64,000 bases of DNA from Octopus sinensis (GCF_006345805.1 NC_042997.1:160394001-160458000), one strand, 5' to 3'; positions 1-64,000 are shown, numbered from the stretch's first letter. The notes: a model not told the origin generated them from the sequence alone. Numbers and translations: made by a program.

Positions 1-1359
1 ATTATATATTATACATCATTGATTCTTATGGAATAATTATTGAATTTTGTTTTCTTATTATTATTCTGTCTTCATATAAATTATTATTAACTAACAGTGT
101 CTTTATTATCAAACAATATTGTGTAGATCTGAAATGGCTTCAATTTTTTACGGCTACGAATTCTCTGGGGACCACTGGTGGGTTCCAGGGACCACATTGG
201 GAATCACTGCTTTAAACAATACTGGATGAAATGAATATTGAAATTATTTACAAATTTTGTTAGTACATGAAACATGTTATAATTTACAAGTTCCAGTAGA
301 ATATGTGACAAAGATAATATTCCTAGCTGAACTTATTCCCTTTAATTTTCTTGTACCAGAAACTTCCAACCCCAGCCAATATTAACGCCAGATAACTTAC
401 GCAGGACATTTTCATAATAAAGAAGAAAAAATTAAAAGGCTTTCATCTTTTTCTTTAAACAAAAGAATTTTTATAAAGATATATATAAAGGATAGCTTTA
501 TGGTTGAAAAATTTGCTTCACATCCATGGGTTTCTGGGTTCAATTATGCTGTATGGTATATTGGGTAAGTGTCTTTTACTGTAGTCTTAGGTTGATCAAT
601 GTCATGTGAGTCAAATTGGGAGAATGATTCTATGAAGAAGCCCGCAAGATGTGTTTGTGTGTATGTGTGTGTGTTCATTTACATGTTTACTACTCTAGTA
701 TACTAGGCTATCAAAGGTTACTTTCAATGAACAGGCATCGTTAAAATGGGACCCTGCCCTATGTTTGGAATTATCTCTAATATTGATAGGGTCAATGAAA
801 GACACCCAAAGACAGTGCCTGAGCATGGTCATAGCACACTGACTGAAATTAATAAAAGAAGAAACAATTCTAGGTTTCAAAACATTTTTTAATGATAAAC
901 ATCCAAATGTAAAGACAATGTTAAATGACTTTTCCAGGTGTAAATGTATGCATACATGCATAAATGGAATTTCCTTCTAAGTAGAAGTTCACCCGAAACA
1001 AAAGTCATGGAAATTATTAGGATGAATATTCTTTGGGTGGGAGATCAGAATAAATAAAAGAATGCAAGTGAATGTGTCATGTAAAGTGGGATGGGTGGGT
1101 TGGTGAGGTGCACAGCTGCCTTCAGAAACAACAGTAAAAAATCTCTGGTTTCATAATGGTTGAATCATTCGCCCAAAACAATGAGATTTTTGTTTCTTTT
1201 TTAAGACATGTAATAGTAGACATGTAGTGGGGGAATACTTATATTGATAGGAATCATTAATTAACAAGAAAATAATTATACATACACACACATATATATA
1301 TATATAAATATATATATACAAAATGAGAAAATGGAGAAATATATCCAAATCAATCATCA

Positions 1360-1900
1360 ACCATCAGATAATACCGAATCAATACTTTATTAAACCACTA
1401 CACAATAGCAATGATATTATACATTAATATAGTGCAAATATAACAAGACATAGAAATACATTTACATTGTAGCTGACAGCTGTTTCGGCCGTGAAGACAG
1501 GTATGTCCCATTTAACCTATTAGCCATATAAAGCAGGTATAAATGAGACATTAACAAGAATATCTCACGGCCTCTTCAGAGAATTTAATGCAAGTATGAA
1601 AAAAATTTACATATAAATATAAATATGTGTGCATACACACTCATATTCTTACATATATATATATACACAATAATACAATATAAACAATATACATCAATAT
1701 GCATCAACAAACACAATAATGTTCCATATTGAACTCCACAGTTCCATAACCAACATCAAGAAACCACAACATGTACACTCACACTCAAAGCAGGCATATA
1801 TATTGAACAGTCCAATATATTAAAATGTGCCATTTCACAAAAAGTCAATAAAATTAATATCACCACGACTGATACATATATATTTCAATCATATATATAC
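1360..1900 (-). mobile_element. Penelope-like non-autonomous/terminal repeat containing a minimal hammerhead motif (boundaries approximate)
   Basis: Contains the hammerhead-like motif at 1465-1590, with an AATAAA downstream on the minus strand (~1385-1390). Confidence 0.45.
1465..1590 (-). ncRNA. Minimal (PLE-type) hammerhead-like motif with long helix II loop
   Basis: Minus strand reads CTGAAGA-ggccgtga...(~70 nt)...tcacggcc-GAAAC-AGCT-GTC. Helix II is a perfect 8 bp and loop III is palindromic (AGCT). Helix I is weak (2 bp, mismatch, then catt/aatg). Confidence 0.65.
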
Positions 1901-2387
1901 ATATATACATATAAATATCATCAAATGCATGTATGTATCTGAATATGTCTTGTTTGATTTACATGTTTTTCGAGTCAAGTATGTTTTAAATTAAAAAATG
2001 ATTGAAGTATTCTTTCACAACCAGATGCCTTTCCTGTCATTAACACTTGACTGTGTTTTAAATAAGGAATCTCTTAATTACACATGTCTTGAAAGGCTTG
2101 AAGTAAGCAGACAATTTGTCAACCAGAGAAATGACAACAGCAAACCTTGTAGCTTGCAACTTTTATAGAGCACAAACATAAACAGATATACACACATATT
2201 ATATAGATAGATTTCTTACAGGTTCTATCTATCAAATTCACTCACAAGGATTTGGTCAATCTTGGCTATCATAAGTGATACTTGGCGAAGTTTGCCATGC
2301 ACTGGGACTGAGCTCAAAACCATATGATTAAGAAGGGAACTACGTGCCTGTGCCTTCTATCAGTCTTTCTGTACATATGTATGCGTG

Positions 2388-2441
<54 letters not shown>

Positions 2442-2743
2442 TATAGTATGTAGATAGGCTTGTAATCGAAGCCGTGTCCTTGTGAAGCACACCTGTATAT
2501 TCCAGTATGCCAATATTGTATGTAGATGTTATAATTGTGTGAGGTATGTATAAGAGTAGAAAAATATTGGAAAATAATATCTGCAGAGTAATTACGCATC
2601 AAAACAGTAGAGTGGAAAATATTTTTAGTATTATTTATTCACCATTGCACATGTTTCATTTGCTAGTACGAGTTAGAATATTATACATGTAAGAGAAAAT
2701 TATAAAATATCTCTTATTAAAAACTCCTCAGACAGCGAATCAA

Positions 2744-3976
2744 TTATCAGATTGAATAAAAAATAAGCAACGTTTTGAACCATGAAGAATTTGTACCAGA
2801 TTTTTGCAGGGTTTTGAATTTTTGTTAAACATTTTTTTGCAGTTGTCTGATAACAGATATAAACTTACCCAAATGCATCAATAAATTAACATTTATATTT
2901 TTTTTCCCCATTCATACAATCATCTGAAAGGGAACTGTGAAAGTGCGATATTTAAGCAGTTTTGCAATTCAACTTCAAAAAAGGATGTAAAGCAGCTAAA
3001 ACTGTTCATGATATCAATGAAACATTTGGTGGGGAAATGACCAGTGAGAGGTCAGCTTGAAAATGGTTTAAATGATTTTGCAGATTGTGAGCATTATGGA
3101 CGCCCATCTGTCATCGATGACAGTCAAGTAGAGACTGTCATTGAGAAAGATCCATATAAAACCACTTGAGAACTGGCAAAAGAACTTCAAGTTAGTCAGA
3201 AAACTGCCTGCAACCATTTTCATGCAATCATAAAATCAAAAAAGCTCGACAAATTTGAATGAAAATCAGAAAATGCTTATTGCTTCTTCTCCGCAACCAG
3301 ACCAATCCATTTCTTGACCATATTGTAACTTGCAATGAAAAGTGGATTCTGTACAATAAAAAACGTTCTTTGCAGTGGTTGGAGCAAAATGAAGCACCAA
3401 AAACCTTCCCTAAACCCAAGCTCTTCAAAAAGGTTATGGTGACTGCTTGGTGGTGTACTTTTGGAATCATCCATTATAACTTTTAAAATCTGGAAAAAAC
3501 ATTACTGCAGAAACATATTGTCATGAAATTGCCAAAATGAAAGAAAAACCGCTAATCCTCTGTCCCAGACTGGTCAACAGAAGAGGGCCAACCATTCTTC
3601 ATAACAATGCTCGACCATAAATTTCACTAATGATGCTCCAAAAGTTGAAGGAACTTGGCTATGAATTTCTTCCCCCCCCAGCTTATTCCCCAGACCTTTC
3701 TCCTACCGACTACCACTTTTTCAAGCACCTTGATGGTTTCCTGAAAGAGAAGGAGTTCAAAAATCAAACTGATGCTGAAACTGTGTTCAAGGAGTTCATC
3801 AGCTCCAGAACTCCAGATTTTTATGTTACCAGAATAAACAAACTTGTAACTCATTGGCACAAATGTGTTGATTGTAATGGTACTTACTTTGATGAATAAA
3901 ATTTCCACATTGCTGAAATATATTGTGATGAATTTCATGTTTCAAAACGTTGCTTACTTTTTACTCAGCATGATAA
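2744..3976 (+). mobile_element. Full-length decayed mariner (DD34D) transposon
   Basis: The ~40-bp imperfect TIRs (ttatcagattgaataaaaaaataagcaacgttttgaaccatgaa and its counterpart at the right end) are followed by TA at 3977-78. The transposase is broken into pieces: HTH region ~2940-3070, (D>N)EKWILY, HNNARP and YSPDLSPTDYHFFKHL. Confidence 0.93.
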
Positions 3977-4229
3977 TACTCTCTAATTTTCTGTCAGAAG
4001 ACTTTCTAACAGAAGATATCTTACATGTTTCTCTGTTAAATACAATTTGTAACCCCTATTAGTAAATGAAACATGTGTAATGGTGAATAAATAATACCAA
4101 AAATTTTTTCTTATCTCCTGTTTTGATATATGTATATGTTATATTATACAAGATATACTATATTATCATTAATTGATGGATGCAAAGAAATAAGAAACTT
4201 GAAGTAGTCAACTCCAAAATATAGTTGGG

Positions 4230-4320
4230 GTAGGTAGAATGGGGAAGTAAATGTCAATAAGAACTAACTCAGTCTTGCCAAACAGATGCCAGGACCAAAA
4301 CGTGATGATGATGATGATCA

Positions 4321-4381
<61 letters not shown>

Positions 4382-4700
4382 AATATGGCGTAAAAGAAAG
4401 AAAATGGTAAATCTAGTTGAGTTGCTCATGAAGATAACATGGATGCCGCTCGAGCTCAAAAGATTGGCTGTTATGAAAACCTCCTAGAGGAATGTGAAGA
4501 CACAGGCTGGAAAGCAGAGCATTTTTCAATCAAAGTTGGATGTAGAGGGTTTGTTGGACACAGTGTGAAGTGACTATTGCCATCATTGACTTAATTCATC
4601 GCAAAGCAAATACCACTAGGAGTAATATCCAAACTACACTGGAAAAGGCAAACCACTGGATTTGGTTAGAAAGCAACAATGAGCAATGGCTAGAAGAATA
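4230..4700 (+). mobile_element. 3' fragment of HERO/NeSL-type non-LTR retrotransposon (restriction-like endonuclease domain)
   Basis: Conceptual translation across frameshifts gives D-[AT microsatellite]-MIIWRKRKKMVNLVEL...HEDNMDAARAQKIGCYENLLEECEDTGWKAEHFSIKVGCRGFVG, matching the PD...EL.VP.E...K..KY...EVG.RG signature. Confidence 0.7.
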
Positions 4701-4984
4701 TTGAGTGAAACCTGATGACCAGTTGATCTAGCAAGCAGGGTCTCATTTCAGTGAGGGGTGCCCAATGATGCTGTCAAGAGATAGGTCCCGAAATGGCAGG
4801 TATTCTCTCCTAATGGCCCCATAAACTTGCTAGCATCTGGTATGCAGGGCTTCCAACAGGTAACACTTGCATCTGCATGTTGTTTGCAAAAAAATATTTA
4901 AAAATATATATTCGACCCTGTGCTTGAGGAAACCTATTGAGTCAAGTACATCAACATCAAAAATCAATGGAAATTGTAGTTGTG

Positions 4985-5310
4985 ATCCCTGTGCCGGTGG
5001 CATGTCAAAAGCACCGTCCGGATGTGGCCAATGCCAGCGCCGCCTTCACTGGCTTCCATGCTGGTGGCATGTAAAAACCACCAATCCAATCGTGGCCATT
5101 GCCAGCCTCGCCTGGCACCTGTGCCAGTGGCACGTAAAAAGTACCCACTACACTCACGGAGTGGTTGGCATTATGAAGGGCATCCAGCTGTAGAAACACT
5201 GCCAGATCAGACTGGAGCCTGGTGCAGCCTTCTGGCTTCCCAGATCCCGGTTGAACCGTCAAACCCATGCTAGCATGGAAAACGGACATTAAACGATGAT
5301 GATGATATTC
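4985..5310 (+). mobile_element. RTE LINE 3' UTR fragment with (GAT)n tail
   Basis: Near-identical reverse complement of 7911-8108, the 3' end of the RTE element described next. Confidence 0.85.
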
Positions 5311-5968
5311 ATGATCCGCATTATCATCACTTTTCTATGCTGGCATTAGTTGGGCAGAACTGAGCCAGTACCTCCACCTCCAATCCCAACTGAGTTGCAG
5401 GACTACATTTTGTTCATACTTTCTCTTTGCAACATAAGTTTCTGTGTCCGGATTTAACACCAACCACCTTACAAAAAATGTTTTTGTGTGTGTGAGGGTG
5501 TAGTTAGTATAACAAATAGGAGAAAAACTATTCAATAATATAGTAGGGGGTAACATATTTTAGTTGATCCAGTAGCATCATAGACAATGTCTTTGTGTTT
5601 GTCCCTATCCCAAATTAACAATTGGTGTTGTTTTGTTTATGTCCTTACAACTTCACGGTTTAGCAAACGACACTGATAAATAACAAACTTAAAAATATGT
5701 AGTGGGCGCAATTAGTTTCACTAAACCTTTCAATGTGGTGCCACAGTTCAATAACTGAAACAAGTAAAAGAGGTAATGTATGAATGTGTATATATAAGAA
5801 CTACACATACAAACCTATCTGTAGATAGAATAACAAAAAGAGAGGAGAGACACAGGCAGTAATAGAGAAGCTAGTTATATTAGTCAGCAATTGTTAGACT
5901 TTTTGAGAAAATCTAAAATATATAAGTTTACTTGTATGTCTGTATCCAACAATGTATATTATTCTCAG

Positions 5969-6103
5969 ACTTGCACGTTATTTGAAATACAAAAAGGTCA
6001 CAAATTTCCAGAACTTTCACATATATTGCTCAGATGAAACTTGGCTGAGTGACCCAAGTGTCTTATGTTCAGTAATCTTCTATTTATTAGACAAGACAAA
6101 CAT
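5969..6103 (+). CDS. Candidate 135-nt internal coding exon of an unidentified gene (LARYLKYKKVTNFQNFHIYCSDETWLSDPSVLCSVIFYLLDKTN)
   Basis: Acceptor ttattctcAG, donor GTAAGC, open frame, symmetric phase 2-2, non-repetitive sequence. No homology recognised. Confidence 0.45.
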
Positions 6104-8565
6104 GTAAGCACTGAGGTGCGACTGGCACCTTTATTTATGATACTGAGAATGATGGATTTTAGTTCAAATAAGAATGCAATTATTTTGTTTAACATTGTTA
6201 CAGTAGTTTGTTTTAATATTAAAAGTGATGTAATTCAATTTAAAAGATCTCTGATATCACCGTTAAAAACCAGTGTTCAATTCTTGTTTCATCTTAACTC
6301 CTTAACATTCAGATTGTTTATTCACATTGCTTTGAATTAATCATGCATTACCTGTAGCCTTGAGATTTAATTGATCTGATTGCTTATTTTTAGATTGACT
6401 TTCTAGAGGCCAGGCCTGACCGGTTTGAACATAAAACAGGTAGAATATTTGGGCCAGATATGGCCGGTTTAAATGCTAAAAGGAGAAACATATCAATTAA
6501 AATCTTCCTTGCTACATGGAGAGGAAGCCACTCTGTCATGTGTTAACATCATCAGATGATCTAGTTCTTATTCCCAATGTTTCAATAATGTGAAGTGTCA
6601 TCATGTAGTCAACATCATTTAACATCCATGTTTCATGCTGGCATGGGTTGGACAGTTTGACGATGAAGAATTAATTGTTATGTCCAAATATACAATGAAA
6701 CATCAATGCTTCATTGCATATATATAAGCAGATAAAAAAATCATAGTGACTGCCTGCAAGCGAGTATGACTTAGTAATGTACATCATGCTTTCACTCATT
6801 ATTTTAAGTGTCTACATAGTTACAAGCAGATAGACACTCTACTGACCTTCTCACCTTTATCTCATAATTTTGTTGATCCAAACACCTGATTAATAATTCA
6901 AGAAAGTAGTTATTTTACTCAGACTGTTCAAATTGATTATGTTTATTTACTTGGGAACATGACTATAAAAGAATTTAGCATCAAATTTGATTTCAACTTA
7001 CATTTTCCACATTTATTCTAACAACAGTGTAATAATACTTCTGTAACCTCTCGGAGGAAACATGACTCCTCCTTCACTCCTCTCCACCCTTCATTTATGG
7101 TTTGAGAATAATTCTATAATTGTTGTAAACTGGAATAGAACTTACTCTCTTTCTGCTCACATCCATTCTCCATTTAATGCTACTTGGTTTGCATCTTTTA
7201 GAGAGATAGATTAGATAAAATGGACTCAAAGACCAACTAGAAAGTGAAAGTAGTATCTAACTTAGGATGTCTCATAGATAGTGGTGGCAATGGTGTTGGA
7301 GGTGGTAGATGTGGTTATCATGGCAGTGGTGGTGGTGGTGTAGTGTTGACAGTGGATGTGTATGATGGCAGCAATTATAGTGTTGGTGTTTTTGCAGAGG
7401 TGGTGGTGTGGTGGTGGCGGAAGTGGATGATGATGATAATGATGATGATAGAAGTAGTGGCATTGATTATGTTAGGATGTCTCAGTAGTGGTTGTGAAGA
7501 TGATTCTGATATTGATAGTCTTTGCATTGAGGTGGTGGCAGAGTCAGAGTAAATAATAAGAGCCCAGTTAACACAAGATTCTTAAATTTTGGAGATCTTA
7601 AGATAGAGAGCAAGAAGTTAAAAGTTCCAATACTGTCCCAATTCCTACACCCCAGATTCTTCAACTATTTTATAAGAAAGGGGTTAATGGCAGGTTGTAT
7701 ACCAAAAAATACATAAATAAATTACTGTTTTATTCTTTGGCAACACGTGTTTCATGAGGTACATCCTTGGGTTCCTAAACCACACCTTGTTTCCCTGGAA
7801 CCCCTCTCAAGATGCCAACACAATCATCAAGCCCTGTTAGTGTGTGTGAAGAGACAGAGAGAGTAATGTGTGAAAGAGAGAGATAACTGAAATTTTTTAC
7901 TCGGTGTATCATCATCATCATCATCATCATCGTTTAACGTCCGTTTTCCATGCTAGCATGGGTTGGACGGTTCAACCGGGATCTGGGAAGCCAGAAGGCT
8001 GCACCAGGCTCCAGTCTGATCTGGCAGTGTTTCTACAGCTGGATGCCCTTCATAATGCCAACCACTCCGTGAGTGTAGTGGGTAATTTTTATGTGCCAGT
8101 GGCACAGGTGCCAGAGGGGTCTGGCATCGGCCACGTTCGGATGGTGCTTTTTATGTGTCACCGGCACAGGTATCACAACTACTGTTTCCATTGATATTTG
8201 GTTTGATGTTCATGTACATGCACTTGACTCAACAGGTCTCCTCAAGCACAGTGAGATGTTCCGGGATCCAAGGTACTTTGAATGGGCAGGGGGTATGCGG
8301 AACTGGTGCCGGAAGCATTACGGGTCTTAGTAGTCACAGCACATCTCCAGAGATCTCAGTCCTTCGCCATTGCCTCAGTGAGGCCCAACGCTCTGAGGTC
8401 ATGCTTGCCTACCTCATCCCATGTCTTCCTGGGTCTACCTCTCCCCCTGATTCCTTCAACTGTTCGGGAGTGGCACTTCTTCACACATCTCTCCTCATCC
8501 ATCCGCAGTACATGACCATACCATCGCAAGCGTCGCTCTTGCACACCGCATCTGATGCTTCTTAT

Positions 8566-11500
8566 AATAATAATAATGAAATTATTGTATACAGTGCTCA
8601 GGTGCACCACAACTTGTCAGAAAGTGCATATAAAGTACACGCAGCAATGTAGAAATGTCTGGAAAGTGAACATGCTTGTGTGTGTATGGAGGGGAGAAAA
8701 TCAAGTGTAGTGTTGGCGAATCTCAGGAAGCATGGAAGTTTTGAAGGATGCAGTGCTCCGACAACTAACAACCGATGCCGGCAGTTTGTTCCACGCTTCA
8801 GCAACTCTCAGCGTGAAAAAATGTTTCCTGAAGTCATGGGAGCTGTGCTGTTTTCTTACTTTGTAAATATGTCCACGGGTGTTAGATGGGTGGAGTTTGA
8901 AGAGGTGCTCAGAGTTATTGTTTGTGCGATGGTTGATAATTTTATGGGTGTCTGCCAAGTCAGCTGCCAGACGTCGGAGTTTTAATGTGTCCATGCCCAG
9001 GGAAGTAAGGCGTTCAGGATATGGCAAATGCCTGATGGAGGATATTCTTTTGGTTGCACGTTGCTGAACAGCTTCTAGACGATTGATGTCCTGGGCAAGA
9101 TAAGGGTTCCAGACCGGTGATGCAAATTCCAGGTGAGGTCTTACCATAGCTATATAAAGCCGCAGATAGATAGCCGGAGAGCGGCTCACAAAGGATTTGG
9201 TGAGTGATGCCAAGACACCCTCAGCCTTCTTGACAATTTTAGCGATGTGTTTTGTCCAACGCAAATCACTGTCGACAATAACACCCTGGTCACGTTCACT
9301 TGAAGACTTTTTGAGACTAGTGTTGTGGAGGGAGTAGGTGGACGCTGGGTTTCTCCTCCCAAATTGCATGGTGGTACATTTGTCCACAGCCAGCTTCAGT
9401 TGCCAGTCCATGATCCACTGCTGCATTGTGTCCAGGTCTGCTTGCAATAGAGATCCATAGTGTACAGGATTTGACCTCTTTATTTGGAGGTACAGCTTGA
9501 TGTCATCTGCATATTTCAGCACTGTGGCATTCTTTAAGTTGGCATCTATGTCATTAACATATGCAACAAATAAAAGAGGGCCAAGAACAGATCCCTGCGG
9601 CACACCAGATGTCATCTGATAGGGCGAAGAGTGCTGTCCTAGAACTGTGACAACCTCTTTTCGGCCGAAAATAAAGGACTTTAACCAGTTATAGAGTTCG
9701 TCTCTTACACCCAACGCAGAAAGCTTCACCATAAGTCTTTTGTGTGGCACAGAGTTAAAAGCCTTAGCAAAGTCCAGGTAAACAACATCCACCCAGGATC
9801 CGCGATCAGTGATTTGGGTAACGTCCTCAAGAAACTCGATGAGTTGATTACAGCAGCTGGAGTTAGGAATAAATCCGAATTGTGACGGCTGGCTGAGGCT
9901 GTGAGACTTCCAGAAGTTCCAGAGGGTTTCTCTGATACAGGATTCCATCAGTTTGGCGATGCAGCTAGTAAGACTGACGGGGCGATAGTTGACAGGCGAT
10001 GTGCGGTCGCCTTTTTTTAACAGAGGGATGACACTGGCAGTTTTCCACTGTTCTGGAGTAACACCATTGTCGAGACAGAATTGGAAGAATAGAGAAAGTT
10101 GGCATAGAAGAAAGTACCCACTGCGTTTGAGAAGTAGGTATGTAACACCATTGAGACCAGGAGAGGCATAATTGCGTTTATTCTTTAGGTGGCGTTGCAG
10201 CATTGCTGGTGTAAATTGCATAGAAGATATAGAGTCCGATGTCAGTGGTGATGATGATGAAACATTTTGGTCTTCGACAGTAAAGATGCCGGCATAGCAT
10301 CCAGCAATGATTTCTGCACATTCTTCGGGATTGCCAGTAATCTGTCCTGTGTGGGGATTGCGAAGGGGTCCAACAGGAGAGTGGGGTCTCTGCTTTGAGT
10401 CCACATACTTCCAGAACCCTTTGCTGTCAGGGTTAGCTGCAATGCGTTGTTCAAATTCAAGCACTGCCTTTTTTGTCACCTGCTTGAGGTGGTTGGCTGA
10501 CCTATTGCGCTTTTTCCTGTTGCTCTCTGATTTATGCAATTTGTATTCCCGTTCAGCATTACGGCGTTCTTTCCTGGCAAGTCGGACTGCTGCAGTCTCC
10601 CAAATTGCACTATTGGGTGGTTTTTTGTGCTTGCGTGGTACTGATGCTGCACATGCTGCCCATATTGAATTCAGAATGTTCTGGAGTATAGTGTCCACAT
10701 CTCCAGAGGCATAAAATTCGCGCCAGTTTGGGCGTTGCAGCTCAGTACAATAAGAGCTCCAGTTTGCTTTATTCCAGTCAAAGCGGGCAATCTGAAGATG
10801 GTTGTGTTTTTTTGTTACAACCAATCAGAGACAAGTCGGCCATGATCATGGAATGATCAGAGTCACCCAAAGGTTCTTCGGTAGCGACACTAATGATTGT
10901 TTCAGGAGAAGCGGTTAGTAGCAGATCCAAAGTGTTGTTACCTCTTGTGGGGGAGGTAACAACTTGGGACCAATTCGAATTCAGCACCAGTTCAAGAAAA
11001 TCGTCTGCACTTTGCGGCCAACGGAAGGCCTCCCAGTCAATCTCAGGGAAATTGAAGTACCCCGCAACATACACATATGTGGCTGTTTTCATGGCAGCCG
11101 CCCTGAGGAGATCAAAAAGCTGTGCGTCTTGGCGATAATTTGGAGGACGGTAAACGACTCCGAGCAGAAGTGTTGACATGGTCATGTGTACATTGCAGAA
11201 AAATACCTCCTGCTGAGATTGGTTCAAATCATCACAGGGGATTGCCGAAAGACTTGATCGAACATAAATCATCACACCCCCTCCACGGCGATTAATGCGG
11301 TCTTTGCGGAACAGGTTGTAGCCGGCTATGCTGAAAACTCCATCACAGAGTGCAGAGTGTGCCCACGTTTCCGTGACTGTGATGAAATCTGGGTTGATAC
11401 TTTTGACGTAGGAGACAAAAAGATGCACCTTGTTGCATAAACTACGGGCATTCAAGGACAGCAGTTTATATCTGGATTTCAGATGATGATATACAGGGGA

Positions 11501-11692
11501 TGGCTGATTGTTCTTGGTTAGTTTCCCCAAGATTTTTGCATTGCCAGTTGTTGTTGTGGGTGTAGTCTGCTCAGTCCAACTGGCATCCCTTATCCACGAC
11601 TCACCAGACTTGACGAATGTCCAGATCTGCCCATCATCGCGGAGGCTAAAACTCTCCCGTGGCACAGAGTTGCGATTTAGGGAAGCCACGGA
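8566..11692 (-). mobile_element. CR1-group LINE, 5'-truncated in ORF1, nearly intact ORF2 (APE + RT), (ATT)n tail, 7-bp TSD
   Basis: APE ORF 10778-11689 (LNARSL, ITVTETW, DHSMI) and RT ORF 8701-10824 (707 aa with no stop; YLDFAKAF, GVPQGSVLGP, YADD) are joined by one frameshift in a T7 run (10807-10813). TTCTTAT is duplicated at 8559-8565 and 11693-11699. Confidence 0.95.
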
Positions 11693-12094
11693 TTCTTATG
11701 CCTAGCATTTCTCTCAGGGTGCTTACACTCTGTCGTGCATTCACACTGACATTACACATCCAGCGGATCATGCTAGCTTCATTTCTTTCAAGTCTACGCA
11801 TGTCCTCTGCAGTCACGGCCCATGTTTCACTGCCGTGAAGCATGGCAGTTCGCACACATGCATCATTCAATCTACCTTTCACTCTGAGTGAGAGACCCTT
11901 TGTCGCCAGTAGGGGTAGCAGCTTTCTAAACTTTGCCCAGGCTATTCGTGTTCTAGTGGTGACACTCTCTGAGCATCCACCCCACTACTAACTTGGTCAC
12001 CCAGGTAGCGGAAACTATCAACTACTTCTAGTTTCTCTCCCTGGAGTGTGATGGAATCTGTTTTCTGAGTGTCTGTGGTGTCTATTGTCCCTGT

Positions 12095-12226
12095 GCATCT
12101 GCCGCACATGAAAGCTATCTTATCTGTTAATTTCCCTTTAATGTTGCTGCACCTCTTGTGCGTCCATAGCTTACATTGGGTGCATCTTATGGAGTTTCTA
12201 CCTACACCTTTCCTACAGCTCGAGCA
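12095..12226 (-). other. PHD-type zinc finger (C4HC3) embedded inside the RTE reverse transcriptase
   Basis: CSSC-x10-CTQC-x4-H-x2-C-x14-CGRC, in frame between NVAKNKVIV and LEVVDSFRYLG. Confidence 0.8.
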
Positions 12227-13356
12227 GGGCCACCTGCCCGATGGGGTGTGTGCTGAGTTCGCCTTTCTGCATACTATAACTTTGTTCTTCGCTACATTTA
12301 CTCTAAGGCCCTTTGATTCCAACCCTTGTTTCCACACCCGAAATTTCTTTTTTAGTTCCGGTAGCGATTCTGCTATGAGGGCCAGGTCATCAGCATAGAG
12401 GAGCTCCCAGGGGCAACCTGTTTTGAATTCCTCTATTATTGCCTGGAGGACTATGATGAATAAAAGGGGACTGAGGGCTGAGCCCTGGTGTACACCTACT
12501 TCTACCCGGAATTCTTCACTATATTCGTTGCCAATCCTAACCTTGCTGACAGCCTCTCTGTATAGAGCCTGTACAGCCCTTATTAGCCATTCGTGAATCA
12601 ACAGTTTCCGCATCGACCACCAGATAAGGGATCGGGGAACCCTGTCAAAGGCTTTCTCCAAGTCCACAAAAGCTATGTAGAGGGGTTTATCTTTAGCTAG
12701 GTATTTCTCCAGCAGTTGTCGGACCAGGAATCTAGCATCAGTGGTGCTTCTACCCGACACAAAACCGAACTGCATCTCATCTAAGCAAATTCTCTCCCTA
12801 ATGAGATGGGTTATGACCCTCTCTGTGGCCTTCATCACCTGATCCAACAGTTTAATACCCCTGTAGTTATTTCTATCTAGAGCATCACCCTTACCCTTGT
12901 AGTAGTTGACTATGGTGCTGCTACGCCAGTCATTGGGTATGACTCCATTATGAACTACCTGGTTAACAATACGGGTGACTAGGCCATAGCCCGCATAACC
13001 AGCTGTTTTAAGCATCTCAGCAGTGATTCTTGATGGGCCGGGGGCTTTACCTGGTTTCATATCCTTAATTGCCTTAACTATAAGGGAGCTGTCTATTTGG
13101 ATAGCTGGTCCCTCTACTGGGTCAACATTTGGCAGGCTCTCCTCCTCTCATTCATTCTCCACATTCAACAGTCTTTCATAATGGCTTCTCCAAGCCTCTT
13201 TCTTTTCACCAACAATAAAAGCAAGTGCCCCATCATCCATGCGGACACATTTCTCCCCTGTAACATCACTATTTTCTCTGACACACTGTCTAGCAATACG
13301 AAATACCTCAGTTCTTTGGTCCTCACGTCGCTGGACATTGGCAAACTTCTTTTCTG

Positions 13357-13414
<58 letters not shown>

Positions 13415-13435
13415 TGTGTGTGTGTGTGTTTGTGT

Positions 13436-13540
13436 GATGAAAGGCAAAATCGACCTCGGCGGAATTTGAACTCAGAACGTAACGGCAGACGAAATACGGC
13501 TACGCATTTCGCCCGGCGTGCTAACGTTTCTGCCAGCTCT
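13436..13540 (-). mobile_element. SINE family A head fragment (similar fragments at ~35236-35335 -, 40201-40319 +, ~44060-44130 +, ~53025-53095 -, ~54925-55050 -)
   Basis: All share ggcaaa(a/g)tcgacctcggcggaatttgaactcagaac on the + strand, or its reverse complement. Confidence 0.8.
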
Positions 13541-14609
13541 TTGCTTTTTTAATATTAAATTTCTTGCCTTTTGCACAAATAAATACAATAAGTGAAATGA
13601 AACGCATTAGCTTAGAAACGAAATCTTGTTAGAAGCCTCGTCACTGAGATGCCACTTCTTAATAGCAAACGAAAGCAAGTACTAACAGAATGGAAACATT
13701 TTCAATTTAATACATGTGGCTTATTAACTAGTTTTAAATATTGTTATTAGAAGGTGGCTGACTATAGGATCCTGGAAACATGAGTACGTTAAATAATTAG
13801 AAGGAGATTTCACGGATACATGCGCTTTGTTTACATTTAAGATGTTTAATACGTCACCAAATTGGTGGTCGAGACGGAGTAAATAAAATAAAGCCGAATG
13901 ACGGAATATCATTGGTTAAAATTCTAATTATTAAACAACGTTAAACTTAGAAGTTACAATTCCGTTTTCATTCTGGTTTACAATTAAGTTTACTTTTGAC
14001 ACATTCTACCAGTATACGAAGTTTCAAATTGTTTGGTCCAGTAGGAAAAATTTGAAAAAACTGGCTTCAGAATTGAAAAGATCCTTTTCTCAAGAAAGCC
14101 AAGAGAAAAAGATGTTTTATGTAACATATTCTACCAGTATACGAAATTTAAGAGTGTTTAGTTACAAAGAAATTATTCTAAAAATCTGCCGGTGAAAATG
14201 AAAAGATCCCACAGTTTCCCTTCTTTGAAGTCATTAATACCTGCTTTGTTGTACTACACAACGTTAAAGGAGAGAAGGATAGAATACCACTGAGCGAAGG
14301 AAAGAAAAGAGAGTGTGTGAATTAAATACAAAGAAGTAATCAACGCCTTTAAATGAACGCGCTATAATCAGCAATACAATAACGGTGTACGAAACCAATG
14401 ATGCAAAATATTTCGAATTCCTCATCTGTAAACAATTCCCGAATGGCAGTAAATATCAAAAACTATTCAACCAAACCTCGCCCTCTGTTGAACTACAACT
14501 TCTCGGAATCTGTGTCAAACGTCATTACGTGTAACATTGATAACATGGCAATCAATTATACAGTAGAGAGAACCTTGACACAATTGTCAAAATTGTGTGT
14601 GTGTGTGTG

Positions 14610-14641
<32 letters not shown>

Positions 14642-14760
14642 GTGTGCGTGCGTGTGTGTGTGCGTGTGCGTGTGAAAGAGAGAGAGAGAGAGAGTGAGAG
14701 AGAAGGAAAAAGAGTTTCTTGATATTTGTAAGAAAGGAAGTATTAAGTATCATAAACGGC

Positions 14761-14912
14761 CAAATTCCGCCGAGGTCGACTTTGCCTTTCATCCTTTCGG
14801 GGTCGATAAATTAAGTACCAGTTACGCACTGGGGTCGATGTAATCGACTTAATACCTATGTCTGTCCTTGTTTGTCCCCTCTGTGTTTAGCCCCTTGTGG
14901 GTAATAAAGAAA
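14761..14912 (+). mobile_element. 5'-truncated tRNA-derived SINE (family A) with 17-bp TSD
   Basis: B-box remnant caaattcc, central gcctttcatcctttcggggtcgataaattaagtacc domain and tail ccccttgtgggtaataaagaaa. TAAGTATCATAAACGGC is duplicated at 14744-14760 and 14913-14929. Confidence 0.9.
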
Positions 14913-15424
14913 TAAGTATCATAAACGGCGATTTCTTTCTGTCGGTTCTAAATTCGATCGTCCATGTTACTGAGTTGAAAAAATTTATAACGACTGAGAC
15001 ATTTTCAAGGGAAATTACAATTATGCATCATCAAGCCGAAATTAGTTCGTTATTTTTCTAATAAGATTTTACTTGGGTCGGAGTTGATGTGAAGTTACAC
15101 TGAAACAAAGGAATCGCAAAACTTTGGCTCCTTAATAGTAGCCTGAAGCTATTAGATGCTCTTCGTCTTTTGCTTGTTTCCCCACTTACTATAAATATAG
15201 GCTTTGCATAATTTCCAGCTTTCCTATGGAGGATGAAGGATTTATGGTGTTCTATGAACTGACAAAACAGTTGTGTATATATATATATATATATGCATAT
15301 ATAATGTATATATATATTGCGAGGATGATCCGGTTCTTGACTGAAGATTAGAGGCTTCGAATGACTCGTCCGTTTTTTGTATCGTCTATTTGAATGTTTT
15401 GCGTTCCTGTCCCATTTTGTATTT

Positions 15425-15442
15425 TTATATATATTTTTATAC

Positions 15443-15513
<71 letters not shown>

Positions 15514-15583
15514 TGTATGTATGTATGTATGTATGTATGTATGTATGTATGTATCTATGTATCTATCTATCTATTTATCTATG

Positions 15584-15617
<34 letters not shown>

Positions 15618-15692
15618 ATATATATATATATTATATATATATATATAATATATATATATATTATATATATATATACATACATACATATATAC

Positions 15693-15750
<58 letters not shown>
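15425..15750. repeat. Compound microsatellite (TA/TATG/TC)n
   Basis: Direct reading. Other arrays: (TA)n 2392-2430 and 4323-4378; (GT)n 13361-13435 and 14596-14700; (CATA)n 19315-19545; (TATG)n 37070-37165; (CTA/CTG)n 42220-42365; (TAG)n 54855-54895. Confidence 0.95.
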
Positions 15751-15754
<4 letters not shown>

Positions 15755-16830
15755 ATCAGCGGTGTTCCCCAGGGGACTGTTTTGGGTCTGCTACTCTTCA
15801 TTATTTACATAAGCGACCTTTCCAGTATCGTACATTACTGCAAAGTGAAAATATTTGCTGATGACACTAAGCTCCAGCAAATCGTCAATGAAGAAGCAGA
15901 CCGAACTCAACTCCAGTCTGATCTATATGCTGTGAGTCAATGGGTAGACAGAAACAAAATGCAACTGAATGAGGGAAAATTTGAGCTGATGCATTTTGGA
16001 AGAAATTCCTCACTAAAACAACCATACTCTCCTCCTTCAGGGGAACCGCTCACAGCCTCTAACAATATCAGAGATCTGGGTGTAATTGTTGATGACGGTC
16101 TCAGTTGGAGTGCACACATCAACAAGAAGGTCGATATAGCTCGTAGGATGAGTTCCTGGATCTTAAGAACTTTCCGGTCCAGAGAACAAGGTGTCATCAT
16201 ACCACTTTTCTCCTCCTTTGTACGGCCACACCTTGAATACTGCTGCCCACTGTGGTCTCCCCATACAAGACAAAACATATCCAGAATTGAGTCACCCCAG
16301 AAGGCACTCACTAAACGAATTGAAGGCATGGCTGCTCTCGATTATTGGGATCGCCTTAAAGCCTTGAAACTTTACTCCCTCCAGCGTCGCCGTGAGCGGT
16401 ACATCATTTGTACGATGTGGAGAATATACCGCCAACTTTGCCCAAACGACCTTAACATTAGCTTCAAGGTTCATCCAAGACTGGGACCACGGGCCATACG
16501 TCCCCTGCCCAATTCAAGATCACAACATACATGTACACTGCAACATAATTTCTTTTCCTCAACAGGCCCTGCCCTATTTAACATTGTCGCGAGGGCGATC
16601 AAAGAGGAAAAGGATCCCATCAATTTTAAACGGAGTTTGGATAGATTCCTTCAAAGAATACCAGATAAGCCACCCATAATTGGATACAACTCACCCAACA
16701 AGAACTCACTACTTGAACAAAACTTGACTTAAACAGGATTCTAATAATCCTATCAGGTGGTGCTATTAAGTTAGACATGGCCTGGGCCAATCTTTGGTTG
16801 AAACATATCTAAGTTATCTAAGTTATATAT
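15751..16830 (+). mobile_element. 5'-truncated CR1-group LINE (RT C-terminal half), second subfamily
   Basis: [16 protein letters not shown] and [14 protein letters not shown] read open to the stop at 16732, followed by a short tandem tail (tctaagtta)n. It sits in a TA microsatellite; the N-terminus of the listed 451-aa ORF is microsatellite read-through. Confidence 0.92.
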
Positions 16831-16839
16831 ATATATTTC

Positions 16840-17030
16840 GTTTTTGGATTTGGTTTGCAAGATTTTTTATATGAGTTCGTGTGTTGAAGCATATTCTGTT
16901 GTATGTGGGGAGATTCATTCACTTTTGGTACCTTATAATTCAACACACTCACCGGTAAAATTTCCACTTGTTTATTTTTTATTTTTCCAAAATTTTCGTT
17001 GCCTCTTGTAACCTTTTCAATAGCTTTTAC
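16840..17030. repeat. Interspersed repeat, probably a Penelope-like terminal repeat (copies at ~46845-46975 and, inverted, ~17400-17465)
   Basis: Shared acacactcaccggtaaaatttccact...cctaaaattttcgttgc. The Penelope assignment is inference. Confidence 0.55.
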
Positions 17031-17471
17031 TCTGTCCGTTACTCACACTGCGCTCCTTTTTCTTTCTTTGTGCCCATGCGTGTGAATCGGTTTGTGCGTG
17101 CCTATACGTGCATGCACGCATGTATATATGTACGTATGTATGCGTGTGTGTATACATGTATGTGTGTGTGTGTGTGCATATGTATCTATTTATGTGTACA
17201 TTTGTATGTATTCTGCGTATTCATGTGTTTGCATGTCCGTGTTTGTGTGTTTTTATGTATATGCTGCGTATGTGTGTGTGTGTGTGTGTGTATTTGCATA
17301 TGTTTTTGTGTACCTCTGTCTCCTTGTGAGTGCATGTCGGAGTATGTGCGTGCGTGTTTTGCAACTATGCACCGTGTTTGTATATCTGTATGTGCATCTC
17401 CATATGTGTGAGTGTGTTAAATTATAAGGCATCAAAAGAGAATGACTCTCCCCAGACACAACAGTATATAT

Positions 17472-17513
<42 letters not shown>

Positions 17514-18344
17514 TATAGAGAAGTGTTTATATGTATGTATGTTTGAATAAGTATATATGCGTAAAACACAGACACAGTGTATATACATATGTAATAATTT
17601 CGATATGCTTAATTAAAATACTCGTAATAAAACCAATGAGTTATAGCACTTCTCCGTACACTACACTCCAAAGTTAACACATGAGAGAAGAATATGTATT
17701 TTTACACGATCAGCTAAGATTATAGTTATGTAGACTCTAATGATCATACACTACGGATAAATGTTAAACGATAGGAACATTAATTGTGGAATTGATTTAT
17801 TTCAAACATCTTTACACGTTTCTCTGTGACAGTTAATTAATAATTAGGTGAAATAAGCTTTACTCGTTTAAAGTCACATCTTCAGCCTTATATGGAATGA
17901 AGATTTGTGTATAAATGATCATTATTGAGATCTGACCAGCAATTTTTAATCAGAACTACATAAGAGAAAACTAAAAGCTGCCATCAAGTTTAACACCATG
18001 TTAAAAGATCGTGGTAAAATGATGTTATTAAGAATGACTTAAATTAAACAGGTTGTCCGATTAATTTATCCATTGATTGTTATAGCAGTCACAAAACAAT
18101 CATAGATAAAATTAAATTATAACTGCAAATACTGGACGAGCGATTTTTAGCCTGGGTGATACAAAACCATCCGATTTAGCAGTTTTGTCCAGCTTGGTTT
18201 ATTTTGTATCTAACGTCAAATGACTAACGACTGTGTTTACTGGCTATAGGGAAAATCTTTCTTTCAGCCTCTCAAAAAAAGTTTTTTTTTCACTGTGAAG
18301 TCTCTAAAACTGTACCTTTACTCCTTTCAGGGTCCAGAAAATAA

Positions 18345-18566
18345 GCACCAGGCGTGTACTGGAGTCGATTTAATCTACTAAAGCCTCCCTAAAATCCAAA
18401 CCATGAGTAGACAGTAGAAAAGATTAATTTATTTAAATAGAGAGTTATCTCCCTTGCACCAGGCGTGTACTGGAGTCGATTTAATCTACCAAAGCCTCCC
18501 TAAAATCCAAACCATGTGTAGACAGTAGAAAAGATTAATTTATTTAAATAGAGAGTTATCTCCCAT
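18345..18566. repeat. Recent tandem duplication, 2 x 111 bp
   Basis: Copies start at 18345 and 18456 and differ at 3 positions. Confidence 0.95.
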
Positions 18567-19230
18567 GCATCTTCAATCTATGAAATATATAGGTGTATTT
18601 TTATAGCATTGATAGGATGTTGCTTAAATGTTCAAAAGTTTTGACATGCTCTAATCCTACTACTTGCAAAGTTGACCAAGGTATATAGCTCTCATTATAG
18701 CGTTTAGTAATTATTTTTTGTTTTATCCATAAGAACGTAGTCACTACTCTTTTTTGTTGTTGCCTATTCCCCGTATCTAAAATAGAGCCAAAGAAAGGGC
18801 TTATTATTTGTTAACGTCTCTGAAAAGTCGTGAAGGTCATGACTGAGCATATGTCTACATCAACAGGCTGTTGGCCTGGAATATACTACATCAATGGCGC
18901 GTACGGTAATAAAGGTTAGAAAGGCCATTGAGAATTGACTTTGCATTAATTTACCCAATTATGTTCATGTAGTAACAGCAAAAATGAAAGAACCGATTGT
19001 AATGAAATTTCTAGAATAGTGAACGGCGATTCATACATACATACATACATACATATATACATACATATATATATAAATGTATTATTGTTGTTATTATTAT
19101 TATCATTATTTTTATTATTATCAATATATATATATATATGTATGTATATATATATATATATATACATAATTTTTTTCCGTAATGAGATAAAACACCAAGA
19201 CTGTGTAGATTTTAGAACATTTATAAATAG

Positions 19231-19278
19231 GTCTTACAGCTGTTTCTAGGATATTTATTTTATCCCTTCACTGGAGAC
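19231..19278 (-). ncRNA. Degenerate minimal hammerhead motif, same family as 61719-61766
   Basis: Minus strand reads gtct-ccagTGA-agggata(aaataaa)tatccta-GAAAC-AGCT-GTA-agac; the CUGAUGA box is mutated. Confidence 0.55.
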
Positions 19279-19517
19279 GATATATATATATATAGACAGA
19301 TACAGATATTGATACATACATACATACATACATACATACATACATACATACATACATACATACATACATAATATTTATATACATACATACATACATACAT
19401 ACATACATACATACATAATACTTACATAAATACATACATACATAAATACATAATACTTACATAAATACATACATACATAAATACATACATACATACATAC
19501 ATACATACATACATACA

Positions 19518-19552
<35 letters not shown>

Positions 19553-19561
19553 CAACCAATA

Positions 19562-20120
19562 CCTGATGCACAAATGTGACAGAGTCGCAGGAAAAGCAGC
19601 AGCATTTCATACCCGATGTAGATTTTGTGAAGTGAACGCCAAAGATATTATTCACATCGTAAGCAGTTGTCCGAAAAAGCCATCACAATATTATTTACTG
19701 ATGAGACGTGGTGTTGTAGCTAGGATACTGTATAATAAGATCCGTCAGAAGGATGACCCCGAAGCCAAAGAAATAAGAACTTACTGTATGGTAGAAGCCA
19801 AAGCCACCCATAATAAAAACAGGGGTACAGGTGGAATATCCCGGTGAAAACCTCAGTAAAGTTTAAATATAATAGACCTGACAGTTGTAGTAATTAGCTG
19901 CCCGGCGGATGTTAACATTAAGCTAAACATCAGCGGAAAAGAAAATGACTACGCTGAACTTATGAGGAATCTACGGCCACTCTATCCAGATATCAAGTTC
20001 AGATTTGCATCTGTAATTATTGGGGCACTTTGATATATAACACACTGCCTAAATACCAGTTTTGAGAAATTAACCTTCTCAAACTCAGAAAGGAGAAAGC
20101 TGATTCGAAGTTCTTATGAT
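19562..20120 (+). mobile_element. R4/Dong-type retrotransposon C-terminal relic (CCHC + restriction-like endonuclease)
   Basis: RCRFCEVNAKDIIHIVSSC zinc knuckle, then NRPD, ISCPADVNI, KENDYAEL and VIIGAL across frameshifts. Confidence 0.78.
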
Positions 20121-21489
20121 TAACAGGAATAAAATATTATTTTCCATTTTTGCACATTTGTAGTTGTGTTTTATATAGGTTATTTACACTAAGATGTATA
20201 AATATATAAATGGACAGAAAAGAAATAATTTATACAATTATACGTATATGACGCAGCCCTAAGTTTTCCAAACGGTTTTTTCTCTCCTGTATATTACAGC
20301 TAACGTTTGTGTATTGCTTTTGATAAAAAACACCTTGATCATCAGAGATTCTATGTCAGCAATTTTCTTTTAAATAAAACTATTTTCAATAACCAACTGA
20401 ATCCCCGTCCATCATAAGAACTAAAATAACAAGAAACTGGAGAAGAGATACAGAGGCTGTGAGGGAGAGAAATAATAGAGAGAGGGAGAAAGAGAGAGAG
20501 AAGGGGTAAGGTACGGGGAGACAGAGAAAGAGAAAATGTGCGTTGTTAGGAAACAGTATAAGTAAAAGGATGAAAATGTAAGACGTTCAAAAACGCATGT
20601 TGTAGTGGACAGAACTGTGTTTTCTGATTAGCATGTAGTTGAACTATTCACCAGTAAAAGCAACTAGAAATCCACATTTTGATAAATATACATACATACA
20701 TATGTATGCCTGTCATTATTCAGTTTTATTTCAAGATTCCTTGCCAATAGCGAAAGAGCCGGTTTCTAACCTAGATCCAAGGTTCCTTCATTAGAATTTC
20801 AATATCAACAAGGTATTTTTGTAAATATGCATGTATATGTGCAAATTTGTATATTTCGTTTTATATATGTATTCTCATGCATGTAGTTACATGTCTAGAC
20901 ATGTTCATATATACCTAAATGAGAAACTTTTGAAATGTTTTACAGATTTTTACAATTTCAGTGATGGTTTAGATTTGCAGTCTTCCAATCAGCTTTCTCC
21001 TTTCTGATTTCGTCACTCGAAACTGCAATATAGTTTGTTTTGTTTATACATTTGTTTCGTTAGCATTTATAGTGTAAAATTATTGATACATTTTGTTATA
21101 TATAATATATATATATATATTGCAGTTTCGAGCGCCGAAAATGTTGATATAATAATACAAATAAATGTTTAAGTGAAGTTAACGTATTTTATGTATTTAC
21201 GAATGGCTAATATAAGTCTCCCACGCTTTAGTCTCTTTAGTTTCAGCACATGAACTCAAATCAAAATACAAGTTCAGATTAATAAAATATATTCATACGC
21301 AGTTAAAAATATAAAATGTAAGGAATGGAGTAGATAAAATCCGGGCTACATATGTTTCATAGCATAACCTCGGAAGTGTTAATTATGCAAGCGAAGTGCA
21401 TACTGCAGGCTAATCTTCAGGCCAAAGGTATCTTGATTAAATATCCTCTACATTGTCGATAGGGGGCACATGTTAACACAGAAGATTCA

Positions 21490-22140
21490 ATCAGAATGCG
21501 TAGAGAGTACGGTTTGGGTGGAGAATATAATTACACCCTAAGAAATCCTTATTTTTCCTGAAAGATGTTTGTTTATATATTCTACGAATTGCGTAAAGCT
21601 CACCTTCTTTCTACACCTCGACCATCCGGTACAAATCGTATGTAAATCGGAGGAGTCAGTTTATGGCGGATATGACAAGACAGAATTGTCCGACCAGTGC
21701 AAAGCGCTGCTACACAAGTTAAAGCACAAAGAAACTTCAATGCTTTAATTTTCTCCGATGAGCAAAACTTCAATCATGCCAGAAAGTTAAACTGAAGGAA
21801 ACAACAGCTAGTTATGCAAAGAACCGAGTGAGGTTCCAACGGTCATGCACAGGAAATTCTGAGCAACTGTGGTGGTTTTATGAGTCGTCAGCAACGAGGG
21901 AGATGCAATACTTCCTTACATTTTGACAGGGCTTAAAAGTCAATACCGTTGTCTATACAGAGGTGTTGGTGTAATTTAGGTCCTGGATAGACAGAGCACA
22001 CAAAAGAAGACCGTACGTCTTCTACCAAAACTCTGTACCTTCTCATAAGGCTACAACGACCAAAGCGTACCAATCTACTTGATCATGTTCTACCACACAC
22101 ATGACCTCCTAGCTCACCAGACCTCGATCCAGTAATGTCT
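21490..22140 (+). mobile_element. maT-like (DD37D) Tc1/mariner transposase relic
   Basis: LIFSDEQ, PYVFYQNSVPSHKA and PPSSPDLDP motifs across stops and frameshifts. Confidence 0.65.
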
Positions 22141-22349
22141 CTGTCCTCACTACCTTTCAACCTCTTCCACAAACAAACATTTAGGCCACATGTACCCGGC
22201 AGAAGAAAATTACTTAAATTCTTCGAATGATGGAGGGCGGTGAGGCAGTTATCACTATGGACTCGGTATTAGTAATATTTACCTCGTGATGGACTCGGTG
22301 ACAGCAGCTGTTTGACATATCTCTGCAAATCAGCCATGCTTAGACACTG

Positions 22350-23230
22350 AACTAGTGTCTGCAGAACGGTTTCGTCATTCGGCACGCACCTTGGAGATGC
22401 TTGTCTGGCAGCTGTTTCGTACCTATAGAGTTATTCTCACTTTGGTAGTGATTCTCCGTAGCCCAGCCATGCCAAGAGCATCTGGAAATTATCCATGGTG
22501 ATTTACGACCGGAACGTCCTCTGAGAGAGACAAGCCGATTCATTTTCGTTGCCGGCCAGAGTCTCTCCGAGAAGGTCATAGCACTTCTCTTCCACGAATC
22601 CTTTATATATTTCTAAAGTTGAACATCCACCATTCCCATTGCTCGATAAATATGATATGTTGCATCTGGTGTAGGTTGTTATAGATAGACCTGTTCGGGA
22701 TTGTGCAAATGTGCGCTTCTCGACCAGACCCCCGATGACGAGTACCAAACCTTTCGCCAACACTTTGTCCAGAATCTTAGTCTCGCTTTTTGCAGAGCTA
22801 CGGCCCGAAATTTTCCTAGCAAGTAACAACTGTCAGCCTCTGTACTCAGCAGCGTTATCACAATCCACAACCTCGTGTCCAGTACCTTGAGCTGCAACAA
22901 GCCATCCAGGTACGGACTAAAGTTTCCAACCGTCGTCGATCCATCGCTCTCTTCAAACAGCAATGCAAAGTGCTGCTGGAAACCTGATCAGAATCGAGTA
23001 ACACACACCCGCCCCATGGACCAAAGACGTGATTTTGGTTATGCTGCTACGTCGTATCTCACCGATCAGGTCTATCGGTCGGCTTTACTTCCTTTGCGTT
23101 TTGAGCACATGCGCCTTAGCTCTGACAACACCGCCTTCGTGTTTCACCTCGAAGAAACAGTCGAAGGACATTCTCACCACTAGCAAGTTGGTCATAATAT
23201 TTGAAAATTGTTTCCGTCAACTGCTGCTTA
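22350..23230 (-). mobile_element. Tx1/L1-clade RT fragment with internal deletions
   Basis: ETKILDKVLAKGL segment; nucleotide similarity with 51860-51900 (atgcgccttagctctgacaac). Confidence 0.75.
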
Positions 23231-23374
23231 ACTAGTTCACTAACTTGCTCCCTGTAGTGTTGCATGCCAATAAGGAAGCGTTAAATTTACGGTAACCGGG
23301 TCCCTGTCTACGAGTTCCATCTAAATCGACTGTGGCGATCACAAATTTTTGGTCAGTTTAACAGAGCAATTTGA

Positions 23375-24257
23375 AATGTGAACAATCTGCGTGGTCTGTT
23401 ACTATAGTAACGAAGTGAAAGCACGCAGAGTGAAGCCACTTAACACAGATTGACCTTAACTTCTGTTGTGCATGTACATTAAGTTTTAACGTTCTAGCTC
23501 ACTTCTGCTGTTTACAGCAGTGCTTGGAAGGAAAGTATGTAGCGTGTGATCCTCACATCGAAAATTACAGAGAAGTTGAGCAGAAAATCTAACACAAATT
23601 TTGCCAAAAGCTTGCCTGCTCAGAGGCCTACACAAGGCTTTCAAAAAGTTTTCATCTTTTGTGACACACTCAAGGAAAACTTATGCAACTGGAACGCGAG
23701 TGTCATTTTGAACAGCTGAAAGCAGTTTTGGCTCAAACTTGGCAGACACGCATCTCATACCCAAATTTTCAGTGATAATGGACTGAATTGAACCGTAAAT
23801 AATCTGCACATCCTCTGATAACTCACGGATGTTGATTTGACGATTTCTCCTCACAGCTGCACGCACATCTGTGATGTTTTTCACAGTTCTGTTGGTTGTA
23901 GTTCTCCCAGAACGTTCGTAAATATGGACATATTTTCTGCTATCTTGGAAACGTCTGAACTACTCGTACACATGTGTGCGGTTCATACACTCCTCTCCAT
24001 ACAGTTTCTGCAACTTTGCGTAGGCCTCTGAGCAAGTATCGTCATGACAACTTTCTCTGTCATGGTCAGTGCGTCGACCACACGCTACACACATTCCTTT
24101 CAAGCATTACTGTAAACAGCGGAAGTGAACTAGAACATTAAAGCTCAGTACACATACACAGAAAAGTTCAAAGGCGATCTTTGCCCAGCGGCTTCACTGT
24201 GCGTGCTTTAGCTTTGGTACTATGGCAACAGTCAGGATACTTATTGATCAGACTCCG
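23375..24257. mobile_element. Mariner-derived foldback element: two mariner 5' ends in inverted orientation
   Basis: ~23395-23650 pairs with ~24030-24235. The right end is a mariner-type TIR (tacggagtctgatcaataagtatcc in reverse) followed by TA. The minus strand encodes an N-terminal HTH (RRNRQINIRELSE...ITENLGMRCVSAKF). Confidence 0.8.
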
Positions 24258-25529
24258 TATGCTGTCCCTTCCGCTAACCTAACAAATACTCTATCCAGAT
24301 ACGACCTAGATGATCCGTCGTGGTTGCTCTATGTCCACAGTGGCACATCAGCGAAATTTAGTCGGTGCTTATCTGACAGCTGGAAATTTCTGAGTAGCTT
24401 TTTGGGGATTTTGTACTACCTTCTGCTATATAATAGCCCTACACTGTCCTTCTGTTCTTCAAAACTATATTATTCCAGCTCTTAACTAGTACTTTAGTGC
24501 GAGATATTCTCAGGAATGTTTCACGATGCGTGAAAAAATCTAGATTTCCAGTCCCTTTTGAATTATAAAGGGCCACCTATCTAAAGGCATCACCTTCGCT
24601 GCATTTCACTTCATGGATCCCCACCTTTCCCGTCCTGGTCCAAGAAGATCGCCTGTATTTCAAGAGTTAATAATTTACGGCATAGCACACATACACTAGT
24701 CACTTAATATATACTTATTCTGTCTGTTCCACAGACTACAAAATAAGTATATATCATAATTTTCGAAAATAGATTCTAGGGTATATTTTCTGAAAAGCTT
24801 CGACCCACCAACAATGAATGATTTGACTAACAGTGAATGGAAATTTTACCGACAAGTGATCTATGAAAATAAACACGAGAGGAATGAAAAACTAAATACT
24901 AAAGCAGTAAAAAGAATGTTTAACAATATATTTTAAGCAAATAGATTCAAGCTAACGGTGAAGATTGGTTATGAAAGACTAAATGTGAAATGACATATAA
25001 CAGATCAACACTAGAGAATATATTACAAAAGAGAAAGTTCAACAATGCATTGAAACTGGAAAGCTACAGTAACCAAGTTTATTCAGAGATTTTGGCTTTA
25101 TTGTATCATTTACACTTAACAGTTTTTTCACCAACTATATAGAAAAGAGCGCACAAACAGGATGACAAAAGGAAGGACAGCTTTAAAACAGAAGCATAAT
25201 GAAAATAGTTAAAGGAAAGTCATTAATTCTAGACCTATTATATGTTGCCTGGTGTTCTGGAAATTTCTCATAATTTCTCACATAAGAATAATATAGATTT
25301 CTGGAGAAGGAGACACGGTTACAAGAAGTATAAAAAGATGCATAAAGAAATCAAGAGCAACTGCAGTTCTAACACGATCCTGATTGGAGTTCAGATAAGA
25401 TAGGAGCAGTTGGTTATATAGACTACAAAACAAGCAAGCGACAATGTACATTATTATTAAATGATGAGCAAAAAGAAAAAAAAACAATCAAAATGTTTAA
25501 ATGTGGCAAATTGATTTGGATATCGAAAA

Positions 25530-25806
25530 ATTACCATGGCATTTGGATTATGTTCATCCACTGAAGGAGTAGATGAACGTAATAGGAACCAAATATAAAA
25601 AGTGAAAAAAGGTATAAATGAAGAGATTCAGATGTGGGGCTGAGAGAACTTCATTCCATTTCTTATTTTCATTTTTCATCTATTATAACATACGTTTTTG
25701 AAATTTTGTTTCTTTTTTCGTTTTTTTTTTCCTGTCTGTTATATGCCCCCACATGTCCTTGTAATGTGCCCTCTCCGTCATCCCCTTGTGGGCAATAAAG
25801 AAACAA
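25530..25806 (+). mobile_element. Probable LINE 3' end whose terminal ~50 bp match the SINE family A tail
   Basis: tgtccttgtaatgtgccctctccgtcatccccttgtgggcaataaagaaa versus the SINE tail tgtccttgtttgtcccctctgtgtttagccccttgtgggtaataaagaaa. Confidence 0.5.
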
Positions 25807-26049
25807 ATTACTTTGAACATTCGATTGTACTGTTTGGTTTTGTTATTGCTGAAGGTGAAGAAATTGTTGCTGTTGTTAAACTTGTTGATATTTGTTTGAA
25901 AAAGAGAACTGTTAATTGCTTTTTTGTAACGCAAATTGTTGCTAATTCCCCCGCGTGAGAAGAAATTGTTGTTGTTCAAAACTTTTTTTGGCTGTGCGAA
26001 GTTTGGGTGTTGCCATTTTGAAATGCAACCAGAAATGTTGTCTTTGGAG

Positions 26050-29000
26050 AGTGAATCTCCAAACCAGAACTAACCAAGAAAACGCCAAACGGAAGAATCA
26101 CCGAAGCCTAGTACAAGTAAAACATCACATAGAAAGGAGGAAAAAATAAAATTGAGCGTGAAGAGAAACGTAGAGGTGTAGTCTTGCAACTGGTGAAGCA
26201 CAAAGTGGTACAAAGGATATGAGCTTCGCAGCAGCTACCGGGAGTAAGACTAGGGAGATTAATACTGAAAATTTAAGAGAGCACAGTGAGTTATTGTCAA
26301 GAGAGGGGACCGAGATTAAAGTGGCCCCGCTACACAACATTACAGTAGACGTTCTGGAAAGGGTGATCATTTTTAAAACATGTAATATGGAGAAAAAAAG
26401 AATAGAATATGTGAATGAAAAAATATTGAAAAATGTTTAAAGCCCATATGGGGTGAGATAAAATATGTGACAAAGGGAAAAAATAAGCGACCATAGAAGT
26501 AAGAATGGAGTCGACCGAGAAGGCAAAACATCACTCGGTCGCACCATTAAGAACGGAGGCGGTAGTACTCCTGTCCATATATATGGTGAGGAGAACCTCA
26601 CGGATCAAAATTAGCAACTCTCCGCCGGAAGTAGATGCCGAATGGCTGATGGCAGCAGTTATGCTGGATTTAGATGATGAGATAAAGCTGTTATCTGCAG
26701 AAATAATGGAAGAAAGAAACTGGACGGGTCAGACAGTAAAAATACTGATCCATGCGGATCCACTGACTCTGGAAAAAATTCCAGAGGTTATTGAAGAGGT
26801 GGATACTAAATTGGTCGTGATGGTGGAAGGGAGGAGGCCCCGCTGTTTCAAGTGTGGAATGAAAGCCCACGTTAGGTCAGATTGTAAGACTGCACAGTAA
26901 GAAACTGAAGAAAAGGGAGAAAACAAAGAGGAACAAAAAGAAAAAGACAGAGTCGAAGAATAACAAAGAAGGGGAGCGTTGGTAGATTGTTAAAAAATGG
27001 AAAATAAAGCCAACCTTCCCAGAAAAGATAGAAAGAACTATAAAAAAGGCAAAAAAAAGTTAGAAAGAAAAGAAGAAAAAAGGAGAGAGAAAGGGAAATG
27101 GAGAAAGAAAGAAAAAATACATGGTAGTGAAGGTTTCCAATACGAGGCTAGTATATCGCCTACAATGCATAAAAAAACATTAAAAAGATGGAAAATGAAG
27201 ACGTATATCACCCCAAATTTATGAAGACGTATATCACCCCAAATTTATGAAGGATTACACACTCCGATTCACGAGCCCAAGAAAAAGGAAAAGAGGCGGA
27301 TTCCTCTCCGCCTAAAAGTGAGGATCTAACTAACAAAAGTAAGACTTATGACTGTTCACGTAGGATGTTTGAATGTGCGTGGTCTGACGTCGAGCTGGAA
27401 ACAAGGGCGTTTCCTAAATGACGTTAGATCACGAAAGTTACATGTTAATGTTCCTACTGAAACCTGGTTAAAGGGACCAAGAGGTCTGCTCCCGTTCCTT
27501 AATGGTTACGAGAAATTTATTTCTTCAGGCCGGCCTGCGGGCGAGGGTGAGGTGTTGGTGCAACTAAAAAGAAACCGGGTTCCAGAGAAAAAAGTTGATT
27601 TTTTCTGACCCAGAAAGTTGTCTTAGGTTTGACTTTCAGTTGTAGTAAGAAAATCAGACTGGTGGCAATTTACGCCCCTAATTCTGGTCAGACTGAGTAT
27701 TTTCGAGACCTAGAGACGTTTCTTGGTACATCGCATCCATTAGTTTTGTTAGGAAACTTTAACACTGTTCACGATGCAGCGTGGATAGTGTTGGCTCGAG
27801 TGCGAATAGGGGACCGAATCCTGGCTTCCGGGATCTACTAAATCGCTTTCAGCTAGTAGATCCATACAGACTAGAATTGTCGAACGCCCCATTGTGGACG
27901 TGATTAAGTGGCAATGAGTCTTCAAGGTCGTACAAAGATAGGATCTTAATTAGAAAAATAGATAAAGACATAGCTAAGAGTTCACAGTTTCACTTGGTCA
28001 GCTACAGTGATCACAAGTTTATCACTTGTAAGCTGAACCTAGATAAGTTACATAGCTCTGGCTACTAGAAACTCAAAAAGTCCCTTTTGGCGATTGAGGA
28101 GCATAGGAACCGGATTGAGTTATTGATACACAAAGAGAGTGGAATTAAACCAACATCACGAAGCCAAATACATGGGGTGTATTATCAGGGCTAAACTTCG
28201 TGCAATGGGTTACGAGGGGATCTGAGCCGCTGGATGGTCCCGAATGGCGGAAGCCCGACGTGGAAGTGATTCCACAATTCGATCTTTGGAGAACCTACAA
28301 GGTGAGTTGGTAAACGAACCCGAGTAGATGTGCAAGACTTTTCAGGAGCAGTTCGCCCAGCTTTTCGTGGGGAGCGATGGACTGGATAGTAGGTCTGCCG
28401 TACGAATTATATAAAAGTATGCCAGACTTGTTTGGGCAGATACTGGCCAGAGCTTACGCGAATTGGCAACAGAATGGGATGATCCCCAGATCTGTGCGCT
28501 GGGGAGTGGTGACTCTGGTCAGAAAGGACCCAGACAAGGAGGATAGAATAGATAATTTTAGGCCCATCACTCTGTTAAATATATAGTTGAAGATTTTGGC
28601 CCAGGTGTTAGCAAAAAGATTGGCGGGTGTCGTGGATGGTCTGATCGGCAAGGCACAGACTTCTACTGTTCCCGGCAAAAGCATCTAGGATAATCTCTAT
28701 CTTAAACGTTACACCATAGAAGGGTTTGGTAACGATTGTGGCAAGTGTGGGGCTTTGGTCCATTTAGACCAAGCAAAAGTATTCGATATGGTTGACCATC
28801 GCTATTTGGTGTCCGTTCTCGCGCAGTTCAAACTGGGTCTTGTCTTTCTCAGGTGGATCATACAGTTATATGACAACATCGACTCGATCGTTCGGGTGAA
28901 CGGCTTTCTTTCTAAGTCGTTCTGTATCAAGCGATCGGTACGCCAAAGATGTCCGCTCTCGTTGCTTTTGTATGTGATGGCTATGGAGCCGTTACTGCGG

Positions 29001-29230
29001 AAGTTGAGTGGCAACCCGAGGGAACCAGTTGATGGAGGATCGGTATCAGCTTTTTCGGACGACATCACCATCATCCTGAGTAAGATGGAACACTTACAGA
29101 GGGTAGGCGAAACCATAAAAGGTTAGGAGGCGGTGGTAGGAGCAAAGATTAACCGGGAAAAACCAGTCGGAGGGGCTAATCGATGCCTTCGAATAACGTC
29201 GTGGGACGTTGGACGGAGTTCCCGGTTAAG
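26050..29230 (+). mobile_element. Decayed Tx1/L1-clade LINE (ORF1 with CCHC knuckle; ORF2 APE + RT), 3' end missing
   Basis: ORF1 ...VEGRRPRCFKCGMKAHVRSDC; APE VGCLNVRGL...TETW, AIYAPN; RT NFRPITLLN, LDQAKVFDMVDH, CPLSLLLY, AFSDDIT. Confidence 0.9.
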
Positions 29231-29279
29231 TCTAATTCTTCAATTGAATATAACCGGGCAACGCCGGGTATCTCTGCTA

Positions 29280-29280
<1 letters not shown>
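29231..29280 (+). mobile_element. Isolated Helitron 3' end
   Basis: Hairpin accgggcaacgccgggt followed by ctgCTAG and T. Confidence 0.65.
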
Positions 29281-29312
<32 letters not shown>

Positions 29313-29315
<3 letters not shown>

Positions 29316-29812
29316 GGAAAATGTAAGCATGAAAAGTAATATTCTTAAGATTATAAACCTGGAAAAGTACGGGACAAGTTATTACACCTGTAAACGTATA
29401 GGACAAACTACTACTTCAAATAAAATAAAGAATAAGAAACTTTTTACTTAAAATATTGCACCAAAGAATGCCACTTCTTCTAATTTATCACACTTTAGAG
29501 TTCTCATCTTTTATTGCGCAAAACTGTTCAGCTAATTTGCAAGTTTTTCTAATTAGTCACTATTTTCTCTATTTAAAGTAGTAAAGTAGCCAAATTGTTC
29601 TTAAATATGTATAGTGTTATTTGAAAACTATAATAAAATAATTTTTAATATTCAAATTTTAATTTTAGCTGCAGTATTTTAAGTAAAAAGTTTCTTATTC
29701 TTTACTTGAAGTAATAGCTTTCCTATACTCTTACAGGTGTAATAACTTGCCTTGTACTTTTCCAGGTTTATAATCTTAAGAATCTTATTTTTCATGTTTG
29801 CATTTTTCCACG
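29313..29812. mobile_element. 500-bp MITE with ~145-bp imperfect TIRs
   Basis: 29313-~29460 is the reverse complement of ~29670-29812 (e.g. attcttaagattataaacctggaaaagtac). TA on the left, CA on the right. Confidence 0.85.
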
Positions 29813-30848
29813 CAATCCATGTTTTTTCTAGACATTGCTGTTATAAGATAAGTAATAATGTGTCAATAATTTAAGATTGTACCTTATAAAATACTGAAAA
29901 ATAATATTTCAATTTATCCATGTTGAATTTAAATAAATGTTGTGATTGAATTATTTGATATTACCCATCTTCACCAAATTTATGGCAGGGATTTTTACCA
30001 TGTTGTTCGTTGCACCATGGATCACCAAATATTACAAATAACAAGATCCCAAAACGATCAATTACCAGGCTCACCTTAAATAACCTAATTTTTGCAATAT
30101 TAGGAGGTCACAGGAATTCATTCAATGATAAAACATATCCATCGATTCCGGGATTGGGAGGGTGAACCCCACCTAATTTTTTCCGAACCAAAATAAGGGA
30201 TTTGCAGCACATTAGGAGGTCAAGGTCTTGATTCCATGCAAAAAATCTTTTTTTTTCGTAGTGAAAATCGTGCGGGTGTTAATATAGAAATTTACTATAA
30301 TGTTGTTATTAGCCTCAAATCAAACCTGATACTGAAAACGTATCATCAAAGACATTCCAGCCTTCAGTAAATCGTCTTTTAAGGGATAATATAGGACATT
30401 ACATACAATGGGCGTGTGATTTAGGTAGGGGGCTAATTTGGCTGCTATTTTTAATGTGTGGAGCGACCAGGTAGAGGCTCTTTCATTGGTTCGATTGCGT
30501 GATAAGATCTTTTTTTACACATTTATGTAATATGTATATATATATCATCGGCAGAAGTTAGAGAGTAAGTCAAAAACTGAGAGTTTCGTGTATTAGCACT
30601 TATCAAACACGAATTTGTCCATTGTCACTCTGTAACTTCAGACAAAATAACTTCTAAAGTACAAAATTTTATGCAAAATGTTAAGTGTAAACCCTGTTCT
30701 ATGTGATACATTCTAGCAGAAACGGAAGTTTGAAAGTGTTTAGTTAAAAAAAAATTAATTAAAAGGACACTCACAATATGGTCAAAACATGACATTGTCT
30801 CAGAGATCGCTTACATCATTAAATTGTGTCAAAAGGGTGGGGGTATTG

Positions 30849-33800
30849 TCTAATTATGAAAAATTTTTTGAAAATTTTCCCAAAACATTTTTCGAAAATT
30901 TTCCCCAAAAACTTTTCAAAAAAATTTTCAAAAAATTTTTCAAACATTTTTGAGGAAAATTTTCAAAAAATATTTCAAATATTTGTGTGGAAAATTTTCA
31001 AAAAATTTTTCAAAAGTTTTTGGGGAAAATTTTCAAATATTTTGCAGGAGAATTTTCAAAACCTTCTTCAAAAATTTTTCAGGAAAATTTTCAAAAAATT
31101 TTTCAAAAATTTTTGGGAAAATTCTCAAAAAAGTTTTCAAAAATTTTGGAAGAAAATTTCCAACAAATTTTTCAAACATTTTTGGGGAAAATTTTCAAAA
31201 ACTTTTTCAAAACTTTTTGAGGAAAATTTTCAAAAAATTTTACAAACATTTTTGGAGAAAATTTTCAAATATTTTTCAGGAAAATTTTCAAAAACTTTTT
31301 CAAAAATTTTTGTGGAAAATTTTCAAAAAAGTTTCAAAAGTTTTTGGGGAAAATTTTCAAAAAATTTGTCAAAGATATTTGGGTAAAATTTTCAAAAAAG
31401 TTTTCAAAAATTTTGGGGGAAAATTTTCAAAAAATTTTTCAAAAGTTTTTGAGGGAAATTTTCAAAAAGTGTTTCAAAGATATTTGGGTAAAATTTTCAA
31501 AAAAGTTTTCAAAAATTTTGGGGGAAAATTTTCGAGTTTTCAAAAATTTTTGGGGAAAATTTTCAAAAAATTTTTCAAAGGTTTTTGAGGAAAAGTTTCA
31601 AACAATTTTTCAAAAGTTTTTGAGGAAAATTTTCAAAAACTTTTCAAAAGTTTATGGGGTAAATTTTGAAAAAATTTTTCTACAATTTTTGAGGAAAATT
31701 TTCAAGAAATTTTTCAAAAATTTTTGGGAAAATTCTCAAAAAAGTTTTCAAAAATTTTGGAAGAATATTTCCAACAAATTTTTCAAACATTTTTGGGGAA
31801 AATTTTCAAAAACTTTTTCAAAACTTTTTGAGGAAAATTTTCAAAAAATTTTACAAACATTTTTGGAGAAAATTTTCAAAAACTTTTTCAAAAATTTTTG
31901 TGGAAAATTTTCAAAAAAGTTTTCAAAAGTTTTTGGGGAAAATTTTCAAAAAATTTTTCAAAGATATTTGGGTAAAATTTTCAAAAAAGTTTTCAAAAAT
32001 TTTGGGGGAAAATTTTCAAAAAATTTTTCAAAAAGTTTGGAAGAAAATTTTCAAAAAATTCTTCAAAAATTTTTGGGTAAAATTTTCGAGTTTTCAAAAA
32101 TTTTGGGGGAAAATTTTCAAACAATTTTTCAAAGGTTTTTGAGGAAAAGTTTCAAACAATTTTTCAAAAGTTTTTGAGGAAAATTTTCAAAAACTTTTCA
32201 AAAGTTTATGGGGTAAATTTTGAAAAAATTTTTCTACAAATTTTGAGGAAAATTTTCAAAAAATTTTTCAAAAATTTTTGGGAAAATTCTCAAAAAAGTT
32301 TTCAAAAATTTTGGAAGAAAATTTCCAACAAATTTTTCAAACATTTTTGGGGAAAATTTTCAAAAACTTTTTCAAAACTTTTTGAGGAAAATTTTCAAAA
32401 AATTTTACAAACATTTTTGGAGAAAATTTTCAAAAACTTTTTCAAAAATTTTTGTGGAAAATTTTCAAAAAAGTTTTCAAAAGTTTTTGGGGAAAATTTT
32501 CAAAAAACTTTTGGGGAAAATTTTCAAAAGTTTTTGGTGGAAATTTTCAAAAAAGTTTTCAGAAATTTTGGAGGAAAATTTTCAAAAAAGTTTTCAAAAA
32601 TTGTTGCGGAAAATTTTGAAAAAATATTTGAGGAAAATTTTCAAAATATTTAACTAAAATTTTCCAAAAATTTTTCAAAATTTGTTGCGGAAAATTTTGA
32701 AAAAATTTTTCAATAATTTTTGAGGAAAATTTTGAAAAAAGATTTCAAAAATTTTTGAGGAAAATTTTCAAAAATTTTTGATTGAAAATTTTCAAAAAAT
32801 TTTTCAAATAATTTTAGGGATAATTTTCAAAAAGCATCTCAAAAATTTTGGGGGGAAGTTTTCAAAAAAGTTTTCAGAAATTTTGGTGGAAAATGTCCAA
32901 AAATGTTTTCAAAAATTGTTGCGGAAAATTTAGAAAAAATTTTTGCAATAATTTTTTAAAAAAAGTTATTAAAAATTGTGAGGGAATTGTGTGCAAATGC
33001 AAACAATTTTTCGAAAATTTATTGGCAAAATTTTGAAAAACTTTTTCCTAAATTTTTGGGAAAATTTAAAAAAAATTTTTCAAATATTTTTAGTTATAAT
33101 TTTCAATAAATTCTTTTGAGAATTTATTAAAAAATTATACCTAAAAAAAAAACTTTTGGGGAAAATTTTCAAAAGTTTTTGGGGGAAACTTTTAAAAAAG
33201 TTTTCAGAAATTTTTGGAGGAAAATTTTCAAAAAAGTTTTCAAAAATTGTTGCGGAAAATTTTGAAAAAATATTTAAGGAAAATTTTCAAAAATATATAA
33301 CTAAAATTTTCCAAAAATTTTTCAAGAATTCTTGCGGAAAAGTTTGAAAAAATTTTTCAATAATTTTTTAGGAAAATTTTGAAAAAAGATTTCAAAAATT
33401 TTTGAGGAAAATTTTCAAAAATTTTTGATTGAAAATTTTCAAAAAATTTTTCAAATAATTTTAGGGATAATTTTCAAAGAGCATCTCAAAAATTTTGGGG
33501 GGAAATTTTCAAAAAAGTTTTCAGAAATTTTGGTGGAAAATGTTCAAAAATGATTTCAAAAATTGTTGCGGAAAATTTAGAAAAAATTTTTGCAATAATT
33601 TTTTCAAAAAAGTTATTAAAAATTGTGGGGGAAATTTGCAAACAATTTTTCAAAAGTTTTTGAGAAAAAGTTTTTAAAATTTTTCGAAAATTTATTGGCA
33701 AAATTTTGAAAAACTTTTTCCTAAATTTTTCAAATATTTTTGTGGAAAATATTCAAAATTTGTTTTGAAAATTTTTGGGAATATTTAAAAAAAATTTTTC

Positions 33801-35190
33801 AAATATTTTTAGTTATAATTTTCAATAAATTCTTTTGAGAATTTATTAAAAAATTATACCTAAAAAAAAAACTTTTGGGGAAAATTTTCAAAAGATTTTG
33901 GTGGAAATTTTCAAAAAAGTTTTCAGAAATTTTGGAGGAAAATTTTCAAAAAAGTTTTCAAAAATTGTTGCGGAAAATTTTGAAAACATATTTGAGGAAA
34001 ATTTTCCAAAATATTTAACTAAAATTTTCCAAAAATTTTTCAAAATTTCTTGCGGAAAATTTTGAAAAAATTTTTCAATAATTTTTGAGGAAAATTTTGA
34101 AAAAAGATTTCAAAAATTTTTAAGGAAAATTTTCAAAAATTTTTGATTGAAAATTTTCAAAAAATTTTTCAAATAATTTTAGGGATAATTTTCAAAAAGC
34201 ATCTCAAAAATTTTGGGGGGAAATTTTCAAAAAAGTTTTCAGAAATTTTGGTGGAAAATGTTCAAAAATGTTTTCAAAAATTGTTGCGGAAAATTTAGAA
34301 AAAATTTTTGCAATAATTTTTTCAAAAAAGTTATTAAAAATTGTGGGGGAAATTTGCAAACAATTTTTCAAAAGTTTTTGAGAAAAAGTTTTTAAAAAAA
34401 GTTTTTAAAAGTTTTTAAAACTTTTTCCTAAATTTTTAAGGAACATTTTCAAAAATTATTCAGGAAATTTTTTTTTTAAATTTTGCAAAAATATTTGGGG
34501 AAAATTTTCAAAAAATTTTTCAAAAAATTTGAGGAAAATTTCCCAAAAATTTTTAAAGAATTTTGGGGGAAAACCTTCAAAAAATTTTTGGGTAAAATTT
34601 TCAAAAATTTTTGAGGAAAGTTTTCAAAAATTTGAGGAAAATTTTCAAAAAAATTTTCAAAAATATTTGTGGAAAATTTTCAAAAAAGCTTTCAAAAAAT
34701 TTTTCAAACATATTTGGGTAAAATTTTCAAAAAAGTTTTCAAAAATTTTTGGGGAAAATTTTCAAAAAATTTTTCAAATGTTTTTCAGGGAAATTTTCGA
34801 AAAATGTTTCAAAAGTTTTCGAGGAAAATTTTCAATAAATTTTTACAAAAATTTATGGGGAAAATTTTCAAAAATATTTGTGGAAAATTTTCAAAAAATT
34901 TTCCTCAAAAATTTATGGGGAAAATTTTCATAAAATTTTTCAAAAATTTTTGAAAATAAGTGCCTTACTTGTGGAAGCAGATATTTTGATGTAACTTTTC
35001 TCAAAAATTTTAGAAAAATTTTTGTAGTTTCCCCTAAAAGTTTTTTTAAATATTTTGAAAATTTTCCAGAAAAAATGTCAAAAAAATTTTTTGAAAATGT
35101 TTTGAAAAATTTTTTAAAAAATTTTTTGCAAATTTTCCCCAAAAATCTTTGAAACATTTTTTGTAAGTTTTCCCCCAAAATTTTCCTCAA
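30849..35190. repeat. 4.3-kb A/T-tract satellite (~11-12 bp subunits, ~35-bp monomer ggggaaaattttcaaaaaatttttcaaaagttttt) with higher-order repeats
   Basis: Marker attctc at 31121, 31732 and 32286; marker gcatctc at 32834, 33481 and 34199. Orientation reverses after ~34957-35002. Confidence 0.95.
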
Positions 35191-35830
35191 GTCAACCTCG
35201 ACGAAATACCGTTTCTATAATAATCTATACGTCAAAGTCGACCATGACGAAATTTGAACTCAAAAACGCATAGACAGACGAAAGAAAGTTCAGTGTTTCA
35301 GCCGGCGTGCTAACGTTTCTGCCAGGTCACTGCCTCATAAATCGAGTATTGTTTTTAGAAATGCATTCCTTATTGTTATAGCTGAGGCGTTACTCCCTTA
35401 CTCACTCACTGACAGAATATTTCGGAACATTTTACCTCATGAGTCTTTTTCTACTAAATTTTGTTCAATGCGAATAATGAGTCTGAATTCTTCATGCATT
35501 TTTCTATCATTTTCTAGCCTAAGAAGGGTATACTTTTAATTTAAAATTTAAAAGTTTATGTTCATTGAAGGAGAATAGGTGCCTTACTATCCCGCTTGAG
35601 GTCGCAGATATTTTGATGTAACTTTTTTTCTACTGAACCAAATCTCAAACTATTTATGCCAAAGTGTAGCTAAGGATGCAATTAGTGTAGCTAAGGATGC
35701 CAAAGTGTAGCTAAGGATGCAGTTTGCAATTTAACTGAGAACTGAATTAGTGGTGAAGCTTGGAAGCGGTTGACAAAATGGTGGACTTAGGAATATATTC
35801 AACCACTACCGTGGTTGAATGATATATATA

Positions 35831-35874
<44 letters not shown>

Positions 35875-35891
35875 CATATATATATACATAC

Positions 35892-35923
<32 letters not shown>

Positions 35924-35975
35924 ACATATATTTATATATATATATATATTATATATATATATATATATATACATA

Positions 35976-36326
35976 CTAGCAGTTTTTCCTGGTTTCACCC
36001 GGGTAGATTGGTTGATGTTGCTGTAAAACCTTCTATCTTCTAAATATATACCTCATCTTTGTATTCAAACACCAAAATAAAGGTTAAACATAAACAAAAT
36101 ATTTGAAGAAAACAATAATTAAAAAAAAAAAGAAAAAACAAATCAATGAAAATGTTAAGTTGCCGATAGCAGTGGTAACTCGAAGGTTTCAGCAAACATA
36201 CACGCACACAGACAGACACACACATTCACATACCCCCTTTACATACACACACATATTCACATAGAGATGAAACGCTGAAAAAATAAATTCACACAAAAAT
36301 GGAAGTATATATATGAAACCAAAAAC

Positions 36327-36376
<50 letters not shown>

Positions 36377-36721
36377 GCATGCACACATACATACATACAT
36401 ACTTACATACATACAATACATACATACATACATATAAATTTGACATCACGCCTTCCTTCCTTATTCCTCTATCACCCCTTCCTTTCTCATTCATAAACAC
36501 AAGAGTATTATTATAGCAGATTATCTCGGTAACTATGGGAACTATGAAAAAATACAAAACCCATCAACCCCACCGGATCATTCTACACATCTGTGTAATT
36601 TTCGCGCAATTTCACCCAGCCGTTTTACCGTGAATCCCAAGACGAGAAAGAATCGCCCACATCAAAAATAACCGTTGAACAGTGAACGCCAAAATTGAAA
36701 GCAGCTTATAAGATATAACGA
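35976..36721 (-). mobile_element. Non-autonomous Helitron containing microsatellites
   Basis: The minus-strand 5' end tcgttatat matches the start of 45279; 3' hairpin ccgggtgaaaccagg then ctgCTAG; A/T insertion site. Confidence 0.75.
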
Positions 36722-37346
36722 TAAATTAATACTATGATATATTAAGTACGTTATAATATAAGTAGCTAAAGCAATTAAAAATCAAAAAGCTATTGTTTGA
36801 ATTTGCTTGAAGTAGTGTAATGTTCGTTTTCGTAAATTATATGAACGTTTGAAGTAAACTTTGATTAATGTAGATGATAATTTAGACAAATAATATAAGT
36901 TGATGTCAATAAAGAAAAACAACGAGGAAAGATATTCTCTTACTCACACAGGATGTTTAATGATCTTAAAATTTCGGAAATGATGTCTCTTTCCAAATAG
37001 AAGAAAGAAAATAATCAAAGAATCTGGATAATTATGTTGTTATTGGCAAGAAATAATGCATTTCTGTTGTATGTATGTATGTATGCATGTATGCATGTAT
37101 GCATGTATGTATGTATGTATGTATGTATGTATGTATGTATGTATGTATGTATGTATGTATGTATTATGTTTGTATCGATGCTTGAAATTGTAGGCTACAG
37201 TTTTAGATCTTGGTACATCAAATACGCGTAAGGACAAATCACTTTAAGGATATGGCCTCACGTTTTGTAACTGTTTCTGATCCTTTTTTATAATATAAAC
37301 CCCAGCGATACTAGGTGTTACTGCTACGAGTGTCTTTGTGCGTGTG

Positions 37347-37418
<72 letters not shown>

Positions 37419-39693
37419 CATACATGCATACAAAGAAAGAAACAGTCATCAAGAATGTACGTATGTACATACTTGATGACTGCAACTTAATTTTGATCAA
37501 TGCCATTGCTTAAGCATAAACTGAATGGTTATGGCTTTCCATTACCGCTCGAGATCTTCATTTTTTTACATAGATGTGGCAATGATGGATACCTCTTGAA
37601 GCAGCTGTCGGTAACTTCATTCGGGTGAAAATTCATACCTACTACTTAGCACTCAAGTATCCGTAGTATAAATGCTCTAGGTTGTGTTGCAGCTTAATAC
37701 CGCATTCCCTTTCACGAGGCACATGGCCTCACATCATAAGCGTTTGGCGTAGACATCGATCAAGTCTACTTCCAGCTGTCATCTCTTTAGGCTTCTAATC
37801 CTCTTTAATCAAACACTTACAGAGCTTAATTCAGTTCAATTAAAAGGCATAGGTAAACCACATTACAATTTGCGAAAAAATGTATCTTCGCCCAGGGTAT
37901 GCATCGCCCCTCCATGCCGTTTTTTTCGTTTCATTTCTACTTATTCTTAGTGTTTCCATGATCGCAGCTGCACAGTAATATTTCCGTGTTTTTGACATTT
38001 CTATCCATATATTACTTTCAGAATAATTTGCTCTTAAATTATATATTATTGTAGTTGCTGTTGGGGATGAGGTTAACTTTAATCGAGACATTTCCACCGT
38101 AATTACCTCGTCTAGTTTATTGTTCTCAACTAAATATATTATCAACGAGTAACTTCCTTATCATGAGGGTATCATTTCAATGCGTTTTGAATGCTCTTTG
38201 TAGAGGGTCGAACGACCAGAGAGTGGTTTCACATCGTTGTGTTTCCACAAATTTTCTGCTTAATAACTTCTCTCATAAACTCTTGGTTTTAGCCCAAGAA
38301 AAATGGTTGGAAACACATTTTAGCGTATCATTGAGATTAAACATGGGACAGCACGGTTATGAACTGAAACTCTTTACCCAACTATGACGGCACTCTATTG
38401 TAATTTTCCTTCTATTCAACGTAGATGGCAGAATACCATCTACGTATTTAGGATACCGTACCGTGAGATTAAACTCGGGACAATGTGATTACAAAGAGGA
38501 TTTCTTAACCACGCAAATATGATCACTGTGATATAATTCTATTCTAATCAACGTAGATAGCATAGTGTACATACATAACTTCTTAATCTGCTCATTTGTT
38601 ACGATATTCTGGTTGTTTGTCTCGTACAACAGCACAATCATCTCTCACAATTTCGCTACAGTTTATATTTCCATCACTAACTTTCACACCTCATACCATT
38701 TCTGGATTTAGTTAATGAAATAACTTTTCTGCTATTATATCTATAAGTTCGTTGAAATACAGAATAGTCATTTTTATTGTCCTTCAGAATATTGTATTTT
38801 GTTTAATCAACTTAAAAACGTTTTTACTTAGCAACACATTTTAAAAATTGTCTCCTAGTAACAATGAGAAGGCACTGCTTCTGAGCTGTATTTATTAATT
38901 ATTTGGTATTACTTTATATCATATATGAAGAAAGCGAGAGCGTTCAAGCGAGACAGACAGAGAGACGGGGAGAAAGAGCAGGAGGGAGAGAGAATGGCGG
39001 CGGGGAGAGAGAAAGGGAGTGAAGAAAATAGAGAAAAAGAGATGGGTGGAGAGAGGGAAAGAGATAAAGAAAGACGAGCTGAATAAGAGAAAAATTGAGA
39101 GAAAAAGGAGGAGGTAGGCAGAGAGAAGAGAGAGGAAAAAGAAATAGAGAGTTAGCAACGTGTGCGTGCTTGCAAGTAAGCAAGACTCATACACACTAAT
39201 TTATAATTTTACAGTAGACTAGAAAATAATAGTTTCTAATGTAGGTACTAGACCAGAAACATGAGCATACACTGGGGTCGATTATATTGACATAACTACT
39301 GTGTGCTAGTTTTATGTGACGAAATCTAAATTGTGCCATTAGCTTACTTGTTATTGTGTAACTTGCTAATTGTTTATTTCCTCTTTTCCTTATTTTTACC
39401 TTGCACATTTTGTCAATAGTTTAATTGCTATCGTTTACCAGTTAATGATATAGATTAAAAAGTATCTCTAGCATATGAATATAAACAAATTACAGAATAT
39501 CGGTACGCCTGGCAAACTGGGATGCCAAAGCTGCATGCGGATTGGACAAAATCATATTCTAAAAATTCAGCTTGCTGGAAAGTTCTAAGAGGTAATAAAG
39601 TTGTCAGGAACCCAACTGTCAGTTAAACAAATTTCAAATCTGATGATTGCTCTATGTATGAAGGTGCTAATTTAACGTTACGAGCATTACAGG

Positions 39694-39858
39694 CACAGGC
39701 GTGGCTGTGTGGTAAGTAGCTTGCTTACCAACCAAATGGTTCCGTGTTCAGTACCATGAGCAGCTGTCTTCTAAAGCCTCGGGCTGACCAAACCCTTGTG
39801 AGTAGATTTGGTAGACGGAAACTGAAAGAAGACCGTCGTATATATATATATATATATT
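39694..39858 (+). mobile_element. tRNA-derived SINE (family C), internally deleted; decayed relatives at ~485-680 (+) and ~2190-2340 (-)
   Basis: Head ggcgtggctgtgtggtaagtagcttgct...ggttccgtgttcagt, body ccttgtgagtagatttggtagacggaaactgaaagaag, then a TA run. Confidence 0.75.
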
Positions 39859-40324
39859 TGCTATTATTTCAGTAGACTGAATGAATTTACCAGAATAGTC
39901 TATATTTAATCAGAATTTAAAGGTTGGTAGAATTTTTAAGAGGGAGAAGAAATATTTTACCCAAGTGACTCAGTTATTTCTACTTGCAACAAAAGAGGGG
40001 TGCGCGGCTCCAATACTCGAAACTGTGTCAGTCTCGCGATCCTGCTGTCTGCTAGGGGATCGTAGGAGGTTGCTCCCCTGCTAGCAATAATTTTACAGGG
40101 TGCAGACTGGATCAATAACCAGCTGGCGGGAGATCTGTCGGGAGTTAAACAAGTAGGATCATGGAACAGCCACTTTGATGTAACGATTAACCTTACTGGT
40201 TAAGGTGGCGAGCTGGAAGAAACGTTAGTATGCCGGGCGAAATGCTTAGCAGTATTTCGTCTGTCGCTACGTTCTGAGTTCAAATTCCGCCGAGGTCGAC
40301 TTTGCCTTTCATCCTTTTTCATGG

Positions 40325-41170
40325 TTAACGTTATGGCTGTTATCAATCACATCTGCTTTATCTCTGGTGAGACCTCCCCATTTCTAATTTTGGAGGTCCG
40401 TCTACCGAGGTAAGAAGGCTGTAGCAGCAATTCTGCTGACTTTAGAGGTGTAGTCAATCCTTTTCGGATGCAAATCTCACATCTACCGTACCAAAACGTT
40501 TCCTTCTGTTTATGAACTTTGTTTCGTACCATATTTGGCGTGAACCTTTTTCGATGGTATCCTTGGATGTCATCTCTATCTTTTTTGCTGCTGTTGATAA
40601 TGTTCTATAGATGATCGTTTTCTTCTTCATGCTTTCCATAATATCTTCTGGAGGGTGGGTCAACCTTAACTTGCTTTTTATTTTTTGAAATTAAAATGTC
40701 TTTCAAACTCACCGATGGTGGAAACCTGTCAATGTCTATCTCCTTGTATATCACATACACCTTCTCGTCAGACTTCTCCCTCAGTCTATGAAGGTGCTCT
40801 CATCTCACGACAGCATATCTCATTTGTGACAAACCGAAGCATCCACTTTCATTATTTCTTTTAAACTCTCGATTTCCTTTGCTAGTTCTTTAATTAAGAC
40901 GTTATGAGAAATGGAACAACTCTTTTCATGGGGTGATGTCTGGGGTGTTTGTGTCTCTTGTATGTCTGTATTTATTTCTGTAGGGGCAAGGTCGGGGTCA
41001 GTGTTGGATGGGGCAGAGCAAGTCCGATGTTGACCCGACCAGCGAAACTTCTAACCAAAAAGTTAATTAATAAATTTAATTAATCAGCAAAACCTATTTG
41101 ATTGTCTGTCAGTCAGGGGTCACTTGAGTTGGTCATGCCAGGCTTCGACAACAACCTTATTTCCATAGTT
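40325..41170 (-). mobile_element. Tx1/L1-clade 5' UTR + ORF1 fragment
   Basis: LQPSYLGRRTSKIRNGEVSPEIKQMW resembles ORF1 at 26505-26900 (MVRRTSRIKISNSPPEVDAEWL). Confidence 0.7.
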
Positions 41171-41327
41171 ACCCTTGCTTTAAAAGTAAATATGTTGACA
41201 CAAGCACACTCTCTCCAGACACAACTGACAAAGGATTTTCTTTCCCGTTTTTGCTGTTCATTTGTCGATTAGTTTTTATATATTTTTTTTTATTATATCA
41301 ACTTTCCACTTCCGTAGTCACCTCCTG

Positions 41328-41388
<61 letters not shown>

Positions 41389-42238
41389 CTCACACACACA
41401 CACATTGATAAAGACTTTGGTAGGTACACGTAATTATAGGCATTTAATATATAAACATACGCATATATGCAAGCAGTCCGGGTTTCTTTTATTCCTATCT
41501 ATCTATCTATCTATCTAAGATATATCTAGTATTGTTTTAATCTTATCGATGGTGAATTATTGAACTAAGTAGCGGATTTATGCCTGACAACTCATCAAAT
41601 ATTAAAAATCATATGCAATAGAGTGGGATACTCCGAATAACAATGGAACAAATATAAATTATTTATTGAAGGCTCTTTCGCTCGTTTCTAACCAAACACA
41701 CTAAAACACGTACACAATCGACACTCACATATATCGATTAAACAGATAAATAGACGGATCTAATTATGACTGTGTTTTTAAGAGTTTGTGAATGTTCGTG
41801 ATAATGAATTAAAAGAAAGTAAATACTGTCCCTCATCCTCGTAGTAACTCTCATTCCACCAGCAACCCTTTTACAGGAATCAACATTTGTTTCGTGATAT
41901 GAACATATGATTCTTAGTAATTATGATTCTTAGTAATTCCCTAACGTAATCTTCATGAAACGGTTTTCCGTTTTTATGTATCTATATTGTACTGAGTATG
42001 TTTAGAAATAGTTTATAAAGGCGATCGTGTTGTTTGTTCTCTGCTACTGACGTGATTCTTTTTCTTCTTTTTGAAAAAGTCCGAAAGAACGCAATCTCAC
42101 TTAACAATATGAACATAATTAGGAAAATTGTTTTACGGAGTTTCGTGTAACCTCCTGATTTTCAGGAACGCATTGCTTCCGTAGAACAAGGTGGTCCTGT
42201 ATTTATTTCTACTTTTACTGCTGCAGTTGTTGCTGCTG

Positions 42239-42291
<53 letters not shown>

Positions 42292-42767
42292 GCTACTGCT
42301 GCTGCTGCTTCTGCTGCTGTTTCTGTTGTTTCTTCTTCTGTTTCTGCTACTACCGCTGCTGCTGATACACATTCTACCCCCTCCTTATACAATTTCTATC
42401 AGCTTTCTTCCTTATTCTCTTGGTTCCGTGGTAATGCACTAAAATTTTCGCTTCTTTCACGCCATTAATTCCTGGCTTACCGTAATATTCATTGTTAAAG
42501 AAGAGAAGGTAACAATGCTCTATAGAGAAAAAAAGGAATGGAGGGTATGGGATTTACATACCAAAAATGAATCAATGTCATTAAACGACCTCAGTAAAAC
42601 AGTAGAATGCGATATTGTATAATCCACCATAATAAGCTACCATGCAATAACGGTGTACAAAAGAAGTGTTTCAGAGTATTTCTGCTCTCTTATCGGTACG
42701 TCTGTTACACTATAGCTGTTAGCAAACAATATCATAATTCATCAAGAACTACATTACAAACATATTA

Positions 42768-42906
42768 CAGTTGTGGAAAAATGTTTGGAACATAAGCCTG
42801 GAAATTAGAATTTTTATATAAATGCCCAAACTAGTTAAATCAAATTGTATTTGACCATAAGAATTTTAATTTATAAAAAGGTGTTCCAAACTTTTGGCCA
42901 TGACTG
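42768..42906. mobile_element. 139-bp Tc1-like MITE
   Basis: TIRs cagttgtggaaaaatgtttggaaca / tgttccaaacttttggccatgactg with TA on both sides. Confidence 0.75.
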
Positions 42907-44376
42907 TACAATCAAATAGAATATAAAGAGTTACACAATTGTAAAAGCATGGAGTTGCAGGCCATGCAATGCAAAATTAGGGTCAAGCATTGTATACTGT
43001 TACGATGCCTCTCCTGGCAACATACAGAAACCTGTTCAGGTTATCTAAGTGCCATCTTCCCAAGTACAGAAGTACGCTCTGTCATTATCTCTACAAAAGT
43101 TTGAGGTAATGCGAAGGATGTTTTCAGAAAGTGAGAGGCTTCAAAGAAGCGAACAACATCTAATAGCTATAGGCTTTTAGGAAGGAATCAAAGTACGGTG
43201 ATTCTTGTAGTCCGGAGAAACTTCACGATATCTCCAACTCAAATGTCGACGGCAAAGGGCTTTGAGAAAGATTTAACATGTCCCTGCCAAAACAATCGCG
43301 GCTTTCACATCATGAAATAGCAGAGTTCTGGCTAAGACACTGAGCGTTCGTGGACGTTGTACTTCGCAGCAGATCTGGCCTGGGTAGCGTTCCAAATACG
43401 TCACTACTGTAAGATGCAAGGGAAGGACATGGTGCTACTTATCCGGAACGAGATGTGAGCAGACCAGTTCCTCTCTTACAACATTCTGGACAACACAGGT
43501 AGCCAGAAGGGCGAAGGCTATCACGTTGGATATGAAGACAATAAAAATTGCCTCCTGAACCCCATGAAACAGGAGATGAGAGAGATTTTGTTCGACGCTC
43601 TAAAGATTTCATGTATTTATTTTGCCCGACGTTGTAAAAATTTTATGTATTTAAGTTTTGCCAATTCGCTTTTACAAGGAACAAAACACAGGATTGTGAC
43701 TAAGTAAATACATAACGAAATAGAAGTTTTATGTCATGTACAGGTGAAATGGTCAACAGGATAATGTATCAGTGCGAGTTATCTCTTCTGTTCATCTCAC
43801 ACTGTAGACATACAGTTGAGACATGGTCTAAAATTCTCCGATCTTGTATAAAGTTAGCTTGTTACTATTGTTGTTTAAGCTCTCATCAAACAGAATTATG
43901 CTCCAAGACGTTCGAGTTAAAAAACATTGCGTTGTTTTTTAGATAGTAGAGGTTGCATTAGAGTAAAATGTTTACTGCTATTTCTAATATCTCCTATAAC
44001 TAGATAAAAACTTGCTCGTTGGCTTGTATTGAAATGTATTTGTGAATATCTATCATTTGGTATTGAACCGTTCAAATTCCACCGAGGGCGACTTGCCTTT
44101 CTTCCTTCGAGGTCTAGAAAATAAGTAGCCGATGAGGACTGGGATAGATTTAAACGACTAGTATCCTTCAGAAATTCCAAACTGGTGCCTATAGTTGAAA
44201 GGCTGAAGTTCAAATTGAAGTTATCTCCCTTCCGCTTTCTCGCTATGAAATGGTTGTTTATTATGTTGATAAAATAGTTGTTTACACGTCGAAGGATTTG
44301 ACATGTTGCTACTGTCGCTTGTGTTGCGCTGAGTATATGACCAAGGTACATAACTCTCACTTTATAGTTTAATAAT

Positions 44377-44763
44377 GACTGGCACTCCATCGGTTACGAC
44401 GACGCGACGAGGGTTCCAGTTGATCCGATCAACGGAACAGCCTGCTCACAAAATTAACATACAAGTGGCTGAGCACTCCACAGACACGTGCACCCTTAAC
44501 GTAGATCTCGGGGAGATTCAGCGTGATACAGGGTGTGACATGCTGGCCCCTTTGAAATACAGGTACAACAGAAACAAGAAGAAAGAGTGAGAGAAAGTTG
44601 TGGTGAAAAAGTACAGCAGGGTTCACCACCACCTCCTGCCGGAGCTTCGTGGAGCTTTAGGTGTTTTCGCTCAATAAACACTCACAACGCCCGGTCTGGG
44701 AATCGAAACCGCGATCCTAAGACCGCGAGTCCGCTGCCCTAACCACTGGGCCATTGCGCCTCC
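44377..44763 (-). mobile_element. Full-length tRNA-derived SINE (family B) with 13-bp TSD
   Basis: Minus strand begins ggaggcgcaaTGGCCCAGTGGttagggcagcggactc...GGTTTCGATTCCc (A and B boxes). ATAGTTTAATAAT is duplicated at 44364-44376 and 44764-44776. Confidence 0.9.
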
Positions 44764-45248
44764 ATAGTTTAATAATAAGCTTCTGTTATACCTCTAATAC
44801 AGAGCGGAGATGATTTACCTGGCATTTTGTTTACACTGTGGAAGCTAATTATTAGAATAGTATTTTTATTAAAGTTACGGCAGGAGTAACTTTCAGACTG
44901 TGCCAAGACCCCCAGCACCACCCTTCTTGTACGATATGTACAGCAGAGCCAAAGGAAGATATCTAATGTGGTAGTTTGACCTGCTAGAAGTAGCAGCCAA
45001 ATCTCTCAAATCCCGCCTTATGGTATTTTTCGAAAAACAGATAATCATTGGATAACGTGGGCTGAGATTAAACTCTCCCTGGAAAGACGGGATGGTCACG
45101 ACTGAACATATGTGTTCAATATCAGGGTGGATATGGTACTCAAAAACAACAATGTGTAATCAACAAGTATTGATTTACCTAAATATGCCCTACATTTAAT
45201 TGTACTGAAGAAAGAACTGGTTATACCAAAGTGAGCAGAATACTGACG

Positions 45249-45278
<30 letters not shown>

Positions 45279-45279
<1 letters not shown>

Positions 45280-45567
45280 CGTTATATATAAAATTCAAGT
45301 TGTGTGTCTGTCTCCTACGATTTAGACTCCTAACTACTCCCACATTTTGCGGTGCAGTTTAACCAAATCTTATAGTCGTGATTCATATCGAGCCCTTCTG
45401 CGTATTATCGCGCGTCTACGATGAGTCTACGATTTTAAAAATAATTTACCATCATTTTTTTCCATTTTAATGCATTTTTTCGCTATTGTATAAGGGAAGT
45501 AACTCTCTAAAAATTCTTATATAGTTATTTCCCTTACAAACCCGAGCAACGCCGGGCGATACTGCTA

Positions 45568-45568
<1 letters not shown>
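45279..45568 (+). mobile_element. Non-autonomous Helitron
   Basis: 5' TC, 3' hairpin cccgagcaacgccggg and CTAG end, inserted between A and T. Confidence 0.85.
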
Positions 45569-45627
<59 letters not shown>

Positions 45628-46260
45628 ATATATATATATATATAAATATTAAAAGGCTTCCAAATAAGGACGCGTAGTGCTAGAAACACAAAAGAGATAA
45701 ATTCATGAAAGGAATGAAAATTAAAAACAGTTACCATCTCAGCCATATCCCAAGGATGCCAGTAAAAGATTTACGAACAAATTTATCAAGCAATATTAAA
45801 ACATAATCAAATAGGGTAATAAAATAAATTATTATTACCAGTGGCCTAGCACAAAAGACGAGTTAGTCGTTAGACTATATATTTTTCGTATAGAAATATA
45901 ATAAAAGGCTTCCAAATAAGGAAGCGTATATATATATTGGTTAGTAGAGTTAGAGGTTGGAATAACCGTTTAGGGATTAAAATGTTCATTTTACTACAGG
46001 TATAATTATCTATGTTAACTCTGGACATAAATATGCAAGCATATTAGGCTCATAGGTTACAGGCAATGACAAAGATAATTTTATCAGGAATAAAATTTAA
46101 AGTAAACAGAAAATGAAGAAACACTGATCAACAAGTGACTAACACCAATTATTACTTTTTGATACAAATAGACTGTATCCCATCTACAGTCTATTTGTAT
46201 TAAAAAGTAATAATTGATGTTAGTCAATTGTTGTTGATCATTATTTTTCTATTTTCTGTT

Positions 46261-46330
<70 letters not shown>

Positions 46331-46458
46331 CAATTAAGGACAACTTCTTAATAAGGAAAACTTAAAAAGAAATTATCGGGTAGATAGCGCGAAAAACCTC
46401 ATAAAAGAAAAAATTTCGAAAATAATTCTTTCTTATTGAACATATTAATTTATATATA

Positions 46459-46792
46459 GAGGGCATTATTATACATACATGCCACACGCTAAGAGGGACA
46501 AAATTAGTCATTTCTACCAAAACTTTTACCGGATGTAATATATGTAAACCCACCCATGTGCTTCGTTGAAGTTGATCAGATAGTTGCTCGGCTTAGACGA
46601 GTTGGGTTCGTTTATTTTATGATACATCCAGACTTGCTGATGAATACAGAGGTATGAAATCACAGGTGATACAAGTCCATATTTTTAAATGTCTTACTTT
46701 GAAAAATTGCATTCGGTGGGATTAGTAAAATTTTTTGTAGAAATGACTAATTTTGTCCCTCTTAGCGTGTGGCATGTATGTATAATAATGCC

Positions 46793-46795
<3 letters not shown>
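46459..46795. mobile_element. 337-bp MITE with perfect 59-bp TIRs (GAG...CTC termini, TATA flanks; Sola2-like), carrying the hammerhead motif
   Basis: 46459-46517 is the exact reverse complement of 46737-46795, and imperfect pairing continues ~25 bp further inward. TATA lies on both sides, within TA-rich sequence. The Sola assignment rests on recalled terminal signatures only. Confidence 0.85.
46631..46677 (+). ncRNA. Type I hammerhead ribozyme motif, catalytic core intact
   Basis: gacttg-CTGATGA-atac(agag)gtat-GAAA-tcac(ag)gtga-TA-caagtc. Helix I gacttg/caagtc is 6 bp, helix II is 4 bp, helix III is A-U plus 4 bp, and the AUA triplet fits the NUH rule (predicted cut 46671/46672). Helix I can extend via tatg(46618-21)/cata(46678-81) across a 9-nt bulge. 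Confidence 0.88.
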
Positions 46796-46852
<57 letters not shown>

Positions 46853-47759
46853 GTCTGGGGAGAGTCATTTCCTTTTAGTACCTTATTATTTAACACACTC
46901 ACCGGTAAAATTTCCACTCTTTAGCTTATTTATTTTTCCTAAAATTTTCGTTGCATCTTGCAACATTTTCAATGAGAATATTGATTGCTAGTTCTTCGGC
47001 AAGCTACTACAGAGTAAATTCATACTTCCCACATACTATTTGCAGGTATTAATTATGAGCAATGTGATGTAAAAATTCAATATCGTGTTAGGAATCGATT
47101 TTAAACAACGACGTATTAAATTTATTCATTGACTGTCAAAATATCAATAAGACCTTCGGAGTTTTACGGAAAATGTTAGTTTGGATATAAATTTTAATAA
47201 TCTCCGGGTGAAACAAGTACAAAAAAATGTTAATCTATAAAATACATGTGTCTGCCTGTATTCTTCCATAGGTGATCGATGAGACCTTGGCTTCACCTAT
47301 AAAGTCGATTCGGGTTTTATATATCGGTATATATTGATAAGAAACATGATACGAAAATATCGATCACATGCAATCACACTTAGTTTGTGGCATCATTTGG
47401 TGTGCTGACTGGCAGTCTTTACAGAGTTCATGTTTAGTTTGCGTTGCCTAGATGCGTGCCTCTGCTCAGATAATCAGGAATTTGTATCTTTCCTGCAAGG
47501 AGACTGCTCAGAGAAAGCTATTTCTAGACTCTCTGACACTTTTACCGTTATTCTCGAAAATAGTTGTAGGAGTCTCCCTGTCCACTGACTCTCCTCTTCT
47601 CTATTCCACTTTCGTGTTAGATTAGTTGCCTGGTATGCATATAAGGTGTGTTCGAGCAATATTTGGTCATTTTCCTAAAAGGAAAAGAAATCAAAATGTC
47701 CACTCCAAAAATAGAAGTATATCAAAAATTCAAAAAATATCAACTACAAAATAGCTGAA

Positions 47760-48290
47760 AGATAAGCCCCACAACAGTCGCAAGATGGCACAGTATGCGT
47801 TCGTCAATGAGTCCTTGAGAAGCTCTTGGCCTTGATGTTCTAGGCAGAGAAGTTGGTATATTTCTCAATCGCACCCCATACATTATTATTATCCAGGGGA
47901 TTGCATCCGGGAAAATTTGGAGGCGAAATATTGGGGCTGCTACAGGCGTAGAAATTATTCCACAACCACTTCTGATTATTTCTTGAATGAGAGAAAGGAG
48001 ATTAATCTTGCTGCTATACACGGCAGCAGCATTCCTCTCCAACCAGGATTTCAGCAGCTTCACATAGCCGCCTGCATTGAGCTCAAGGCTCAGTTCATCA
48101 GTTGTTGGATGGATTACGACGTACGGAGCCAATCACAACGCCTGCTGTACCCCTTCCCGTTGGCTACAACATCACAGTTGCAGCTCTTCACGTCAGATCT
48201 TAGAGTCTATAAAGTGTTCACAGAGCATTGAGGAGCGAATAATCATAACAAGTAACTTTTCTCCAATATTTAGATGACCTTCAATCATCC
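47760..48290 (-). mobile_element. maT-like transposase relic
   Basis: LNAGGYVKLLKSWLERNAA and ...FPDAIP / LDNNNVWGAIEKYTN resemble the maT catalytic region. Confidence 0.55.
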
Positions 48291-49829
48291 ATATCAGTAA
48301 ACATTTTCTGAACAACAATTCTAATATTTATGCTCTCCAATGCCGTTCATCCGAAGATCCATTGATTTCATAATATATGCATAGAGAAGATGACAATAAT
48401 GAAATGGAAGTAATGTTTAAAGAAAGAAGGGAAAAGGAGTTGCCTTTACGTGTGTATCTCATTATGAAAACCTGCCTAGAAAAGATTTTAAAGGATAAAG
48501 ATATAGATCCAAAAATCGGTAATGTGAAGACCGTCTCTCATACTGACTAGCTGTTATGATATTTAATTTCGAAGAAATGCAATAAAGCTGTCCGACAAAA
48601 TATATATGCCAACTTATAGAAGAGAATGTTTAATTATAGTGAGGGTATCGAAAGTATCAATGGAAAACAAATCTTTGGTTGTCTTTGCCTTCCACAATAA
48701 CTCTGGGTGCGTTGTGGATGTAAGTATGGGGAAAAATGAAAACTTGCTTGCACTAAAAATTTCGAAGTAGTGGTCACGAGAGTATACAGGATTGTTTCTC
48801 CATAAATTTCTCAGGAGAACATTATTTGAGACTAGTGGGGGAGGCCAGAAATTTCAGATATTTTAAACGAAAGGAAGGAGACTTAAAGACTTTTTCCTGC
48901 AAAAAGAAACAATAGCATCCAAAGTTTCTCTGACACCTTAAAATGATTTAATATGCAGTTGTCTTAAAAACAGTCAAACCAATATTGAATATACTATACT
49001 GGGAAAGAAGATAGGATAGTCACGGCGATAACAACAAATATTTCTCTCGGCATTTGAGCAATTTCAGTTGAGAACTACGGTATTTATGACTCAGCGCGAA
49101 CCAGAATCTAAAATGCCGACCAAGATGTGTTACAAAGTCTAAAAATTATTTACATAACATTTACAAACACTAAAAAAAATAAAATTACACTTTACAGAGA
49201 AAATAGTAATAACGTCATCATGATCTGCAAAAACATCAACAACGATACAGATACACAGGTTCACACAGAATGCATTTAAATACAAACGGTCCACATACAG
49301 AAAAATTAACTTTGTAAACATAATATTTAACAATCTAAAAATTTTGCACTTCATCATTAATAGCATTAAGATTCTTTTTAATGCTAGTAAAATAAACGCA
49401 ACATTCATGGAACAGTTATTTAGGTAACCTTATTAATTCAATAGAGTAATTTCCGTCTTACAAACTATGCTCGAATCAGGCTAAAAAGACCATTTCCCAA
49501 CAGAGACGGTTTAATCACATATATAAAAATGTGTATTTAATTCAATGAATTGCAACTGTCTTGGTGTAACAGAATCTATCTCGCTTACCTGCGCTGTGAC
49601 CGGCACTAGAATTCATGGGTTTACAGAAATCGAGCGAGCAATAAAGACAATGCAATATGGCCAGATTGTGACATTGCATTTCATACGATCCATCACTGCA
49701 TTTCCATTAGTCATTATAGGTTCGTTATTTATAGGCTTACTCAATCGGCCCATTGATTGCTTGAGAAAAAATGAACGACCTAAAGAGTTAATGTTATTTT
49801 TGTCAGAATCATATCTGGTTATAATAAAG

Positions 49830-52800
49830 TAGAAAATTAAAGGAATGGTACAAGTATGCAGGTAAGGAAGAGAGGCAATAAGAATCAGTATAAGTGGAAG
49901 ATGGATAAAGAGGAAAGTGTAATAGACGACTTTATCTCGAAGAGGACTAAGAGGAAGAGAGGGAAAGCAAGGAAGAGACGAAATGAATAGAAAGAATAGA
50001 GGAGTGAAGATATTCAATAGAAAAAAGGGACAGGGGATAACCGAAATTAAGGAAACAACAGGCATAAAAATGTTAGTGTTTGTAATAGGGCCGTCACACA
50101 GGAAAATATCTGCACATAGGACCCGGCTCGAAAGTCCTTCGTAACAGACTGGCGAGTTGAAATTCATCGACGCATAGAGTCACCCTAAGAAAGTCTTTGT
50201 TTCCTTTCAAAATTAAACCCCTATACAACGCCATAGTACAACTTCCACTAACCGCATTGCCCGTCTGTCTGAGGAGCGTGAGCCCCTGGAGACACTCAAG
50301 GTGCCAAACGCCCATCCTTGGTCTACGCTTGATCCAAGATGACAGCTCACTCAAAGAGACGGGCTGCGGGAAAGCGAGTCCTGTCGCCGAGGAAACGCTG
50401 GATGCGCCGCAGCCTCAGTGCATGACTGTACATCAATAGCCACGGTATACCCAGTCAAGTTCATAGGGTCTTGACAGTAAATAGAGCGCCTGACCAGCGG
50501 AGTTCTTCCTCCCATAAAAGGCAGAAAAGCAAACGCTCCAGCTTGATCAGGTTCTAACTGGGGCACAGCAGGACGGTGAAACAGTAGTAAATGACTGAGG
50601 CGACGTATGTGTTCGCCACCTCTTCCCGACCTTTCAAAGATAGATTCCTCTTGACACATTTCTGGGTGAGACTGTCTACCCTGCTCGTCACCTTGCTCCA
50701 TTTCTTCTCCAGCTGGAGGTCCGGTCCGAACCAGACTTCGAGCAATTTTACGGGCCCGACCGTCCAACGTACAACAACGCTGTCGGTTAGCATGAATCTG
50801 CCTCTCCAGTTGCCGAGCTGCAGGCCCACCGATTTTCCCGGATTAATCTTTGCTCCCATTACTTTCTCATATTCTTTCACAGTAGTGCTGACCAGATCTA
50901 TGTGCTTGTCGTCCGGCACAATGACGGTGACGTCGTCTCCGTATGCCGACACAACTCTTCCAGATTTTAATTCACGCGAAATGCCTCTCAAAATCTCCAG
51001 TTTCTAAAGTAATGATTCGAGGGTCAGTACTTACAGAAGGGATGATAGTAGTCGCCCTTGACGGACCGAATGCACGATGTTGAATGCTTCCGACAGGTGA
51101 CCATTCACCCGGACTACCAAGCAAATGTCGCTGTACATGTCAAATATTCAACCGCGGAAAACCAGACCGAAAACGACCGCCGTGAAAACAGCTGCCAGAT
51201 ATCAAATGCTTTTTACTAATCTAAATTGATCAGAGCCCCACCCACCTGTTTGAGACGGCGCATGTTTATGCGTTTCCAACCAGTTTCTCAGCGACAAGCG
51301 TCAGCCTCTTCACTAACACGTCAGAAAAATTTTCCAGTCTGCGTTAAGCAGAGTGATGGGTCTAAAATTATCTAATACCTCCCCACTCGTTTTGATCCTT
51401 TCTCAGCTGTAGCAGTGATCCTCGGCTCACAGATTTGGGAATTCTTTCATTCTGTTGCCAGTTGCAGTAGATATCTGCCAAGATGCCTGCAAATAAGACT
51501 AGCATATTACAATAAAACTCATAGGGCAGACCATCTGATCCCGGCGATTTTACCCCCGTGCAGTTTATCATCTCATCCCGTATTTTCTCAATTGCTATCA
51601 GCCTTTAGCACCACTCCGCATCTCTTGCTGAGAGTCGTGGCAGTCCATCGAGATAGGCAGTGAAATTCATCCTGCGATCTGGCACACCGTTCGTCCCGAA
51701 CAATTCGGCAAAATGCTGCTGAAAAGCTGCACACATCTGCTCCGGCTCGTTCACTGCGCGTACATTTTGGTCCACAAAAGACCGAATGGTGTTTTTGTTG
51801 ACATTTTACCCCTCATCCACACGGGTCCATCGGGCAGCATTGGTTCCCTCTTTCTCAGAGCATGTGCCTTAGCTCTGACAATACAACCTCCTTCGTGCTT
51901 GGCGTTGAAGTGTTCATCAAGAGCCAACATAGCTGCCAGTACGTCAGTTGCAATGTCTTTCCTACGCGCCTTTTCTAGCTTTCTCACTAAATCGCCCTCT
52001 AATCTATTTCTTTCTACAGCTAAAACTTTGCTAAATCTAAGTGATTCTAGTTTGATGGCCATTTTTAGCTTAGACTACTGTCGGTGTGTAAACAGCCACC
52101 AATCTGAAGGCCCTACCGTTAATACCATTCACGTCCAAGACCACCAGCTTACCTTCTGGTCCAAGAAGACTGACCTTATTTTGAGATCCAGACCTTACCG
52201 AAACAATAGCGCAGTACTCCCGCCACCCATTCCCGCCGATACGGAAGATGAATAGATCTCGTAGTTTTCGAAATTGGGCATGAAACCTTGCGGTTCGGTT
52301 TGTCTGGATTCAGTAATGGCTATTACATCTATTCCTCGCGACCTGAGGTCGTTGAGTAGGTGACCGTGTTTCCAAGGAGACTCCAGGCCACATACATTTG
52401 TGCAACCTATTTTGAGTATGACTAGTTGAGTGGCTGGGAAGGAGAAAAAGGAGAGGACTACTCACTGTTAGCACTCTGGGATGGGAGTGGGATGTCGCAC
52501 TCCCTATGTGGAGTGTGGTGGTCTCCATAACCAAGGATATATAGAGGCTCCAGGACAGTTTCGTGTCGGAGTCTCCAACCGCCTGTGGAAATTTGGATTT
52601 TATGTTGCTGTAGGTATGTTGCGATGTTCGGACTATCTGTGTGTGTTGGCGGTGTATTATCCGTGGAGGGAACAAAATTAAACATCTTAATGTCTGTATT
52701 TTTCTTTATGCATAATAAGTTTGTGTTGTCTGTGTTTATGGCAGTGAGTTTTGTGGTGTATTTGTTATTTTCATATACTTTTTGTGTTGAGCTTGTTGTG

Positions 52801-52980
52801 CCTTGTACTGTTGGCTGTGTCTGTGGTGTTGGTAGTGGTGGTCTTAGTGAAGGTGTTGGAAGCGTGGGTGTTGGTGTGCTGTTATTGTTGTTGTGTTCGG
52901 GTGATTCTAAGTGTTCTTTTGGGGTACAGCTGTTTTATTTGTTGGTGCACCGTAGTGCCTTTTTTTAGGCTCTTATGTGT
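49830..52980 (-). mobile_element. Decayed Tx1/L1-clade LINE, same family
   Basis: APE start KIGCTNVCGL (~52410), KSPGSDGLPYEFY, VSAYGDDVT, GAKINPGKS, and a pyrimidine-rich 3' UTR towards 49830. Confidence 0.9.
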
Positions 52981-53112
52981 GACTTCTGTCCACTGATACT
53001 TAATCCATCGATCTCGAAATGATTTTAGGCAAAGTCGACTTCAGCGGAATTTGAACTCAGAACGTAGCGACAGACAAAATGTCGCAAAGCATTTTGTTAG
53101 GTGTGTTCATAG

Positions 53113-53960
53113 TGAGAGAGCAGCGCATACCATCAAATTGACACTGGGGTAAAATATACAAATCGCAATATACTCATCATGATTATCCGTCCGTTAAGGA
53201 TGAACCAGGCACATGCATCACAACCACATGTGCGTGACGTAGTGATCTCATTAACACCCATGACCTTGCAGGTGGTGCCCAGTTAAAATTTTCTTCAGGT
53301 CGAGTAGCCCATCCCGATCAAAAGGTCCCTGAATAAGGTTTATTTTAGGATGATGAATGAAACACTTATGTTTCCAGAGGTGAATTATTCAAACCCCAAA
53401 GATGCTTCCCCGCTAGTTCTGCTTGTGTTCAGAGATGCACACATCGTCAGTCACTAAGGGACGTGCTCAACTGGTTGTCAAGTAACTGACAAGCAAATTA
53501 GTGGTATTGAGCAGAATACTTGCTGCAGCCCATCTTTTAAACCGAGACATAAAATGTACATGAAGTTGGAGGAAGAAGAGGGAATGTAACCCTCATTGAA
53601 AATGAACAGAACAACATGAATAAGAAATATCCTCTGGTGGAAAATGGCACCAAAATCTGATCAGAGAATGTCAAGCACAACAACGGGGCACACTGGCTTC
53701 AGAAGGACCAGCCAATGATGCCGTGGCCAGTAACAATTGTGCGAGTGCTTATCTTGTTTACCTATGATGTGGCAGCTTATAAATGGAATAATGGGGAGAG
53801 CAGTGTACGACCATCTTGAGAGAAATGACCCGTTAACAGATAAACAGATGGCCTGCGGAAAGGGGTCACGTTGAACAAAGGATGAGATGCTGATAGATAA
53901 GGCAATTTTGATCAACTATCGGGAAGGCAGTCAAGCTTATCAGTTGCTTGTGCATCAAGT
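53113..53960 (+). mobile_element. R4/Dong-type element: terminal leader plus internally deleted coding relic
   Basis: 53113-53400 is a diverged reverse complement of 55383-55698. Downstream lies an RT relic (KGSR*TKDEMLIDKAIL). Confidence 0.6.
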
Positions 53961-54118
53961 ATGATAGTTGCATTCTTTATTTATTTTTCACATCCTATTG
54001 ATTTCACACTTAACTCGTTATAACTGATTTCATATTTCAGCTCATTATAATCAATTATGATCAAATATATGCTTAGCAACATTTCTTCCGGCTCACTACG
54101 TTCTGAAGTCAAATACCT

Positions 54119-54350
54119 ATTTCTTTATTATCCACAAGGGGCTAAACACAGAAGGGACAAACAAGGACAGATATAGGTATTAAGTCGATTACATCGACCC
54201 CAGTGCGTATTTGGTACTTATTTAATCGACCTCGAAAGGATGAAAGGCAAAGTTGACCTCGGCGGAATTTGAACTCAGTACTTAGCGGCAGACGAAATAC
54301 CACTAAGCATTTCGCCTGGCGTGCAAACGATTCTGCCAGCTCCACGCCTT
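54119..54350 (-). mobile_element. Full-length SINE family A copy
   Basis: Reverse complement has the head ggcg..agctggcagaatcg, B box gagttcaaattcc, and the same central domain and tail as 14761-14912. Confidence 0.88.
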
Positions 54351-54854
54351 ACCGTAGTCAAATACCGTCGATGTCGACTTTGTCTTTTATCCTTTCAGAA
54401 TCAATAAAATATTTCCGAGTGCAGATAATTACCAGTTTAGCATAGAAGAACCCGTTCCACAAAAATTTCAGAAATAGTGCCTATTGTAGAAAGGATTTTT
54501 ATCAGTTGTATTTAGGTTATTGTTGCTTTCTTTTAAACAAACTGCTCCTAGTCTCATCCAGAGACACCATGTAGCAGCAAGCTGGACGTTCTACTATGAG
54601 TATCATTTAGTATTTAATAGAAACTTGGTTCTCAGATGCAGCTCTCTTTCCGTCACGACATATCATTGCTAGTAATAAATAACAGATTGTTTATTGCGAA
54701 CTGTTAAAATATTACGAGGGGAACTCGAGGATTAGATGGGCTAGAAGGAATGGAAAAGGCAAGGAGAAAGTTGCTTGATAGCTAAGTTTATTGAAACATA
54801 AGTGACAAGTTATAAAAACCATCGAAAGAAAAATGCTATAATTGTTTCTCATTT

Positions 54855-54896
<42 letters not shown>

Positions 54897-55069
54897 ATTC
54901 ATGTTGTAGATGCATGTTGTTTGATTGGCACTTATTTTATCGACCGCGTAAGGACGAAGGGCAAAGTCGACTGCAGCGGAATTTGAACTAAGGACGTAAC
55001 GACGGACTAAATGTCACCAAGTATTTTACTCGGTGGACCTATGATTATTCCAGCTAACCGCCTTCATAA

Positions 55070-55071
55070 TA

Positions 55072-55150
<79 letters not shown>

Positions 55151-55187
55151 TAACAATAATAATAATAATAATAATATAATAATAATA

Positions 55188-55222
<35 letters not shown>

Positions 55223-55331
55223 TAATAATAATAATAATAATAGTAATGATAATAGTAATAATAATAATAATAGTAATAATAATAATAATAATAATAATGA
55301 TAATAATAAAATTAATAATAATAATAATTTA

Positions 55332-55378
<47 letters not shown>

Positions 55379-55380
55379 AG
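55070..55380. repeat. Compound trinucleotide microsatellite (GAT)n-(AAT)n-(GAT)n; second array 55700-55810
   Basis: Direct reading. Confidence 0.95.
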
Positions 55381-55382
55381 AG

Positions 55383-55698
55383 AAGTATTGGTGGAGCATC
55401 ATAGCCAAGTGTTGAGAGGGATTCTGGAAACATGGGTGTTTCGTTCAATATCCTCAAACAACCTTGATTCAGGAACCTTTTGAACGGGATCGGTTACTCG
55501 ACCAGAAGAAAATTTTGACTGGGCCACACCTGCAAGGTCATATGCTGTTTATATTGATATGAGATCACCATGTAGCGCACATATGGTTGTGATGCATGTG
55601 CCTAGTGTACCCTTATCAGACGGGTAGTCATGATGGGTCTACTAGGCTTTGTATATTTTACCCCAGAGTCACTTTGATGGCATGCACTGCTCTCTCAC
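55383..55698 (-). mobile_element. R4/Dong-type terminal (probably 5') segment abutting (TAA)n
   Basis: Homologous to 53113-53400, and flanked by (AAT)n on the right and (GAT)n on the left. Confidence 0.65.
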
Positions 55699-55707
55699 TC
55701 AATAATA

Positions 55708-55777
<70 letters not shown>

Positions 55778-55859
55778 TGATGATGATGATAATGATAGTA
55801 ATAATAATAAGCAATATGGAGCAAATCAGACAAAAAGCACACCAAAAATGCGCAGTGGA

Positions 55860-56740
55860 TTAATAGGGAAAAGGAAAAACGAAAGAACACAATAGAACAA
55901 CAGATATGGCCCACCATCAGAAGCCAAGAGATCAGGGACAATTTGAGGAGTACCAGCAACTGGAAAAAACTCCAGGGATAGACAAGGTTCCTAATTTCTG
56001 GTTGCAACAACTCACCAGTACTCATAACCCCTTAGCGGCAGCGTTCGATTTATTGTTGAGTGAGGCAGAATCAATACCAAAAGCTTGAAGAACAAATCAC
56101 TCTAATTTCCAAAAAACAAAGACACCGTACACTCACAAAATTACAGACCAATAACATGCCTATCAACAATGTACAAGACCGTAACAGCAGTCATCTATAA
56201 CCGTCTTATATAGCATCTGGAAAACAACAATGTTTAATCATAAGAGCAAAAAAGGTGCTGGAGTGGCATGTAAGGCTGTAAGGAGCAACTTCTAGTAAAC
56301 TGAGCCATTCATAGAGAACTGTAAGAGGAGAAAGACAAACACGAAAATTAGGAGAGAGTATTAGAGAAGAGTTAGACTAATATTAAACACTGAACTTAAT
56401 ATTAAAAATAAGATAATAGGGATAAACACGCAAGCCATACCCGTCATAAAGTACAGCTTTAACATAATAAACTGGAAGATCAGTGAACAGAAAAACCTAG
56501 ATAGAAAAAAGCAGAAACCTACTAACAGCGTATCGAAGGCACCACCGCAAAGCACACGCAGACAGAATATACCTATCCCGCTCAGAAGGAGGCCGCGGCC
56601 TGATACAGACAGAGAATTACTATAAAATAATGACAGCTGAACTAGCAAAGCACTTAGATGCAAAGAGTGGATGACTACTGCATGTAGTAAAGCAACATGA
56701 GAGAAAGAAAACTTTTCTGTATTCACAAGGAGATGACAAA
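55860..56740 (+). mobile_element. R4/Dong-type RT relic with internal deletion
   Basis: KTPGIDKVPNFWL, NYRPITCLSTMYK, GCKEQLL | RVRLILNTELNIKNKIIGINT.AIPVIKYSF, DRIYLSRSEGGRGL. Confidence 0.85.
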
Positions 56741-57376
56741 ATACAAAACAGAAACAAACTATACTGATACACTGATTGTTTTACTGTCAATTCCTCAGTT
56801 TTAAAGAATACCTCGACTCCACCGAACTGACTCGCTCGAGATATATGTCTGATGTTGTGCCATATATTGCGACGGGCACTTTGTATTTGGCGTTTGTGAT
56901 CGTCCCCAGTCTTCAAAATTTAAAACTAAAACATCTGAATGCAACTGTTTTACAAGCCCTTGCAGCTAGAGTTTCAGGATTTGGACAATATATAACTTTC
57001 TCCATTCAATTTTCCTAAATCTAGTTGCATCCAATTTTTTTGAGCATTTATCATCCAGGGAAAGTATAAAAATTCTTTTTATGTTTACCACACCATCGAA
57101 AGAAACCTTATTTTTGTGGCTGTTGTAGTTGTTGTTGTTGCTAGTGGTATTGTTAGTGCTGTTGCTGGTGCCTACACCGCAGCTACTACTGCAACCTATG
57201 TTATTACCCTTCCTGTAGATATTACTGCTGCTGCTACAGTTGCTGTTACAGATTCTGCTACTGCTATTATTGCAGCTACTGTAGCTCCTGTTGTTGCTGC
57301 TACCACTATTACAGTGGTTTCTTTTGTTAGTGTTGTTGTGGTTGTTGCTATTGTTGTTTATTACAGAGGGGAGTGA

Positions 57377-57754
57377 TAAGCAGTGATAATTAGAATTGTA
57401 CTGCTGTTATCAGTTCGAATTTCCTTGAAGCATGTTCGAACCGGTGAACAAGCTACTCACTGAATTTTGTCACGGACGATATATCCCATTTGTAGACACG
57501 TGGTGCGAATACACCTAGATCATGTCGTAGTACCACCTACCCAGACCGTGAGATGCAGGCATTTTGGAGTAGTTATCTCCTCTTCGGTCACAGACACCAG
57601 GCAGGCGGCGCTGCGAGCTGATTGAAGATACTGACTCCCTTATAATTTTCCAGTTGCCATACGGCGACTGATAGCGCTGTGCAGCGGCACACCGTACAGA
57701 TGGGGAACGCTAAGCAGTGATACGTAAAACTGTACTGTTATTATCAGTCCGAAT
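57377..57754. repeat. 334-bp GC-richer unit bounded by ~44-bp degenerate direct repeats
   Basis: taagcagtgataattagaattgtactgctgttatcagttcgaat (57377) versus taagcagtgatacgtaaaactgtactgttattatcagtccgaat (57711). Confidence 0.7.
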
Positions 57755-58297
57755 ATGCTTAATTGTTGTGAATATTGCTACTGCTGATGTTGATGTTAGT
57801 GTTGTTGTTTTTGTTATATCAGTTGGATCAGTATAGTGCCCAATGAAAATTTCTCCTCCCATTCAGTTAAGAAAGAAGCTGCTGGCTGGATAAACTCAAG
57901 AAAACAAACAATGATGAACTACATTATTGTATTCTGGAGTGCGTGAGAAGACTCAGGGTTTCCTGAAATCAAGAGGTTAATTTTCTTTTTATAAAATGTG
58001 ATGACATGCAACATTTGTCTCTACATGTTTATCAGCAGACATAAAGCCATGAATGATCTAATTTCGACTCTTGGTGATGTTTTCATTCAAATTTGGGCAC
58101 GCCTCATTCTTCCAACATAAAAATACTTTTTGATTTAAGAAAAAATTTGTAGGGAATTGGAAATTTCACTTTGTATATTCAGTTACCTATCTGTATGATT
58201 GATAGCTAATTCAATCACTAAACTGTGTTCTAAGCACATACATACATACATCACAGCTGCAACCTCGTTACACTAGAAAAGACATTGTCAAGAAGAC

Positions 58298-58513
58298 TTA
58301 CTGAAATGATTCATCATGTGATGCCCTTATATGACTTTTAAACCCGGCCAAGCTTTTACACATTTTATTACATACTAGATAACTGTGCTGGCTGGCAGGA
58401 GAAACAGGCGCCACCATATGCACTCTCTTAACATGTCTTTTTAGACCTCCAACTGAGAGGCATACCCTTCCACATTTTACACGCATTGTTATGAATTTTA
58501 ATAGCCCCATCAT
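58298..58513 (-). pseudogene. Two degenerate C2H2-like zinc fingers, probably the C-terminus of an RTE-type LINE
   Basis: KCGRVCLSVGGLKRHVKRVH and VCNKMCKSLAGFKSHIRASH. The first Cys is lost in both, there are no TGEKP linkers, and no splice signals were found. Confidence 0.45.
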
Positions 58514-59099
58514 TGTATATTGTGTTTTTTTATTTATATATATTGTATGTCAATATCATTTTCAATTTTACTGTTTTTATCTCAATTTTTAATTTGTATT
58601 TATTTCTCGTATTTTAATTTTTTTAAATAAATAGATAAGGGCTGGATAGAGCTCCTCTGTTTACCCAAGCCATGACGAAGGCAGTCTATCTAAGAGAAAG
58701 TAACTCTGAATTTAAATACTTGACTGCTGTCTTGTAGTTAGAGTTTGTTTGGGCAAAGACTGGGAGAAGCACACTCTGATATAAAACCTGCGACTGCAAA
58801 TGCACCCAATGAAGTCAACTTGCGTTTCTTTTTGGATTATACTGTACAAAACTTCTCCTTTAAAAAGTGTCAAGCACATACATACATACACATACATACA
58901 TACACATACATACATACATACACATACATACATACATACATACATACATACATACATACATACATGCAGAAAGGCTAAGGGAGATCCCACGATAGGCCAT
59001 ATGGGAAGACAAAGAATATTGGGATAAGGAATACCCAACATACTCAAATTTTACAAAAAAAAACAAAAACTATTACACCAGCAATTTATATATGTTGGA

Positions 59100-61200
59100 A
59101 AGAAACACAGCACCCTGCCGAATAAAATCATTCAGCCAAAACGCACAAATGATAGTACCCGTATTAACAACACAGTAAATATTTTCCGCGAAGTCACTGT
59201 GAACGAGAAGAAATACGGTCAATACAAACACAACAATAACAAACCGTTACCATTGCACGGACATGTGGGGATCAGATATGACCTCACAAAAGCAAGTGAA
59301 GAATATAAAATACTAAAATCGCAGCTTGCACCGAAGTTGAAGTAGAACTTCACGACTTTATACATAAAGCACTGCATGAGTAAGCAATACCGACATGAGT
59401 TGGGAAAAAAACCCCACCGACATGATATTATCAGCCACCGACAAAATTGCGAGAGAACAACTAGCTCAAATCCAAACTCCCGACTTTTGGACAATAAATG
59501 TTCTGCTTTACTCTATCGAAGTAACTGTGTACCAACAGATGGAAGAAAAGGGACAAACCCAAAGGATAGTACTGGCCCAAAATCGATTAGTTCACTTATT
59601 AAAGAAAATCAACCAACTCAGGAACATGATAGGGCATTTGGACACTATCATTAAAGGCAAAGACTAAAATGAGTTCAGGAATCACCAGCTACGACGGCAT
59701 GATAGATTCTCGGCATTGTATTAGCACTGCACCGGGAAACACCCATAGGCAGGCTGAATACTCTCAACCACGATCTACGAGCGTTATAACAGAATTTGCA
59801 CGAACGAAAAATGGGAAACCGAAAGTTTGTTCGAAATCCACCAACTATATATTGCAGTAGGCAAGGCGATAAAATCAAGATAGTATATGATCCTCCCTAG
59901 GAAAACCTAGATTTACTTTCGAGAGAAATCTGGAATGTAAACAAAGTACATAATAGCGAGACATCATGTTTAAACGAGAGAGTATTTTGTAAATGCCTCT
60001 CCCAAAGCATATAACATCATAGAACATATTATGAAACTACTGAATAGAAAAATCGCCCGGGAGAGACCTGAGAGTAGGCTACTGGTACAAAACTTCACGT
60101 TCTACAGAGGAATTCTCATGAATATATTTAAAGAAACAATAGACGCTGAGCTAAATATGCCAGATTGACAGTTGCACGGACTACCCTTATTCTCAAGAGC
60201 AATGAGACTCAGGCGGCCAAATACTATTGGCCCATAGTATGCTAGAATGTTATGTGCAAGCTGCAGAGAGGTTGTCTAAATATATTTCTCCGAGACCAAT
60301 GCGAAAAAATGGTTTAATAACCAATGTACAGGCTGGAAGAAAAAAAAGTAATCTCTGGCTGTGCTTCCTCAACAAAGCTCTTCTTAAGGAAGCTCAGCAC
60401 TATCACTGTAATCACTTAACAACTTAGCTAGACTACAAGAAGGCGTTCGACTTTGTGCCTCACTCCTAGATGATAAAATAATAACACTTTTTCAAAGTAC
60501 CAGGTGCTATATTGAATGCCATTGAACGACTGACCAAACCATGCTTCACACAGGTATCGCCAGCAACACCTATGGTTACAAACAGAATTAAACAACCAGC
60601 AGGCATATTCAAGAATCATAGTTTATCTGTGATGTTGTTTGTGCAGGCAGTGAATCCCTTGTCAATCCTGTTTAACAAAATGCCAACGCTATATGCTAGA
60701 ATATATAGAAAAGAGTAAAATGGATGTCACCCATACCTATGTTGATGGTGGCCTAAAATTACGTTCTGCTAATATGATGAGTATCAATAGACAGTTCGAA
60801 ATAATTACAACATTCTCACGAGATGCAGGAATGGAGTTTGGGCAAGGTAAATTTTCATGCATGATAGTCAGCCGAAGAAAGATTGCCGATCAAACAGAAA
60901 ATATACACAAACGGCTTGTCTATCGCTCCTGTCCCTAATGATGTATCCTACAAGTATCCACGAGATAGTTGCATACGTCGGTGCTCTGACTAATGCCAGA
61001 ACAATAAATGAATACTTCTGTGGAGACCTGAAAATATGGAACTCAGAGCTATAAGCATTTAACAAGACTATATCTCAGAATGTTTTTGCACCGCCAGCGC
61101 TGATGCCGACGTACCAACTCGAGCAGATAATTACAAACATGCGAAAGTCTCTTAACTCAAAAGTTCTAGTCGCTTTGTTAGCGACCGGCTTGGACTGTCT
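59100..61200 (+). mobile_element. Heavily decayed R4/Dong-type element (N-terminal region + RT pieces)
   Basis: PDFWTINVLLYS, DYKKAFDFVPHS, LSVMLFVQAVNPLS, FSRDAGMEFG and WNSEL..FNK pieces, with many stops and frameshifts. Confidence 0.7.
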
Positions 61201-61387
61201 TAAGAAGAAATGAAATAAAACTCAAAGAAAATGACATATACACACACATAAGGTACGAGAGGTATTGGTATCAAGAAGACCCAAGATGGCAGGTAAGGCT
61301 GTGTAAGTGCTACGGGAGGACCGTAGTTAGACTCTCGTTCGATAATAGTACACGTGAGGAGCCTAATGGGGGGTTTTGTGTGAGCAT

Positions 61388-61840
61388 ATATATGTTAAAT
61401 AAAATGAAACAACAAAACCAAGGCTGCGTGGAATTTATAGGACATTTATAGAGAGAAAGGTAGTTTTACATACTATCCTCTTATAATAAAAAGACATGAA
61501 CTCCTGTCGGAATCTACATACCATGAACAAGAATCATCTCTACCCATTGTACACAGCACTTTCCTTGAATAATGGAACTGCAACTGTAACATCCAACATA
61601 TATTTTTACTTTTATTTTTATTCTGTTATTTCCCTTTATACTTTCTATATCCATCCTTTTCCAAAATAACGCCTGATATTGAACTCTACTATTTCCTTCT
61701 AGTTAACTTTCTCTTATCGTCTGTGATGAAGGGATATCCCTAATATTCCCAAAACAGCAGTAAGACTACCTTCCTCTTTATAAATGACCTATAAATTTCA
61801 CACAGCTTTGGGTTGTTGTCTCATTTCATTTAATATATAT
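61388..61840. mobile_element. Penelope-like end with inverted terminal repeat, probable GIY-YIG C-terminal relic and degenerate hammerhead
   Basis: ~61388-61470 is the reverse complement of ~61760-61840. NKRHELLS at ~61485-61510 resembles the PLE C-terminal NKR.EL.S.C.H motif, and a hammerhead-like motif lies at 61719-61766. Confidence 0.6.
61719..61766 (+). ncRNA. Degenerate minimal hammerhead motif (probably inactive)
   Basis: gtct-gTGATGA-agggata...tattccc-aAAAC-agca-GTA-agac. Helix I gtct/agac is intact but two core positions are mutated. Confidence 0.55.
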
Positions 61841-61932
61841 ACATTCACACATGTACACGCACACACACACTGCACACGCATTCAATAATTGAAAAGAAGT
61901 TTTACTGTTGATCTTCAGGCAAATACATATAC

Positions 61933-62005
<73 letters not shown>

Positions 62006-62469
62006 ATATGCATATGTAAGAGTATGAATTATATATTTTTGTGCGCATTTGCGTTTAAGTAACAACATAAAATTTAAATGTTACGATCACTCCTCTACAC
62101 TGCAGGTATAAACTTGTCTGTCTGTATATTTCTATATACACACACAAGCACAGGCACTCACACACGGACACACGTACAAACATACACAAAAACACGCTCG
62201 TACGCACGCGCGTGCATACACACACACCCACACACGTTTAATTACAAAATATTTCCTAGCATTGGCAGAAATTCATAGTTAGGGTGTCTCGCGGTTCAGT
62301 TTCTTTCCAGAGGCATTTTCAACTTGTTTAAAAAAAACAAAAAAAAACAGTACAAAACTGAAACGCAACGAAATATATGTAACAAGGCAAGTTGTGTATG
62401 TGATGTGGTAATTAATTTTTCACTTGTAAACTGTCTGAAGTCCTATTTATCACAATATAATACAGAAAT

Positions 62470-62824
62470 ATGTATTGGTTCTCAGTTAGTGCCGTCATTC
62501 GAAAAGCGAATCTTTACGCAATTACTTTCTCAATGCTACTATTCCAAATATGCTTGGGCGGTAATGCAGCATGCCGAGAATATTATGGGACCTGTATTCA
62601 CCCTTCTGTAACTGGCATTCCAGAAGCTGACAAGTTGAATCAGATATCAAACATCCGATCAAAAATTGAGTGCTTTTCTCACTGTGTGGCGTATTCCAAA
62701 TGTGGTATGATTATTTACAGCGTTTCCGAGAAAGTATGTATCCTACGTAAAATCAAGCAATTACCTAATGCCTCATCATTCATCGACATTCCTCCAAACA
62801 GCATTTACACCATGCTACAAGCTC
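62470..62824 (+). CDS. Exon encoding signal peptide + PAN/apple domain of a secreted or cell-surface protein; gene continues beyond this exon
   Basis: The ORF has a hydrophobic leader (LYAITFSMLLFQICLGGNAA) followed by the PAN core SKIECFSHCVAYSKCGMIIYSVSEKVCIL (C-x3-C-x5-C-x11-C-x-L). ATG has A at -3. A phase-1 donor GTGAGT lies at 62825, and an alternative acceptor ttctcAG ends at 62485. Confidence 0.75.
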
Positions 62825-62848
62825 GTGAGTAGTTTTCTTTTCATATTA

Positions 62849-63072
62849 CAATAACCCCTCGCCATATCGCAGTTCGTCTATCGCGGTTTACTATTTAAGC
62901 TTACATCGATTCCTCCGTGCTGGTGTTTTGCCTTTATAATAAAATAAATGTATACAATTTGTAAAAATAATTTTAAAAAAATATACAGTACAGTACTGTT
63001 TCTACTTCACGGATTTTCACTTATCGCGTAGTGTTTTGAAACGTAACACCCGCGATAGACGAAGGATTACTG
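62849..63072. mobile_element. Tigger/pogo-like MITE
   Basis: Imperfect TIRs caataacccctcgccatatcgc / gcgatagacgaaggattactg with TA on both sides; lies 24 bp after the PAN exon donor. Confidence 0.8.
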
Positions 63073-63271
63073 TATCACTTTTTATTTCACTTAATGTTAG
63101 ACCCTGTTATTTTCTTATTGAAGAGGATATTTGTGATCTGAGACAAATTTTACTTCTGTTTCTAGTAGGTCAACGATGGATTGTGTTACGCATATTGTTC
63201 AAGAATAATTTTTGTTATTTTCATTTAAGCTTAATAATATCATCTTAACGTAATTTATAATGTATCTAGAC

Positions 63272-63340
63272 CAGTGCTTTTCAACCTTTTTACTGGAGCG
63301 GAACCCTAATGTTTCGCGGAACCCTGGTTGAAAACCACTG
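63272..63340. mobile_element. 69-bp hAT (Charlie/Buster-like) MITE
   Basis: TIRs cagtgcttttcaacc / ggttgaaaaccactg; 8-bp TSD ATCTAGAC at 63264-63271 and 63341-63348. Confidence 0.9.
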
Positions 63341-64000
63341 ATCTAGACCTACGTAAACTTGTCATTTTTTCCTTGTAAGGCATTAATTAGGATGTTTATT
63401 TAAAGGCAATTTTGCTGCTACCATATAGAGTCTATCTTTTGGTTCGTATTGTGCAAATGTGTGCATGTGTGCATGTCTTTTCTGTATGAGATTAGCGCGT
63501 GTAAGGTTTATATATAAAGTAACTTCTAGCAGTATATTTTGTAAAAATCAAGTTTTTTCTATAGATTAATTAAATGGGTTCAACAGAAAATGGTTCTGTT
63601 ATGATGTACGACCACTGGTATGGATATATAAGATGTGCTTTCTTGTAATATATATGAAAATATTATAGTATCATCCACTACGTATTATAGTGTCAGCCTG
63701 TACAAAATCCTTGGATGCAGAAGCCTTTTTTCTGATCAGTGGATTAAAACAGGGTCTCTCAAACAACTCGGTGGAAAAAATTCTAGGGTTCCATGAAATA
63801 AGGTGTCTTTATATAAAAATTAAATAAGTGTAATTTATAGAAGAAACTTTACACATAAGTTTATCTAAATAAAACAGTTATTGTATTTTTTTGTGCGATG
63901 ATGTTCTCTATCTTAAATAATTCTTGCTTCAGCTAAGGTCTTATTACCAGTAAAGTGGCAACAAGGATCGTCGCTAAAAGATAGAATAACTCAATCGACA

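What the first reader, a model, noticed from the sequence alone, without database searches (positions are those of the whole stretch)
46459..46795. A DNA-transposon-like MITE carrying a core-intact hammerhead ribozyme
Seen: a 337-bp unit with perfect 59-bp TIRs, GAG...CTC ends and TATA flanks. Its centre (46631-46677) satisfies the type I hammerhead topology: CUGAUGA and GAAA cores, helices I/II/III of 6/4/5 bp, and an AUA site. Established: hammerheads in animal genomes are typically linked to retro-mobile elements (Penelope-like elements, retrozymes, Schistosoma SINE-like repeats); GRG...CYC ends with 4-bp TSDs are, as I recall, the Sola2 signature. Inference: this may be a class II non-autonomous family with a fixed ribozyme, or a new TIR-bounded ribozyme element. 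Perfect TIRs imply youth, so an intact core alone does not prove selection. Caveats: the first helix II pair is A-U rather than the commoner G-C, and loop III is very short.
Basis: partly seen in the sequence, partly recalled or inferred. Interest (0 to 1): 0.92.

Follow-up and report, generated by a model that had tools for sequence, protein, structure and literature searches.

The report
Inverted-repeat element with unproven hammerhead-like motif
A 337-base mobile-element-like unit with perfect inverted ends really is there and really contains a sequence that fits the minimal hammerhead ribozyme pattern, but the pattern is most likely a lucky match, not an evolved ribozyme, and this could not be settled without other copies of the element.

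Summary
Unit 46459-46795 has perfect 59-bp terminal inverted repeats (71 bp at 97%), GAG...CTC ends and TA-run flanks. At 46631-46677 lies the window's only match to a type I hammerhead descriptor: all core bases, helices of 6/4/4 bp, an AUA site.

The ribozyme reading is weak.
- **Rfam:** no hammerhead model matches, even at E<=10 on 67 nt.
- **Core pair:** 10.1-11.1 is A-U, not the highly conserved G-C.
- **Helix III:** the fifth pair would leave an impossible 2-nt loop.
- **Folding:** the catalytic fold (-5.8 kcal/mol) loses to a fold that sequesters CUGAU (-10.3). Helix III is populated below 1% in every context tested.
- **Chance:** an equally good match is expected about 0.4-1.3 x 10^-3 times per window, so tens per gigabase genome.

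The "MITE" reading rests on anatomy alone. There is one copy in the window, the target-site duplication is ambiguous (2, 4, 6 or 8 bp) and no transposase partner was seen. No outside copy could be retrieved, so conservation is untested.

A retroelement origin (Penelope-like or retrozyme-type) is a live rival, because those elements carry type I hammerheads, target (TA)n and form inverted copies.

Verdict: a real inverted-repeat element with an unproven ribozyme. I put the chance of an evolved hammerhead at about 0.2. Interest 0.3.

The parts
46459..46795 (.). 337-bp inverted-repeat-bounded unit (36.5% G+C), single copy in the window
46459..46529 (+). Left terminal inverted repeat. 46459-46517 is perfect (59 bp); it extends to 71 bp with 2 mismatches. 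Contains GAGGG at unit positions 1 and 35.
46725..46795 (-). Right terminal inverted repeat. 46737-46795 is the perfect 59 bp.
46531..46629 (+). Internal 99-nt imperfect hairpin, -36.8 kcal/mol, z = -5.1. Ends 2 nt before helix I of the motif.
46631..46677 (+). Hammerhead-like type I motif. Helix I 46631-36/46672-77; CUGAUGA 46637-43; helix II 46644-47/46652-55 with loop AGAG; GAAA 46656-59; helix III 46659-62/46667-70 with loop CAGG; H17 = A46671; predicted scissile bond 46671|46672.
46451..46458 (.). Left flank TATATATA. The possible target-site duplication is 2, 4, 6 or 8 bp.
46796..46846 (.). Right flank (TA)25. It belongs to the neighbouring older repeat (46841-46973), whose other copy at 17408-17517 (-) also abuts a long (TA)n. 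This is the insertion target.

Best explanation
The unit is one copy of a short, non-coding, inverted-repeat-bounded mobile element, most simply a non-autonomous class II (MITE-type) element of undetermined superfamily. It inserted into a pre-existing (TA)n microsatellite inside an older repeat.

The hammerhead-like stretch in its unique interior is a fortuitous match to the minimal hammerhead consensus. It rides along with the element and is not a ribozyme maintained by selection. If the + strand is transcribed, most molecules fold the region into a competing hairpin that sequesters CUGAU, with the 59-71-bp terminal duplex and the 99-nt inner hairpin around it. At best a slow, high-Mg2+ 'minimal hammerhead' cleavage would be seen in vitro.

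Shown: the anatomy, the uniqueness in the window, the chance rate, the failure against the Rfam models and the folding energies. Inferred: mobility, class II nature and absence of selection.
For: **Element**
- Perfect 59-bp and 97% 71-bp terminal repeats.
- The two arm mismatches both lie in the inner 12 bp. Under uniform post-insertion mutation this has p of about 0.03, which fits a repeat that is intrinsically imperfect at its inner end.
- No ORF inside exceeds 45 aa, and a six-frame query finds no protein relative.
- The unit is nested in a (TA)n that another copy of the flanking repeat carries uninterrupted.

**Motif as chance**
- Expected 0.4-1.3e-3 per 64-kb window. That is about one per 50-160 Mb, so tens per gigabase genome.
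- Perreault et al. 2011 state that consensus-conforming sequences are expected by chance in large databases (PMC3088659).
- No Rfam hammerhead family matches at the gathering score, at E<=10 in 461 nt or at E<=10 in 67 nt.
- 10.1-11.1 is A-U, whereas G10.1-C11.1 is 'highly conserved' in animal hammerheads. Loop 3 (AG) is not palindromic, and helix III is not the 1-2-bp form (PMC4209133).
- The hammerhead fold is -5.8 against a minimum free energy of -10.3 kcal/mol.
- Ensemble probability is 0.2-0.7% for helix III and 1-18% for helix I, against 77-98% for the competing stem. This holds in the 47-, 101-, 195- and 337-nt contexts.
- There is no second hammerhead or minimal hammerhead in the window. 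There is no tandem arrangement, so unit-length excision is impossible.
Against: - The motif is compact (47 nt), all 14 helix pairs are Watson-Crick, and its helices I and II have exactly the 6-bp and 4-bp sizes called canonical for animal type I hammerheads.
- Among simulated chance hits it sits in the best tail. Only 1 of 211 loose hits from 14,000 windows equals it on both the energy of the hammerhead fold and its gap to the minimum free energy.
- A per-window probability of about 1e-3 is not negligible evidence.
- Natural hammerheads can have competing folds, and nearest-neighbour energies ignore tertiary contacts.
- Mussel retrozyme hammerheads also lack the classical loop-loop contacts yet cleave.
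- Mobility and class II nature are not demonstrated: one copy, an ambiguous target-site duplication and no transposase.
Confidence: 0.55

Rival explanations
1. The unit is not a DNA transposon. It is a short insertion of Penelope-like-element or non-LTR-retrozyme type carrying a genuine but degenerate type I hammerhead. On this reading, reverse transcription primed from both cleaved target strands on the same RNA end gave a 266-bp 5'-truncated sense copy (46530-46795, hammerhead in sense) joined to a 71-bp inverted copy of the same 3' end (46459-46529). That mimics terminal inverted repeats.
For: - Penelope-like elements carry type I hammerheads in their pseudo-LTRs. They often have an inverted 5'-truncated copy that forms inverted-repeat structures, and they show a bias for microsatellites including (TA)n (PMC8557442).
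- A purified Penelope-like-element protein cleaves and extends both target strands (PMC11167929).
- Animal retrozymes are units of about 170-400 nt, low in G+C and highly self-paired, with a type I hammerhead. Solo monomers exist.
- The unit is 337 bp, 36.5% G+C and strongly self-paired, sits in (TA)n, and has 6-bp and 4-bp helices I and II.
- The helix III segment can self-pair in a dimer (-11.2 kcal/mol).
Against: - No Rfam Hammerhead_1 signal, although this model detects 235 loci in a squid genome.
- G10.1-C11.1 and a palindromic loop 3, both listed as hallmarks, are missing.
- No tandem repeat, no second hammerhead, and no Penelope-like RT/GIY-YIG ORF among the ORFs scanned.
- The arm mismatches are clustered at the inner end rather than spread or absent.
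Confidence: 0.17
2. The unit belongs to a class II non-autonomous family (perhaps Sola2-like) in which an active hammerhead is a fixed, functional part of the element. It would, for example, cut read-through or element transcripts.
For: - Terminal inverted repeats, GAG...CTC ends and TATA flanks.
- Sola2 elements have AT-rich 4-bp target-site duplications (PMC3627910).
- The core is intact and all helix pairs are Watson-Crick.
- The motif lies in the good tail of chance hits.
Against: - All the points against ribozyme function listed under the best explanation apply here.
- A cut-and-paste DNA element has no evident use for RNA self-cleavage.
- The target-site duplication length is unresolved (2-8 bp).
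- No transposase or second copy in the window, and none in any searchable collection.
- No paper linking hammerheads to MITEs was found.
Confidence: 0.1
3. The unit is not mobile. It is a local long-hairpin locus, either a source of small RNAs or a product of replication template switching in a microsatellite-rich, hairpin-rich stretch. The hammerhead-like motif is incidental.
For: - Full-length fold of -165.9 kcal/mol with a 69-bp outer stem.
- An inner hairpin with z = -5.1.
- A second, unrelated 164-bp palindrome lies 200 bp upstream.
- Only one copy of each in the window.
Against: - The sharp GAG...CTC ends sit exactly at the edge of a TA run that another copy of the flanking repeat carries uninterrupted. 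That looks like an insertion.
- No expression data are available.
Confidence: 0.06

Closest known systems
Canonical animal type I hammerhead ribozymes (non-LTR retrozymes, salamander satellite 2, Schistosoma repeats, Penelope-like-element pseudo-LTRs)
   Same: Type I topology, CUGAUGA/GAAA core, helix I 6 bp and helix II 4 bp (PMC4209133). The host unit is about 300 bp, AT-rich and self-paired.
   Different: A10.1-U11.1 instead of G-C. Helix III is 4 bp with a non-palindromic loop, not 1-2 bp with a palindromic loop. No recognisable loop 1 to loop 2 contact. No tandem copies. No Rfam hit. Bounded by perfect inverted repeats.
Miniature inverted-repeat transposable elements
   Same: Small size, no coding capacity, terminal inverted repeats, AT-rich target, flanks compatible with a 4-bp duplication.
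   Different: Multi-copy status, target-site duplication length and transposase partner are all unverified. The repeats (59-71 bp) are much longer than the 12-21 bp reported for the Sola2 elements in PMC3627910.
Chance matches to the minimal hammerhead consensus in large genomes
   Same: Bare three-helix junction with no peripheral contacts. Non-consensus 10.1-11.1 pair. The hammerhead fold is not the preferred fold. Frequency fits the chance expectation for a large genome.
   Different: Cleaner than the typical chance hit: 47 nt, all Watson-Crick pairs, and in the top ~1-3% of simulated hits by gap to the best fold (about top 13% by energy of the hammerhead fold itself).
Penelope-like-element insertions with inverted truncated copies
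   Same: Inverted terminal copies, (TA)n target, hammerhead in the sense strand towards one end.
   Different: No reverse transcriptase/GIY-YIG ORF, pseudo-LTR tandem or 'tail' could be recognised. The hammerhead is not of the described Penelope-like-element type.

Membership tests
Hammerhead ribozyme (type I) | Conserved core: C3 U4 G5 A6 N7 G8 A9, G12 A13 A14, A15.1-U16.1, H17 not G | tested here: met
   CUGAUGA 46637-43, GAAA 46656-59, U46670, A46671
Hammerhead ribozyme (type I) | Three helices around the core, with helix I open | tested here: met
   6/4/4 bp, all Watson-Crick. The claimed fifth helix III pair is impossible because it would leave a 2-nt loop.
Hammerhead ribozyme (type I) | G10.1-C11.1 pair (highly conserved in canonical animal hammerheads, PMC4209133) | tested here: not met
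   A46644-U46655
Hammerhead ribozyme (type I) | Score against the curated covariance models (Rfam Hammerhead_1 and related families) | tested here: not met
   No hit at the gathering score, nor at E<=10 in 461 nt or 67 nt
Hammerhead ribozyme (type I) | Catalytic fold is the favoured or a well-populated fold | tested here: not met
   -5.8 against -10.3 kcal/mol. Helix III probability is 0.2-0.7%. Nearest-neighbour model only, with tertiary contacts ignored.
Hammerhead ribozyme (type I) | Stem I to loop II tertiary contact or pseudoknot | tested here: inconclusive
   No complement to loop AGAG was seen near helix I by eye. A possible UAUG/CAUA extension of helix I past a 9-nt bulge appears only in one predicted fold.
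Hammerhead ribozyme (type I) | Conservation and covariation across homologous copies | not testable with these tools
   No other copy in the window or in any searchable collection
Hammerhead ribozyme (type I) | Site-specific self-cleavage | not testable with these tools
   Needs an in vitro transcription assay
MITE / class II non-autonomous element | Terminal inverted repeats | tested here: met
   59 bp perfect, 71 bp at 97%
MITE / class II non-autonomous element | Target-site duplication of fixed length | tested here: inconclusive
   The TA runs on both sides allow 2, 4, 6 or 8 bp and exclude odd lengths
MITE / class II non-autonomous element | Multi-copy dispersed family | tested here: inconclusive
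   One copy in 64 kb.
MITE / class II non-autonomous element | No coding capacity | tested here: met
   Longest internal ORF is 45 aa. The six-frame query has no relatives.
Sola2 superfamily | 4-bp AT-rich target-site duplication | tested here: inconclusive
   TATA on both sides is compatible but not unique. The Sola2 4-bp AT-rich duplication is confirmed in PMC3627910.
   The ends are GAG...CTC, but I could not verify that this is a defining Sola2 feature.
Sola2 superfamily | Autonomous partner with a Sola2 DDE transposase sharing the terminal repeats | not testable with these tools
   No second occurrence of the repeat and no transposase among the window ORFs scanned
Non-LTR retrozyme / Penelope-like-element derivative | Tandem repeats, each with a type I hammerhead (or pseudo-LTRs flanking an RT/GIY-YIG ORF) | tested here: not met
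   No tandem of this unit, one hammerhead only, and the reverse-transcriptase ORFs in the window belong to APE-type LINEs
Non-LTR retrozyme / Penelope-like-element derivative | Short helix III with a palindromic loop (the dimer-acting design) | tested here: not met
   AUCAC-AG-GUGAU: the loop AG is not self-complementary. A dimer would carry a 2x2 mismatch.
Non-LTR retrozyme / Penelope-like-element derivative | Unit of 170-400 nt, low G+C, highly self-paired; microsatellite target; inverted copies | tested here: met
   337 bp, 36.5% G+C, -165.9 kcal/mol, in (TA)n, inverted arms

The most novel reading that the evidence does not exclude
The unit represents a family of inverted-repeat-bounded elements in which an active type I hammerhead is conserved. 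That would be either the first DNA-transposon/MITE-borne self-cleaving ribozyme, or a new palindromic form of Penelope-like-element/retrozyme-derived non-autonomous retroelement whose 'terminal inverted repeats' are made by priming from both target strands.
Probability: 0.1. Interest if true: 0.75.

Novelty: new member of a known kind. Interest (0 to 1): 0.3.

Why it matters
In animals, hammerheads are so far tied to retro-mobile elements: Penelope-like elements, retrozymes and SINE-like repeats. A conserved, active hammerhead inside a cut-and-paste element would break that link and raise the question of what RNA cleavage does for a DNA transposon. If the element instead turned out to be retrozyme-derived, it would show that such elements can masquerade as MITEs in repeat annotation. 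As it stands, the evidence favours an ordinary short inverted-repeat element with a chance motif. It is a useful caution that descriptor-level hammerhead matches in large genomes need family-level conservation or a cleavage assay.

Tried and rejected
**Searches for other copies (all empty)**
- Exact and 3-mismatch repeat search, and word-7 blastn in the window.
- JGI metagenome scans with an inner-repeat 23-mer and with both termini plus a variable gap.
- IMG/VR scans with the outer repeat and with the hammerhead segment.
- A bacterial/archaeal genome scan.
- Exact look-ups of ORFs inside and across the unit.
- A concatenated six-frame translation of the unit used as a protein query against 5.8 billion proteins.

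**Source organism**
- The best relative of the window's LINE reverse transcriptase is only 58% identical. It comes from an ocean metagenome.

**Rfam**
- Three runs found no hammerhead. The sub-threshold miRNA hits are (TA)n artefacts.

**Empty site**
- Paralogous copies of the right-flank repeat show an uninterrupted (TA)n. The left flank is not convincingly homologous, so the target-site duplication cannot be read from them.

**Other checks**
- tRNA/SINE origin of the interior: none found.
- Sola2 termini: the original description was not retrievable.
- Energy comparison with simulated chance hits: long loops penalise those hits, so I used it only as a rough tail estimate.
- Bacterial promoter and terminator scans were not run, because they are irrelevant to an animal genome.

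Full report
**What is there**

Reading 46300-46960 and checking by script confirm a 337-bp unit at 46459-46795. Its first 59 bases are the exact reverse complement of its last 59. The inverted repeat continues to 71 bp at 97%, with mismatches at unit positions 60 and 65, and then stops. The ends read GAG...CTC.

The left flank is TATATATA (46451-46458) and the right flank is (TA)25 (46796-46846). Because both flanks are TA runs, a target-site duplication of 2, 4, 6 or 8 bp fits equally well. Odd lengths are excluded.

The unit is 36.5% G+C. It has no ORF above 45 aa inside it and occurs once in the 64-kb window.

Its interior has three parts:
- A 99-nt imperfect hairpin at 46531-46629 (-36.8 kcal/mol, z = -5.1).
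- The hammerhead-like motif two bases later (46631-46677).
- 47 bases of spacer.

**The motif**

| Element | Sequence and coordinates |
|---|---|
| Helix I | GACUUG 46631-36 with CAAGUC 46672-77 |
| Core | CUGAUGA 46637-43 |
| Helix II | AUAC 46644-47 / loop AGAG / GUAU 46652-55 |
| Core | GAAA 46656-59 |
| Helix III | AUCA 46659-62 / loop CAGG / UGAU 46667-70 |
| Cleavage-site base (H17) | A46671 |

The helices are therefore 6/4/4 bp.

A type I descriptor of my own finds this site and no other on either strand, even at loose thresholds. A 'minimal hammerhead' descriptor with almost no helix III also finds only this site.

**Is it more than chance?**

- In 10,000 simulated windows per model, hits with helices of at least 6/4/4 occur 4e-4 times per window (order-1 Markov) and 7e-4 (order 3).
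- I also kept the real window and scrambled the two core strings. Of 3,778 decoy patterns, 5 hit, from two independent loci (8635-8685 and 45862-45945). That gives about 1.3e-3 per window.
- With energy filters the estimate ranges from 7e-5 to 2e-3. The candidate is among the cleanest of the simulated hits.

A match of this quality is therefore expected about once per 50-160 Mb, or tens of times in a gigabase genome. The thresholds were set after seeing the candidate. Only one of three topologies was counted. The first stage read many windows for many kinds of feature. All three points weaken the significance.

Perreault et al. 2011 make the same general point about chance matches to this simple motif (PMC3088659).

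**Does it look like a real hammerhead?**

Against:
- Rfam 15 gives no hammerhead-family hit at gathering thresholds over the window, none at E<=10 over 461 nt and none at E<=10 over just 67 nt. Hits of about 7 bits were being listed at that setting. For scale, the same Rfam family detects 235 loci in the giant squid genome (PMC6962438).
- Cervera and de la Peña 2014 describe canonical animal type I hammerheads as having helix I of 6 bp, helix II of 4 bp and a highly conserved G10.1-C11.1. Helix III has 1-2 bp capped by a small palindromic loop (PMC4209133). The candidate matches the 6/4 sizes. It has A10.1-U11.1, a 4-bp helix III and a non-palindromic loop.
- The hammerhead secondary structure scores -5.8 kcal/mol. 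The minimum-free-energy fold pairs UGAU of the core with AUCA of helix III and scores -10.3.
- In the partition function helix III is populated 0.2-0.7% and helix I 1-18%. The competing stem is populated 77-98%. This holds whether 47, 101, 195 or 337 nt are folded.
- I saw no complement to loop II near helix I that would give the tertiary contact needed for activity at physiological Mg2+.

For:
- The core is complete and every helix pair is Watson-Crick.
- Mussel retrozyme hammerheads also lack the classical loop contacts yet cleave at about 0.1 per min (PMC7229834).
- Nearest-neighbour energies ignore tertiary structure.

**What is the unit?**

The inverted ends, small size, lack of coding capacity and AT-rich target fit a MITE. 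The right flank (46841-46973) belongs to an older repeat that also occurs at 16891-17021 and, inverted, at 17408-17462. That last copy abuts an uninterrupted (TA)n of about 27 units. The unit therefore looks like an insertion nested in a pre-existing microsatellite.

No second copy, transposase or unambiguous target-site duplication is available. Sola2 membership cannot be tested. Sola2's 4-bp AT-rich duplication is confirmed in the literature (PMC3627910). I could not retrieve the source for 'GRG...CYC' termini.

Three features of Penelope-like elements fit this locus:
- They carry type I hammerheads in their pseudo-LTRs.
- They commonly have an inverted 5'-truncated copy that creates inverted-repeat structures.
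- They favour microsatellite targets including (TA)n (PMC8557442).

A purified Penelope-like-element protein cleaves and extends both target strands (PMC11167929). Animal retrozymes, now argued to be non-autonomous derivatives of these elements, are AT-rich, highly self-paired units of 170-400 nt and can occur as solo monomers.

A 266-bp truncated sense copy joined to a 71-bp inverted copy of the same end would look exactly like this unit.

Against this rival:
- The hammerhead lacks the family hallmarks listed above.
- There is no tandem array.
- The reverse-transcriptase ORFs in the window belong to APE-type LINEs.
- Both arm mismatches lie in the inner 12 bp (p about 0.03 under uniform mutation). 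That fits an intrinsically imperfect inner repeat better than two copies made from one template.

**Attempts to get the decisive evidence**

That needs the source genome, which none of the collections holds.

All of the following returned nothing:
- Two metagenome scans, two viral-contig scans and one prokaryote-genome scan.
- Exact protein look-ups.
- A six-frame protein query of the unit.

The window's LINE reverse transcriptase finds nothing closer than 58% identity (79% over a partial match), in marine metagenome contigs. I therefore could not confirm that the window is from a coleoid. A literature search found no report linking hammerheads to MITEs and nothing specific for cephalopods beyond Rfam counts.

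**Weighing**

In a squid genome, Rfam-detectable hammerheads occur about 6e-3 times per 64 kb. Chance descriptor hits occur about 1e-3 times. This candidate is not Rfam-detectable even at very lax settings, and it lacks the most conserved non-core pair.

| Reading | Probability |
|---|---|
| Motif is an evolved hammerhead (any origin) | about 0.2 |
| Inverted-repeat mobile element with a fortuitous motif | about 0.55 |
| Retroelement origin with a genuine hammerhead | about 0.17 |
| Non-mobile hairpin locus | about 0.06 |

The first row (about 0.2) is a rounded overall estimate, so it does not equal the sum of the two genuine-hammerhead rows.

Weak cleavage at high Mg2+ in vitro is roughly a coin toss and would not by itself show function.

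**Verdict**

The element is a new member of a known kind, and the ribozyme is unproven. Interest 0.3. It would rise to about 0.75 if family-wide conservation or efficient cleavage were shown.

Noticed in passing
46101-46264: A second, unrelated 164-bp palindromic (foldback or MITE-like) unit lies 200 bp upstream of the finding. Its inner arms 46129-77 and 46185-233 are 94% complementary, and it is 83% over the whole length. It is followed by (CT)18(TA)16. There is a single copy in the window.
   Followed up: partly
46531-46629: A 99-nt imperfect hairpin inside the unit (-36.8 kcal/mol, z = -5.1, 0 of 200 shuffles as stable). It ends two bases before the hammerhead-like motif. It could be a nested inverted repeat or a small-RNA precursor-like structure.
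   Followed up: partly
46841-46973; 16891-17021; 17408-17462 (-): A repeat family starting YTGTTGTGTCTGGGGAGAGTCATT occurs three times (86-91% identity). Two copies abut a long (TA)n directly, and one lies about 160 bp downstream of a LINE reverse-transcriptase ORF. It may be a LINE 3' region with an internal microsatellite.
   Followed up: partly
30826-35190: A satellite of about 4.1 kb, AT-rich, with a 35/70-bp unit (AAAATTTTTCAAAAATTTTTGGGGAAAATTTTCAA). It produces long spurious ORFs rich in KIFKKF.
   Followed up: no
8701-13060 (-): A LINE with an APE endonuclease ORF (10778-11689) and a reverse-transcriptase ORF (8701-10824). Next to it is a second reverse-transcriptase ORF with a weak, sub-threshold PHD-finger-like match (11942-13060). 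The closest database proteins are only 58% identical and come from ocean metagenome contigs. Further reverse-transcriptase remnants lie at 15377-16732, 28755-29126 and 50554-50991.
   Followed up: partly
46764-46860: Sub-threshold Rfam matches to miRNA families (mir-1277, mir-297, mir-568 and others) and other AT-rich models. They are artefacts of the (TA)25 run, not genes.
   Followed up: yes
45650-45676 and 45902-45928: A 27-nt segment occurs twice at 96% identity. Its core, GGCTTCCAAATAAGGA[C/A]GCGTA, starts at about 45656 and 45908. Each copy adjoins a TA run: a long one upstream of the first, a short one downstream of the second. It may be the edge of another short repeat that associates with TA microsatellites.
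   Followed up: no
18345-18569: A 111-bp unit duplicated in tandem at 97% identity.
   Followed up: no
8635-8685 and 45862-45945: Two loci in the real window form hammerhead-shaped three-helix junctions around scrambled 'core' strings (helices 8/4/4 and 7/5/5). They show how readily such junctions arise in this sequence.
   Followed up: yes
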